Assembly (NCBI GenBank): GCA_964252035.1
Contig: OZ176207.1
Origin: Podarcis erhardii
Taxonomy: Eukaryota
Length of the DNA stretch: 64,000 nt
Direction: 5' to 3' (one strand)
This document shows positions 1 to 64,000 of the stretch, in pieces (within the stretch, counting starts at the first letter, position 1; every line of letters begins with the position of its first letter). A program made the translations under genes and the position numbers. The notes beneath the pieces were generated by a model that was not told where the DNA came from, searched no databases, and worked only from the letters and a program-made list of their open reading frames with translations.

Positions 1-1782
1 CATTGTTCCAGTGCTTGTTATGTCATGCATTGGGAACTCTTTTAAAAGTAGCAATATCCTACATTCCAACTATTTTGGATTGTGGATAGTTGTGGATAGT
101 CCCTATATTCTTGTGGTTCTTGTCCCTGGAAATCCCCCCCCCCAATCTAAAATGTCTCTCCTCTGATAATTGCATGAGTAACATCTTATCTAATTTGGCT
201 CTTTGTCTACAGCAGTCTGCACATAAATATACTAACCATACAAGAGTTTTACTGAGCCTATTTAATTCAATGGGACTCTTACTCTTTGAGTTGGCTACAA
301 TCCTAGGCCCAAGGGGGAAAAGTCCCATTGAATTCAGTGTAACTTACTTTTGAGCTTTGATTGATTGATTGATTGTGCTTTGGCTTGGCACACCAGTCAA
401 AACATTGTCAGTTGATTGTAGCTATTTGATCATGGTCAAATATTGTAGGGATGTCCTTGAGTCGACACTCTTGTATCCTTGTGTCTTCTAAATTTTGTTA
501 TAGTGTCATTTGTTGGCAAGGGCAGTGAGGTGGGAAGTTCATCCCCAACCCTGTAGGAGGCAGGAACAAACCTAGGAACACAGAAAAGCTTCTTGAACTG
601 ACTACCTGAATGCAGTTCTTGGTATCAAAGATCACTGCTTAGCAAGAGAGGTGGGGGGATGGAACTGCCTGGAGGGGGGTGCCTTGCTCTCCTGGCTTCT
701 GAACACCATTTATCACTGCCAGTTATTGACAGGAAGACGGGAAAGGCAGCCAGGAGCTCAGCACTGTGTGGCACAGGAGAAGAGTGAATCTAATATGTCC
801 GACACTGCTCCTATTTCACACCAACCTTCCCACTCCCTTGCCCCTTCCCATTTTAGTAAATGGCACTGGTGTGCACTGTTTTGAAACTGGGAGATCAAAC
901 AGCCTATTGTGTAGCAGAGTGATATACATTTGGGTTATCAACTGGAACATGCATGGACACTTGCTGAATAGGGCTGCATTCACACAACACATTATTTGAC
1001 TTTCCTAACATTTCCCTGTCAATTTCCACATTGTATTTGGGTTTTCACATGGCATAAACACCACTTCCAGAAAAATAGGGGAATACAGCACAAGTTTACC
1101 ATTGGTTTCCAAGTTCTTTGCAAACAGATTTTATTTCTGGAAGCAAATAACCTGGGAATGAGCACTCAACTTGTGCTACATCCTGCAAAAGTGGTGTTTA
1201 CATTGTGTGAAAGCTGAAATATAATATGGAAATTAACGGGGGGGGGGGAGAGAGAGAAAGAAAGAAAGAAAGAAAGTAAAATGAAATTAAATAAACTGCT
1301 CTGTAAATACAAAATTAATATGCCAGATTTGGTTTTTAATGTTGCTATGGTTTTGCTGTTTTATCTGTCCTGTGATTTGATGCCAATGGCATTGTTGTTA
1401 TGTTTTTATCTTGTTTTAATCTGCCCTTGATCTCTTGTTGATAAAGGGCAACTTAAATTTATTTATCTTAAATAAATAAATGCTGGAGTAGGAATAGGGC
1501 CAGAGAGACTCAGTTTCAAATGCTCACCCAGTCACGAAGCTCATTAGGTCACAAGCTCAGCTTGCCTGTCAGGATGAAATGGTGGGGTGAACTATGTACA
1601 TCACCCCAAGCTCCCTGGGGAAAAAAAGAAAAAGAAAAAGAACAATGTAACAAAACAGAGATCTCATTACAATTTTTAATACTAATGTCATTTCCCTCCA
1701 CAATTGCAAGTATTGTTTATGAAAAAGCATGAGTATCAGCACTATAAAACATAGTCTATTTTGAGATGTTCATAATGTTAGA

Positions 1783-2746
1783 ACCATAGGGACAGAGGGA
1801 ACTGTCACATTTGGGCCATCTAGCTCTCAGTATTTTGCGTGGTCAGACCCAGAGACCTTTCCCCTAAATAAAGACACATTTGACTCAAATTTTAGTTTTG
1901 GTTTTTGGCAGAAATTAGACCACAACTTTATTGATTACAGAAAGTGAGTGGTTGCATAGGCTCTGGTTCGACTAGCTCCCTGCACCCTTGCAGGTAGCGC
2001 TGATCCAGAGCTCTATCATAGGTCAGCCAAGGGTGAATACCTGAAGTAGGCGGAAAGCCCGGGAATGGACTATGTCCACTCCCTGGATGCTCCCCTGGAC
2101 TCAGGCATGGGCACCATCCCCTCTTGGGGGTTGGCCAAACCAAGTTGAATCCCTGGATTCCTTTAACGGAATACCCTTCACATAGGGATGGCGACACCAT
2201 TCCCCCATCCCTATCACCTGAACCAGTGCCTATCTGCAACCTTACAAGTTGTGATGATTTGCTACGCAGCAGGCAAAACCCAAATGGCAACTGCCAATCA
2301 GCCAAGTGGGGAAAATTCCTGCCGTGCCCCTGTCCCAATGACAAATGATACACGATGGCATAGCAAGGTCAATCGCAAAATACCCTAAATATAGGGAGAG
2401 GTGGGCATGAGCCAAAAGAGGAAGCTCTGGGTCACATGCATAGGCATATATAGATCCCTTGATCCGTTTAGACTGCACCCCATTGGCCAGATTAAATCCA
2501 GCAACAAGAGACCTACCAATCGGGTGTTGTGGCTTGTCCAATATTCCCACCCACAACACAGGAGGTCAGTCTCCAGGTCTCCCTCTTTGAGGGAGGACAC
2601 ACTTTCTACACTGTACGGCATCAGCTCCCAGAGTTGTAAAGAGGAAAGTTGCATTACCCAGTCCTACCTGATTACTTCAGATATAGAACCTGGGACCTTC
2701 CACATGTAAACATGTGCTCTGCTCCTGAGGTATGGCTGCTTCTCAT
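1783..2746 (-). mobile_element. Degenerate tRNA-derived SINE (Squam2-like), split by the insertion at 1835-2558
   Basis: Tail-like piece 1783-1834 (ccatctagctctcagtatt) and head-like piece ~2560-2746 (gaacctgggaccttccacatg...tgctctgctcctgaggtatggc) match the Squam2 layout as I recall it. The same family occurs at 4510-4572 and 39327-39635. Confidence 0.45.
1835..2558 (-). mobile_element. Terminal-repeat remnant of a Ngaro/DIRS-type element (promoter-like region plus 3' terminal region, no ORFs)
   Basis: Three motifs are colinear with the 3' end of the element at 44001: ttgcgtgg (1835 vs 44001), ccacaactttatt (1920 vs 44092) and cctttaacgg (2160 vs 44330). Offsets are 85/91 and 325/329. The minus strand has AATAAA near 1927-1932, CCAAT at 2482-2486 and TATATA at 2447-2452. 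Confidence 0.55.
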
Positions 2747-4159
2747 GACAGTTTGCTTTAATGATATTCAACAATTAATTCAGAGCATTTAATCATAATT
2801 CAACCAAATATTTTTGGCTGGGTAGAGGTCTAGGCCTAATTGCACCACGCAACCATCCTCAATAACCACACCTACAGTTCCTGGAATTCATTGCTCAAGT
2901 AATTGCAAAAAGGTGGGGAAGGGGCTTTAATAAGATTCACAAATTCTACCCTCGACTCCTCCAAGTCCAGTCACATATTCCTTTTAAAAATGATAGTTAA
3001 AGGGGGCTTCCTGTAAATTGAGCAGTATTTGGATTGCTGGATGCTTTGGTGGGGATGTTAATGTCAAAAGAATGTGTTAGTTGCGCCCCAGCAGATGATA
3101 CAACCTATGTCCCCACCCTCCTGCACCCCCACACCTTTTGTTGTTGTTGCTGTCGGCACGATTCTGCATGAAGGCCTTCTACAAGTGCACATCAATATGC
3201 GGGGGATGCCAGTCAAGAGAAAAGTGTTTCTGCTACATGTGACTGTGATGGGGCCATTGGGATCAGGATTAGTCCACTTGGTGCCATCAACAGTTGTGCA
3301 TTTTTTCAGTGTGGAGGCAGGGTGTTCATATGTTGAAATGCACCACATCCTTTTCCATCATGTCCTTTTCCATCACAGGATTTATGCAACTAAAGACAAT
3401 CTTGATAATATCAGGAAAAGGGAAACGGATTCTGCATTGCATTCTAGTGCAGCCTGACTGTACTGAAAGGGAATTGCATTAAGGTATCTTTATTTAATTC
3501 ATTTATTTATTCTCCACAGTGTCCTGGGTTATGATGAAATAATGATTGAATTATTTTGTATCCATTTAATGTGGATATAACACATTAAATTTAGAAAAGA
3601 TGCCCCCTGCAAGCTCCTGCCTTAATATGAGACCTCAGCTTAACCCATTTGGTAAATGTAACTGATGTTAAACCTATGAAAGATAGCAACAATGGAAAGT
3701 AAGACATTGTATATCAGTTTATTATATCACAGAATTCACTCTGTAACAAATTCTCTAAACCACACAATCTTTCAGCTTTGCAATCCTTCATATTCATCTC
3801 TGTTGCTATTTTATGACTTACTGAGCACTTCAAATTCCTCTATGTCCTGCAATACTTTTTTTATATAGAAGAAAAGATTACTGAAGGGCTTTATCACTAA
3901 CCAAATCAAATTCAAAAGCTGAGTTATCATTCCCATAAGTTAGCAAGTTGCTCTTCCGTAGTTTAGAGACATTTATTTCATTTTTTGAGGATTGCACTCT
4001 CCCCAGTCACTTTTCAATTATATCAAGTTCTGAAGGACTGAAAATGTCCACTTATGAATGAAATGGAAATTTTAATCAGACATCTTTTTCTTCCCTTAAA
4101 GAGCTTGAATTAAGTGGCACGTTGCTTTTGAAAATATTGATGGTGCTCTTATTTATTTT

Positions 4160-4171
4160 AATAATAATAAC

Positions 4172-4220
<49 letters not shown>
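4160..4220. repeat. (AAT)n microsatellite
   Basis: Direct reading. Confidence 0.95.
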
Positions 4221-4221
<1 letters not shown>

Positions 4222-4509
4222 ATGGTCATTTTGGCATAATGTCACTTTGACATGAAAAGATCATAGACGTTCTGAAATTTTAAAAGGATGATTTGAGCAG
4301 TTTCTTATACTTTTGACAACCAGTGATCTGATCTTACTCATTCTCATCATAATTTTCTTATGTCATGTTTACATATGTCATGTCTGATTCAGGAAGTTTG
4401 TTTGCTTCTGTTTTTTAAAAAAACAACAGTTGCCATCCAAGAAACTTACCAGGTGGGTCAGTAGTATTGCTTCCATTTTACAGATTAATGTTGAGGCTGA
4501 AAAGTAATG

Positions 4510-4572
4510 AACATAGGAAGCGCCTTATACTGTCTAATACCTTTGGTCCTTCTATCTGAGCACTGTCTGACA
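4510..4572 (-). mobile_element. Squam2-like SINE 3' tail fragment
   Basis: aacataggaagcgccttatactg...ttggtccttctatctgagcactgtct resembles the reverse complement of the Squam2 tail. Confidence 0.5.
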
Positions 4573-5059
4573 TTTGTCTGATGAAAATAGGAATGTCCTA
4601 TTCCATACCCTTCAACATTTCTCCCATGAAAATAGGGACGTCCTAAGGAAAAGTGGGACATTCCAGGATCAAATCAGAAACTGAGACTGCTTCTGTAAAT
4701 TCAGGACTGTCCCTGGAAAAAATAGGGGCACTTGGAGGGTCCTTGCCATGAGACTTCTTTTTGCTATGCATATTAAGTACCTTCACCCTGCTTGCATGAA
4801 CTTTGCTCTAAAATGAAGACTTTTCTTCTTTTCTTTTCTAGAAGCAGGTTGCAAAATAATTCTCATTAGGCTCATGTGGAAAATAAAGAAATAAAAAAGA
4901 TTGGCACCTTGCAGTTTGTGTGCAAAGGCAGTTATAATGAGAGGTAATTTTGTCTAGCTAACTGATGTCTGCATTCTAGCTGGAAATGAAGCCACTTAGT
5001 TCGGAAAAGTAGCAGCCATCAATTATTGATGTATAAATAGTCCAAAGACTTTAGGGGAT

Positions 5060-5061
<2 letters not shown>

Positions 5062-5097
<36 letters not shown>
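5062..5097. repeat. (AT)n microsatellite
   Basis: Direct reading. Confidence 0.95.
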
Positions 5098-5100
<3 letters not shown>

Positions 5101-5599
5101 TATTTCCCATTCATTAGCATTAGCCAGAAGTCATTAATTTTAATATGTATTTGGGTGATCATATTTAAATTGTAAATAATTCTACAGGCTCCCATTTTTT
5201 TCAGCTGTATTTTTAGCACATTTATGAGACTATTTCATAACAAGATGCAGCAGGAGACACATTGCTGAGGGTATCTTCACATTCTATAAACTTTGCTCTC
5301 ATATTGCTGAAGGCTTCTCTGGTTGCACTTTAGCACCAAGTAGCATGGCATGAGAAGAAGCCCCCGTGAAAAATTAAACAACTGCATATTGAAGCTGTTT
5401 TATCTCAATATGCTCTCCTGCAGATACTTTTAGGACAATTCATTTGCAGACCAACATGGACAAGTATTAAAGCAACAGTAGTAACATAAACAATAGCAGC
5501 CATAATTAATTTTCAGCAATATGCCATCATATTTCCTGTATAATATTTATGACCGCATGGTATGATTTCAGGACAGCTTGGTACAGGGTGGCCAGCTTC

Positions 5600-6064
5600 C
5601 CCTCCCTACCATCACTTAGCAGGAATTTGTGCCTTTAGCAGCTGTAAGAGATTCGGCAGGCAGCTGCTCTGGCACCCGGAGTGGCAGGGAGGGGGTGAGC
5701 CGCCCGGGGGGGCACCATGGCAATCTGTGCATGGGTGCTGCAGTGGCGATCCGTCCACAGGGGCGCCACAGCGATCCGCACATGGGGGCACCACATGGGG
5801 TGCCATGGCGATCCACCCAGGAGGGCGGTGTGGCGAGCTGCCCACAGAGTCCGCCTGGCAGACGCAAGCCACACGCTGTCGTGTCGGGCAGAGCGGGGCC
5901 CCGAGCCACCGTGTCACTCCCAGGAGAGATGTGAGGCTCTGGTGCACTGCAGGCCAGGCCCCACGGTAAGTGCTGACCCCTGCAGTGTGCCATTTTGTCA
6001 CCCCCCTCAAGGATGACACCTGGGGCGGACTGCACCCCCTGCACCCCCCCTTCCTACACCCCTG
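5600..6064. mobile_element. GC-rich non-autonomous DNA-transposon-like repeat (probably hAT-type)
   Basis: GC island in AT-rich DNA ending tgtcaccccc...ggggcggactgcaccccctgcacccccccttcctacacccctg. The related motif gggtgcggtcc...gtcatcccggggggg occurs at ~14533. No left TIR or TSD was found. Confidence 0.4.
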
Positions 6065-6164
6065 TTTGCAGGTCGGGACAATTCACACAGAGACAAACCT
6101 AATCAAGTATTAGAGTAACAGCAGTGACACATAAACACTATTTTTGTATAGTATCTGTGATCTG

Positions 6165-6520
6165 TGTAGGGTTGCCAGTTAGATGGCCATCCAACCTCTG
6201 TTTAAATACCTCCATTGAAGGAGAATTCACCACATCCCAAGGAAGTCCATTCCATTGTCGAACAGCTCTTACTGTCAGAAAGTTATTCCTGGTGTTTAGC
6301 TGGAATCTCCTTTCTTGTAACTTGAAGCCATTAGTTTGGGTCCTGCCCCCCAGAGAAGGAGAAAATAAGATTACTCTATCTTCAGTGTGAGAGCCCTTGA
6401 AATACCTGAAGATTACTATCATAGCTCTTCTCAGTCTCTTTTCCAGGCTAAACATACCCAGCTCCCTCAACTGTTCTTCATAGGACTTGGTTTCCAGACC
6501 TTTGATCATCTTTATCATCT
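6165..6520 (-). mobile_element. CR1 LINE, 5'-truncated (ORF2 C-terminus)
   Basis: ORF 6138-6518 reads IKGLETKSYEEQLRELGMFSLEKR...NFLTVRAVRQWNGLP...FKQRLDGHL, a typical CR1 ORF2 end. Confidence 0.9.
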
Positions 6521-7634
6521 AAAGAGATTTGTTTCATTTGAGTAGCTCACCTATACATTAGACCCCCACATACAATTTTGTGCCCCTGGGGAATCTTTCT
6601 TATGGCTTGATACTGAGCCAGTCTTCATTTCTGCATTCTCCTTTCCTATCTTCTGGTACAGGTGGACAAATAAAGGAAGTCAGGATGTAACAATCCTTGT
6701 CCTGTTTTTTTTGACATTTTCTTCACTGACATTTTCCCACCCATCTGCAAAGAGAATATTCTGACCCTCACAAGAAGTCTCTGAGGTAAGTTAGCACAAT
6801 CTAAGACTTGAACATGTCTTTTGGCAGAACATCTGTAATGGTGAGGAAATGTATGAACAGCTGCCAACAAAGGTGGGACCAGCAGTTGTCATGAACAGCA
6901 CCTCCATAGAACTCATCCCTACTTATGAGGCTAACTTCAAAACTTCAAAACCCTACAGTCTCTGACCTTTCATCCCAAATATCCCCTGATAACCTTGGCT
7001 TCTATTCATTCTAGTATGGCATGGATTTCTCTACACAGCTGAAAGAGGGGAAGAAATATTTATATATTAATTTGAGGATGCTTTGCTTTTATGTGCTGTT
7101 GAAGTTTCCATTCAAAATATTTACAGAGATACAGTAGCATAAACATAAATGCCCCCCCATACCTTGAGGCTTTATAGATAATCAAATGCTCCTTCAATAC
7201 AAAGTTCTGCTCCTAGGGAAAAAAAGCATTAATATTACATGTAGAGCTTACAGATACAATTTACATCAAAGTACCTCACATCCTGCAAGAAGTCTTAGAT
7301 GGCAGAAGGTCTGAAGTAAATATATGTTGGAAACTTATCTCCAATAATAATCATTTCAAAGAAATAACCTGCTTATGAATGCAGCTTTGTGTGGCAGTAT
7401 TTGGTATTCAGCAAGCAGGCTCACTGTCACCCTTGCCAATGCTGACTGATAAACATTCAAAGAAGCCTAGAAGAATATTGACAAACCCTCAACTTGTGTA
7501 TGTATTAAAGATAAGGATGCCAAAATTATATTTGCTTATACTCTTGCAGCTTGAGCTACGACACAGTTAAGTAGCGTAATGGCCAAGAGACAGGGGGTCA
7601 AAACTTGCCATGGCCATGGCCTACCATGGGTGGC

Positions 7635-8102
7635 TGTGGCGATCAAACAGGGTCCCCGGACGTTTAACGGTCTATTAATCCCTGTGCCACCACTGTGCTC
7701 GCTTCCCTGCTGCCACCAACCTGTTACTCTCAGGTACACACTGAGTCCAGACAGTTGTTAAAATTGAACCAAATAAACAAGTTTATTTTATAAGTATTAA
7801 CAAGTTCATGGTTTCTCAGATAATATTCTTGTCAGTTTTTTAACTTTAGTTTCTTTACCGGCCTATACCTTCCTAATACCTTCTGACTGATTATCTCAAC
7901 TGTTTGACTGACTCCTCTTAACAGATTCTCTCACTCTCTCACATCAGACTCGCCCAACCCACAGACTTATTCTGTCTGTCTCTTCTCTAACTCCAGACTG
8001 ACTTCTTAACAACTCTAACTCTAACTCCTCCCCTTGGGTCCCATTGGTTAGTCATTTTACAATTAGTTAACCCTTTCCTTATGAACCCAGTATGATGTCA
8101 CA
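7635..8102 (-). mobile_element. Possible solo LTR
   Basis: TGT...ACA ends with weak terminal complementarity (tgtggcgatc / gatgtcaca) and a minus-strand AATAAA near 7782-7787. No TSD was found. Confidence 0.35.
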
Positions 8103-11100
8103 CACCCAGGAGGGCAAACGTCACATTGGCCTTGGACAAACCAGCATCTTGTAGCCTCCTTACATTTGCAACAAGGGAATGTCAGGCGCCCCCCCCCCCA
8201 TGGTAGGCTGCCAGCGATAGATATCAAGGAGAGTTCTTGCCAAGTATTTTATTCAATATTCACAGAGAGAGGCTTAGAAAAGATGCCTCTTGTAGTAATA
8301 GCATTGCTCCGAGTGAAGCCCCACCCCTTCCATCTCTCCTATTATACGTCATCCCTATGTTGGCTGATCTGTGCTTTCTGCTCTCCTACTTTCAATGCCC
8401 GCTGGGTTCTGGGAGGGTGTGTGTGTCTGGAATGCTTTCCTAAGAGACTGAGTCTGTCAGCTGTCTCTCCCCTGGTGCTTCTTCTTGTTCCTGCTCCTCT
8501 TCCAATATTTCCCAGCTTCTCCCCTCTGCAGCTTCTGAGCTGTGACCTCCCACAAACCCCTGTTGTAAATCTATACTGTCTTCTCCTCCTCTAAAAGGTT
8601 CAGGCTAAGGAGGTGGTCTCCACCATTCCTCCTGCTCCTCTGCCCAGTCCCTGACAGGGAAGGATAATTCTGACCTAACTTACAGGCCTGTGGTAAGGAT
8701 GGCTGAGATCACTGATGTGAAGTGCTTTTGAGCTGAACACTTTGAAATATTTAATTAATATTGCTTTATGACTAGGCTGTTTTTCATTTTTCTAATCTTA
8801 TGTTCAGTTTGCCTGATTTTTCAGCAATATATGTATGTATTTTTGAACACATTTTTATGGTTGGAGAACTGCTTCACTAAATTAGTGTGAAGCAGTAAGA
8901 ATTTTGAAGCATATCATTTAGTTTGTGTATTGTTCCAGGACATGCAGATTAGGTAGCTTGTCAATAAAAGCAAACCAAACTGAATGTCTCCTCCATCCCT
9001 TGACTCAGTCAGTGTCAGATTTCTGTGTACGTATATCTAGCCTGAGGAGGATGCAAAGGTCTGTCTTTAATTTATATTTTTGTACAGTGCCTAGGCTCCA
9101 AGGTACTTCCTAAATCATCAGTTATAGTTGTTATTCTTCACTTCATTCTGCTGTGTGCATATGCTCTGTCAGATCATAATCAAATATAAAATATTTATCA
9201 ACTTAATCATAGGTCATAAAAAACCAAGAATACAAATCGACTGAACAGATATGAAAAGCACAAGTAATCACAGACCTGTGTACAGGGCAAATTATAGCAT
9301 AATTAAAACAGTCAGATCTCCATAAACCCAACAATGACACAAGGACTCATGTAGTGTTGTCTTATTCATGAAGCTAGCTTTTTTCCTGTAAGAAGTCTGC
9401 GACAGGAAACATTCAGGTTTTTTCCTGCTTGTCCAAGAGTCAAAACAAAGTTCAAGATGAATAAAGAACTTATTTCTGGTCTCATTAGAGACATATGGCC
9501 TCATTATGACAAACAAATGAAAGATCTTCTAACCTGGACAAGCTCCACAAACGGAACAAATGAGATCATATGAAATATTTTTGTATTTAAAGGACAATGA
9601 TGGCTGAGGACATTTGTTACTTGCTGGCCACATTTTCAGTTCTCTCACCAAATGAGACTTCTAGTCACATAATCCGTGATACCTATTCAGGAGGCAGTGG
9701 GGGAATCAGAACACTGAACTATTCCCTCTCACTGCCAGATGATTTGCACTAAATGGCCAGGGTCATGCAGTAGTAGCAGCCACCACATGCAGACACTTTG
9801 ATTTGGATCAATGGCTTCTTACAGAAACAAATAGGGTTGGCTTTAGTTAGCAAGCAGTAGCCTGTTTGCAGAGCCAGCCCAAGGTTTTATCCTGCCTGTG
9901 GTCCCTCCTGATGCCACCACCCCATGTTCAGAAGCCAGCCAAACTGACAGTTGGATTGTACTTCAGCTGGTGCTCTGCTAAAAATGTCTACTGCATTTTC
10001 TTCAACCGTTCTCTATCAATTGATGAGAAAGAAAATACATTCAAAAATTAACCAAAAGGAAGTGAAATTTTAATTAAATCCCCATAGGTTGTTATGGTTA
10101 CCTAATTTTCTAGGTGGTCAAGGGGTGTTTGTGAGTGTCCTTTCTTTCACTTCACTCTGCTTTGTGCCTGGCTGCTGTGTATCCCGAAAACCCCACAACA
10201 TCATCATCTAGGCTTTCCTGAAAATTCAGGAAAGTCGAGAGATTGTTGTCTTTTTTATTTTTTGGAAAAACCCCCAAAATATTCCATCTGCATATAATAA
10301 TTAATAATATCATGCATCCATATCCAAAAAGTCAATTAAAATTATATAACTTATGTGTCCTTGGTTATTATTTTCAGCAGAATGTCAAATTATATGAATG
10401 AAAATAATATATAAGGTTGAAGATCATTTGAACAGACAAGTTCATTTTTCAGCAAATAAATAAATAAATAAATAAATGAGATGCTTTTTTTTGTTACCTT
10501 TAAAGAGTGAAGTTTTTACTTTTAAAGAAATCAGTAGAGAAAGATTTCTTTTCGGGGAAAGATAAAAGGAATGACTGTAATTAACAACTGTACTGACCTC
10601 ACATGTTCAACAGTCATCCTCCTTGACTTCTTGCACATCAAGAAGTGTCCTTGGAGCTTTTGCAGATGAGGAAGCAGGGGCAGCCAGGGAGGCTGTAAAG
10701 CTCTGGAGAAACATTTGATGGAAAGAAGAAAAACGTGTGCAACCCCCTGTCATCTCACAATGATAAAGTAAGCTCAACCCCACACCCACAACAATTCTAG
10801 AGAAATTATAAGGAGCTCCATGAATGAGACAGAAAAATGGAACTTTTGAGAAAGTGAAGGACAACACTAGCTTCAACGCTGGTGATGGGACAGCATGCAC
10901 CATCATGCCTTAGGGTAGCAGACATGCCATGTGGTACACCCAACTATGTCCTCCAGTATCCCATCACTACTCCCCATCTCTCACTATCTGCTGCTTGATG
11001 CAGCAGCCTCCCTTTGCTGAATGATAGGGGCAGCTCCGCTTGTTTGCTAGGATCGCACTTACGCTGAGTTTCATTTCCTAGCAGTAGTCTGCACTTGCAA

Positions 11101-14100
11101 AAACTAGCATCACTCAGATCACCCTCTATTTTATCAGCCTAAATCACAGTCATTTGTTAGCAGTCCTGCTACAGGATGAAGTTTATGATGGCATGATAGT
11201 TTTCATCTGTGTTGAAAAACACAGTGAGACTTGTGAACTGTATACACTGCTTAAGAAACGAGAGTATTTTAAGGAGCTCCCTTGTTAAACAGGTTGCACA
11301 CAAGACGTTTTGTGTCCAGATCCAGATTAAAATCATTTTGCCAAAGTAAATTATTTTAAGAGCTTATTTTCTACCACTGTTTTGCTTTAAATCATAGACT
11401 ATTATAGACTACCATGCACTGTATGTTTTGTTGTTGACTGAATGATTAAGCAGTGGATGTCCTTTTAGGAAAAAAAAAAAAAGGACGAAAAGTAAAGTCC
11501 CACCCCATCAAGTCATCTCTGAAGAAAATAATAATGAAGGATGGGAAATAGGAGGGGTTTTTTGCCTGGCATTTCACTATTGGAAACTGAACAAGGATAA
11601 ATTGACCAATTATATATGCCAACACTCTTACTATTTATCTCAAACATCAGTATAGATTACAGTGGCATCTTCTCCTTCTAGTATATGTGGAAAATAATCA
11701 AGCTAATGATTCCCTTTTAATAAATTAGAGTAGCTTTTGCCTTTAATGTTAAACAGCACATCCAGCATTGTAATGAATTACCCAGCAATTTGTTGTACTT
11801 GGAGTCCCAAATTTGCAAATTAGAGTCTTTATTCTTGCTAGATATATGTTGCATAGAAGTCTGGGTTTCCTGTATATTTGAATGAAAATTACATGGGCAC
11901 ACTGAAGAGAGCTCTCTCATCTAATATATTTCAAAGTCAATATTCTGCCCCCTGGATGCAAAGAAAGGCAAGATCCCATTGCAGATGTTATACAAATTTA
12001 TGCATGGAGTGGAAATGTTCTAATTCACACTAATGACTGGTAGAACTGTTGCAAATTAGGCCTTGATCTGGGGCTGGCTTAAGTCTTTCCCTATGCACTT
12101 TCGGTCTGCTTTTTCCTGTGCAACAAAAGGGGGCATTAAAGGCTACTGAGTCACTAATGGTGTGCTAGTTACTTGACAAATGTGAGATTTAATAACTAGT
12201 TATAATTTCATACTTAATAGAATAAAGGAAATCTTAGTAGTTTAAAGTATCAGGTATTCTTCTTCTTCTTTTTTCTTTTTAAAAACCCACACATTGCACT
12301 CTGTTAAGAAGAGTATATGAAAAGGAGGATCCAATAGCAAGCCTTGGAGGGCATCATCCATCTAGGGCCTGAGGGGCCTTCTCCAAGAAGCTGCCACCTG
12401 CTTTTCAGTGTTTTAACTCATGGGAAAGCTTCATGAAGATCCTGATAAGGCAGCTCTGAGCATTATTTGGAATTATTTGGAAATACTCTGAGCAAGTATT
12501 TGGAATTGCTTCTTCTGGGAAAGGAGGCAAGCTTGGAGGAAGATGTGGAATGCCTTGCCAACAGTTCAGTAAAACCCACTATATATGCATACTGGTGAAA
12601 GCCAGCCTTGTAGTTAATGCCACATTTTTTATATACATGGAAGGGAATAATTGAAAGAAATAATCAACAACACGCAATAAAAGCAAGAGGCTGCGCCACA
12701 AGCAATTGGGGGTTATATTTGCAGTTAAGTCCCCCCCCTACACACTTAATTTTAATTAGAGATAGCTTCCCCTTCAGCCACACAGCATGGAATAATAATT
12801 ATTTCTTTAGCAAAATGTCACTAAGGCCATCCATAATTACTCATGATGCACTAAATGGAAAATGGCAAAAATGCTTTGAAAAGTAACAAGAATCTGGAGT
12901 TTATACATGGATATGATGAGAATCAAATTGTACTGTTCTAATATGTACCTACGTCTTTCCTTCCTTTAGCATAGGTAAATAGCATTGAGAGCATGCAGCC
13001 CAGAACCATGAAGAATATCTTTCTAGATAGCTTATCTGCTTTATACATGCTTGTATTATCCACCCTACTTTTGTGCCAAACTATTCTCAGATATTATTTA
13101 GTATAACTTGAAATAACACTGAAGTGCATGAAAACACATTTAGCACCTTCAAGCTGAAGTGTCTGAGATAAACTACAGGCTTTTTTTGGCTGGCTATTTG
13201 TGCTTTAATTCTGATGCAGGTGGTAGAACTGATTGTGATAACATATTTGTTGACAAATGTGCATAAGAGCAGGGTGGAGTGAATTCAGAAGTGTAGAAGA
13301 GTCTCTCTCTCTCTCTCTCTCTAAAGCACACTGGAGAAAAGCAAGCAACAGGTTTCTTTATTTCAACTGCAGCTATTAAACAGAAAGTTTGCTTTGCGGC
13401 AGAAGAGCAGAATGATTAAGGGTCAAATTGCTTTTTATTGTTCCCCAAATATGCCACTTGTGTGTACAGTTTCGTTTTTAGCTTTTTTAAAACTTTGCAG
13501 TCTTTGGGTTTAAAAAGCTATGACAGGCAGTGCTAGCCGGAATGATAAAAAGCTCAGAGTTACTAGCTCCATCTGTTACCCAGGAAGATGTAATGCTAAA
13601 GACGGCATGAACATGCCAGCTTGACAGACATAATTCAGAATGGTAAATCCTGCAGTTCTTCTCAAGCAGTTAGGAGGCTCATGGCACTGTTCTTTATGAG
13701 CCAGGCAGAATCAGGATCATCCGGATTACACCTGAAGCCACGCTGAAATGTAACTGTTTCCTTTGGTGGTACGGATGCATGGGAGAGCTGATCATTAAAT
13801 GAATCCATCCAGAACGCAGTGTTCACTGGTCACATAGGTTATAAAGATTGATCTGTCAGATATTGCAGAGTTGGGAGGCTGATTTGGTTCAAAGAAGAAT
13901 ATACCACATTGGTCCTTGTGAGTGAAATTTATCACGTATTCTTCCGCTCCATAATAAATCCAAGGGCAGAGTTTCAACTTAAAATGCATTATATTAAAGT
14001 TGTGATTTGAAGGCAAGCTGGAAATATAAATAATCAGACCCTTGTGCAAATAGATCAGAGTTCAAGTGCCTTGCAATTTCTTGAGTTTATGAAGGGGAGG

Positions 14101-14298
14101 ATTGAAAGAGTGGGAGCTGATAAGGAGTCCTCCCTCTGCTTTCTGTGGAAAGTGGCCAAATGCTATTCTATCCACCCAAGAAAATCTTACTCTTAAAAAA
14201 AGGTCGTTCAGATGATTAGGAAGATGTCTGTTCATTCCAGGAAGTTTGGGACTGGATCATTACAATTCTAGTGTTCTCTCCCTCCCTCCCCCCCCCCC

Positions 14299-14300
<2 letters not shown>

Positions 14301-14388
<88 letters not shown>

Positions 14389-14389
14389 T
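14301..14389. repeat. Compound (GT)n(GA)n microsatellite
   Basis: Direct reading. Confidence 0.95.
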
Positions 14390-14529
14390 ATGACTAGAAG
14401 TTCTACTTAATTGAGCTGAAGGGATTATTTCTGCATCCAACATACCTTGATTTTCTGACAAAATCATTAGGAAATATAATGTTGACTTCTGCCTAAAAAT
14501 GGATCTTCTAACTGGCAGAGGAATGGGGT

Positions 14530-14720
14530 TTCAGTGGGTGCGGTCCACAGCGTATGTCATCCCGGGGGGTGATATCACCGTGCCCCCCAGATTCTAGCCC
14601 CCTGGAATGCTAGCCCCTCCCCCATGGGGAGCTAGCCCCACCCCCACAGACAGCTAGCCCTGCCCCTGGGTGCATAGCATGTGTGCCGCTTCGCGTGCCA
14701 GAGCAGCTAGCTCCGCCTCT
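14530..14720. mobile_element. Short GC-rich MITE-like repeat with internal gctagcccc repeats
   Basis: Shares an end motif with 5600-6064, has several (g)ctagcccc copies, and ends gctagctccgcctctg. Confidence 0.35.
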
Positions 14721-17700
14721 GCTTCTAATGATTCTAGCTTCCTAGAAAGCTTTTCTTTTATCATCACATTCTTATCCCCAGCTTCAGCTCTTGTGGCAGA
14801 AGCTTTTTCTTTTGCTGTGTGACCACTATAGTGACATATGAGGCCAGGAGGTCAAAGCACTCCACCCCCACAGCATCTGGGTTTGCTTGTTTTTGATGTC
14901 CTGCTTCAGCTATTGTTTGCTTGGTGGACAGAGCGGGAGCCAATTCCTAGTGATCAGGAAAGAGGTTGAAGGCTTCTCTTGCCCCACTACAGAGAGGTGA
15001 ATCATGGAAAGTGTATGTGTAGAGGATACCTCTGATGAGCAAGAGGAGTAACTTTCCCCTTAGTTGCATGATCTTAGTTACTTACTTATTTATTTTCTAG
15101 CATCTTTCAGAAATAATGGCCTAGTTCTCACTGAAGTCGCAAATCTGTACCACTGGGGATTCATGGTTTTAAACTTGAATGCTTATCCTTGACTTCTAGG
15201 TTTCTATGTACAGTACAGGGTTTTCTTTTGGGGAGGTGGAGGTGGGGCTAATGGAGGAGCAGTCATGTGCAGTAGAGACACAATTTTATCACATTGGTGA
15301 AAACGAATGCCAATCTCATTCCTCATTTATTGTTTTCAGTGTCCTGGAAAGCAACTCCCTTCATATTCTGAATTGGAAGTATTGCTCATAGCTCCATCTT
15401 CATAGTTCTATAACTTCCGCCTTGGAAACATCCATCGTTTCATTTTTATCAGAGCAGCTGCTTAAGGTGGAAGCAAAAATGTTTCACTATTATTATTTTT
15501 AGAAGAAACCTTCTTTTGTTAATCGTGTGTTTGTGTGTGTGTGTGTGTAAACAAGGCTTACTACAGAGAATTAATATGAGATGATATAATTTGAAAGGCA
15601 CTCGGTTGAAAATAAATAACTTTTAAGATATTCCAAGGACTTTTAGATTCACCAATGAATTCCCCTAACAGGACTTAAACACTGCGAAATGGCATTTTCT
15701 ATTAATTTAAAAGCTCTACTTGTCAGAAGATAATATACAGAGTTCTAAAACAGGAGGAAATCATGTAGCTCATTTTCCAGCACAGGCATAAACTGCTTTG
15801 ATTCCCTTATGCTGAATGCCGTGATGTGAGATTTGGAGAGAGAACCACTCTTGGCCCAGTCTTATGAGTCATTGTCAGTTGTGCAACATGGTAGCACAGC
15901 AGCATCAGCATATCACACAGGGCAGTAATGAAGTGCAGTGTTACCATGTTCCCAACCAACACCATTTATAAATGGTTCTGTTGTGCACAACCAAAATGGT
16001 TGGCAGCTGACTGGTGTGGGTTTGGAGCTGGGGACAATTCATCAGAGGGGTTGGCCATTGAGAGAAAAGGCAAATTGTATCATTTTCTTAGGGATGCATC
16101 ACTTTAGAAAGCATATAGAGGGACAAATCAAAAACTCTCTACTCCTGGAAAGAGAGCATGTCAAGGACAGACTAAACTGAAGGTGAATTAAGTGAATGGC
16201 ATTATGTGCTTGGTTTTTCTTCAGTACATAGCAGCAGCAGAGGGCCCAAAACTGGACTGGGATCACAACATGGGTTGGAGTGAGCTTTAACTCTTGGACT
16301 CCATTTGCACAACCTCACCTCTCTGCACTTACCTGTATGAATTTTGTGGCTCCAATCCCTCAGAATAGGACCGCATCTAACCTATAGGTTGGAGTTTGCT
16401 CAATCTTGATGCTCTTGTTAGAACCTTACACACTGTTCTAGCCTAATGTGACTCTGTCTTACCTGACGATACATTGCTGGTAAGTGCCTTTGCCACAGAC
16501 TACTTTCTCCCCTTCCTTCCCCTTGAGCCTCAAATTAGTTATACATATGAACCCGCCTCTTCATTGAAATGGCACTTCAGCTTCAGCCACTAGCTCTGTA
16601 GCTGCAAACACTGTTAACTCCTCATGCAAGAAAACGTTGTTCAGCCTATGAAGACATGTGTTGTGCCTGGTATAAGAATTCAATGGAGCACTTCAGTCTC
16701 TAGGGCTGTTGAGCTGGCATCATTCATGATTGTAAAACCCACTCAAACAAATACAAGGATTATTTGATGGTGTGGACATATGGGACACAGCCATCCTGGG
16801 CCTCTAAATGATTGCCATAAATGCCAGAGAATTGTCAATACACTAAAGAGAAAACTAATGAGGTTTTGTGAAGAGAACTAGGCACTCAACAGGGATTCGC
16901 TGTCTTCACATGCATCAAAATGAAACGCAATGTGGTAGAAGGTAAAAATGGTATTATCGTGATTTTCTCCCCTTCATCTTCATCACAAAAGGAAGTGAGT
17001 TGCCTGAAGGAAAAATAAAGATAACAGAATTACAGTGGAGGCTCTATGGAAAGGTAATTTTTAGCTGTGAAAATTGCTTTTCATTTCCTCAACAAAATAA
17101 AAATAAGACTCTTTGAAGAAACAAGACTATAGATCATCTGCTTTTAATAAACACTCTGGCCTCTTTGCATGTGGTGCTTGTATTGCCCCTTATGCTGTCT
17201 CTGCCAGCTCCCTGTGAACTTGCTAATGCACCCGACCCAGTTTGCAAAGCTGTCAATGACAGAGCATGTGACAAGTTTGCACTGCACATACAAGGCAGCT
17301 CAAGTCTCCTGGATGGAGCTGTAATTTTGTGGCTGTGCTGGGGATGGATAACAAGTTTTCAGATCCTGCACAAAACCACATCTCTCAGGTGTCCTTCCAG
17401 GAGAAAAACAGAGGTAGTTGAAAGATTTACTTTTACTGTAGAGATACCCATGGCATCCAACCAAACTTTCTAATGAAAAAAAAATGTATTTTTGTATTGA
17501 ACAAGATGAGAATTTTTCTAAGGCTCCGTATTTATTTTAGACTAAAATTTCAGACATAGGCATGTGGCAGAAGTAATGTAAGAGGGAGTTACTATCTGCA
17601 TGAGTGTGAGACCTTTGGTGTAACTCATGAGAGTCTGGTAGCAGGTGAAAAAGGAGCCACTACAGCCACAGGAATTGCAACTGGGAAGCATCATGGTAAC

Positions 17701-20321
17701 ACTGGCTCATATGTTTTGTTCTACACGAGGCTGCAGTTTCAGGCTGACTTCAAGTGATAATAATTGGACTTGGGAGAACTGCTCTTCTAGGATAAGATGC
17801 CATTAGATTTTCAGATTTAATTTGATTAAAAATAGGAACCTGGGAGCTCAGAATATTAATGTGTAGCTGCTATGTTAAGTTATATGAAATTTATGTTAAG
17901 CGTAAATTTCACAACTGCTTTTCTTGCGTGACCAACGTGTGAATAAACACACAGGTTTCTCTTAGATCCCTTGCCTTTGTGTACTGACTAGTACTTTTGC
18001 CTTTGTGTATTGACTTGAGAGAATGACCTTTGCAAACACTGGCATGGAATATAAATGGATGCTGACTTTGAAAGCATTTTACAAAGTTAACTTGCTCTGA
18101 GAGAATAGGCTGCTAGGAAATTAACAGTTCTGCCAGATGGTTTGTACCTGCAAGCTCTGCAATAATTACAAGAACATCATCATATTCCTGGTCTTTCATC
18201 ACCTTGAATATTTTTATTACACTTGTGAAGACATCTTTAAACATTTCAAATCAAAGTGGGGTACTTTCATTTGGGTGAGAAATGTCAATCAGGAAGATGC
18301 AAATGAAAGAATAGTTTTGTATTAATTAGAAGTTCTCGTTTTCTATCTAGCTAAGTCCACGGTGGTTACACTGGAACACTGCTGATCCAAGTCAAATAGA
18401 GCGTGGATATACCTAATAGCTCTTTTTATATCTAGACCAGTGGGACCTTGCAACAAAATGTTGCAGTTTGGAGTGCTGCTGTGCTGGTTCAAAGCCACCT
18501 TGTTCTGCCCCCCCTCCCATTAGGGTTCCTCATATGAAATGTATTTCTTTGGGGTTCTCCCAAGCCTGCTGATAACTCCCTCTTGTCAGTAGTTACTGGC
18601 GTGGCAGAGCAGAGCCACACAGTTGCCTTCCCAACACCATCTTTGTTGCAGCTCACAGGGATTATGCTGGAGTGGGCCAGAGCAGGAGCAGCAGATGCAC
18701 CAACAGGAGATACTACTGCCTCTTGTGCATGGATGGTGCCATTTCAGCTACATAAGCCCTGCTCTCAGTCCAAACTCTGGAAATAGACTGATGTGAATGC
18801 CTGTGTTAGATTCTAGAGCTAGACCACAGTCCTATAGGTTCAAAGACACTCCTGTCCAATCCTGCAAGATTCAGAACATCACGCTCATTCTATTTCCCTA
18901 TACAGAGATAAATCACACTGTGCAGTATATATTTACTATGGGTTTCCTGTCACTTCAGAGGTCGCTACAGAATTAGGACCAATGACCAAATTCCAGTAAC
19001 TTATACATTCCTTTTACTCTGATTGAATCAAGCTAACAGAATACATTCATGAATCAAAGGAAAGCCCACCTCATGGCCACTTGCTTTGCAGATATTCCTA
19101 CTATGCATAGGCTGTAGAAAAGTGTTTGGTGGGGCATCAGAGAGGTGAACAGCACTGAACTGCAGCAGTCAGTGTCAACCCTGGGTTTTGAAGCTCTCCA
19201 GAGGGATCACACTTTCTCACAAAACTTTCCGTCTTTGTATACTCTGCATCTCACAAATAGTGGCTGTATCGTCTATACCCTGCTGGAGATGAGGGTGGTT
19301 TGTTTTTCTCAGCGTATACCCCCCACCCCTCAAAAATAAAATGAAAATAAGGACTCTGGACGTTTAGCCTTTAAATACACACTGCAGAGTTCCCTCATGA
19401 CAATGGGCATATTCTGTAATGTGTGAATAGCAATGTGAGTGTTTTTATCACTGCCAGCACACACATCAAGGTGATGAACAGCAGCTGGCCAACCATGTGT
19501 CAATGTCAAAAGAAACCCTTTTGCTGTCATTCATATATTGCACTGTTCATTTACATTCATAAACACAGATTTTCTTGGTGTTAATAGGTGTGCCATCACA
19601 ATTTCAGCAGACAGATAACATTCCTATCAAATCAATGTAAAAAGCTTTGATATTTTGCAAGTAGAATGAATTTTTATCAATGCTGTGCTAAAAGTCTGTC
19701 CTCCAGTTTCTCAAAAGTTTCCTTTCCCTGCAAAAGAGTCTTCCATTTTTCTGTCCATTCTTAGCACTTCTAAATTTCTTTAAACTGGGACAGCACTTCA
19801 TATAAACTTAGGGGACGCACTGCAGGAAGCAAGATGTCTAGGAGAACCATGCTACGCCACAGCATAATGCAGAGATGCTTCTGCACAAGTCTGTACAGCA
19901 CTCAGAGATTTTTATGCTTTAAAGGCTAACTTTATCAAATTTTAAAATCTTTACCTTTAACTGGATGAACTAAAACCTGCCTCACATTTCAACAATCTCT
20001 TTGTGTCTATATTTTTAGGTATGAACAGTGGTTCTAATCACTATCCTTCTGAACTTTGCTTCTTGGGATTTTTGTTAGAGTTGTTCAGTGGTCTGGACCT
20101 TGTATAGAAGTGAATTATCTCCACCACAAGAATGAGTTCCAAAGCTTCCCTGCAGAAGTCTTAAATACTAGTTACAATAAGATAAATGTTACAAAATAAC
20201 CAAGTAGTACATTGCAAAGAACAAATAGGGTGCAGTCCTTTATGCGGTTCAGTAAACTTTCCAATCTCTGGTCTCAGAGGGTGATCCTAAGCTTGTTCAT
20301 CATTGCAGAACCTCCCTGCAA

Positions 20322-20366
20322 CTGCTGCTGCTGCTGCTGCTGCTACTACTACTACTACTACTACTA
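20322..20366. repeat. Compound (CTG)n(CTA)n microsatellite
   Basis: Direct reading. Confidence 0.9.
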
Positions 20367-21109
20367 ACCATTGCTGACAAGCACACATTGCCTTCTCAGC
20401 TTCTGCAGTGAGAACTTTGCAGCTGGTGTTTCCAGCAATGAGTCATCAGGTAGTTTAGCTCATTGTAATGGAAAAATACCAGCCGTCTCTGATGCTTCTG
20501 CCAGAGTGGAACCTCTTGCTTAAGGTAAACTTCCCTTTACAACATTTTAATTACAATGCATTCAAACAAAGCATTTTATGCACATTAAACTTATAAGTTT
20601 AATAATCATTGCCACTAATTGCTACTAACTACTATGTTTATTGAAACTGCATTTTTGAGAAGGGCAACAAACCAGATAAGGTTATGGAATTTTTAAAAAT
20701 GTGATTAAGATTTACATAATTCCAAAATACACCTTTAATAAATTTAGAGAATGTTACGAGAAACTTTATTTCTCAGAATGCCATTATGAACAGGGAGTTC
20801 AGGGTTGTTCTTGTTTTCTTTTAGAAATATTAAACTGCCATGTCTAACAGAAAAGGATACTGAAAATCTACAAAGCTGCTTACAATTACTGAGCTCTGTA
20901 CAGTGCATTGCAGAACTTTTAAAAAATGTGGTAGAAACAGATGGCTTCATGGCAGAATACTATAAAATGTTCTTAATGAATTAGCATATCCCCTTCTGGC
21001 TGCAATAAATGAAGTTATGGAAAAACATACTTAAAAAAAAAGTGTGGAGAAAGCCAAATTGATTAATACTGAAGTAAAACAAAAACATTTCCAAAGTAGA
21101 GTCCTATTG

Positions 21110-22480
21110 AGCTTTGCTCTTTTATATCAGGGTTTTAAACGTGGACCGCTATTGTGGCAAAAAGGCAACATAATTGTTTGGCGATTCATTGCAGATGACC
21201 AGAAAGTTATTTAAAATTGTAAAGTAACACTGGACATAAAAACATAATACATATGATAACTAAACCTAGACGCACTTCTGTTCTTAGATGCTGAGAATGC
21301 TTTTGATAATTTAGAATGGAGATATTTAAACCACATTTCATTGGTCTAGCAGGATAATTTTCTATGTGGGTTCAGTTAATGCATCTATTTATGTCTTAGT
21401 AAATGGTGCAAGGATGTCCCCTATCCCAACTATTATTTACTTTACCTATGAGCTTCTTACTGAATCAGTAAGAATCAGAAAGGCGATAAGTGGTCTTAAG
21501 ATAGGGTTGAAAAGTTCAAAATGAAGGCAGAAGACATATTATTTGTACACAATCTGGTAAATGGTTTTGAGCAAATTCTAAAAAACAAAAATCAGAGAAA
21601 CGGGAAAAACTTCATCACAACTGATAAAAACATGGAGTTATAGTTTCTCCAAGTATAATAACTTTGTATAACTTTGATGCAGTTATGCCAATACATTTAG
21701 TAGCATGGTTTCATGTACCTGAAAGCCTGAAATCAAGAAAACTTAAAAAGACACTTCAACAGTAAATTCAATAGGGAACTGATCAAAACAAACCTATCCC
21801 TTATTGGAAAACAAAGAAAGGAAAATTAAGACTAGGATTGTCACTGTAAACAACTTCACATTGCAATGAGGAATTATAGTGTGACACCTTGTTAGGTATT
21901 TTGCAATTATGGAATGATAATGGGCGGACAGGTCTTGAGAAATCTATTTAAGTATGGAATGTTTAAATCTTATGGAGTAATAAATAATGAAATAGGACCC
22001 CATTACCCATGTTTGTTTTAGTATTTACAAATAGTACATCTAGTAATTATTTACCAAGGAAACAAAGTCCTCTTAAAGAGATTAGAGTTTGAAATTTTAT
22101 TTTAACAAGCCAAAAACAAATTAAGCAAAATATACAATATAATTATGAATACTGAAACATTCAGAAATTCATATCAACACAGATGGAAAATTGATTTAGG
22201 ATTAGCTATTTCATTAGCTATCAGTAATTGTATGGTAATATGTTCAGCAACAAACTATAAGTACAAATTGTAAGGAGCTTTTATGAATGTATGTTCTATT
22301 TCTATTTGACACATGCAAGGCTTCAAGTCAATCCAGTAATTTATTTATTTAAAAATAAGTCTATTGTAATATATTGGTGTAACAGGATACAAGAAAATAC
22401 CCAGCATTATATTAACTAGGGTGCATATTAATTGTTTATGAATACGTTGTGGATATTTTACAGATATTGATTGATATTGT
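21110..22480 (+). mobile_element. Old, heavily degraded L1-clade LINE (ORF2 RT remnants)
   Basis: 21284-21319 translates LDAENAFDNLEW (L1 LDAEKAFDxVEW motif) and ~21408-21437 translates QGCPLSQLLF (RT motif QGCPLSPLLF). The flanking sequence is AT-rich and fragmented; boundaries are approximate. Confidence 0.6.
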
Positions 22481-22769
22481 ATAACCTACTATGATTTACT
22501 ATATTGTTATTGCCACTCTATGCTGTTAAAGTCAGAAAATAAAGACTGCAGTAACTTTTCCGTAGAACCAATAGAAACTGCTTTCATGGGAGGAAAATTT
22601 GTTGCCTATTTTGTATAGTGTTCTTCATGTCAGCATAATTCCTTCTGAAATATTTATTATCACAGGTCTATTCAAAATTGCAAATGCAAATGGAGTTAAA
22701 CTTAACTCCTGACCACTTAGAGTTGCTAAGAATCACAAGGAGGATAGAGTACAGTTGCACTCATAATGC

Positions 22770-22858
22770 TGTGAGCTTCCTGTAGGCATCTCGTTGGTCA
22801 CTGTGAGAACAGGATGCTGGACTAGATGAGCCTTTCAACTTGGTCTGATCATGTTTTT
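22770..22858 (+). mobile_element. CR1-type 3' tail fragment
   Basis: gagcttcctgtaggcatctcgttggtcactgtgagaacaggatgctggactagatg; same family as 28020-28187. Confidence 0.5.
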
Positions 22859-25487
22859 CTGGATCCATGAGTATCATGTTCTTATGGTAACATGGTGTGA
22901 AGGCACATGGTGAAGTAACAGTATTGGTTCTGGACAGGGCCTGGGACCCCTTTGTACACTACTTTGAGTTCCAATATGGAATATATATAGAATATGGCAG
23001 GCTCTGGCACCAACTTGTTACAAGTAGAATTGATGTAATAGATTTTGTTTTCTAGTAACTGCACCCACTCACTCTACATCAGGTCACTGTATCCCGGTTG
23101 CCAACTACTGAAATAATTATAGAGTTTTGGTTTTTTAGATATTAATAAATTAAACCAGAAGGATTTATGTGTGTTAAGGAAATTTCAGTTAATTTAAGTG
23201 AAATGATCATAAAACTGTCACGCTGCTGATCTTAAAATATATAATGCTGTAAGACTAATTTATTGCATGAGCAGGGGCATATTGAAAGCAATGTGAAGAA
23301 ATGAAAATCAGAATAACAGAGACAAGAATTAATATATCCACATGAGAGCTAAATGGGGTATTGAATTATGTAGGATGCCTGTATATCATGAGATCCACCA
23401 AGCCAAGCACAAGCCAACAACATTACAGTTCTATGCTTCTAAAGTGTGTTCTCATTTTCAGCTGAGAGAGGATCTAGAGATGGTATTTCTGTCTACAGGC
23501 TTTCCACAAATAATACCTGTAAACACAACTTACAAGTGCCTTCTTTAGATTAGTAATGAAACTAGTAATGAAGCCCCTAAAATCTTCCAGGCACAAGCTG
23601 TGACAGTGAGCAGAATGGTACTTTTTGCCACTCATAGCCATAGTACAAAGGTGCTGAGAGTGAAAAGAATAGACTGGTTGGGCTTGCTTTACAAATTATT
23701 GGCATAAGTAGACACTAGAAACATTATCTGCATCTCAAGAGCATTGAAGATTTTCAATCAAATGGTTCTGCTCATTAAGGATGGGGGGTTAATTCAATTC
23801 AGTTTGCATTTCAATAGGAACCTACATAATTCACACTTTCTGATACAAAATGAAAACCAAAACACAGCCATCCTTCACAATGTGCACTTCTGTGAATTTT
23901 GCAATTGAGTTCTTCAGCCAAGTACTGTGCACAAAATTGCATATACCAGGGTGAAGTGTGAATATAAAAGCACGTATAAGTGAAAATAACATACAAAATG
24001 CATTATATTATGGAAAATGGCTTTGCAAAAATTGCTTTGCAAAATATTTCTGTGCAAGTGTCTCATCTTGGTAAATCTCCATGGATGTGACCTTCCTCTT
24101 GTAAGCACTTAAAGCTGCTTACAATAATCAGACAGATTCCTTGAATATTTTAATCAATAATGCCATTTTTCTAGCAATAGGGTATATAATCTTTCCCATG
24201 CCTGTTGAGCATACCGCTACTATATGTGTGATGCTTTTTTTTTTAATCCACCAAACTGGTAATTAAGATCTCTAACAATCTCTTTGAAAAGGTCACTCTG
24301 AAGTGCCACAAGTGGACCACTGTGCACAATCTAGCACCATTTTAACAGATGTAAAATGTTTGACGCAACCTTCTTCTACATGAAGTTATTTATGCATCCA
24401 GTGGTAATCATCTTGAGACATTAGCTCAAAGAAACTACTCTTTAGGAGGTGGTGGAGAGACACCATGATTTGCCTATCTTTCCTGCAGACTGCTTTGAAC
24501 AGAGAACAATGAAATGCAAAACAGAAGCAAATGCTTTATAGAGCTCAACACGGTGCCTCTGATACAGATAGCAAAGGTGGAATGACATACTATGTAAGGA
24601 AAGAAGTGGAGGGAAGGAAATTAGGGGAGAGATTTTAAAGCAGTGAAGTTCAAGGTAATTCATCTATAGCATAAAGCAGGAAGTGGAGAGTAGTTATATG
24701 AACTAGCACTATTTAGAGAAGGTAACAAACCATTCCTCTCTGTGCGAAGGAAGTAAGAATGTAAGTGATGTAAAAACTGTTCATTGTCACTGAAATATGT
24801 AGGATAAGCAAGCCTTATATATTTGTGTGTTTTCTCAACCCTTCTCAGAGCACCTGGATTCATAATCTGTTAACTTTTTTGGCAGCCCAATGCTTCTACA
24901 AGTTTATTCAAAAGTAAGTCCTAATATATTCTGTGGTGCTTGCTCCCAGGTATGGGTGCACAGAATTGGAGCCTCAGTTACTCTATAACAGCGAATACTG
25001 CAAAAAAACAAACAAACAAACTAATTGTAGTCATTGTGTGGCCTGTAGCTGAACTTAATACAAGCATTTCTGTTCATCACATCATTTTTTGAAGCTTGGA
25101 AAATTATAGTTTCATTAAAGTTAAGCTATTTCTTTAAAATATGCACACTTCCATGCTCTGTTGCATATTCAAGGTTTTTACATCTTTTCAGAGTAGGACT
25201 TGTTAGAAACAGGTTTTCTTTTCTCCTTTTCAAAGAATTGTTGCAATTGAACAAATTAAGCTTTAGCCAGCTCCTCAAAATGATGCCCTAATTTAGAAGG
25301 CTCAGGCTTTGATTTAAATTTATATCTGCCACTTCAAGGGTGTTTTGCTGTGACTCTAAGAGGCTTACATTTCAACACCACTGCACTGAAATCAAGTCAC
25401 CTAGTCACCTAAAACTAGTCCAGTTTTGCTAAGATAAAAGACGTCATGCTTGTCCTTATATCTGTTCTCTTGATATTCCTATCTTAA

Positions 25488-26227
25488 GCACTGCCTGAGC
25501 TCTGCGAGTGCGGCTTTCTCCCGAATGAAGTGTTGGATCGGGACATTTGCAGGGAAACAAAAATGCTTGTTTACAAAGCTATTGTACTACCAACTTTACT
25601 ATATGCTTGTGAAACATGGACCGCTTATAAACGCCATCTCCAACGGCTTGAAAGATTCCATCAATGGTCTCTCCGAAATTTTTTACACATCACTTGGGAA
25701 GACGTGCAAACTAATATCAGTGTACTGGAAGAAGCAAAGATCACCAGTGTTGAAGGAATGATTCTTCAACAGCAACTTCATTGGACTGGTCATGTTGTGT
25801 GGATGCCTGATGATCGTCTTCCAAAGTAACTACTCTATTCTGAACTTAAAAATGGAAAGCATAATGCTGGTGGTCAACAAAAGAGGTTTAAAGACTGTCT
25901 CAAGGCAAATCTAATTTTTTTTGTATAAACACTGACAACTGGGAAACACTGGCCTGCAAGTGCTCCAGTTGGAGAACAGCCTTTACTAAAGGTGTCATGG
26001 GCTTTGAAGACACTCAAACTCAGGATGCAAGGGAGAAAGGTGCTAAGAGGAAAGCACACTTGGCAAATCCACACCGAGATCAACTCCCACCTGGAAACCA
26101 ATGTCCCCACTGTGGAAGGATGTGTGGATCCAGAATTGGCCTTCACAGTCACTTAAAGACTCATTGTTAAAACCGTGTTTATGGAAGACAATCTTACTCG
26201 GATACAAGTGATCGCCAAAGAAGAAGA
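25488..26227 (+). mobile_element. RTE-clade LINE, 5'-truncated 3' end
   Basis: Translates TKMLVYKAIVLPTLLYACETW...QLHWTGHVVWMPDDRLPK and a C-terminal zinc finger CPHCGRMCGSRIGLHSHLKTH. It ends in a short (GAA)n tail. Confidence 0.85.
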
Positions 26228-27590
26228 TTCCCCCCTCCATTTCTTTTGTTTTCTCTTTTGGTTAAAATTTAGCTTGATAAGTTCTGGAGTACTTGAATGT
26301 TGGCTCAGAAAGTTGTGACACGTTGGTTGGTCATGATAAAATTATCACCCAACTATTGAGGGTAGTATGTAGTGCAAGCAGAAAGTATCCACAGCCTGAT
26401 TATCTTCAGTGATCTTTCCGCAATACCAGAGTTAATATCATAAAGGTCTGGAAGCCTAACCTTATGAAAAACAGTGGGATGGGGTGGGGCACTGGGTATG
26501 TTTAGGCTGGGCAAGAGAAGACTGAGAGCCACTTGTGAAGGAACACCCTGCAGATCTGAACTCCCTTTCCTCTGCCCCACTTTCAGCTGTATCTTTAATT
26601 ACTATAGTTGTTTTTTTTTTTAAAAAATACCCTAATTAAACATTAGCAACATTTCCTACCATTTTGGGTCTGGATAAGTGTGTGGTCCCTTGGTTGGCTG
26701 AGGTGGGTTAGCTTGATTGTAACCCCCCTCCCAGATTAGAGTCATGCAAGGTTAAAAAAATCTCCTATCTTCTCCCAGCATGCACAATAACCCTCTCAAA
26801 CTTTGCTCCGAAGGTTTGGGAGAAACCCAGTACAGATTTAGGGAATGCACAGGGGAAAAAGATAAGAGCAGTTAATGCTTGCAATGATGGAATATGTTCT
26901 TTGAATACCACCACTAGTTTCCAATCAGCAACACAAATACTTTTCAGAAACCTAAAGAAATTGCATCTATTGTTACTGTGGCATCTCCTTTTGTCTCTCC
27001 TTTGGGCTGACAAGAGTGTGATAGGATCTCAAATTAAAAATTACGCTTTAAAATGGTTTTTATCACATTTTAACTATGAATGGCATCCTTCACCTTCTGT
27101 TGCTTCAGCACATGGTAATAGTTTCAGACAGCCAGGGTTCTGACTTTCTGTACAATTCAGAAGCTTGCTTCCTTGACCGACACAGCTCAACAAAATGTGT
27201 CATCCTCTCTCTTCCTTTTGGAGCGACACAGCAAGCACTATCTTCCCTGACCTCTCATGTTGCAATGCGACTTTGTTGCTCCCTGCGCTAACACCATAAA
27301 GTACCAGAAGAAACGGTGTGCAGTGTGTTATTGTAAGAGGGAGAAATTCCCCAGGAAGCAGGGAAGCAATAATAAGAACAAAGACTGTTCCTGGTGTCAA
27401 AACAATTATGTAGAGTGGATTCTAACTTATGTTGCTTTCATAAAAATAATTTTAAAACTCCCGGAAAGGTCAAAGTAATCTCTCTCTTTTTTATTTTTTA
27501 AAAAATATGTTTTAGCTTTAGGAAATAAAAGTTGTTTTGGATTACCTCCTCCTTCATTAGTAAATGAGCTGGTATTACACTTCCCAGCCA

Positions 27591-27598
27591 TGACGTCA
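27591..27598. promoter_or_regulatory. Consensus CRE palindrome TGACGTCA
   Basis: Exact 8-mer with an intact CpG in CpG-poor DNA. Function is not demonstrable from sequence alone. Confidence 0.2.
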
Positions 27599-28019
27599 CA
27601 AGAGTTGACATTCTCTAAGTTATAATGAGTTGCGTGTCGAGGTCCCCAAGCCACCCCCAAATAACTCACAACGCACACTTAATTCTTGGGAATGGGACAG
27701 ATTCTCCCTTCATATTTTTTTCTGGGCTGGGTGAGAAACACATTTGCTTCCTTCCCATCATTTGATAAGTGGGAGAAGGTAGCAATGCCCCCACATTTCT
27801 TCAGGAACCATTTCGCTTGTGCAAATGTGTGTTTATAGGCAAAGCCTCCTAATTTCACATATAAAATAACAGGATCTGAACTGGAGGTAGCTGACCAGGA
27901 ATTAAGCCATGGAGCTCCATGAAGATGTTCACCCAGTGTGCGTCAGCTGTTAAAAAGAAAGAAAAACATTTGTCATGCAATGCCACAAATAGAAGTATAT
28001 GTTTCTACTGTTGGAAGCA

Positions 28020-28187
28020 GTATGCTTATCAATACCAGTTGATGGAAACCGCAAGAGGGAACAATGCTGTTGCATTCTGGTCCTCCTTGTAGGCTTCCGA
28101 TGGGCATCTGATTGACCACTTTGAGAACAGGATGCTGGAGTAGATGGGCCACTGGCCTGATCCAGCAGAGATATTCTTATGTTCTCT
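28020..28187 (+). mobile_element. CR1-type 3' tail fragment
   Basis: gagaacaggatgctggagtagatgggccactggcctgatccagcag...ttcttatgttct; shared with 22770-22858. Confidence 0.55.
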
Positions 28188-29264
28188 AGTCTGCCCCTCA
28201 GCTTTGCCCTCCAAGTTGTTGCAAGAGACTCTGGTAATGGTTGGAGAGAGAGAGGTTTGGAAGAGAGATTCCTACTGTCCAGTAGCAAAGTTGGCAATTG
28301 CTTCAAGCACATTAAAACTTGGTTAGATTGAATCTTCCCTCATCCATTTTTAAACAAATGTTCCCTGTGAAAATACGTAGGCTAGAATAAATCACAGACA
28401 CTTAGCTTTGCAAATAAGTTCTTTACACACAGAGTTTCAGGAGTTACAGCAAACAAGTCTCCATCTGTTGATAGTAAAATAAAGATTTTTTTTTTTAAGG
28501 CTCCAAATGACTTGAAAAAAGCTTGGTTTCCTTACAAAAAGTATAATCAGCTGTGGTAGGGGAAGTTTGGGACTCACCTGTGATTCAAATCAATCAGTAT
28601 TGGGCAAGATAATGGGGCAGACCTGAGTGAAGCCTGCCTTCACTCAGGTCTGCCAACAACTTATTTTAAGTGGCTGCACTCAGTCTCAGCAGCACAGTTC
28701 CCAATGGATGTTGGGGAGCGAGGACATTCCTGAAGAACTGAAGGTTTGTTAGGCTGTGGTGGTGGGCCTGTGAAGAGAAGCAGCTGAAGACCTTTCAGCA
28801 TTGGTGGTGGGGCCTGGGAAGCAGCCCAAACACCCCAATTTTGGCACCAATGAAATGTGCCTGGAGGAGAATTGGGCTAGGAGGCGAGTGATGAGGTACC
28901 GAAACAAAGGCATTTTTAAGTGCCACAAGCTTTAAATCCTAAAGGCACTTAAAAGTGTCAACAGAGCAGCTTTGCAGCTAGGGAGTGCTACTGCTACCAA
29001 GGACCACAGGAGCACCCCAGAATCTCCCCCATAAAGACTATTAAAATCCCTTTAAAATGTCTTCAGACAGTTTCCTTTTGTTAAAAAAGTTGCCACTGCA
29101 TATATCCTCATACAGTTTTGATGGAATTTGAAGTAACAGGAAGTTTTGATTTCACTGTCTCTCTCTCTTAATTTACAATTTGAAAAAGTAAGCAATTGAG
29201 CCTGTCAAGGTGGTATATAGAGTCAAGGCCAAACTGCTGCAATCAGATGAGGGGAAAGGTCATT

Positions 29265-29410
29265 NNNNNNNNNNNNNNNNNNNNNNNNNNNNNNNNNNNN
29301 NNNNNNNNNNNNNNNNNNNNNNNNNNNNNNNNNNNNNNNNNNNNNNNNNNNNNNNNNNNNNNNNNNNNNNNNNNNNNNNNNNNNNNNNNNNNNNNNNNNN
29401 NNNNNNNNNN
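29265..29410. other. Assembly gap (146 N)
   Basis: Direct reading. Confidence 1.
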
Positions 29411-31310
29411 NTTAGCCCCGACTTGCCTTGAGCTTTTTTTTCTTATTTCACAAACACAACTAAACGGAGATAGTTTAAACACTCTGCTGTTTCATCAATG
29501 CAATATGAGTGAAAGCTTAACAGGAGTTTTCTTTTAAAAGCACTGGAACAGGTCTTCACTAGAAATGTGATTGAGAAAGAAAATGAAAGGAATAGCAATT
29601 TGATTATTGATTTAACTGTGAATGAAGAAGGGAGAAAGATGAGGCTATTTTTTTCATGACTTGAAGTGAATTGTTCTACACAGCCAAATAAATATAAAAT
29701 GTGGAATGGACATAGCTTGGGGGGAGGGGCTGCTTCATCAAAGCTCTCTAGCTGTTGCCACCTGGACTAGGACCATGTAAAAATGTATTTTAGTTCTTGA
29801 ATAACTGCACTTAGTCCTAGTTAATTTTCAGCCCCAAGTGCTAGTGCTTATCTCTACCTGTGTAGGACTACTTTCTTCTACATAAAATTGCTCAGGCATT
29901 GAAGTAATCTTTGAAGGCCCTTCTCCAGGGGCCATTGCCTTCTGAGGGTACATAACAAAAATTTGGAAGAGGGCCTTCATAACCAACACTTCATCTGTGA
30001 AACGCCTCCCTCCCCATGAAAGATGCAGGTGGAGAAACAATGAATCCTGCCTGGGAAGGTTATCTAAAAGTTGTATACTTTTATACATAGCATTGTTTTA
30101 TATACTGTAAGATTATCTGGTCTGTGAATTGTTAGCTGTATGAGTTTTAAAGATTAGCAGTTCACCAGTAACTGAGTGTAAAAAATAAATTGCATAGGTG
30201 GCCTATAGTTGACAGCCTGCCATTAAACAGCAGAGCTGTTACAGATCCTAAGGAAGTGACTATTTGCCTTGAGAGGTTCACTGTTATGCCAAGTTGACAT
30301 TAGTGGCCATTTCTTTTCTGATGGGACAGTAGAATCCTAAAACAGTGGAGCAAAAGTCTATGGGGGAATATTCTCTCTTTGCTCATTGGCCACACTTAGA
30401 ACACATAATAAAAAGGTATTAAATAATACCTTTGCATAATAAAAAGGTAAAAAACAACACTGAGATGCTAAAGTGATCAAAATCAGAAGAAAGTGTAAGG
30501 AGTGAAGTTTCAAATGTAACTTTTAAATGAGGAAGAGAAAAATTGTACTTGCCCCTAAAGATACTTGGATATTAAGATTAGAAGAATAGCATTTTAAAAT
30601 TCTCTTGCCTAGAGTTGGTAAAAAATGATTTTTGTTGGCCCTTGTGAGGTTGCACACTCATCTTATTAGTTGCTGCCTCTGAAACTGATTGAAAGCGGTC
30701 ATTGCTGGACATCAAGAACTCTAGCTTACTTCAGAAAGCAGGAGCCAAAGAATGCCATCAGTTTAATCAGGAAATCATTACAAGGGAGTTAATAACAGTG
30801 TTGTTGCCAGTGAACAATGCCACGAATATTTATAGGGGTTTATTTCAAAGAGTAATTGAATGATGGAAGGGGAAAATACTACAAAGTCTTTTCTTGCCTC
30901 CACTTTTCCTGCTGAACTCGTTGGCAGAGATAAAAAGTGACCAAAGGAGTTGGTAGAAGTAGAGGACATTTTGTGATTTATATGTTGGCCTCACAAACTT
31001 TGGAACTGGGCAACCACCAGCTCCAGCACTGATATTATAATGCCAAGGTTTTGACAAGGTGTAAACAAAGGAAGAGAAGGTTGAGTGAGGAGCAAAGGTT
31101 TGGGGCAAGTTGTGAGGGGAAAATGGTTTTTGTGAGGCGAATGGTTCTTGGGATGAAGTGTAAAAGGAGGGGATAGGGTTAAGTGTAAAGTGAAGGGGTT
31201 GGCAAATTGGCTGGATTGGAGAACAGTGTGAACTGGAGTGAAGCTCCTAGTATTGGAATAACACTAATGGCCACTTCTGCATCATTTCAGATTATATTCT
31301 ATGTTTGTAT

Positions 31311-31657
31311 CAGTGGTTCCCAAACTCTTTTGTGCTACTGATTCCTTCCTTCTATAAACTCATCCCCAGTGCTCCCTACCCTGTAAGGAGCATTATTCAG
31401 AATTGTGCTTTGCATGACACATTAAGGAAAACAATAAAATTCAAAACAGTAACAATTAATTGCACATTTATTCACAATCCAATTTAAACTATTTATTTTA
31501 ATTCAACAGAATTGAGGAACTTGATTCAGTGATACCAGCTTTTCAGTCATTTATACCTTCAGAGCCCCCTGTCTCCCTCTTGCCTCTTAGAGCCCCCTCC
31601 CTGCATCCAATGCCCCCCCCCCCCAGCTGGTGGTACCACTTATTTTGGAAACCAGTA
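31311..31657. mobile_element. hAT (Charlie-like) MITE
   Basis: TIRs cagtggttcccaaa / tttggaaaccagta, flanked by a degenerate 8-bp TSD gtttgtat / gtctatat (6/8). Confidence 0.6.
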
Positions 31658-33700
31658 GTCTATATTATTCCTCAGATTGCAAAGGGTCCTGAAGCATGGG
31701 GAAGAAAAACATTAATGTTTAAACATATAACTGAACAACAGTGATTTGGAGAGAAGAGTGATGGATTTATATTATTCCACTCACATGCAAATGAAGCTTT
31801 TATTTAGGCCATGGAGATATTCTTATATTTATTTTAAAGGGATCTGTTTTAATAAGTGCTAAAACTTGCACATGGTGTTTCTTTATGATGAAAAGAACGA
31901 GGAGACAAAATATGTTTTTGCAAATATGAAACTAACAACTTTATGAGACATGTGTGAACAGTGGCATGTCAGCTGTCTAAATTTAGATCAATACTTTCAA
32001 ACTTATCTTAATTAGCCATTGAGGTACAGAATTTGATATTCATTGACTCAGAAACTTCAATTTATGCATATCATATTCACTTTCATTTCATTTTTGAGCA
32101 CTTTGGGATGCCATTTAATTTTGTCTCTTGTAATTCAACAAATATTGTCACATTCTGTTGCAGAGAAGAAGAAAAGGAGCCCATAAAAACAGTCTAAGTC
32201 TTCATTAAGGGAAAAAAATTAAGTACACTCCAATTCAATATTTCCTGCACCGATAAAGAGTGCATGCTGCTGAGTCCAAGACTGGCTATTGCTGTGCCAT
32301 ACCAGTGTCCCTAGAGGAAGAGGAAGATGGGGCTCTTGCACTTTTAATAATTGTTCCTGTATATGCAGATGGAATTTCTGCATATGCCAATTTTCTTGCC
32401 CTGTACAATGATAATTCCTCTTCTGGACAACTATTAAAACTACAGGAGCTCTTTCAATCCCCCCTACCCATCTCTTTTATCTGCTTGCTTCTAAAACAGC
32501 ACAGCTAGGCATTCCCATGTGTTCCTTAGTTCAAGGAATGCTTCCTTATAAGAACGCATGAAGATCCCTGCTTACTCAGACTTGCACAGCATTATAGGAG
32601 CCAGCTCCTAAAGGTGAGGGGGCTTTGCCCCCCAATAAAATATTTGAGGGGGCCAAGCCCCCTGAAAGTTGATGGACATTGTCATTCAAATGGTGTGCAC
32701 ACGCTGCATCATGTGCTGAATTATGCTGGGTGTCCCCCCCAATATTTTATTAAAGTTGGCACCCCGCAAAACATTCTGTCCTCAGAACAGCCAATCAGAT
32801 ACCTATGGATAGCCCATAAGCAAGGACATGGGCACAATGGCACTCTTCTGCTTGTGACAATTAGCAGCCTCCGTGCATTTATTATTAACCTTATTCATTT
32901 GTAAGGTGCAACATTATTGTGACAATATTTTCTTGCAAAACTTTAACTGGATACATTACAAGGGAAGTATGTTGTACGAAAGTACTATCAATGTTCCGAC
33001 AAACATAATACGCCCTGGATTTCTATGGTCTTACCATATGTTTCTTCTAGGAGAGTTCTTTGGGTGGCAACCTTAGGTATAAAAAGAAGTATCTTGGTGT
33101 ACAAACTACTTTCTTTGCTATCCGTGTTATCAGTTGCCATACTAATCCAGGTCTACAGAAGCTGAGAGTCAGAGGATTAGCGGATGACTCACTCTCCGCT
33201 AACATGTTGTTGTATCTTTGAAGGAAATAGGACAACACTATCGTAAGTAATGTACAGATTTCCTCATATCCGTATTGACTATTGTGTTTTGTTCCCTGGG
33301 GATACCAGCCCATTGTTTGTCAGCCTGAACTACCCTCTTGAAACCAATGCATTGTGCAGTCTTATAATGTCATGAAGCTGAAAATCAATAAGACAAGCAA
33401 ATGAATTTATTTTGTACTAATCTCCATCATACCTTGCCAATATCCCTCGCTTGCAGCAAATTTTGTTCTGCTTGCCATGTACCAAGAGGCTGAAGAAGTC
33501 TGAAGGCATGAATAAGTGTGGCTTTGCATTAACAATTGGGGAGAAACCTGGACTGTGTAAGATCAGAGCATAATAATAGCCTTTATTCCTTTTTTAAACT
33601 GATGACTGGTAGGGACCTAAAAACCAGCTAATCCAAAGTTCACTGCAAAGATTATTCATAACTAAATACACACACAACAGGACTGCTAAACTGTTTGATA

Positions 33701-34622
33701 AAGTGGACATACTGGGAACCTTGGGAGGAAGTGATCATTTCCTTTTGGGCTTCATGATACAAGGGAAAGCTGTGTGTAGTTGGATGTGCACTCTGGACTT
33801 TAAGAAGGCCAATTTCAAATAGCTTAAGGAAGTACTGGGTGAGATCCCCTGATCAGAAATACTCAAAGAGAAGGGAATCCAAGATGGATGGGAGTTTCTT
33901 AAAGGTGAAATATTGAAGGCCTAAATACAGAGAATTTCATAAAGAAAAAAAAATGGGAGGCATCTAAAGAAAGTGTGGCTGCATAAGGAGCTTACAGAAA
34001 AGTAGAGACTTAAGAAGGGCATGTATAAGAAATGGAAGAAAGGGGAAACCACAAAGGAAGAGTATCCATGAGTAGCCTGCAGTTGCAAGGAGATCAGGCA
34101 AGCCAAAGCTCAGAATGAGCTCAGGGTTGCAACAATAAGGCTTTTTGGGGGGCTATGTTTGAAGCAAGAGAAAGAAAAAGCAAGTAGTGGGTTCTTCATG
34201 GAAAAGATGGGAAAATGCTATGGGGTTACAGAGAGAGGGCAGTACTGCTCAACACCTACTATGCCTTTGTCTTCACCCAAAAGGAAAACAGTGCCCAGCC
34301 TGGTGGTAATAGAAAAAATGATGAAAAGAAGGAGCTGAAGCCCAGGATAGGAAAGCTTGCTTTCTCCTGCTCCAGAGGGTAGGAATTGAACCAATGGCTT
34401 CAAGTTATAAGTAAGGAGATTTTGACTAAACGTCAGGAAGAACTTTCTGTCAGTAAGAGCTGTTTGACAGTGAAATAGACTCCCTCAGAAGGTGGTGGAC
34501 TCTCCTTTGGAGGTTGGATGGCCCTCCGTTTTGGGTGCTTTAGCTGAGATTCCTGCATTGCAGGGGTTTGGACTAGATGAACATCTGGGTCTCTTCCAAC
34601 CCTACAGCTCTATTATTTTATG
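33701..34622 (+). mobile_element. CR1 LINE with a large internal deletion
   Basis: The 5' part resembles the post-endonuclease region (GTLGGSDH...LDFKKANF...EILKEKGIQDGWEFLKGEILKA). At ~34351 it jumps to the ORF2 C-terminus and 3' UTR (ggactagatga...ctcttccaacc...ctattattttatg). Confidence 0.85.
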
Positions 34623-35356
34623 TCTCCACACATTTAAAAGTAATTGCAGGAAAGGAAGGTACAAGGAAAAAGTTTTGTGAAGCTGGCAGTAGGTTTGGTG
34701 AAACAGTTATGGTGACTTTTTGAGCTGTTCAGATGCCCTTAACATTAACAGAATATAATGAAAGCCTCTTTAAGCTCAAAGATTTGTTTGAGGCACGTTG
34801 AACCCTGATATTTGACTTTAATTCCTTTTCAGTGAACAAATGACAAAAGGTCTAAATTAGGTCTGCTTCCCCTTGAAATATCAGCATCCTTCTACTTGCT
34901 GAGGTAGTGGACAGATGTACTCCTTTCTAAAATCCCAGTATTCAAGGATTACTATTACTATTAATACTACCACTTTGCCGGAAAAAAATGTGATCCATAA
35001 TTATAAGTAAGGATAGAAGGACTAAACAAATCTCAGTAGAGCACAGTTGCTCTTTAGGTGTTCTCAAAGACACATGGGAATTTTTTGCTTATTTGTGAGC
35101 AGTTACTGTGGGGCTGTAAGTTAGTTTCAGTTCCTCACAGAAGTGGGGAATATTCTGTGGGCCTTTCCTATGGAATGAACACTGCATTGAAAGGGGACTT
35201 GAAAGTGTGAGCTTTTTCTTTCCACTGTATCAGTGGTCACCAAGCCTTTAGGGCCTATAAGATATCTGAGAGTATCTTTATTGTTGAGCACTGCACCTCA
35301 TGAAAGTGTGCTTGGACTGGTGAATCAGGTGGCCTCTTGTCCACTTTCTTATCATG

Positions 35357-35495
35357 CAGCAGTCTTCCCCAATCTTGTGCCCTCCAGATGCTTTGGACTA
35401 CAGCTGCCACTGCCCTGACTACAGTGCATGCTGGCAAGGGCTGATGGGAGTTGTGGGCCAAAAAATCTGCAGGACACTTGGTTGGGGAAATGCTG
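35357..35495. mobile_element. ~135-bp hAT MITE
   Basis: Inverted ends cagtcttccccaa / ttggggaaatgctg and internal ccctccagatg...gggagttgt; same family as 39420-39549. Confidence 0.55.
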
Positions 35496-38219
35496 TTCTA
35501 GAGCATTGCAGATAGTTTTTTTCCTTGTTATCATAATCATAGTATACAAAGTCTGCAGGCATGTTACATATAGGTAATTGTTTCTTCCACATGTGGGATA
35601 TCACACACCATTTTCTCCCACTGCTGAATAAAAACAGACAATTCAGGGTACTCTGACAAGTCCCAGTTCCATTAAAGTATTTATTTTTAGAAGCCTAGAG
35701 GGGCATGATGTGCCAAAAGTGGTGGAAAAGGTCCAGGGGGTATAGATTGTATATTTCATTATACCTGTCCCCTCCCCTATATTCACTGCCATAATTCATG
35801 CACTGAGATAATTTTTCTGCTCTTTTCTGCTAGTTTTCTTATTTCCTTTTAGATGTAACATACTACAGAGTTTTTCAGAAGAACTATCTGTGTAATCATG
35901 CCATTAGACTTATTCAAAGAAAGTATGGTAACTAACTTCAGTCATGGTCTTTCATAAACTCTTGACTTTTTCATCAAGGTTATGCTAGGGGACAAAACTC
36001 CTCAGACTTTTATTATAAGGCTCCAAGATCATTTTTACAAGCTCTGCAACCTTGATAGCTCTGAACTACACATATATTCCCCTTCCAAAGGTTTTAAGGA
36101 TTCCAGGGTTTATGATCAGCTTAAAGACTTACGACATCTATCTGTATATCTGTCCATGGGGAATATCTTTGCACATTTCAAAGGCAATTTTCTTTCTTTA
36201 AGAAAACAAGTAGGTCAGATGTACTATGTAAATAACAATGGTATACTTTGTGTATCTCGTATTGATCTGTCAAATTTCAAATATGGAGCATGTTAGCTGA
36301 ATTAGAAATTAGATTCAAACTTAGACAGAGAAAACTGAATATGTAAACATGTAGAAATATGAGTGTTCTATAGAAATATACAACTGCTCTATAAACACAG
36401 GACTCCAGCTGAGGTCAGGAAGGCCCCCTCCCTTTTGAACTTCTGGCGCCTACCAAAGACTTAAACAACAACAACAACACCCCAGTAGGCATTTTAGTTT
36501 GATTTGGTAAACTGCTTAAGTTCATATTTTGCTCCAGCATTTCCCTCCTTTAGTAACCCATTTTGGGAATGTAGAATATGAAACAGTATATGTCATTTTG
36601 TTGTTTAGAAGGCCACGTTTTCTAAAATAACGCAGGGATTTTCTATCAAAGGAGAGCAGGATGACCTATTGCATCAGCAGCACCAACTGAACAGTCTGAT
36701 GGTTGGTCTTGTTTCCTACCTACACAGTTGCCAGCCTACAGTGACATACTTACACAAACATATGATCCTAACAGCAAGGGAATAAAACATTATGAGGAAA
36801 ACAACTTTGGGCTCCAGAAGTGGGGAATGGTGAAAAGGAGGCATGGGTCCTAGAATACTGTTTAGGAGGAATAAGTGGTGTAGGTCCAAGAGTTAGAAAA
36901 TAAGAACTATAGAGCCCCTGTCCTCACTACCTAGGTGGTCTGGGGGCTTCTTTTGCACTCCCACAGTCCTAACAGTGCAAGCTTTAAAAGAAAAAGGAGC
37001 ACAGGGCTTTTCAATTCTGAAGTATCATCAATTGCAGTTACTTGACATGGATAAAGTGTCAAAGACCAGTAACACTATAGCCATCTATGTATTAATTACA
37101 TTTTTATCTCACCTTACCACCAAGTGATGCTCAAAGCAGTTTCTTTGGCATAATGCCATGCAAAATCACTATGGTTACTGAATAAAATAAACTACACAGC
37201 CTTTAAAATCTCAATGCATAGCTCAAATCTGTATGGATTATTTGCAGGACATAACCAAGTTCAATGCTTCATTATTTTGCTTGGGTAAAAATGATTCCCT
37301 CCCCCTACCCTTGTCTAGTCATGCTGGAAATCAAACAAGTCATTCTGAAACAACCATTTCAAGATAAGTGTGATGTGTCAGCATCTCCCTCTTTGACTTG
37401 GAGCCACAATTACATTGCTTCTTGTCAGCAAGAGGTTAGAACATTTATTTTGTTTCAACTAGCAAAGAAAGACGCATTTTGTAACTTGGTGCCAGGAAGT
37501 GCATGACCTACAAGCTGTTTATTTATTATGTCAAAAAAGAGGGATGGGATTTTTTTCAATGTGTTGTTCTGTATTATTTCACTCAATTTCCATTATTTCA
37601 CTCAATTTCCATTGTCTTCCTTAAAACTCTTTCATTGCTTTTGAGGCCTTGCCAGCTCAGAAGGGTGGGTGGTGGGGAGATGAGTGGTTCTGATTTTAGT
37701 TAACTTTGAGGAATTTGCCCTTCTTCAATTCTGATATGAACTGGCTTGATCCACATACAAATGCAAGGATTGGAAGTTAGCTATCCACCAGATTTCACAC
37801 TTCTCTGAATCTTGCAATGCAATTCTTTGCTGCTTAAACACATTAAAAAATCCAGATAAAAATTCTCATGTGAGAGGATATATGTTTAGAAATATGTATT
37901 TTTGAGATAAAATATTATGTGTGTGCACATGGGCAAATTTTTATGCATGTACAAAATGGTGTGATCCCAAATTAGAGTGATTTCCCCATCATCCCTGATT
38001 AATTTCCTGCATACTGTTGGGATGTGCTAGGGGAGATCTATCCCAGAGCTTGTATCAAGTATTGAGGCAACCAAGGCAAGATTAGTGAGGTAACTGAAGT
38101 GGATTATTTGGTTCAGAATGTGAATTTGCCAGTGGCGTAGTGCTGTGTTACAAATTGAAATGTCATTTCCCTATTCACCCACAATGTGGGATTTAAAAGG
38201 AGATTCTGTATATGTGCAT

Positions 38220-38488
38220 GTTGTTGTTGTTGTTTAGTCGTTTAGTCATGTCCGACTCTTCATGACCCCATGGACCAGAGCACGCCAGGCACTCCTGTCT
38301 TCCACTGCCTCCCGCAGTTTGGTCAAACTCATGCTGGTAGCTTCAAGAACACCATCCAACCATCTCGTCCTCCGTCTTCCCCTTCTCCTTGTGCCCTCCA
38401 TCTTTCCTAACACCAGGGTCTTTTCCAGGGAGTCTTCTCTTCTCATGAGGTGGCCAAAGTACTGGAGCCTCAGCTTCACTATCTGTCC
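38220..38488 (-). mobile_element. RTE-BovB LINE 3' fragment
   Basis: ORF 38246-38497 reads KLRLQYFGHLMRREDSLEKTLVLGKMEGTRRRGRRRTRWLDGV. It has a (CAA)n tail and TSD tatgtgcat at 38211-38219 and 38489-38497. Confidence 0.92.
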
Positions 38489-39326
38489 TATGTGCATACT
38501 GCAATGCTTATTTCCACCTATTTTTTGTCCCAGTCCTGGACACTACTTAATGATGCCAAGAGATTGCAGGAAGCAAGCTTCCCATTGTGAGAAAATGCTA
38601 GAATCCATCTGTAGTATCATTTCCCCCAATCTTTCCTGCCTCTTTTTGCCCTCTTTTTAACTTCCTCATATTCTGCCTTGGCTTACAATCATCCTCTATA
38701 ATAGCATTCTTATTTCTTGTTGTTTCTTCTTCTTGTCAAATCCATAAAGTGGTTCAAATCTGTCTTGGCTGGGCTGCCCTCAGGAAGTGTGGCTTTCTTG
38801 GAGGAGAAGCTTCCAGGTTCTGGTATTACAAGGCTGAGTAAAATAATTGGGATTGAAGCTGAAGCATCATAGCTGAGATGGCTATTCCTATAGTGGAACA
38901 GAGTCTTTACATGAGATAAAATGTTTCAATCTGATAATTATAGACAAGACTTTTTAAAAAGCAACTGTAGCCATTTCTAAATTAAAATGTACTACATGGA
39001 AAGAAGTACATTCTGAAATGTACTTTTATGTCTCCTTTAAACCTAGTTCTGCCACTATGTCAATCCATGAGGGACACTATAGGGCAAAATGGTACTTGCC
39101 AGTTGGCCAAACTGTGTTTAAAAGAAGAAGAGGGGTTAAATCATCACCATTTTTTCTAGTAGGCTCACACCTCCAAATATTTCCTCCTACCCCCAGCCCA
39201 CGCAAAACAGCACTCATTCATCTCCTCTGAGAGTAGGATTGTGTCTGCTACTCTTCCTGTAACCCAGATGCAAACAATCTTTTGTTTATTACTCTGACTG
39301 GTCTATTTGGAGAAAGATTATTGAAA

Positions 39327-39635
39327 AGGCCATAGTTCTGTGGTGGAGCATCTACCTTGCATTTAGAAGGTCCCAGTTTCAGAACCTAGCATCTCCAGGA
39401 AGGCCTAGAGCCTGTAGAGCAGGTTTCCTCAACCTTGGCCCTCCAGATGTTTTGAGACTATAATTCCCATCATCCCTGACCACTGGTCCTGCCAGCTAGG
39501 GATCATGGGAGTTGTAGGCCAAAAACATCTGGAGGGCCGAGGAAACCTGCTATAGAGAGTTGTAGCCCACCAAGGTAGACAGCACTGAAGGAGATGTACT
39601 GATGCTCTGATACATTAGTATTCTATGTTCCTATG
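39327..39635 (+). mobile_element. Squam2-like tRNA-derived SINE interrupted by a hAT MITE
   Basis: Head ggccatagttctgtggtggagcatctaccttgcatttagaaggtcccag and tail gtagacagcactga...ttctatgttcctatg. Confidence 0.65.
39420..39549. mobile_element. 130-bp hAT MITE
   Basis: TIRs caggtttcctc / gaggaaacctg, subterminal ccctccagatgtttt / aaaacatctggaggg, and 8-bp TSD ctgtagag / ctatagag (7/8). Confidence 0.85.
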
Positions 39636-41468
39636 CTGTTCCCTCTCTTTGTGTGTGTGTGTGTGTGTGTGTGTGTTTATGAATCCCAAATATCAAATCA
39701 GATCAACTACATAATTCACACTAATATCTAACATGTTTCGTAGGTAACAAAAAGACACAGCCAATAGAGCATTCATACCACAATACATTTTAACTCCAGC
39801 GTTTTGTGGTTATGTCTAAGAAATGAATTCTCTTCTTTCAAACATTACTGAAGTTCAAATGGAAATAATAAAAGCCCCTGGTTTAAGAGAAGATTCCCTG
39901 TTCGTTGTTTTAATTAATTCATTCTGACCTAGAAATATCCTATCAGAAATTTAGAGCACTTATTTAAATCATGAAGCATGAGAACAAAACTAGTTTCGGA
40001 GAACCCATCCATCATACATATGCATCATGCATTATATAATTTACAATCTACTTGTATTACATTTAAATGCCCAGATGTCTTCCTGTTTGTAGTAGGAGGT
40101 GATGAGATTCTAATTTCCAAGTGATATCAGTTTTCCCACTCTGGTTCCCAGCAGCTAAATTAAATCTCATTTGCTAATATTGTTGTGGCCTAGATTAGAC
40201 AAAAAAACTTTTCACATTAGCAGTGCCAATTATGAAAAGCAATCTTATTATAATGAAGCACTACAGGTTATGCCACATGACTATTGTGATTCATCTGTTT
40301 TCCAAGCCAAAAAAATGCCCCTGACTGCTGCAATAGAAACAACAATATTGCCAGACTGTTTCATGAAGGGTGCCAGAGGTCAGTCTATATTGATTTAGAG
40401 GGATCTCAGTTACTATGCCCATAATTCCTGACATCATCTAAACACATCCATAATGTATAATAAATGCACCCTTGGTCTGAACTGAATCACTACATTTTAA
40501 TTTTCTCCCCAGCATTTGGTTTAATAAATCAAATAAATCAAGAGCAGGAGACTGGAAGAAGTGCATGAGGAATTGAGAAGTTTGAACTTAAATAAGAATG
40601 TCTCTGATCTATCGATATTTCCAACTGCTATAAAAATTCAGATCCGCTAAGTGGCAAAGGGTGACATATATCTGAGAAGTCTCTCAGGCCCATTCCAGCT
40701 CCTTGCATCCCCTGCAAACTAGTCTGTCCTTACTGAACCAAGTGCAAATGGCAATTTCGGCACGAGACACTGTACAATGGTAAGTTGAACTCACATATGT
40801 GTGTCAGTGTCACTATATTGTAATTGAAGAGCAGCCCTTGCAAATCTGGTTTGGGTTTTTAAGCCATTGCTTAAACACAGGACAAGAAAGCAGGATCCTA
40901 TTGTTTTGTCTTTACATCATGTTTTGCCTGCCATGGTAAGTAAATTTAATCCGCATTATTAGTAACTGTCAACATCATACTTGAGCAGAAGGCAAATACG
41001 GCAGGTGGCGGAAGAGAAAGGGAGGGAGGGAGAAGATGGCTGAGAGCAGAAAAGCAAAACAAATTATTGCCAGGAACTGTTAATCTAGTTATGAATAAAT
41101 TTAAGGAAAATTAATATGCATGCAGTGCTTCTGCTGAAGGTGAATGTTTGGCAGAAAAGGAAATAAATCGACCAATTGCTGTTATAAGACCATTTGTCAA
41201 AGAGCTGAAGTGTTAAAGCTTCTTAAAATCTGCTAATTGCTTTTATCCAACATCCATAAACATGGCCTATGAAACACTGAGTGGCTGCGCTGAATATAAC
41301 CTTATGGCACACAGAACCACTGCTCTGCTTTACTATCTCTTTTGCTGCTGGTCTCCATGAGTCACAAAACTAGCAACACAAAGTGTAAAGAGTCCTGCAC
41401 AACCACGCCACCACCAGTAATAGGCACTGGTGATGCCCAAGCTCCCGCCAGCTTGGTCTCAAATTAAT

Positions 41469-41592
41469 AGAATAATAGAATCAGAGTTGGAAGGATCATC
41501 TCCTCCAATGCAGGAATATGCACCTGTCCCGTATGAGGATCAAACCTGCAACCTTGGTGCTATCAGCATCAAGCTCTAACCAACTGAGCTCC
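41469..41592 (-). mobile_element. tRNA-Ile-derived SINE with CR1-type tail
   Basis: The minus strand reads agctcagttggttagagcttgatgctgatagcaccaaggttgcaggtttgatcc (tRNA-Ile-like A/B boxes), followed by ccttccaactctgattctattattct (CR1 tail). Confidence 0.65.
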
Positions 41593-41689
41593 TCTGGTTT
41601 GCTATTTATGAGCTCTCTCTGAAAAATCTCAGTAGGTTTTTTAAAAAAAATCTGATATCATCTTCTATAATTATTATTATAGACTATTG

Positions 41690-41779
41690 CATTTTAATAT
41701 TTTGTTGGAAGCCGCCCAGAGTGACTGGGGAAACCCAGCCAGATGGGCGGGGTATAAATAATAAATTATTATTATTATT
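41690..41779 (+). mobile_element. L2-clade LINE extreme 3' end
   Basis: gccgcccagagtgactggggaaacccagccagatgggcggggtataaataataaattattatt is nearly identical to the 3' end of the L2 at 62731-62790 (opposite strand). Confidence 0.75.
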
Positions 41780-42090
41780 CTCATTTTATTTTATCCTGAT
41801 CTTAACCCCCACCCTACCCAAGCTCTGTGTTAAGAGATTGTCAATGATAAGTCTGTTCTCAGGCTTACAATCTTAAGTAAGACACAACACAGAAGGAAAC
41901 ACTATTGGGAGGGAAAAGGAAAAGGAAAAGGAAACCTCATTAAGCCGCCTAGAGCAAAATATACACCTTGAAGCTTAGTTTAGTATACACTTCCAGAGTT
42001 AATGCTAAATACCAATGAGCCACTATAGCCACTGAAGGGTTGTGAAAAATTGTGTCCCGGGCTTTTTAGACTCAACTACCCATATATTGA

Positions 42091-42406
42091 GGGACGCGGG
42101 TGGCGCTGTGGGTTAAACCACAGAGCCTAGGGCTTGCCGATTAGAAGGTCGGCGGTTCGAATCCCCACAACGGGGTGAGCACCCGTTGCTCGGTTCCTGC
42201 TCCTGCCAACCTAGCAGTTCGAAAGCACATCAAAGTGCAAGTAGATAAATAGGGACCACTCCAGCGGGAAGGTAAGCAGCGTTTCCGTGCACTGCTCTGG
42301 TTCGCCAGAAGCGGCTTAGTTATGCTGGCCACATGACCCGGAAGCTGTATGCTGGCTCCCTCAGCCAATAAAACGAGATGAGTGCCACAATCCCAGAGTC
42401 CTTTAC
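42091..42406 (+). mobile_element. Sauria SINE (Squam1), near full length
   Basis: gggacgcgggtggcgctgtgggttaaaccacagagcc...ggttcgaatccc...gcagttcgaaagcac...ggccacatgacccggaag...cccagagtc matches the lacertid Sauria SINE as I recall it. Confidence 0.9.
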
Positions 42407-43540
42407 AATAATCTTAACCTGAAGCTTTATTTTAATGAGCAGTATTGAATTTACCTGAAGATAACAGCCCCCACCTTTTTCCTGCAAAGGAGAACAATGC
42501 AATTAAAATTTTTAAAATTCTATTACAGCTGGTTTAACTGCAAATCTGGCATTGTTTGCTCCCTTACTTTTCTCTCAGAATGTTTTGAAAAAACACAGGT
42601 AACTTTCATAATTATAGCTTCAATGGGCTCCTCCATATGACCTGTGTATATTGAGCATTCCTTCCGATTTGCTTGCATAATGCTTACACTGAGATAATAG
42701 GACGCCCAGTCTTCACTGGGAATTTGTTATTTTAGGTGTGCAAGGAGATTACACAACAATGGGCATTCTTCTTGAGTTGCTTGCGTGAAGCTCATATGTC
42801 TGCCCATTAACCAATCATTTATCCCACCCAATTTATTTATTTATTGGATTCCTTACATGCCCTTCATTATGAGGTCCCAGGGCAGGTTACAATAATATAA
42901 AAACATGCAATGTTAAAATAAGTTAAAACATTGTATTTTCCTGTCACTTTCCTAACTGCAGAAAGGTCTGGGTGGTTTTTTTTAAGTTGTTAAGAAAATG
43001 ATTGCACTAGACTGCCAGTGTGCTTTATTCCACTTTAATTACACCAAACTAATTTTCAAGGATGTGATTGAATGCCTTCTTCAACATGCTGACATTCTGA
43101 GGTAAACTGTGACAAGGCTTCCTTCCTTAGAGGAACACTCCATAGCAATCTGGGGGTGACTTACTTTCTAAGGAAATATGTTTAGTTGAAGCATTTTAAG
43201 CTGGTTTAGAGGAGCACAGCTTCAAAACCAATATTACAAAAGAGTGCTAAATGCCAGCATTGTCATTGAATTGGAATTATGAGCCCTTTAAGGCTCAAGA
43301 TAGTCTTAGCAGCAATTGAATAGCATAATATTCTGCTAGTCCTGACAACAACAATATACCTGACATTATAGCTGAACATCATCCTCTTTGAGTCTGACAA
43401 TAAATTAACTAAATATGGAAAAAAAACCCTATTTTTCCACAAATCTATCATGCTAGCCTTCCAGCAGCAGCATTGCTGGGAATAGATAGAACAACTTTAT
43501 TATATAAATGCAGAGATCCCTACATGCATCTCAAAGACCT

Positions 43541-43858
43541 GTTGTTGTTTAGTCGTTTAGTCGTGTCTGACTCTTCGTGACCCCATGGACCAGAGCAAGC
43601 CAGGCACTCTTGTCTTCCACTGCCTCCCGCAGTTTGGTCAAACTCATGCTGGTAGCTTCGAGAACACTGTCCAATCACTGCCCCTTCATGCATCACTGCC
43701 TTGCCGTGGCGAAGGGGCTTGAATAACTCAGAGAAGCTATGAACTATGCCGAGCAGGGCACCCAAGATGGACAGGTCATAGTGGAGAGTTTTGACCAAAT
43801 GTGATCCACCTGGAACAGGAACCGGCAAGCCACTTCAGTATCCCTGCCAAGAAAACTC
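43541..43858. mobile_element. BovB insertion with internal inversion (3' end on minus strand joined to 5'-region sequence on plus strand)
   Basis: 43541-~43677 matches the minus-strand BovB 3' end at 38220. ~43685-43858 resembles BovB 5'-region sequence (gggcacccaagatggacaggtcatagtggagag...gccacttcagtatccctgcc). TSD catctcaaagacct / catctcaatgacct (13/14). Confidence 0.8.
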
Positions 43859-44332
43859 CATCTCAATGACCTAAACTCCAGCTATTTATCAGGATAGTAT
43901 CACTGTTTTTTTTGTTTTTTTTTAAAGAGCACATGGTGTCCAGGCTCAAAATTCACTATACCTACTGATAATAAAAAACAAATTCTAATACTGTAAAACA
44001 TTGCGTGGACAGGCGGAATCCCCAGATCCCGAGTGGTCCCCCCGTCATGTGGAATAACGACTCTAGACAACGTGCTATGGGATTAAATTGGCCACAACTT
44101 TATTAAATTTCAAATGTGGGTAGACCTTGGCTCAGGCATTGGGCGTTCTCCCTCCCTAGTCCCCAGCCGGGGACCTAGGGAGCATCAGGGTTATCCAGTG
44201 TGTGTGTGGGGGAATGGGCCGGCTCTGGAGAACATATGTTCAAGCAGAGATAGCCGCCCCCGTTACGCCGCCGCAGGGGAGAGCAATGACGACCTTTCGG
44301 CGTACGGCCAAAGCCTCCCTTCAAAAACCCCT

Positions 44333-44882
44333 TTAACGGGGAACCCTGGTATCGCCGCCGCAAAAAGGAAGATGGACTAAAGGATTCCGCCCAAGGCCTG
44401 ATACCGCCACCCGAGACCGCAAAGATTGCGGTCTTGCCGCCAAGACTACCCACATCTGAAAATCCCCTTTGCCATCCTCCAACCAGTCAATCAGGCCATG
44501 CCTGATGTCGCTCAGCCAACGCTCGTTACCACATTCTGATAGGTGCACGCCATCGGGCCGAAATAGCTCCTTCAGACCAGAAAATCATGATGTTGGGGTG
44601 AGCGGCATGTACGCTTTCCAGGTCCGCGATCGCTGTTTTGATCAGAATTATGCTTTTTTGCACGACCAAGTCATTTTCGCCAAGGTGGAGCACAACCGCG
44701 TTTGGCGGATGGCGGAATGCAAGTTCATGACGCAACCAAGGGAGCAGGGCATCCCATCGCATTCCACGTTGGCCGAACCAGGAAATGGAGATCTTTGGCT
44801 GCAGACCCAGATGTTCTCCGTCTGGACCAGTAGTGGCATGGATGGCCGCCCAATGCACTATGCTGTGGCCGAAGATCCACAC
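44333..44882 (-). pseudogene. SGNH/GDSL-family hydrolase ORF of the element (frameshifting internal deletion near 44565)
   Basis: Block I WIFGHS, block II FGQRG and block III VVLHLGENDL lie in ORF 44526-44882. Block V LFRPDGVHLS lies in another frame (Asp codon 44554-44552). Confidence 0.85.
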
Positions 44883-44912
44883 ATGTTTGGGGGTTGAGCC
44901 TGAAAGAAAGGA

Positions 44913-45821
44913 TTATATGGTATATGTCAGTGTCTGCTGGTTGTTTCGAATATAGCCTTTGAAGGCAGCTGAACGCCACCGCCCCATTGTTTTTATGTGT
45001 TCTGCTGGGAGGCCGCTCGCAGCTGCCGAGGTTGCTGCACCGATACGAAAGGAATGCCCGGAAAATTGTGCCGGGTCGCCTCCACAAACATGGATGGCCT
45101 TATGCAATATTGAGACAAATTGGCAACGGGTCATGGGGTGGCCTGATGCATGAATGAGGAGGGGGCCTGGTCCCGGAGGACGTACCTTCAGGAATTTGCG
45201 TGTGTCCGCGACAGGGCATGGTCCAGTGTGTGGGGAGGAGGCTAGACTTAGTGTGGAACCCCTACCTAGTTGATCGGTTTTTGGAGGCTTGGATTTTGAC
45301 TTGTATCATGCGCCTGTCAAGGTTGATATCAGCCACAGACAAGCCCCTGCGATGAGGTGACAATGTGCCCCCTATGCACTCCCCGATACGGAGCGCACCA
45401 AAGAAGGATAGGGAGAAGGCTGCCCTGAAGAGCCTGACCTCATAGTTGGACCAGCAAATACTGGGGAGCGCATCCCAGATCAGCCGGAGGATCTCTATGG
45501 TTACTGGCCTCCTCTTATCTGGAATGGGCGGGTGGGAGCGACGCCACCCTGCAATAAGCTTCCTTATGTGGAAAGTGTTACAGGGGTCTGGGAGCCAAAA
45601 CAGTTGCTTAAGTAGGAGATAGCGGCCTTGTGCAGGCTGATGGTTTTAAGGGCCATGCCCCTACGCTTTAGGTGAACCAAATATTTTAGAACATCAGACT
45701 CCTTAGCTGTACGCCTGCGACGTAAGCCAAACTTATCTCTGAACCCCTCGGATTGGGACCATGCTCTGGTGTAGGACCGCAGCGTTGATGGTGCAAGGGC
45801 GCTCAGAACTCCTGCTGTCAC
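44913..45821 (-). pseudogene. Tyrosine recombinase, frameshifted
   Basis: N-terminal LAPSTLRSY...YLVHL; manual translation of the middle gives FFGALRIGE (catalytic Arg) and SKTDQ after a frameshift; C-terminal GHSFRIGAAT...MGRWRSAAFKGYIR. Confidence 0.92.
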
Positions 45822-47159
45822 TTCTCCCGTCCAATTTCCCAGAGGTCCTCCGGAAAGGCTTCTGGGAGTTGATCGGCCTCGGGTGCTAGGTCGCGAAAGC
45901 GCTCCATCTGAAAGCGAGACAGGGCATCTGCAATGTCGTTATTGAGGCCCGGGATGAACCGCGCAGAAAAGGAGATGTTACCTTTCAGACATTCCAGCAC
46001 GAAGAGACGGAGCACGCGAATTACCCTGTTGGATTTTGCGGATTGCTTCGCAATGATTCTTACCACCGCCTGGTTGTCCGACCAGAAGCACACCCTGGTG
46101 TCCTTGAGGAGGTGCCCCCAAACACGGAGAGCCACTAGGATTGGGAAAAACTCAAGGAAAGTTTAATCACGTGTAATGCCCTCCTCATGCCAAGATGTCG
46201 GCCAAGGCTGTGCGCACCAGTGACCCCTGAAGTAAGCGCCGAAGCCAAAGCGACCAGAGGCGTCAGAGTGCACCTGTAGCTGTTCCTTAGGCAGCAGGCA
46301 AGATTGTCCAGGGGCAGGCGAGAGGTTTGGCTGACAGAATCCAGTTCAATACCCAGATATGAGATGACGGTGGTTGGACCTTCGGTCTTGTCCGCTGCCA
46401 ACGGGATGCCCAATTCAGCTGCCAGCTGAATGAAGCATGCCAGCACCCTAGCGCACGCGTCTGAGCCCGCTGGCAGGACGTAATGGGAAATGCGGTGGGA
46501 CCCTGACCTGCGTTTCATGGCCCATTCCACGAATGCGCTGAAGGTTTCAAATGCAGCGCATGCGATGGAACAGCCCATGGGCATAGCTTTGTCAAAGTAC
46601 CATTGGTCCTGGAATTTGAAACCTAGCAACCAGAAGTCCCTGGGGTGGACTGGTAACAGACGGAAGGCTGATTCGATGTCACATTTGCCATGAGCGTGCC
46701 CGGGCCACACTCCCTAACCAGCTTGATTGCCTGATCAAGAGATGCATATTTGACTGAGCATTGTTCTTGGGGAATGGCATCATTTACTGACCCACCCTTT
46801 GGGTAAGAAAGGTTATGTATTAATCGAAACTCGCCTGGGGCCTTCTTAGGTACAATACCTAGTGGAGAAACTATGAGGTTAGGAAATGGAGGTTCTGTGA
46901 AGGGACCTGCCACTCGCCCCAGCAAGCATTCTTTGGTAATCTTCTTCTCGGCAATGTGTGGCATATCTCGGACAGACTTTTGGTTGGGGGGATTGGTGCA
47001 TGAGGGGGTGCCTACCACTGGGATGCGGAAGCCTTCCTTAAAGCCCTCCTCAATGTATTTTGCTGCCTCTTTCTTGGGGTACTGGTGTAACAAAGGCAGC
47101 ATTGCTGATAGAGATATGGGTGAGGGGGCTAGGGAAAGGAGAGCACTATTTGCGGGCAT
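45818..47159 (-). pseudogene. Reverse transcriptase + RNase H, disrupted
   Basis: LIVSPLGIVPKKAPGEFRLIHNLSYP; frameshift at ~46685; KCDIESAFRLLPVHP...AMPMGC; YLGIELDS; RNase H HSDAS, LEFFPI, FWSDNQAVV, NDIADALSR. The YxDD motif is absent (SHY-VLPAGS at ~46480), and the RT-RH connection appears deleted at ~46295. Confidence 0.92.
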
Positions 47160-48662
47160 TGTTTTTGCTTTGCTGAGCGCCAGAGGAGCCTGTAGAGGCT
47201 CCGGCCTTTCTTTTGTCTTGAGATGTGCCTGCGCCTGATCCGCGGGAGCCTCGAAAAAGCTTCTTCCCCCGAAAACATTTCATGGTGGGGTGAGATCCAC
47301 TACAGCGCTCGCATTCATGAGCAAATCGACATTTTTCTCTGAAGCAGGAGCCATTGTTATACTCCCAGCAAGATCTCTTGGGGGCCTTGGATTGATATTT
47401 GGACTGTTTCACATTGTCGGGCCCATTCTTGAAGAACGGGGAAACCAACTCAGACCACACGTCATCATCTTTGATATCCCATCTAACTGTGTCGTCCTCT
47501 GCCGCCCGCTCCCTGAATGCCTGGTCATAGGCGAGTGCCGCCTGCCCCCCAGACATGGCTTAGCCTTTAGGATGATGAGTAGGTAGTTGGTCAGGTACCA
47601 ACCCGTATCAGGGTAACTAGTGACTATAATACCCATATAAGTGGTGTATGCAGTGAGCCAATTACGAAAGGTACGCTCAACACTCACTTTTTTATCTTTT
47701 TTCCTCTGCTTGGCGGATTTAGATTTTAGGGCTGTCGAAGCGGCAGGGGATAGCAGATCAAACAAATCCACGAACTCCCCATTAAGGATGCGTTCCCGCA
47801 ACTTCTCGCGCAGGCGAATGCCTGGGGGCTGGTCGGTTCTTTTGTGGTTGGATTTCCTAATTCTACCTCTGGAGTCAATGCCCTCCTCCCCGCATGGCGC
47901 GATAGCACCATGTTCACGCCTGTGCCTCCGGTTGCGGCGCCGCCAGACCCAGTGCGGCAGCCCTGGGGCGTCGGGGCCTGTAACCCAATAGCCTTTGATG
48001 CTCCCCCCCCGTTCACTATCAGTGGAGCTGGACCTACCTGAAGAACTAGATGATCCAGACGAGTCCCTCTTGGACTTGTGGCCCCTCCTCCTGGATTTGT
48101 GGTGTTTCCTCCCGCGATGACGCGATCTGCGCGACTCAGGGCTCTTGTCACTCTTGTACCTGTCAGAGGAGCTGGAACGGGGGGACCTACCTCTGCGCCT
48201 GGTGGATGTGGATGATGAATGTGACCCACCTTCCTGAGCATGGCGGTCAGAGGAGCTGCTACTGCGCCCTCGCTTGCGGCCATGAGGTGACCCGGAGCTC
48301 CCTCTGCGCGAATCCCGCCGCTCCAGGCGGCGCCTCAGCCGGGCGATGGTCCTGTCCCTACTGTCTCCATGCACCGAGTGCGAGAGACTGCTACTAAGAG
48401 AGGAGCGGGTGGAGGAAGAGCTCTCTGTACGTCTCGGCTTGGCAGCCGACCCCCTGCCGGCGCGGCTTGCCAAGGCTAGTGGGCTTCTGGACCCAGAAGA
48501 CCCTCTAGGTGCCGCTGCCCTCTTGGGCTTGGGCTGCTCCCCCCTGGTTGCATGCGCCTTCCGCTGTCTGGTTGCCTGTCTCTGGGCAGGCTTGGTGGGC
48601 GCACCCCTTATGGTGCCCCTTCTGGTGCGGGGAGGGGAAGTAGCCTGACGCTTCGGAGGCAT
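47146..48662 (-). pseudogene. Gag-like ORF1 (Ser/Arg-rich N-half, C-terminal Cys/His finger), one frameshift at ~47557
   Basis: ORF 47409-48662 joins ORF 47146-47556 by a 1-nt shift (ILKAK / AMSGGQAALAYDQAFRERAA...RWD). C-terminal motif CWEYNNGSCFREKCRFAHECERCSGSHPTMKC. Confidence 0.85.
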
Positions 48663-49299
48663 GGTGTGGGGCTAATAGAGTGGGTATGCTAGGGAATCCG
48701 CTAGAAGGGGGGGCAATGATTGGCAGGAAATGCCTGCTAGTAATTCGCAAACACAGGCTAATGATAAAGGTAAGGGTACAATTAATGGGAGGGGAGAGAT
48801 AAGGCAAGAACTGAGTCGCAGCTGGAATCGCTACTGAAGGCTGCAAGATAAAACAAGCAATAGTTTAGAAAATCACTGCACAGGTTTCAGTTGGGGTCCA
48901 TGGGTCTCCCCTCGTTGATAATGAGCGTGATGCCTGCTGTCCGCTGTACCTGCTGGCAAGCCATGATGGTGAGATGTGAAACCAATACGTACCTAATGAG
49001 GCCATAGGTGTGCCTGAGGAGCACCGAGGCATGACAGCCTCCATGCAGCCAGATCCAGGGTGGCCACTGCCATGCGGCCACCGATACAATGGCTGCCACC
49101 ATGCGGTCGCGATTGAAATGGCTGCAGACTTGGAGCCACCACTAAGCAGGCCCTGCCACGGTTTATGGGGGTGTGGGGCAAGCAGAGGCACACACTGTCC
49201 CCCGTGGCCATCTGGGGGGGAGGTGGGTATGCCCGCCAGCTGCAGAGGTCCCCCCGCCACCCAGGGGAGGTTCCAGGGTCGCCAGAGGCCTGGTGTAGG

Positions 49300-50040
49300 C
49301 CGTGGGAGGTGGCAGGGCCTCCCTGTGGCCTAAAAGGCTGGCCAAAGGGGAGGGGAGGCCACGCGGTGTGGCCCGCGGCCCCCCCATGGAATGTGGGGGC
49401 GGCAGGAAGGCCCCTGCCGCCCAGGGGAGGCTCCAAAGCCGCTGTAGGCCCAACTAGTCGCACAATTTGGCAGAGCCTTTCTGAGGCCCAGCTAGGCCTC
49501 CCGGAGCCAGGGGTGGGCACGTGCCAGCCCGTGCCCCCCCAGCGATCACGGGTGTGGCGGGAAGGCCCCTGCCGCCCAGGAGAGGCTCCGGGGCAGGCGG
49601 AGGCCCGACTAGGCCACAGAACGCGGCAAGGCCTCTTCGAGGCCCAGCCAGGCCTCCCTGAGGCCCAGCCAAGCCTCCGGAGCCAGGGGAGGCGGCGCGG
49701 CCCGCAGCCCCCCTGGCGATCGCGGGGGTGGCGGGAAGGCCCCTGCCGCCCCGGGGAGGCTCCAGGGCCGCCGGAGGCCCGACTAGGCCGCGAAACGCGG
49801 CAAAGCCTCACTGAGGCCGAGCCAGGCCTCCTCGAGGCCCAGCCAGGCCTCCGGAGCCGGGGGAGGCCTCGTGGCATGGCCAGCGGCCCCCCGGCGATCG
49901 CGGGGGGCGGCGGGAAGGCCTCCGCCGCCCAGGGGAGGCTCCAGGGCTGGGGGACACGAAGGAGCCCCCCTGAGGCCCAGTAAGGCCTCACAAAATGCGG
50001 CGGGCCTCCCTGCAGCCTAAAAAGGCCGCTTGGAGGCCAC
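49300..50040. repeat. GC-rich degenerate tandem array (~155-180 bp units) in the 5' region of the Ngaro element
   Basis: The anchor gaaggcc(cc/tc)...gccgccc.gg.gaggctcc recurs at 49406, 49561, 49735 and 49914. Confidence 0.85.
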
Positions 50041-51689
50041 CGAGGCCCTGGGGGGTGACTGGGGAGCCCCCTTCCACCACCCACCGCACCCCAGGGCCGC
50101 CAGGCCTGGCGGGGGAAGGGAAGGGCCGCGCGTGGCGTTGCCTCCCCCCCCGCGGCCCACACGCCCCCGCAGGCACGGGGGGCAGCTAGAGGGGCCCCCG
50201 TGCCACCACCCAACACCCCGGGGCATCAGGGCCCGCCTAGGGAAAAGGATCCCCTTTTGAAAGGGTATCCTGAAGTCCATTACCCCCCCCCCCGCTATCC
50301 CTTGGGATCCCTGTAGGGGGGGGGCAAAGGCCCCAGGCTTACCTTTAGGAGCGAGGAAGTCCAGCGACGTCCTTCCTGGAGAATCTCTGGAGCCAAGTGA
50401 GGATTACCAATTAAGATTCACCCTCTATTGTGTGGGCAGGTAATCCCTCCCCCTACCTGGCCTGGTTTCCCTGGCAACACTTCCCCCAGGTGGGATTGGA
50501 CAACTCACTGGGGTAGGCGGGGACCTCCAGGTATCCCACCTGAGGGAAGGCAAAGCCTATGCTGATGGGGCCACTCCAGATCCAGGGCTGCGCGCGTCCA
50601 CGCAAAGGGCGCCCCCCCGTTTTAAGTGGGGAGCGGTCATTTCCTAACAGGAAATTTACACTTTACTTTCTGGTACTTGGGTATCTAGCCTTGGCTGCTG
50701 CCAACATATCAAGAGCATATTTAGTTCCCCACCTATAGTATCAAAAGATCCAAGTGGTTTACATAAAAACAATAAAAGGACAACAATGATATTCAATAGA
50801 ATTCCCTAAAAACTGGATAAAAACAGAATAAAGCTATATGTAGTGGAACTGTCTTTTAGTAGAAATTTGGCATTTACTTTCTGGCAGCTCTTGAAGCCTT
50901 TTTTTTTTTAAATGCCTACAGGCCTACGCAGTCATTTAAAATGTCCCTTGAGCCATTTTCACAATTGCTTCGCGTTCCTTTAAACGTTCCTGTGCTGTTG
51001 TACCCCCACCCTCATGTTTGGGGAGAGGGCAGTTTCTAAACACTTTGATAAATAAATAATAGATCAAATAAAACTGAACCGTGTACAAATCAGGGAACTG
51101 CAAACAGGGTCTCTTGGGAAGATTTTAAAGATCATCATGGTCTGTACTCCAGGGAAGTGGTTTACTATGCGATACCGGCTGCAAGCGGTTTAGGTTGACC
51201 TGAATCAATTTGTAGCAATTCATGTTGATCTGGGGTGCAAAACAATATCTAAAAAAGACAAAAGAGTTTCCACATTGTTGTGGTTATTAATAACACTACA
51301 GAAGGATAACACACAGATGGGAAGAGGGAGAGGCAGAGAGCTGGACTTCGCTTATTGAAAGCTCTAGCTTCAAATCCAGGGCAAGACTAGCCACTAAGCC
51401 TGCTCTGGGTGGGCGGCAGTTGCAGCACTTTGTGGTCTGCCTTCCATTCCAGGGAAACAAGGAGTTTCATCTTTGAGGCTTGCCTTGTAATTCCCTGGCC
51501 AGCTGCCTCACGGCCAGATTAGCCTGCCAATAAACTAAATTTGAATGGCTGGTAGAGGGTGGAGCTTGGCCAGTAGACCTGAGAGAGGATGTTCTCATTC
51601 TGGTCAGCCAGGCAAGTTACAGCCGGGCACCTAACACCCAGCACCCTCCAACCACAGGGCTTTATGGGAGAGATAGAAAGCTTTGTTCT

Positions 51690-52008
51690 TGTTATGTGCA
51701 AAGCTTGGATCCTAGAATGATAGGCAAGTAGGTTCCCAGAATGCAACAACTGATTGGCTTGCAGGAAAAGACCAATCAGGCTCCAGGAGGAAGTTAATCA
51801 GCCTGTTAGGCTGGTAGGATCGTAGAATGCAACAACTGATTGGCCTGCAGGAAAAGACCAATCAGGCTCCAGAAGGGAAGCAGAATCAGCCAATCAGACG
51901 GGACTCATTGTGTAAATAAAAGCCTGAGGTTTGGGGGGCAATTCGATCACTGTTTTACAAGCTGCAATAAAGAGCATGAAATCACTACAGGACTCTGAGT
52001 ATATTTCC
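51690..52008 (+). mobile_element. Solo LTR with an 86-bp-period internal duplication
   Basis: Starts TGTTA and ends ...atatttcc; TSD gttct at 51685-51689 and 52009-52013. Several CCAAT/ATTGG boxes, TATA-like gtaaataaaa at ~51913 and AATAAA at 51966-51971. Confidence 0.8.
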
Positions 52009-54179
52009 GTTCTGCTTTCTGTATTTGTCTTCATTACTCTTTGTCTTTTGTGTGCGTCAGTAAGTCTTGGGGGAAGAAAACTCCAGGGAGTCGCTCAGCC
52101 CCACCACTTCACAGAAACCAGTTCTAGATAGGCAGGCAGGCAGGCAGTGACAAAGGAAGCAGACACTGAAGGGGGGAACAGCCCCTTGCCAGGTTGGCAA
52201 CTACAGACTCCACATAACAGTGTTGAAGCAGAAGGAGACTGAATAGCACCAGAACACAAAGACCATGAGAACTGGCAAGACTGAGCACTCAAATGGCAGT
52301 ACAGTCTTAGAAACAAACAAACAAACAAACTTTAAATGTGTCTGCCACAAAACTCTTGGAGCTACCTATCTGCAGTTTGACAGGGTTCACCCCCTCTTTG
52401 AATGGCTATCATGTCTCTAAATTTCATGCACTTATGTGTGAGTGGGGCAGTTATAACTATTTGGTTTCCTAATGTGAGTGAATGGGAGTAGTGAAGAATT
52501 GGATTTTCAGATCCAGATCAGGTCAGAATGCATCAGGTTGAGATCAACTTTTTCTGAATTGAGACCAGATTCAGATTGCTGAATCAGACCCGGACCTGGA
52601 TTGGGAAGCATAGCCCTAGTGTTTATATATCCAAGTAACTAGTGCATGGCAGATTTCTCCTGATAAAGGCAATACTGATACATGTTGGGTACTCAACTAT
52701 CCTTTCATACTCAACAGTATTAGCAACAGTTTTAAACAGATTGCAAATCTGTCTGCTATACTTTATTTGTTCAGTTTCTCCATATTGGGTGTGGACCTCT
52801 TGTCCCCCCACCTACAGAAGTCACTGAATTCAGTGAGACTTTCTTCTAGATAAATATGCATAGATGTTTGCAGCCCAGATCTATCTGTCTAGACAGTTCC
52901 TTCTTAACTCCACTCACTTCACATTCTTTTTTGATATTACCTGCTCAAGAGTTAGTTTTCAGTGGTTGTTGGATTGCTCTTCCTTCTAAATTACGTGTTC
53001 ATTCTTTGATATCCCTCTTTGTATTCGAGAGTTATCTCTGAGTACTCAACTCTTCCCAAATCTCCACCCATCTGTTTCTTGTTGAAGACCTGCAGCTTAA
53101 CATCCCCAGTCTTTGTTTCTGCCACAACTTCATCTAAGGCTTAACATTCTTTTTTTGCCTATTGAAGTTGTCACTGGGCCAAGAATTTTCTGTTCTTCTG
53201 GTTTCCTTTTCAATACCATCTTGCTATCATGAATATTTCTGAAGCTACAGTAGAATCTTAGGTCTGTCATATCTTATATAACATTTTAACCATGGATCTC
53301 ACCTGGTGAGTGAAATCTATGGTAAGTTGCATTAAGAATTTGTGCTATGTGTGACATTCACTCACTCACTCACCCCCACATATATGAATCAGCTTTGTGT
53401 CTTTTGCATTTCTCTTCATACGCTCATATGCATTGTGCCGCCTCATTGTAATTATCATCTGACAAAGCGCAGGAAACAATATTTATAGGATCAGAGGATT
53501 TTCAGCTAAGGAAGCAATGCTTTTCCTAACTAATACAATATTATAATGATAGGATGTGCCTGTGTGTCAGTGAATACCATTCATTTTCTATAAGTTTCTC
53601 ATTGCAAGAGATTTAGTGGGTATCTCACATGACCATACAATCCTTTCCCCCTATCAGTCAAGGAATAATTTATCGACTCAAATTCCCTCCCTGGTTGCTT
53701 CATGTTACGGATAATTTGAAGGCATCCATCAGCAGGACCAATGTTCATTGTGACTCATGATGTCTTTCAAGCATGTGTGATTTTAAAACTAATGATGTTT
53801 TGCGGTATCTATTTGTTATATGAAAATTTAGGTTTGGCTTTTGCAGCCCAACACCCAAGGGACTCCATGATCAGTCATAGAAGACTGAGTGAAGACAGGA
53901 AGCTGTAGAAGAAAAGCAAGGAAGATTTTAATTTTTCTGTTGCAACAGAATTCTCATCCTGCCCCGAAAGGTGAGGTCCCAGAATAAAAGTGTGTAGCAA
54001 TTTAAAAAGACTCCAGAAATTGCCAAACTGCTTGGCCAAGACCAATCTAAAACATTATACATGCATCACAGAAACAGGCAACTGACAACAGAAATTTGAG
54101 GGTGTGGCTTGTCTGCTGTTTGTCCAGATACTCAATAATGCCTGCTGATTGGATTATCCTGGCCAGTCTGGATAGTACC

Positions 54180-54588
54180 TGTCAGGGAACTGCCATCAGG
54201 GCCGGAGGGAGAGAGCGTCCCGGGATGGGGAGAGGCAACCCATCTTCTGGGGAAGAGAATCAGCGTAGCACCAGTGGAGAAGGGGGGCAGATGGGGGAAT
54301 CGGCGAGGCGGTCCCATGACTCCTTGCCAGGGACCAGCGGGGAGAGTAAGGGTCCTCCGCTGCCTACACCCTCCTTGCGCAGAAGGCTTCCGCGCAGGGA
54401 GAGTAGGAGGAGACTAGGCGTCAAAGAGCTTCTTTGCTGGAAGAAGTTCAAGAAATGCCCACTGACGGATTCTGCCAGCGATTGAGACAGCCACGGGTGA
54501 GTGGTTGTCCAGACAGAAAAGGTTCACTCAGGCAACCCAGCCAGGTGTTGCACTGGTTTACGCACGAGCAACCCCTAGAACCACTACA
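54180..54588. mobile_element. Solo LTR (409 bp)
   Basis: TGT...ACA ends; perfect 5-bp TSD gtacc (54175-54179, 54589-54593); homologous to 56111-56522. Confidence 0.88.
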
Positions 54589-56110
54589 GTACCCTAATGA
54601 AACCATTGTCCTGTCATCCCCTATTATACACAAAAATACGATCTTTTGACAGGATCTTTTGACAAGTGAAAGGAACTATTGGGAAAGGTTTTTCTGAGAC
54701 ACTTCCTTCTGCAGAGAAATATTTAGGGTCATTAAGTAAGGCAAGTTGACTTCAGGTTTCTGCTATGTACTAAAATAAAGTTTCCTAATTTTGAAGGGTG
54801 AAATATTGCTTTTCTGTGGAGTGTGGTCTGCTATGTGTATGCACTTTAAAACAGCTGGAGGGCTGAATTTGGGGATGCTTGGATTAAAGCCTCCACAAAG
54901 CCTCATGTATCTCCGTTAGTTGATTGTTTCTACACTTGAATGTATATTATAGCTCTATATTTCCCATATTGTTATGTTTCTCTAGATCCGTGTGCTTTGC
55001 AAGAAGTGAGGTTGTCCAAAATGTTGCTTGTGGCACACTGAAGAGCTCTGAGTTGTTATAGTTAAAGAACAGCAGCATAGAACTTTTTTGTTCACTTTTA
55101 ACAAAAAACTTAGAGCTCTTTGCAACTCCAAGGCAACATTTTGGATAGCTTCATGTTGTATGGCCACTTGTGGGCGTGTAGGGTTTGTCAGGAGACAGAA
55201 AATAGCCACCAGAAAGAGAGAGCAGTGTGAAGCTGCTAAGTTTTAGGAATGTGCAATCAAGAACACATACCACTTGGGTTACCTCTTAATTATTTTCAGG
55301 TGAGAAAGAGAAAGAGACAACCTTATTTATCCCACCACATAAGAGATAATGGAGGAAAGTGAATCACTTTTCCCACAAAATGTTTCTTAATCTATTTGTC
55401 CGTAATTGGGGGTAGGATGTTGAAAAAAAAGGTCTGCTGGGGAAAAAAGGGTCAGTAGTTCATTGTTCTTTAAGTTACGGCTGTGAGAGCAGTGTGGTGG
55501 CTGCTTTCTTTCCCAATTGTACTTTTTCCTAGCAAACAAACAATATCTCCCATCTCTTTCTTTATGGAAGGTTTTTACAGGAATGGGGAGGGCAGTGATA
55601 ATCTCTCCTCAGTTTTTTTTTTTAAACCAAGCTGATATTACCCCAAGGCACAATAGTCTCTGGAACCATTTCCCTGAACTATGGCAGGATTCTTTCCCAG
55701 GGGCACCTCCTTCAGATCCCCATTTTTCAAACTGTTTGCTCCCTAAAAACTAGGTGAGGGCATGGGATTTCTATTTTTTTCACCCCAAAAGGGCTTTTAA
55801 TACTGTTTATGAGCTCCAAAACCTTTTATTTAACAAGATACCATGAATCATTCACTAAACTGCACACCTAAAGTTTGGAGATGTACAAATGGTGGAACCA
55901 GGTGCAAAAATAATGTATTATGTGCCTTTGATCACGTCCTTGCCCTCTGATCAATAATATATATTCCTTGGAGTTTAGTCCAGCATGCCAAATTCATGTT
56001 CAGCTTCTAAAGTTCACTTTTTTTCTTTGAAACCAATGATAAACACATTTTCCCAAATATATATAAATAAGAATTTAAACAACCATGAAGGGGAAATTGT
56101 TGTCCTACCT

Positions 56111-56522
56111 TGTCAGGGAACTGACATCAGAAGGAGAGGTGGAGGCAAGGCTCCACAGCGATGCAGGAGAGGGGACCAGCAGGGGGGAAGGTATTCAGCG
56201 TAACACCGGTAGGGAAGGGAGGGAAATGGAGGATTCGGAGAGAGGTCTCCAAGACCCTTCACCCGAGACTAGTGGGGAGAGCGCGGACACGCCTTTGCCT
56301 TCCCCTTACTTGCGCAGACGAGTTCCACGCAGGGAGAGTAGGAGGAGACTTGGCGTCAAACAGCTCTTATGCTGGAAGAGGTTCAAGAAACGCCCACTGA
56401 CGGATTCTGCAAGTGACTGACCGGCCACGGAGTGTGAGCTGTCAGCCAAAGCATGGTTGGCCAGGCAATCTAACCAAAACGGAAGGCAACTTACGCACAA
56501 GTAACCCCTTACAACCATTACA
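56111..56522. mobile_element. Solo LTR (412 bp), same family as 54180-54588
   Basis: TGT...ACA ends; perfect 5-bp TSD tacct (56106-56110, 56523-56527). Confidence 0.88.
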
Positions 56523-57594
56523 TACCTATATCCTAAAAACTCAAAACAAATGAACAAAAAACCATTATGCAGAGAATACACACACACACACACACACACA
56601 CATGGATGTGGTGTGAGGTACTTTCCCTGGCTTCCCACACCAGCCACAATTTCTGGTGACACACAGCAAGGTAAGCGGTGACCCCTTCTCCAAATTTCTG
56701 CTGCCTCAGAAAGCAGCAATTATTTATCCCCATTTTTACAGGGGGAGATTTTTTTTTTTTTTTTAAGAAATCTGAACTGGGGAGCGGAGACCAGCCTTAC
56801 TATGTTGGGACTTTTGACAGACTCATTCTTGCAAAATCATTTTGCAACACAAATTGTCATAGATGATTGATTGTTTTCAGAGTGATCCATTGCATTCCAA
56901 TTCACGTTCTACCCTATAGACCCAGAAGAAAACAATTGGATGGTTTTGAGCATACACATTACACATATCACCTCTGAAGCGATGGATTTTGGTGTAAACC
57001 ATTCCAAGCATCACACATACAAGCTAATGTCTGAAATATAATGCTCATCAATATGCCAGAAGATAATACACTATTGAAAGTGATGTATTACCTTTTGGCG
57101 TGTTGCCAGAAACTGTTGTTTGGGTATATATTTTTCCCTCTTTGTATGCTTGGTGTTCAACACTGCAGAACCCTCACCCCTCAGCTTTAGAAGAGTTTAA
57201 CACATTCCAAAGTTGTACAAGGAAATAATCTGAAGGACTATTTGACATTAAAATGGAGTCTGATAAGTGTCATGAATTTATTGAACATGAATTTCTTAAA
57301 AAGTGTAACTGAGATTGCATACACTATTCCTTGACCCTCCCTAAAAGAATCCTGGGAACTATAATTTGTTAAGCATGTTGGGAATTGTAGCCCTGAAAGG
57401 GGTAAGCTAAAGTTCTCAGGGTTCTTTTGGACAGAAAATGTGCTTTAAATGCATGGTGCACATATCTATTATCTTCAAATCTAATACCTCAATGAAACTG
57501 ACATCAGCAAAGGGAAAAGTTAATGACTATGCAGATGAGGTTTTCCTCAATTGTTTCTCTTTATTTAAATTAAACATAATTTAATTTTTCATTG

Positions 57595-57728
57595 CAGGGA
57601 TGGGGAACCTGTGACCCTCTAGAGGTTCCCATTATCGCTGACCACTGGCTATGCTGGTTGGGGCTGATGGCAGCTGTAGCCTTTTGTAGCCTGATAATAT
57701 CTGGAGAACCACTGGGCCCCACCTCTGG
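57595..57728. mobile_element. hAT MITE, degraded (family of 39420-39549)
   Basis: cagggatggggaacctgtgaccctctaga...ggctgatggcagctgtag...atctggag...ccccacctctg. Confidence 0.5.
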
Positions 57729-58315
57729 GTTTATTGTGACAATGAAACTGCATTTTAAAGGTTAATATTGAAATAGCCAGAAATTGATGCTCCTGTTTGC
57801 AGCCTGAATACCTTCTCCCCCTCCCCGTTTTCTGTTAAGGTATTTCTTGCTTGGAAAATGTGGTCATTTCACCTATTTGAGCATTTCAAGTTTGTATTGA
57901 ACCCTTCACTTTCTTTTTTTTTGCTTTTGAAGCATCTGATAGGATCTCTTGAAAAGCTTGATCATTTTTTTTGGGAGAGTGTGTGCGAGAGAGAGCCATG
58001 GAAAACTCCAAATCATTAATGAGTTCACTTAACTAGACACTTTGGCGGTAATGGGTAACAGCATGACACCTCCAATGTGGGTACATAGAATTCACTCCTA
58101 TGCAGATAGCAGTGGTAGCTGTTGCCTAGCATAGGATGTAGCATTTGCTGTAGCAGCGAATTTGTGCCATGGCATCTAAAGCAGCGTAGGAGAACAAGGT
58201 TGCCTGACTAGTTGTCCCTTGGCTTCCTTTCAAGTTCTAGAGTTCTTGGGCTTCCAGCAGGAATCGGAGAGGGATTTCAGAAAACTAAAAAGGACAGCAT
58301 TTTCATTTAGGTGGC

Positions 58316-58363
<48 letters not shown>

Positions 58364-58408
58364 GGTTTTGGTGTCCTCGGGTGTCTTCCCGTGTAAAAGT
58401 TGGGGTGT

Positions 58409-58454
58409 CTAGGCGACGTTTCGACGAGGTCTCACTCGTCATCTTCAGGCTGGT
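58409..58454 (-). ncRNA. Second copy of the hammerhead motif (left PLE arm)
   Basis: Exact reverse complement of 61525-61570 (core at 58415-58448). Confidence 0.7.
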
Positions 58455-60546
58455 GCTTTCGGCTTCTTGTTACTGGAACAGAGCAGGATCTCAGTGTTTG
58501 AGTTCCTATAAATACTGTAGAGGGGGTGTGGTGTATAGCCTCCAATGTTCTGGGCAGAGAGGAAGTTCCCAGGCTAGTGTGCCTTTTCTTCTTTTGTTCC
58601 TTAATTACTTGAGAGATATCTTGAGTGATTTCTTGAGTGATATCCTGAGTACCACTTAGGTGGGTCATTAGGTGTGGATTAGTTGCTAAAGTCTTTGTGT
58701 CTTGACCTCTTGAACTTTGTGAAGAGTTTTCCTGAGAAGATGGCTGTACTGTACTTAGTTGTGCTCTGGCTTGGCTTCGTGTATAGGGGCGAGCTGTGGT
58801 TTTGTGGCTTGTGTCAGCCAGATCTGTGTAGGGATTGCAGGGGGGTGCAGCATCCGGAGGTGCTACCATGGATTGGCTACTGGATGGTGTCTGTAATTCA
58901 TCTGTGGAGAGGGTCTGGGTTTGGGTCTGGTGTGGTTGATTGGTGTTGGCGTTCTGTGTGCCTCTGGATCTGGTGTCAGTTTTTGTGGGGAGGGCTAATT
59001 TCCAGATGTCTGGCAAGCGGGATGTGTCGTCACGCTTGTTCATGTTGTGAGGGTGTTTCTCTATCTCGATGGCTTCCATGATTATTCTCTTGTGGTGATG
59101 TTCCGTGTTAAAGAGCAATTTGGAATCTGCAAAATTAATTTCGTGTCCTGTTTCTTTCATGTGTTGGAAAAGAGAGGAAGTTTTTTCTTCTTTTTTGACG
59201 GCATTCTTGTGTTCTGCGATACGTGCATTTATTCGTCTGTTTGTTTGTCCAATGTACGTGGCTGGGCAGACTTTGCAGGGTATTTCATAGATCCCTTGGT
59301 TTTCCAACTGGATTTTATCCTTGGGGTTTCTGAGGATATTGGCTATTTTTTGGTTGGTGCAAAAGGCTGTTTTGATATTGTGTTTATGGAGGATTTTGCT
59401 AATTTTATCTGTAGTGCCCTTGATATAAGGAAGGAGGGCCATGCCATTGTTTTCTTCTGTGTCTTGGTTTTTGGGGGGTGTTTCCTTTTGGATTAGCTTC
59501 GTAATCCTGTTTTGCTGGTATCCATTGGCAATTAACACGTTTGAGAGATTCTGTAACTCAGTTGTCAAGTGGTCTTTGTCAGCCAGGCGTTTGGTTCTGG
59601 AGATGAGAGTCTTGGCTACGGAGTTTATTTGTGCAGGGTGGTGGTGTGATTGTGCATGTAAGTAGCGGTTGGTGTGTGTTTTTTTCCGGTAGATAGTGTG
59701 TCCTAGGGAGCCATCAGGTTTTTTGTAGATTAGGACGTCAAGGAAGGGAAGTTGGTTGTTGGCTTCTATTTCCATAGTGAATTGTATTTTGGGGTGTAAG
59801 TTGTTGAGATGTGTGAGGAAGCTATCCAGTTTTTCCTTCCCGTGTGGCCAAATTACAAAGGTGTCGTCAACATATCTGAGCCAAAGTTTGGGTTTGTGTT
59901 CTGACTTGTCTAAAGCATTGGTTTCAAAGTGTTCCATGTACAGGTTTGCGATGACCGGTGAGAGGGGTGATCCCATAGGTGCTCCTTCTATCTGTTTGTA
60001 TCTTTGTCCATTGTGGATGAAGTACGTGTTGGTTAGGCAGTGGTTGGTCAGGTCCAAGATGTATTCGGGGGGATTGTATTTGTTTTGAATAGCTGTCAAG
60101 GCTTCATTAATGGGCACTTGTGTGAAGAGAGATACAACATCGAAGCTCACAAGTAGGTCATTAGGATGTAGGTTTTGCTTCTTTATTGTTTCTATGAACT
60201 GGAAGGAGTTTGGTACGTGTGAAGAGATGGATTCTGCATAGGGCTGAAGTTGCTTGGCGAGAAATTTAGCGAGATTTTGTAGAGGTGAGCCTATGGAGCT
60301 GACTATTGGTCTGAGTGGTGTTCCTTCTTTGTGTATCTTGGGGAGGCCGTAGAGTTTGGGGCATCTGGATGATTTTTCTCTGGGGATGATTCTTAGCTGG
60401 ATTTCTTCACTGATAGGAGAGGCTTTTATTTTGGATTTGGTGGTTTTTTCCAGGTAGGTGGTGGGATCTGTTTTTATAGGTTTGTAGGCAGGATCTTGGA
60501 GTAGATTTGATAGTTTTGCTTGGTAGTCCGATGTGTTCATCACCAC
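58432..60546 (-). CDS. PLE reverse transcriptase - GIY-YIG endonuclease (704 aa open, N-terminally truncated)
   Basis: PKLYGLPKIHK, FDVVSLFT, GAPMGSPLSPVIANLYME, RYVDDTF, GIYEIPCKVCPATYIGQT. No internal stops. It begins at VVMN, inside the usual N-terminal region. Confidence 0.93.
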   Translation of the reverse strand: MVMNTSDYQAKLSNLLQDPAYKPIKTDPTTYLEKTTKSKIKASPISEEIQLRIIPREKSSRCPKLYGLPKIHKEGTPLRPIVSSIGSPLQNLAKFLAKQLQPYAESISSHVPNSFQFIETIKKQNLHPNDLLVSFDVVSLFTQVPINEALTAIQNKYNPPEYILDLTNHCLTNTYFIHNGQRYKQIEGAPMGSPLSPVIANLYMEHFETNALDKSEHKPKLWLRYVDDTFVIWPHGKEKLDSFLTHLNNLHPKIQFTMEIEANNQLPFLDVLIYKKPDGSLGHTIYRKKTHTNRYLHAQSHHHPAQINSVAKTLISRTKRLADKDHLTTELQNLSNVLIANGYQQNRITKLIQKETPPKNQDTEENNGMALLPYIKGTTDKISKILHKHNIKTAFCTNQKIANILRNPKDKIQLENQGIYEIPCKVCPATYIGQTNRRINARIAEHKNAVKKEEKTSSLFQHMKETGHEINFADSKLLFNTEHHHKRIIMEAIEIEKHPHNMNKRDDTSRLPDIWKLALPTKTDTRSRGTQNANTNQPHQTQTQTLSTDELQTPSSSQSMVAPPDAAPPCNPYTDLADTSHKTTARPYTRSQARAQLSTVQPSSQENSSQSSRGQDTKTLATNPHLMTHLSGTQDITQEITQDISQVIKEQKKKRHTSLGTSSLPRTLEAIHHTPSTVFIGTQTLRSCSVPVTRSRKHQPEDDE

Positions 60547-61547
60547 TTCCCTATATCAAGGGCACTACAGATAAAATTAGCAAAATCCTCCATAAACACA
60601 ATATCAAAACAGCCTTTTGCACCAACCAAAAAATAGCCAATATCCTCAGAAACCCCAAGGATAAAATCCAGTTGGAAAACCAAGGGATCTATGAAATACC
60701 CTGCAAAGTCTGCCCAGCCACGTACATTGGACAAACAAACAGACGAATAAATGCACGTATCGCAGAACACAAGAATGCCGTCAAAAAAGAAGAAAAAACT
60801 TCCTCTCTTTTCCAACACATGAAAGAAACAGGACACGAAATTAATTTTGCAGATTCCAAATTGCTCTTTAACACGGAACATCACCACAAGAGAATAATCA
60901 TGGAAGCCATCGAGATAGAGAAACACCCTCACAACATGAACAAGCGTGACGACACATCCCGCTTGCCAGACATCTGGAAATTAGCCCTCCCCACAAAAAC
61001 TGACACCAGATCCAGAGGCACACAGAACGCCAACACCAATCAACCACACCAGACCCAAACCCAGACCCTCTCCACAGATGAATTACAGACACCATCCAGT
61101 AGCCAATCCATGGTAGCACCTCCGGATGCTGCACCCCCCTGCAATCCCTACACAGATCTGGCTGACACAAGCCACAAAACCACAGCTCGCCCCTATACAC
61201 GAAGCCAAGCCAGAGCACAACTAAGTACAGTACAGCCATCTTCTCAGGAAAACTCTTCACAAAGTTCAAGAGGTCAAGACACAAAGACTTTAGCAACTAA
61301 TCCACACCTAATGACCCACCTAAGTGGTACTCAGGATATCACTCAAGAAATCACTCAAGATATCTCTCAAGTAATTAAGGAACAAAAGAAGAAAAGGCAC
61401 ACTAGCCTGGGAACTTCCTCTCTGCCCAGAACATTGGAGGCTATACACCACACCCCCTCTACAGTATTTATAGGAACTCAAACACTGAGATCCTGCTCTG
61501 TTCCAGTAACAAGAAGCCGAAAGCACCAGCCTGAAGATGACGAGTGA
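60546..61547 (+). pseudogene. Inverted duplicate of the PLE ORF 3' part (linker + GIY-YIG + C-terminal tail)
   Basis: The translation from LPYIKG to QPEDDE is identical to the minus-strand ORF. The first codons of track ORF 60507 are antisense RT sequence, not a true start. Confidence 0.9.
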
Positions 61548-61570
61548 GACCTCGTCGAAACGTCGCCTAG
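61525..61570 (+). ncRNA. Minimal type I hammerhead ribozyme motif in the PLE pseudo-LTR
   Basis: CTGAAGA (61531-61537), extra T, stem II GACGAG-tgagac-CTCGTC (61539-61556), GAAA (61557-61560), then CGTC. Stem III is minimal and palindromic; stem I is weak. Confidence 0.7.
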
Positions 61571-62661
61571 ACACCCCAACTTTTACACGGGAAGACACCC
61601 GAGGACACCAAAACCTGCATTCCTGTACCCGTGAAAATCTACGAAAGCAAATATATATATATATATATATATATGTCCCCACTGAAAAACTACATATACC
61701 AGGATCCTTCAGATGTATCTCTAGAATTCTTTGTTGTCATAATTTTCCTGACAAGCTGTGCTGTGCTTCCCTAGCAGAAGGAGCAGAAGGTCTGAAACAG
61801 CCAGCATCTCTTTTTGATTTCTCCAAGTGTTATCTTCAAGCAACTTTTATGCAAAATTCACACTGAGAAGCTGTCATTTTTAGCTCAGCTTTTGGGGTGA
61901 ATTCATAAATGTTTTCTGCTTCACCTGGCATGACAGGTGCCCACGATTAATAAATGAAAAGAATGGTCAGTTGTGTTGATTAATATGGGAATCAATTCTC
62001 TCCCGCCCCCCCTTTGTACAGCAGCAGATGAATAGATTTATTTTTCTAAACCACAGTGTCAGTTTCCCCCCTCTTTGGGCAGCCTAGCAGTTCATGGCTG
62101 GTAAACACCAGTATAACATTGTTTTAATCCCATGTTCTCTGAATGGTAAATTAAGAAGCACCTCTGTAGAAACAAGGCAGTGTAGCAGCATCAACAGACA
62201 CTCCCTCTTGTCAACACAGGAACTCATACTCTAAAAAGAGGTTTCCACACCACACCCTCCCAGTGGTGGAGCTTCATGCTCTGGCACCGGGAGGCGGAGA
62301 GCAGGCAGGGGCAGGACTGACATGCATCCTGAGGGCGTGGCACACATCCTGGGGGCATGGCACGCCACCTGCAGGGGCGTGGCACCCAGTGTGGGCGGGG
62401 GCAGCTGCGATGGCACCCCACCAGGATCGCGCTGCTCCTCTTCCTCTGCCAGTGTACCCTCCTACAGGAGCTCCAATCCACCCTTGATAAGCGCCTGCTC
62501 TGTTGACCCCACCCTTCTTCCCATTCTGATTTCACTGGTGCAAATGCGTAAGCATAGCAATGGCACATTTTAAAACTCAATCAGTGCAGGGAAGATTTAC
62601 CAGTGATCTTATCTCTGCCCACCAGACATAACTTGTGATAAGATTATACAACAAACCTGGC

Positions 62662-62730
62662 AATAATACTAATACTAATACTAATACTAATACTAATACT
62701 AATACTAATACTAATACTAATACTACTACT
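62662..62730. repeat. (TAATAC)n / (TAC)n tail microsatellite of the L2
   Basis: Direct reading; it abuts the L2 3' end. Confidence 0.9.
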
Positions 62731-64000
62731 AATAAATTTATTATTTATACCCCGCCCATCTGGCTGAGTTTCCCCAGCCACTCTGGGCGGTTTGCAATCA
62801 AGTGTTAAAAACAATACAACATTAAATATTAAAAACTTCCCTAAACAGGGCTGACTTCAGATGTCTTTTAAAGCGAGGATAGCTGCTTATTTCCTTCACA
62901 TCTGAAGGGAGAGCGTTCCAAAGGGCGGGCACCACTACCGAGAAGGCCCTCTGTCTGGTTCCCTGTAACCTCACTTCTCGCAATGAGGGAACCACCAGAA
63001 GGCCCTCAGCGCTGGATATCAGTGTCCGGGCTGAACAATGGGGGTAGAGACGCTCCTTCAGGTATACTGGACCGAGGCCGTTTAGGGCTTTAAAGGTCAG
63101 CACCAACACTTTGAATTGTGCTCGGAAACGTACTGGGAACCAATGCAGATCTCTCAGGACCGGTGTTATGTGGTCCCGGTGGCCACTCCCAGTCACCAGT
63201 CTAGCTGCCGCATTCTGGATTAATTGCAGTTTCCAGGTCACCTTCAAAGGTAGCCCCACGTAGAGCGCATTGCAGTAGTCCAAGCGGGAGATAAAGAGAG
63301 CATGCACCACTCTGGCAAGTCAGTCCGCAGGCAGGTAGGCTCTCAGCCTGCGTACTAGGTGGAGCTGGTAGACAGCTGCCCTGGACACAGAATTAACCTG
63401 CGCCTCCGTGGACAGCTGTGAGTCCAAAATGACTCCCAGGCTGCGCACCTGGTCCTTCAGGGGCACAGTTGCCCTGTTCAGGACCAGGGAGTACCCCACT
63501 CCCACCCGCCCCCTGTCCCCCCAAAACAGTACTTCTGTCTTGTCAGGATTCAACCTCAATCTGTTAGCCGCCATCCATCCTCCAACCACCTCCAGACACT
63601 CACACAGGACCTTCACTGCCTTCGCTGGTTCTGATTTAAAAGAGGTAGAGCTGGGTGTCATCTGCATACTGATGAACACCCAGCCCAAACCCCCTGATGA
63701 TCTCTCCCAGTGGCTCCATATAGATATTAAAAAGCATGGGGGAGAGGACGGAACCCTGAGGTACCCCACAAGTGAGAGCCCAGGGGTCTGAACACTCATC
63801 CCCCAACACCACTTTCTGGACATGGCCCAGGAGAAAGGAGCGGAACCACTTGTATAACAGTGCCCCCAGCTTCCAGCCCCTCTAGACGGTCCAGAAGGAT
63901 GTTATGGTCAATGGTGCCAAAGGCTGCTGAGAGATCCAGCAGAACTAGGAAACAGCTCTCACCTTTGTCCCTAGGCAGTTTTAGTCCCATGGTGAGGCCT
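62731..64000 (-). mobile_element. L2-clade LINE (ORF2 RT and C-terminus, frameshifted), runs off the window edge
   Basis: LVLLDLSAAFGTIDHNILLDRL; HQYADDTQLY by manual translation near 63650-63675; HALFISRLDYCNALYVGLP...HITPVLRDLHWFPV; 3' UTR shared with 41690-41779. Confidence 0.92.

Follow-up and report, generated by a model that had tools for sequence, protein, structure and literature searches.

Organization of the element

The minus strand of the window, the 64,000-nucleotide stretch of Podarcis erhardii DNA analyzed here (contig OZ176207.1), carries a degenerate Ngaro-like tyrosine-recombinase retrotransposon at positions 44001-50607. All positions below refer to that strand unless stated otherwise. 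The ends of the element are placed from an imperfect inverted match of ~40 nt between a 5' arm (50567-50605) and a 3' arm (44001-44040), the score of which was reached by 1 of 500 shuffles, and an AATAAA polyadenylation signal lies at 44099-44104. Four coding regions follow one another, and the copy is broken by frameshifts in each. The gag-like ORF1 (47146-48662, ATG at 48662) has a frameshift near 47560, a conserved core from about codon 280 and a CCHC-type knuckle near its end. The reverse transcriptase/RNase H (RT/RH) region (45818-47126) is interrupted by two frameshifts, near 46710 and near 46240, and has lost ~75 codons. The tyrosine recombinase (YR; 44913-45905) is spread over three frames, overlaps the end of RNase H, and has its first in-frame ATG (45656) within the SAM-like domain with none 5' of it. 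The last region is an SGNH esterase exon (44453-44899) without a start of its own, from which ~46 codons are absent and in which a frameshift occurs near 44570.

The order gag, RT/RH, YR with overlapping frames is a feature of Ngaro elements, and an SGNH hydrolase ORF 3' of YR is a trait of animal members of the group. The assignment of a YR rather than a DDE integrase is based on Pfam matches of broken pieces that fall below the gathering cut-offs (Phage_integrase, E 4e-4; SAM-like, E 5e-4) and on similarity to the YR of an intact relative, L001 (34% identity, E 2e-23). Among the Pfam matches to 10 pieces of ORF there is no methyltransferase, the absence of which after RNase H is a Ngaro feature, and no LAP2alpha-type gag, so that neither of these DIRS1-like vertebrate traits was found. 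Elements of the DIRS1-like superfamily carry inverted terminal repeats of ~120 bp and an internal complementary region; the lizard element has the imperfect terminal match of ~40 nt, and no internal complementary region was seen in it. Split direct repeats (A1-ORFs-B1-A2-B2) are found neither between the element's ends nor elsewhere in the window; the copy is therefore labeled Ngaro-like rather than a Ngaro member, although degenerate copies commonly lose such repeats and they are also missing from DIRS-54_XT (bioRxiv 10.1101/2021.08.05.455354). The window holds no second copy, a protein search returned only P0001 and P0002 as close relatives of the lizard family, and a single-protein locus search gave 1 locus from 78 candidate stretches. 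Atlas look-ups returned eukaryotic clusters without names and nothing else.

Candidate splice signals in the leader and gag

Candidate splice sites were scored with vertebrate frequency tables and ranked over the 275 GT and 421 AG dinucleotides of 50607-44001. The three sites named by a sequence-only reading are present where it placed them: a leader donor AAG|GTAAGC (50337-50345, exon end 50343), an acceptor TTGCTTGTTTTATCTTGCAG (48841-48860, end 48841) 5' of the gag ATG, and an acceptor ATCCTTTCTTTCAG|G (44900-44913, end 44900) ahead of the esterase. They rank 1/275, 7/421 and 3/421, respectively, and sites of equal or better score occurred in 18, 100 and 65% of 300 dinucleotide block shuffles. 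The plus strand has a donor at 48770 slightly better than the leader donor. The splice-site scores by themselves are thus not beyond chance. A three-part filter set after the data had been seen (score of at least 8, AG-free zone of at least 15 nt and at least 8 T in the tract) leaves 48841 and 44900 as the sole survivors among the 421 acceptors. The case for 44900 as a real site is one of position, phase and conservation, not of score.

The putative leader intron (48841-50342; 1502 nt, 69% GC) contains 12 ATGs and an array of ~174-nt GC-rich repeats (49356-49965), and its acceptor has a T-rich tract and a 33-nt AG-free zone but no consensus branch motif. Its removal would join a putative non-coding first exon (50343-50607, 265 nt) to the segment directly ahead of the gag start (48663-48840, 178 nt). 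Both retained pieces are ATG-free, as was the case in 0.7% of 20,000 base shuffles. On these grounds the intron is probably excised, which would place an ATG-free leader on all gag-started mRNAs.

Within gag, the donor CAG|GTAGGT (48032-48040, rank 2/275) lies in phase 1 and closes a proposed GagN coding exon (48038-48662; 208 codons plus 1 nt) that is basic (28% Lys plus Arg), Ser-rich (25%) and of low complexity. Two weaker gag donors, 48229 and 48190, are also in phase 1, and all three are open into the esterase frame; the donor at 48037 is the preferred partner of 44900. Against these donors, GGT-AGG (Gly-Arg) codons make phase-1 look-alikes common in an RS-rich ORF. Further phase-1 acceptor-like sites occur where pol begins (47129-47143, rank 5/421) and where the YR frame opens (45908-45921, rank 9/421). 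The gag/pol overlap holds two TTT-CGN codon pairs at 47274 and 47256 (47251-47274), which we take to be a +1 frameshift motif and name as candidate sites.

The esterase frame and its candidate acceptor

The esterase is predicted to adopt a soluble SGNH fold (pLDDT 94) with best matches to GDSL/SGNH hydrolases. Its GHS nucleophile motif corresponds in alignment to GDS in the ZfL2-1 esterase (PDB code 4C1B, E 2.6e-12), the closest solved sequence, in which the catalytic Ser is required (PMC3905857). Acceptor 44900 is in phase 1, nine codons 5' of the Gly of the motif, and a CTGAC branch-point-type motif (44926-44930) is present ~30 nt upstream of it. This copy has its YR stop (44915-44913) in the frame of the esterase, which begins directly after it.

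A hydrolase ATG near 44882, said by the sequence-only reading to be in frame with 44900, has its A at 44884, 15 nt past the acceptor, and was rejected as a start because it opens an out-of-frame ORF of eight codons (44858-44884; MCGSSATA-stop). The first ATG in the esterase frame is at 44762, 36 codons past the motif Gly, and a start there would skip strands 1-2 and helix 1 of the SGNH fold; no in-frame ATG precedes the catalytic Ser in the lizard copy. A Podarcis lilfordi gene model (P0002, 91% identical) likewise has no ATG before the catalytic Ser and starts at the same late Met. Since there is no such ATG, a non-coding leader joined to 44900 cannot yield the esterase, and the phase of the acceptor means that a coding exon is required upstream. 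The ATGs upstream of the leader donor do not provide one, as none of the 14 within 1.15 kb stays open to 50342. The proposal that one leader exon is spliced either to gag or to the hydrolase is therefore plausible in its gag part, where 12 ATGs are removed, and fails in its hydrolase part.

An intact distant relative

L001 is an intact element of 36% GC, the RT of which is 41% identical to that of the lizard element. Its esterase has no ATG before the catalytic Ser, the first Met being residue 127 of 202. The top-ranked donor of L001 (1/273) is in phase 1 after gag codon 61, and the gag core follows from about codon 89. A T-rich acceptor at 3635 (rank 9/276), also in phase 1, lies seven codons 5' of the Gly of the catalytic motif; the join of the two is open for 256 codons. 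The esterase acceptor is thus conserved at a like position. A donor as good as the top-ranked one also occurs on the minus strand of L001. The acceptors of the other two ORFs are not conserved, as no good phase-1 acceptor is found at pol (ranks 160 and 174 of 276) or YR (ranks 149-206). A rule suggested by the phase-1 acceptors 47129, 45908 and 44900, that one exon serves all three downstream ORFs, was for this reason abandoned for pol and kept for YR in vertebrates only. The L001 YR has its own ATG with an acceptor one base before it, so that leader-type splicing may serve YR there, and its YR and esterase are in different frames with a stop preceding the esterase.

Gene models of relatives

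Among 150 listed relatives, 139 with a single esterase were counted; their gene models are automated predictions, and prediction programs are prone to attach an orphan exon to an upstream ORF that has an ATG. At least 60 residues precede the esterase in 98 of the 139. The upstream part contains the gag core in one of these long models, RT/RH/YR parts in 12 more and host domains in six, and in 51 of the other 79 at least 72% of the upstream residues are of disorder type. In P0051, P0022 and P0015 a basic block and a Ser run stop nine codons short of the motif Gly, at another Gly, as they would in the 48037-44900 join. At this same position, P0001 (Zootoca vivipara) has a host exon spliced onto a related esterase. 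A search for longer proteins returned one match among 35 candidates and no GagN-esterase model of the lizard family itself. By eye, about 10 of 29 short models have an F/L/S-rich run ending in a residue pair that fits YAG|G; this amino acid signature is a loose test and was not counted as evidence.

The 15 RefSeq models from the newt Lissotriton helveticus represent one species and three or four lineages, and 10 are at least 93% identical to the query. In 14 of them one N-terminal region is joined to the esterase at the same point, and the junction is constant across N termini only 40-44% identical. None of the 15 contains the gag core; their N-terminal exon is presumably the start of gag. The remaining model, P0163, has the same join point and continues into the recombinase instead. 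Upstream of the join it is identical to P0164 at 251 of 262 residues, and the join residue is Val in P0163 and Gly in P0164, the outcome expected if both share a phase-1 G. Acceptor 45908 and the P0163 join are in register, with an ST motif at +41 in both. At this join 15 of 29 RNase H residues are readable in the other frame, compared with 3-8 in shifted registers (2 of 10,000 shuffles). An ungapped register comparison across a span with an indel peaks at a shift of -2; restricted to the part ahead of the indel, it peaks at shift 0.

Proposed expression of the last ORF

We propose, with a probability of about 0.8, that esterase-bearing Ngaro elements express their last ORF as a GagN-SGNH esterase fusion spliced from inside gag. 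The unspliced RNA would be the genome. A phase-1 donor that closes the basic, disordered gag N terminus just before the core, here most likely 48037, would be joined to the phase-1 acceptor 44900, and translation from the gag ATG would give the fusion. We infer that this splice occurs in cells from what is directly seen in the sequences, namely the sites and their phases, the want of a usable esterase ATG, the like layout in L001 and the matching fusions in gene models. Vertebrate families may also use this donor with acceptor 45908 to give a GagN-recombinase, for which the odds are put slightly above even. For pol, a +1 frameshift is probable, in preference to splicing.

The original proposal, in which the non-coding leader is spliced from 50342 directly to 44900, with translation of the esterase from an ATG of its own as in most retroviral env genes, has in its favor the top donor of the element, the acceptor one base before the L001 YR ATG, and a Met at the start within 11 residues of the motif Gly in 12 of the 139 listed relatives. 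Several of these starts resemble alternative-start calls, and some families may have an esterase ATG of their own. For the lizard family and L001 this route is already contradicted and is given very little credence, given that the nearby ATG is out of frame, that none of the 14 ATGs in the 1.15 kb upstream remains open to the leader donor, that the first in-frame ATG loses the catalytic Ser with three core elements, and that the first Met in the esterase of intact L001 is residue 127. The esterase could also be made without gag splicing, either from a non-AUG start or as a YR fusion, the latter through readthrough of the stop, fusion in frame or splicing from a donor within YR. The abutting YR stop of the lizard copy, a phase-1 donor look-alike in YR at 45265, the in-frame fusion of the YR end to the esterase in P0128 and the YR parts upstream of the esterase in 8 of the 98 long models are consistent with such a route. 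It is nonetheless improbable, as TAA is a poor readthrough codon, the frames differ in L001 with a stop ahead of the esterase, and the YR-bearing models join the esterase at varied points and are far outnumbered by the low-complexity N-terminal class.

That the motifs arose by chance or from codon use, the fusions being prediction artefacts and the esterase made in some other way would agree with scores within chance, with the placement of 45908 in the SRFQ codons of RNase H, and with models in which host exons (V2R, UEV, PUB, and cold-shock) are joined to the esterase acceptor, from which it follows that predictors use this acceptor freely. We consider this unlikely, because an element of 36% GC whose RT is only 41% identical repeats the donor and acceptor positions and the phase, the newt junction is fixed although its N termini are divergent, and intact ORFs without a start need some expression route. 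A stronger competitor concerns the recombinase only, which may be reached by ribosomal frameshifting from the RT/RH frame rather than by splicing to 45908. This was proposed by Poulter and Butler in 2015, as quoted in PMC13003380, and it accords with the single GagN-YR join among 15 newt models and with L001, in which YR has its own ATG and no phase-1 acceptor of any strength. The exact register of the P0163 join with 45908, the donor it has in common with the P0164 esterase join, and the lizard YR frame without an ATG before the SAM-like domain argue the other way, and frameshifting is regarded as a credible but lesser possibility.

Comparison with known systems

In retroviruses the 3'-most ORF, env, is reached by splicing out gag-pol while the unspliced RNA serves as genome; the acceptor lies 3' of pol, the donor lies in the leader, and the ORF has its own start codon and encodes a membrane glycoprotein. 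In avian sarcoma-leukosis viruses, env retains some codons of gag at its start. The esterase acceptors of the lizard element (44900) and L001 (3635) also lie after pol and directly before the 3' ORF. In contrast to env, a leader donor with an own-ATG ORF is not found, no in-frame ATG preceding the catalytic Ser, and the proposed Ngaro donor is 60 to more than 200 codons into gag, so that a whole Gag region would be shared. The suggestion that the last ORF is expressed much as env is therefore stands as far as splicing to 44900, which is very likely needed, and falls for the leader-to-ORF route and for an env-like product, the predicted product being a soluble esterase.

The ORF order of the lizard element is like that of the SGNH-bearing Ngaro-like elements DIRS-53_XT and DIRS-54_XT of Xenopus and Bou1 of newt, described as gag, RT/RH, YR and then an SGNH hydrolase without proven function (bioRxiv 10.1101/2021.08.05.455354), although the lizard copy is broken and without split direct repeats. 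Germline expression of Bou1 is reported (PMC13003380). In the portions consulted, these accounts present the ORFs as overlapping and cite frameshifting for YR, with no mention of splicing of element RNA. No report of spliced Ngaro RNA was found in the literature searched. For the downstream ORFs of Ngaro, the hydrolase is without proven function and the printed idea for the recombinase is frameshifting. Splicing from gag would explain a start-codon-less enzyme ORF and names exact junctions that are checkable against existing RNA-seq.

The ORF1p of ZfL2-1 has a coiled coil and an arginine-rich motif followed by an SGNH esterase that binds anionic liposomes (PMC3905857), and its plan of a basic region plus esterase is that of the proposed GagN-esterase. 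The difference is that ORF1p is one continuous ORF in a LINE, whereas the fusion would be a spliced product of a YR element that also makes full Gag separately. By analogy, the likely task of the basic GagN tail is RNA binding or co-assembly with Gag, and that of the esterase is to tie the particle to anionic membranes. If the fusion is real, the true esterase protein would be joined to Gag sequence and would resemble in plan the membrane-binding ORF1p of L2/CR1-type LINEs, having arisen by another route, and a role in particle assembly on membranes, tying element RNA to them, could be tested. It would further account for a large class of lizard, amphibian and invertebrate gene models, labeled "uncharacterized", that combine low-complexity sequence with an SGNH domain, and truncated annotations such as that of P0002 would be corrected.

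A wider and tentative reading, which we hold to be possible rather than probable, is of a retrovirus-like splicing program in animal Ngaro elements. Removal of the GC-rich array would give an ATG-free leader, and one GagN exon would be spliced to both esterase and recombinase, its common basic tag loading the two enzymes into the element's own particle. The GagN-esterase would be a spliced, convergent counterpart of the LINE esterase ORF1p that anchors the particle on membranes, and the esterase acceptor would also have fed the esterase exon into fish and reptile host genes. A conserved alternative splice sets retrotransposon protein output in Ty1/Copia elements, where the shGAG RNA of Arabidopsis EVD, as described in PMC5580714, is a short Gag-only RNA with early termination, as opposed to downstream ORFs appended to GagN. 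Host capture through alternative splicing is known from the DIRS1-derived LAP2alpha exons in TMPO and ZNF451 (PMC4495291). There, exons of a YR retrotransposon were captured by host genes, as may be the case for some of the esterase fusions here, the difference being that TMPO and ZNF451 represent host co-option of a DIRS1 gag and not the element's own expression.

Splice Sites and the Start of the Esterase

The sequence-only reading proposed that a leader exon is spliced either to gag or to the hydrolase, much as for retroviral env, and the three splice motifs that it named are present on the minus strand. Scored with splice-site frequency tables, the leader donor (50342/50343) ranks first of the 275 GT sites of the element, and the acceptors 44900 and 48841 rank third and seventh of its 421 AG sites. 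Sites equal or better occur in 18% (donor), 65% (44900), and 100% (48841) of 300 shuffles, so the motif score alone is little proof. Splicing to 44900 is retained here as likely, and the non-coding leader is a very improbable partner of the esterase. The hydrolase ATG (44884-44882), taken to be in frame with the acceptor, is out of frame and its ORF ends after 8 codons, the first in-frame esterase ATG (44762) lies 36 codons downstream of the GHS motif, and none of the 14 ATGs upstream of donor 50342 remains open as far as the donor; the leader-to-44900 splice therefore cannot make the enzyme. Aligned to the ZfL2-1 esterase, the GHS motif falls on GDS, and the catalytic Ser of that enzyme is required for its activity (PMC3905857); a start at 44762 would also drop two core strands and one helix, as judged from the esterase model (pLDDT 94) of L001, an intact distant relative.

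The gag frame offers coding partners for acceptor 44900, which is phase 1. Three good gag donors (48229, 48190, and 48037) are each phase 1 and open into the esterase, and 48037, the second-ranked donor of the element, closes a 208-codon basic, Ser-rich region (GagN) 84 codons ahead of the gag-core motif ILNGEF.

Removal of the putative leader intron (50342-48841) is plausible and moderately favored. It would take out 1502 nt of 69% GC (-60 kcal per 100 nt) holding 12 ATGs, two in strong context by the Kozak rule, and leave a leader of 265 + 178 nt free of ATG (0.7% of base shuffles), given the presumed 5' end. Acceptor look-alikes lie nearer to the leader donor at 50311, 50237, and 50106. Inside the putative intron lies a GC-rich array (49356-49965) whose ~174-nt units contain 21-nt subrepeats.

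Condition of the Element

The tyrosine recombinase (YR) retrotransposon (~50607 to 44001, minus strand) encodes gag, reverse transcriptase (RT)/RNase H, YR, and an SGNH esterase and is labelled Ngaro-like. The copy is dead because all four frames are broken, with a shift near 47560 in gag, shifts near 46710 and 46240 and ~75 codons missing in pol, the YR spread over three frames, and ~46 codons absent from the esterase, which is frameshifted near 44570. The closest esterase relatives found come from lacertid lizards, model P0002 of Podarcis lilfordi (91%) and model P0001 of Zootoca vivipara (80%). Sequence comparisons within the window found no split direct repeats in the element; its ends share an imperfect ~40-nt inverted match (50567-50605 and 44001-44040, 1 of 500 shuffles as good) that may provide the arms bound by the recombinase where a circle is joined.

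Comparison with an Intact Element

Scanning of a genome contig collection yielded one related locus from 78 candidate stretches, L001 (JBNKJW010000143.1), which has eukaryote-type content though assigned to a Bacteroidales (bacterial) MAG, probably through contamination of the bin. All four ORFs of L001 (1-5508, 36% GC) are intact; its unit length is 5367 nt, its ends overlap by 141 nt, and its RT is 41% identical to that of the window. Split repeats are absent from 1-5508, and the terminal overlap reads as a free circle or a collapsed repeat. Its leader contains an 84-nt tandem pair.

The first Met of the L001 esterase comes only at residue 127 of 202. The top-ranked of 273 donor sites lies in phase 1 after gag codon 61, ahead of the gag core, a T-rich phase-1 acceptor (rank 9 of 276) lies seven codons ahead of the catalytic-motif Gly, and their join is open over 256 codons. 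The L001 minus strand holds a donor of equal strength, and therefore position and phase carry the weight rather than score. The esterase acceptor keeps phase and position in L001, and no clear equivalent of the leader intron was seen there. Two features of L001 count against a wider splicing rule. Good phase-1 acceptors are lacking at both pol and YR, and the YR has an ATG of its own, one base downstream of an acceptor (2680-2697, rank 10 of 276) that is out of phase with the gag donor and may serve a leader-spliced YR mRNA.

In both elements pol lies in the +1 frame relative to gag. The +1 frameshift motif TTT-CGN occurs as codon pairs at the gag/pol overlap (47274 and 47256 in the window, 1027 in L001), a candidate frameshift signal.

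Fusions in Related Proteins

Esterase relatives passing E 0.001 number 884, and the figures here come from the 150 listed, 11 of which were set aside (10 with several esterase domains and one without a clean match). The 139 kept have at least 60 residues before the motif Gly in 98 cases, 12-59 in 29, and at most 11 in 12. Among these 98 long listed relatives, one contains the gag core, 12 contain RT/RNase H/YR parts, and six contain host Pfam domains; 51 of the other 79 have at least 72% disorder-type residues upstream. In the gene models P0051, P0022, and P0015, a basic block and Ser run end at a Gly nine codons ahead of the motif Gly, matching the predicted 48037-to-44900 join in both context and spacing.

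Other architectures were seen among the relatives. Long proteins with cold-shock/CSDE1-type domains (P0072, P0077, P0086, and P0108, also P0053, P0102, P0062, and P0063) end in a related C-terminal SGNH domain, entered through a common sequence; a conserved esterase exon may have been captured in these proteins. Tandem SGNH domains of the esterase type, numbering two to six per protein, occur in P0003-P0006, P0008, P0016, P0025, P0041, and P0070. Host exons (vomeronasal receptor, PUB, UEV) are joined to the esterase exon in P0001, P0071, and P0141, through exon trapping or as a prediction artefact.

Of 1311 candidates, 15 matched the N-terminal part of P0136, each a RefSeq model of Lissotriton helveticus. 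In 14 of these the N-terminal region enters the esterase at one common point, and P0163, identical upstream to P0164 at 251 of 262 residues, instead runs on into the recombinase. At the join P0163 has Val where the esterase forms have Gly, which a shared phase-1 G would predict. The register of P0163 corresponds to acceptor 45908, at the start of the YR frame, with the ST motif at +41 in both and 15 of 29 RNase H residues readable in the other frame, compared with 3-8 in shifted registers (2 of 10,000 shuffles). The newt set consists of automated models of one species and three or four lineages, and that the splice layout and fusions are artefacts is an improbable reading. Only in the window and L001 is the N-terminal exon seen to form the first part of gag; we infer the same in newt, where none of the 15 models holds the gag core.

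Proposed Expression Scheme

Splice-controlled expression of the Ngaro esterase has strong but indirect support (probability about 0.8). The unspliced RNA would be the genome, gag-started mRNAs would give full Gag and, probably via +1 frameshifting, pol, and splicing of gag-started mRNAs would, with the same confidence, give GagN-esterase. GagN-recombinase would probably arise by splicing in vertebrate families, a step that we favor only slightly. A YR-esterase fusion is a rival but improbable source of the enzyme; the YR stop is in frame with the esterase in the window copy and P0128 has the two fused, but they are not fused in L001. In ZfL2-1 ORF1p (PMC3905857), an esterase able to bind anionic liposomes follows a coiled coil and arginine-rich motif, likened here to GagN, and by this analogy the GagN-esterase fusion might act as a link between membranes and RNA or Gag.

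The literature was covered through excerpts of bioRxiv 10.1101/2021.08.05.455354, PMC13003380, PMC3905857, PMC5580714, PMC7192593, PMC9341512, PMC7599744, PMC4495291, PMC3783388, PMC8547959, PMC6681497, PMC4157794, and PMC3266345. No report of spliced Ngaro RNA was found in these or in the paper collection searched, and an earlier mention is possible (Poulter and Butler 2015, Goodwin and Poulter 2004). Passages of PMC7192593 and PMC6681497 mention the hydrolase and give no route of expression, and a passage of PMC13003380 quotes the proposal of Poulter and Butler 2015 that YR is made by frameshifting.

Elsewhere in the Window

An assembly gap of 147 N occupies 29265-29411. A 707-codon RT and GIY-YIG-like ORF, presumably Penelope-type, lies at 58432-61736 with an inverted partial copy adjoining. 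A 237-nt direct repeat (54249-54485 and 56184-56420) is 77% identical between copies 1.9 kb apart, each within a short basic ORF.

Follow-up and report, generated by a model that had tools for sequence, protein, structure and literature searches.

The arginine-rich reading frame of two solo LTRs in Podarcis erhardii very probably encodes the end of a Ty3/gypsy chromovirus Pol

Tf1/sushi retrotransposons are described as self-priming, in that the 5′ end of their RNA pairs with the primer binding site (PBS) (PMC4600332, PMC6317226), and their att sites follow the consensus TGTYANR / CNTNACA (Table 3 of PMC3601003). In group A of the plant CRM elements, pol extends into the 3′ LTR, and the CR motif encoded there is a conserved putative targeting domain (PMC3059260, PMC3605345). 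The integrase of Ty1 ends in a bipartite nuclear localization signal (NLS) whose linker is the targeting domain (PMC7459421). Host partners of LEDGF/HRP2 carry a TND-interacting motif (TIM), defined as a helix, an acidic linker of 8–16 residues and FxGF (PMC9987994); FxGF is essential in all known partners, and several have tandem motifs (PMC9987994; 10.1101/624023). We report that an arginine-rich frame shared by two solo LTRs of a lizard is very probably the last ~100 codons of the Pol of a Ty3/gypsy chromovirus, with a basic end that is likely a nuclear-import and chromatin-/DNA-binding tail, and that the locus holds, in all probability, a silent LTR copy of this selected Pol tail.

The window, that is, the whole stretch of P. 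erhardii DNA analyzed, is 64 kb long and contains the following features.

54180..54588, plus strand: solo LTR of subfamily A, 409 bp (434 bp in its sister copy), with TG...CA ends and target-site duplication (TSD) GTACC
54210..54485, plus strand: Pol tail in LTR A, 3′ of a frameshifting 25-nt deletion near 54209/54210
54375..54482, plus strand: basic C-terminal 36 codons in LTR A, with an Arg-rich stretch, a short predicted helix and a basic cluster
56111..56522, plus strand: solo LTR of subfamily B, 412 bp, with TG...CA ends and TSD TACCT
56112..56420, plus strand: C-terminal 102 codons of Pol and the stop, encoded by LTR B, open and cut off from the rest of pol
56310..56417, plus strand: basic C-terminal 36 codons in LTR B

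The two LTRs are independent solo insertions, each with its own 5-bp TSD (54175–54179 and 54589–54593 for LTR A, 56106–56110 and 56523–56527 for LTR B), and they share, as a preliminary description had stated, a frame that ends at the same TGA (54483–54485 and 56418–56420). The 4-nt offset reported there near the 5′ end is present and can now be broken down: copy A has a 25-nt deletion relative to its sister copy, from which an in-frame difference of 21 nt between subfamilies A and B (109 vs 102 codons) is to be subtracted. The frame of copy A is shifted near the 5′ end by this deletion; that of copy B has no stop between LTR base 2 and the TGA. Over the last 36 codons we obtained the same count as before, 12 differing codons, 8 synonymous and 4 nonsynonymous (L/V, E/Q, K/R and C/R). 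The differences fall 5/1/8 on the three codon positions, and the synonymous excess is significant against 24.5 synonymous sites of 108 (P = 0.0014, binomial test).

That the two copies lie only 1.5 kb apart could suggest that the host has co-opted both solo LTRs at this locus and selects their frame. However, copy A is frameshifted by its deletion, and the window LTRs A and B are only 6 and 8 substitutions away from their sister copies, so the A–B differences are of subfamily level and predate insertion. At least 2,330 and 2,798 candidate places in the 1.5-Gb genome were found with the two LTR queries (40 for each were scored), and some close pairs would thus be expected by chance. We give co-option practically no credence. 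Nine of the best 40 LTR-B matches lie on contig C19 (30 Mb, 2% of the assembly), where many matches of a further search also fall, seven near-identical copies (L136–L142) among them; this contig may be a repeat-accumulating sex chromosome.

Other repeats are also evident in the window. At 58329–61674, a 1075-bp perfect inverted repeat surrounds a 707-aa RT/endonuclease-like ORF (58432–60555, minus strand), whose 3′ part is duplicated on the plus strand; we take this to be a young Penelope-type element. A GC-rich block at 44000–52000 contains RT-like fragments (46135–47279, minus strand), a 420-aa Ser/Arg-rich ORF (47409–48671, minus strand) and tandem units of 155–179 bp (49251–49965), and is similar to a DIRS/Ngaro-type element. 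Broken LINE RT-like frames on the minus strand at 62822–63901 appear to us to be L2-like.

In the P. erhardii genome, LTR pairs ~5.1 kb apart flank gag-pol elements of ~5.5 kb with 5-bp TSDs. Gag of these full-length relatives contains Retrotrans_gag and zf-CCHC, and Pol has the Pfam order RVP/RVT_1/RT_RNaseH/Integrase_H2C2/rve/SH3_Tf2-1/Chromo. Past the chromodomain, the pol frame continues through an acidic spacer with two FxGF motifs and the polypurine tract (PPT), enters the 3′ LTR at base 2 and ends at the stop seen in the window. Pol continues for ~190 residues beyond the chromodomain, ~100 of them within the LTR. Among nine A/B elements with a whole 3′ LTR, the frame from chromodomain to stop is uninterrupted in four (L031, L032, L066 and L072; 763 codons of uninterrupted pol frame to the LTR stop in L066), reaches the stop in a fifth (L033) after two shifts that compensate each other, and is interrupted upstream in the remaining four. 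It is uninterrupted in all seven elements of subfamilies C–F, which were found by protein query and therefore lean to intact copies. Two UniRef Pol proteins of Podarcis muralis (P0002 and P0275) terminate in the same tail, and P. muralis UniRef entries are its only named relatives among the proteins searched (582–2000 and 367–2000 residues). The continuity with pol bears out the earlier suggestion that the parental element encodes this peptide at the C-terminal end of an ORF that extends into the LTR. From LTR base 2 to the stop there are 109, 102, 100, 96, 100 and 100 codons in the six subfamilies, all length differences 5′ of the stop being multiples of three, and the noncoding part 3′ of the stop measures 102–104 bp in the five subfamilies with a fixed LTR end. 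The gag and pol frames overlap, pol lying at −1 relative to gag (592–1683 and 1599–3899 in L033; 1071–2192 and 1988–6118 in L104), which implies ribosomal frameshifting.

The orientation had been regarded as unsettable for want of AATAAA. The five subfamily LTRs examined indeed contain neither AATAAA or listed variants on the sense strand nor AATAAA/ATTAAA on the antisense strand, unlike the Sushi LTR model, which has AATAAA near its 3′ end (PMC3601003); but gag-pol, PPT and PBS set the orientation, and plus is the sense strand. With gag, PR-RT-RNaseH-IN, no env, TG..CA LTRs and 5-bp TSDs, the element is of Ty3/gypsy type, and the chromodomain at the integrase C-terminus makes it a chromovirus. 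Of the two origins first considered, LTR retrotransposon or ERV, the former thus stands, and an ERV was ruled out by the lack of env and the gypsy-type domains. The element resembles Tf1/sushi (the vertebrate V-clade) in domain order, integrase-end chromodomain, 5-bp TSD and a PBS complementary to an LTR site. The att sites of subfamilies A and B read TGTCAGG ... CATTACA (window copy A differs at one base), and the CATCACA end of subfamilies C, D and F deviates from the 3′ consensus by one base. Gag is closest to that of PEG10 among solved structures, again as in Tf1/sushi. In contrast to Tf1/sushi, Pol extends ~190 residues past the chromodomain, in which the first and third cage aromatics are lost. 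The element appears to be of Tf1/sushi type by its priming mode and att sites; in an integrase-core tree whose rows included no named sushi or Tf1 references, no branch was starred.

As in CRM group A, the lizard pol frame extends into the 3′ LTR. In CRM, however, the CR motif replaces the chromodomain, whereas the lizard element has a chromodomain and an LTR-coded tail together; it also differs in its animal host, in self-priming and in the dispersed, unclustered location of its young copies (100 listed of 170). The lizard element is therefore CRM-like in layout without being a CRM member, and an extension of Pol into the LTR already has its precedent in the plant CRM elements. Subfamily D, the youngest, has 170 exact junctions in the genome; among the 100 listed, 16, 11, 20, 10, 17, 12, 5 and at least 9 lie on C1–C8, scattered along the chromosomes with no clustering. 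This scatter fits noncentromeric integration and does not show gene targeting. Our full-text literature searches turned up neither an LTR-coded integrase tail in any vertebrate chromovirus nor FxGF/TIM motifs on a retrotransposon integrase; subscription papers, Repbase or Dfam may hold a description of either.

We then pooled natural copies as three independent subfamily pairs (A–B, C–F and D–E). Over the last 36 codons, there are 31.5 synonymous differences at 78.7 sites and 20.5 nonsynonymous differences at 245.3 sites (pN/pS 0.21, P = 2.9×10−10, Fisher's exact test), with no stops; over the last 57 codons, pN/pS is 0.23 (P = 5.9×10−17). The alternative frames give pN/pS of 0.93–2.2 with 4–12 stops; the one exception is the mirror frame (0.39), whose third positions are those of the pol frame. 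There is thus purifying selection at the protein level between subfamilies, in this frame only, as had been supposed from the two window copies. Along Pol, omega pooled over 15 subfamily pairs, which are non-independent and partly saturated, is 0.06 in the integrase core, 0.12 in the chromodomain, 0.13 in the FxGF spacer, 0.73 in the first ~50 LTR codons, and 0.20 in both the acidic/Pro block and the basic end. The value for the first ~50 LTR codons is nearly neutral, and this part may be no more than a linker. For the basic segment and the integrase core, synonymous divergence is 0.49 vs 0.93 for A–B, 0.64 vs 0.59 for C–F and 0.53 vs 0.43 for D–E; the lower A–B value in the basic segment possibly reflects some nucleotide-level constraint or recombination.

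Variation within subfamilies shows a different pattern. Among the 90 best-scoring A, B and C copies, singleton variants number 38 synonymous and 58 nonsynonymous (synonymous site share 0.24–0.26), and the excess of synonymous singletons is significant in subfamily A only (P = 0.009). The LTR frame is open in 22 of 27 A copies, 21 of 30 B copies and 26 of 29 C copies. In the youngest subfamily, D, all 30 LTRs have 96 open codons; they were chosen by a junction that lies outside the frame. Because solo copies decay after insertion, selection acted on replicating lineages and not on the two window copies.

The last codons of the frame overlap a second feature of the LTR.

54461..54471, plus strand: predicted self-primer in LTR A, 11 nt complementary to the PBS, at the predicted RNA 5′ end (U3/R border) and overlapping codons P-L-T-D-S
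56396..56406, plus strand: predicted self-primer in LTR B, 11 nt complementary to the PBS

Counting from its third position, 11 PBS bases are the exact complement of the LTR site in 18 of 20 distinct LTR/PBS junctions (not counting rows in which the pattern lay at an unrelated site, internal or flanking, and with duplicate loci entered once). Five primer-site variants co-vary with the PBS, each matching its own, and the exact 11-nt complement is found in 27 of 30 subfamily D copies. The pairing indicates a predicted self-priming of Tf1/sushi type. Priming by tRNA was ruled out, as the PBS does not start with TGG and pairs with the LTR instead. From this covariation, the RNA is predicted to start at the self-primer, ~24 nt 5′ of the stop, and U3 (~281–285 bp) would be coding over its full length in the 3′ LTR and would not be transcribed in a 5′ or solo LTR. 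With this predicted start, the basic segment falls 5′ of the transcript of a solo LTR and would not be expressed from it; of the frame, the LTR's own promoter would yield only the last seven or eight codons. Every solo LTR would then carry a silent tail, since the LTR is copied to both ends of the element and LTR–LTR recombination leaves one of them in place. The predicted R-U5 leader (54461–54588 and 56396–56522 in the window) folds with the 11-nt primer pairing to the PBS around internal hairpins, a fold obtained for all four subfamily copies folded, and a conserved TTACGCAC block lies ~30 nt 5′ of the LTR end.

The conservation could in principle reflect DNA or RNA signals such as promoter, primer and hairpins, with the codon pattern incidental. 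This holds for codons −8 to −4, where the sequence is also the self-primer of reverse transcription and is therefore invariant at the nucleotide level except in the one codon that co-varies with the PBS. Conservation of DNA or RNA sequence irrespective of codon position, which the preliminary description gave as a ground for refutation, is thus seen in these codons only. A T-rich stretch 25–31 nt 5′ of the primer site, on the L-L-C codons, is present in most subfamilies (absent in A) and may be a TATA-like element. However, the 27 codons 5′ of the primer site still have pN/pS of 0.20 (P = 4.4×10−9), and in the Arg-rich and ELLCW blocks (pN/pS 0.13 and 0.11) 39–70% of synonymous sites differ while the residues stay. 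Ser is maintained through AGT vs TCC/TCT and Arg through AGA vs CGC; a DNA motif cannot explain residues kept across disjoint codon families, and the multiples of three among the length differences before the stop likewise argue against it. A nucleotide signal is thus refuted as the whole explanation, for which we see scarcely any chance, and stands for the last ~8 codons.

The preliminary description also envisaged a small basic stand-alone protein or accessory ORF, similar in composition to Rev/Rex. Such an independent ORF, with its own start or a spliced mRNA, would be expressible from solo LTRs, and it would suit the Arg-rich composition, the ATG-containing frame of copy B that is open across all of U3, and one UniRef gene model (P0003) that terminates in this frame. 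But the frame is continuous with pol, the element is not a retrovirus, and no Met is common to the LTR frame across subfamilies (there is none at all in C, E and F); the predicted RNA start 3′ of the basic segment and the decay of solo copies point the same way. An independent accessory ORF is already largely refuted, and we regard it as very improbable. The frame is instead the tail of Pol, at the end of integrase.

In an AF2 model, the chromodomain is folded (pLDDT ~90) and is followed by a helix at residues 66–72, disorder, and a short helix at the SVKELLCW block (mean pLDDT 59); the segment from the chromodomain to the basic end is predicted to be disordered, and its charge shifts from acidic to strongly basic toward the C-terminus. 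The tail has no Pfam match and no match of 0.9 or above in the ESM Atlas (best 0.78), where a query of chromodomain plus tail returned chromodomain clusters only. Compared with PDB sequences, the basic 59 codons gave a single chance-level match (MFSD2A, E 0.92). The classical bipartite NLS pattern (two basic residues, a 10-residue spacer, three of five basic) is present in six of six copies but also in 33–49% of shuffles, so nuclear import is not singled out by it. For the basic end, we also considered an arginine anchor of CENP-C-like or acidic-patch type, and a literature search for one found nothing.

The tail is similar to that of Ty1 in being a disordered integrase tail with basic clusters and a short host-binding motif (PMC7459421), a likeness at the level of description; Ty1, unlike the lizard element, belongs to the Copia superfamily and binds the Pol III subunit AC40, and its tail is not reported there as LTR-coded. 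By analogy with Ty1 and CRM, the basic end is most likely the nuclear-import and chromatin-binding end of integrase, and it probably binds importin and/or nucleosomal DNA. The tail would putatively stay on the mature integrase. Alternatively, it could be translated with Pol and then released by the element's protease to act as a separate small protein, either an RNA chaperone or a chromatin tether of the particle. The disordered spacer and the nearly unconstrained first ~50 LTR codons are what a cleavable linker would look like, and an Arg-rich peptide could bind RNA; yet a conserved hydrophobic cleavage-like site is not apparent in the linker, which varies among subfamilies in length and sequence, and the C-terminal targeting tails of Ty1 and CRM belong to integrase itself (PMC7459421, PMC3059260). 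We judge a cleaved tail to be unlikely.

The chromodomain (PF00385, E 3×10−11) has HP1 as its best PDB match, but the first and third cage aromatics of HP1 are missing in all seven copies from the P. erhardii genome, and P0002 retains only the first of these two. By its sequence, it is not a type I chromodomain, that is, a methyl-lysine reader with three cage aromatics. C-terminal to it and 5′ of the LTR, all seven copies carry two motifs of a hydrophobic stretch, an acidic Ser/Thr-rich linker (8 and 9 residues) and FxGF, the codons of which show synonymous changes. A strict form of this pattern, written after the motifs had been seen and with an i,i+4 spacing that misses motif 1 in C, D and E, occurs once or twice in six of six tails, compared with 3–18 of 20,000 shuffles and never twice in a shuffle. 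Among 30 further loci found with a query bearing one such motif, 22 have two motifs before the first stop, 6 have one and 2 have none. In some subfamilies motif 1 reads FxGY, as it does in 3 of 19 rows of an alignment whose selection pattern required motif 2. In the AF2 model, motif 1 coincides with the helix at residues 66–72 and motif 2 is not helical, both being in a region of low confidence.

The motifs also occur outside this genome. Among outside chromodomain proteins (87 of 150 parsed), four have an acidic FxG(F/Y) downstream and all four lack both cage positions, whereas it occurs in none of the 71 proteins with a full cage; the four are relatives of this lineage and represent one event, not four. 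A search of 1.84 billion representatives was dominated by chromodomains, with an acidic FxGF in 5 of the 150 listed. Three distant chromodomain proteins (P0031, P0009 and P0026) have an acidic FxGF, and P0031 ends in a basic LLCW block, which places the origin of the tail before that of the subfamilies in this genome. Searches of the FxGF alignment and of each motif against PDB sequences gave no matches at E 10.

The two motifs match, as a predicted resemblance, the TIM of LEDGF/HRP2 partners. Like JPO2, IWS1, KMT2A/MLL1 and POGZ, the lizard tail combines a hydrophobic stretch, predicted to be helical in motif 1 only, an acidic linker of 8–9 residues and FxGF in tandem (PMC9987994), and it differs from these partners in that its motifs sit on a retrotransposon integrase. 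Fusions of LEDGF with TIM partners have been solved (6emo, 6emp, 6emq and 6emr). Both LEDGF-family genes are present in the host genome, where a LEDGF exon has 97% identity to proteins of Podarcis and Lacerta. A complex prediction of the lacertid LEDGF integrase-binding domain (P0157, 400–490) with the double-FxGF segment, run without alignments or folded controls, scored 0.18 and 0.16 against a mark of 0.34, and we count it neither for nor against binding. The FxGF motifs may stand in for a methyl-lysine-reading chromodomain and tether integrase to LEDGF/HRP2 or a different TND protein, a putative role to which we give a chance just short of even. Taken further, a cage-less chromodomain, two tandem TIMs mimicking LEDGF/HRP2 partners and an LTR-coded basic chromatin-binding end would mean that heterochromatin reading has been traded for active-chromatin tethering, which we propose tentatively.

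U3 also serves as the end of pol, and thousands of solo LTRs consequently bear a silent frame that looks selected; such a frame is a trap for ORF scans and gene builders. The UniRef entry A0A670JKR6 of P. muralis (P0003), a gene model of a phospholipid-transporting ATPase, takes its last 47 residues from this LTR frame, likely as a gene-builder artefact and possibly by exonization. The LEDGF domain recognized by TIM partners is also bound by lentiviral integrases, via their folded core, and these are not known to use an FxGF motif for it. If the FxGF motifs of the lizard element bind LEDGF/HRP2, the integration-site choice of an abundant and recently active vertebrate element becomes testable. 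If true, this would be a convergent use of the H3K36me2/3 tether by lentiviruses and a gypsy element, and a second, independent retroelement capture of the HIV integration cofactor, achieved by motif mimicry and not through the lentiviral interface.
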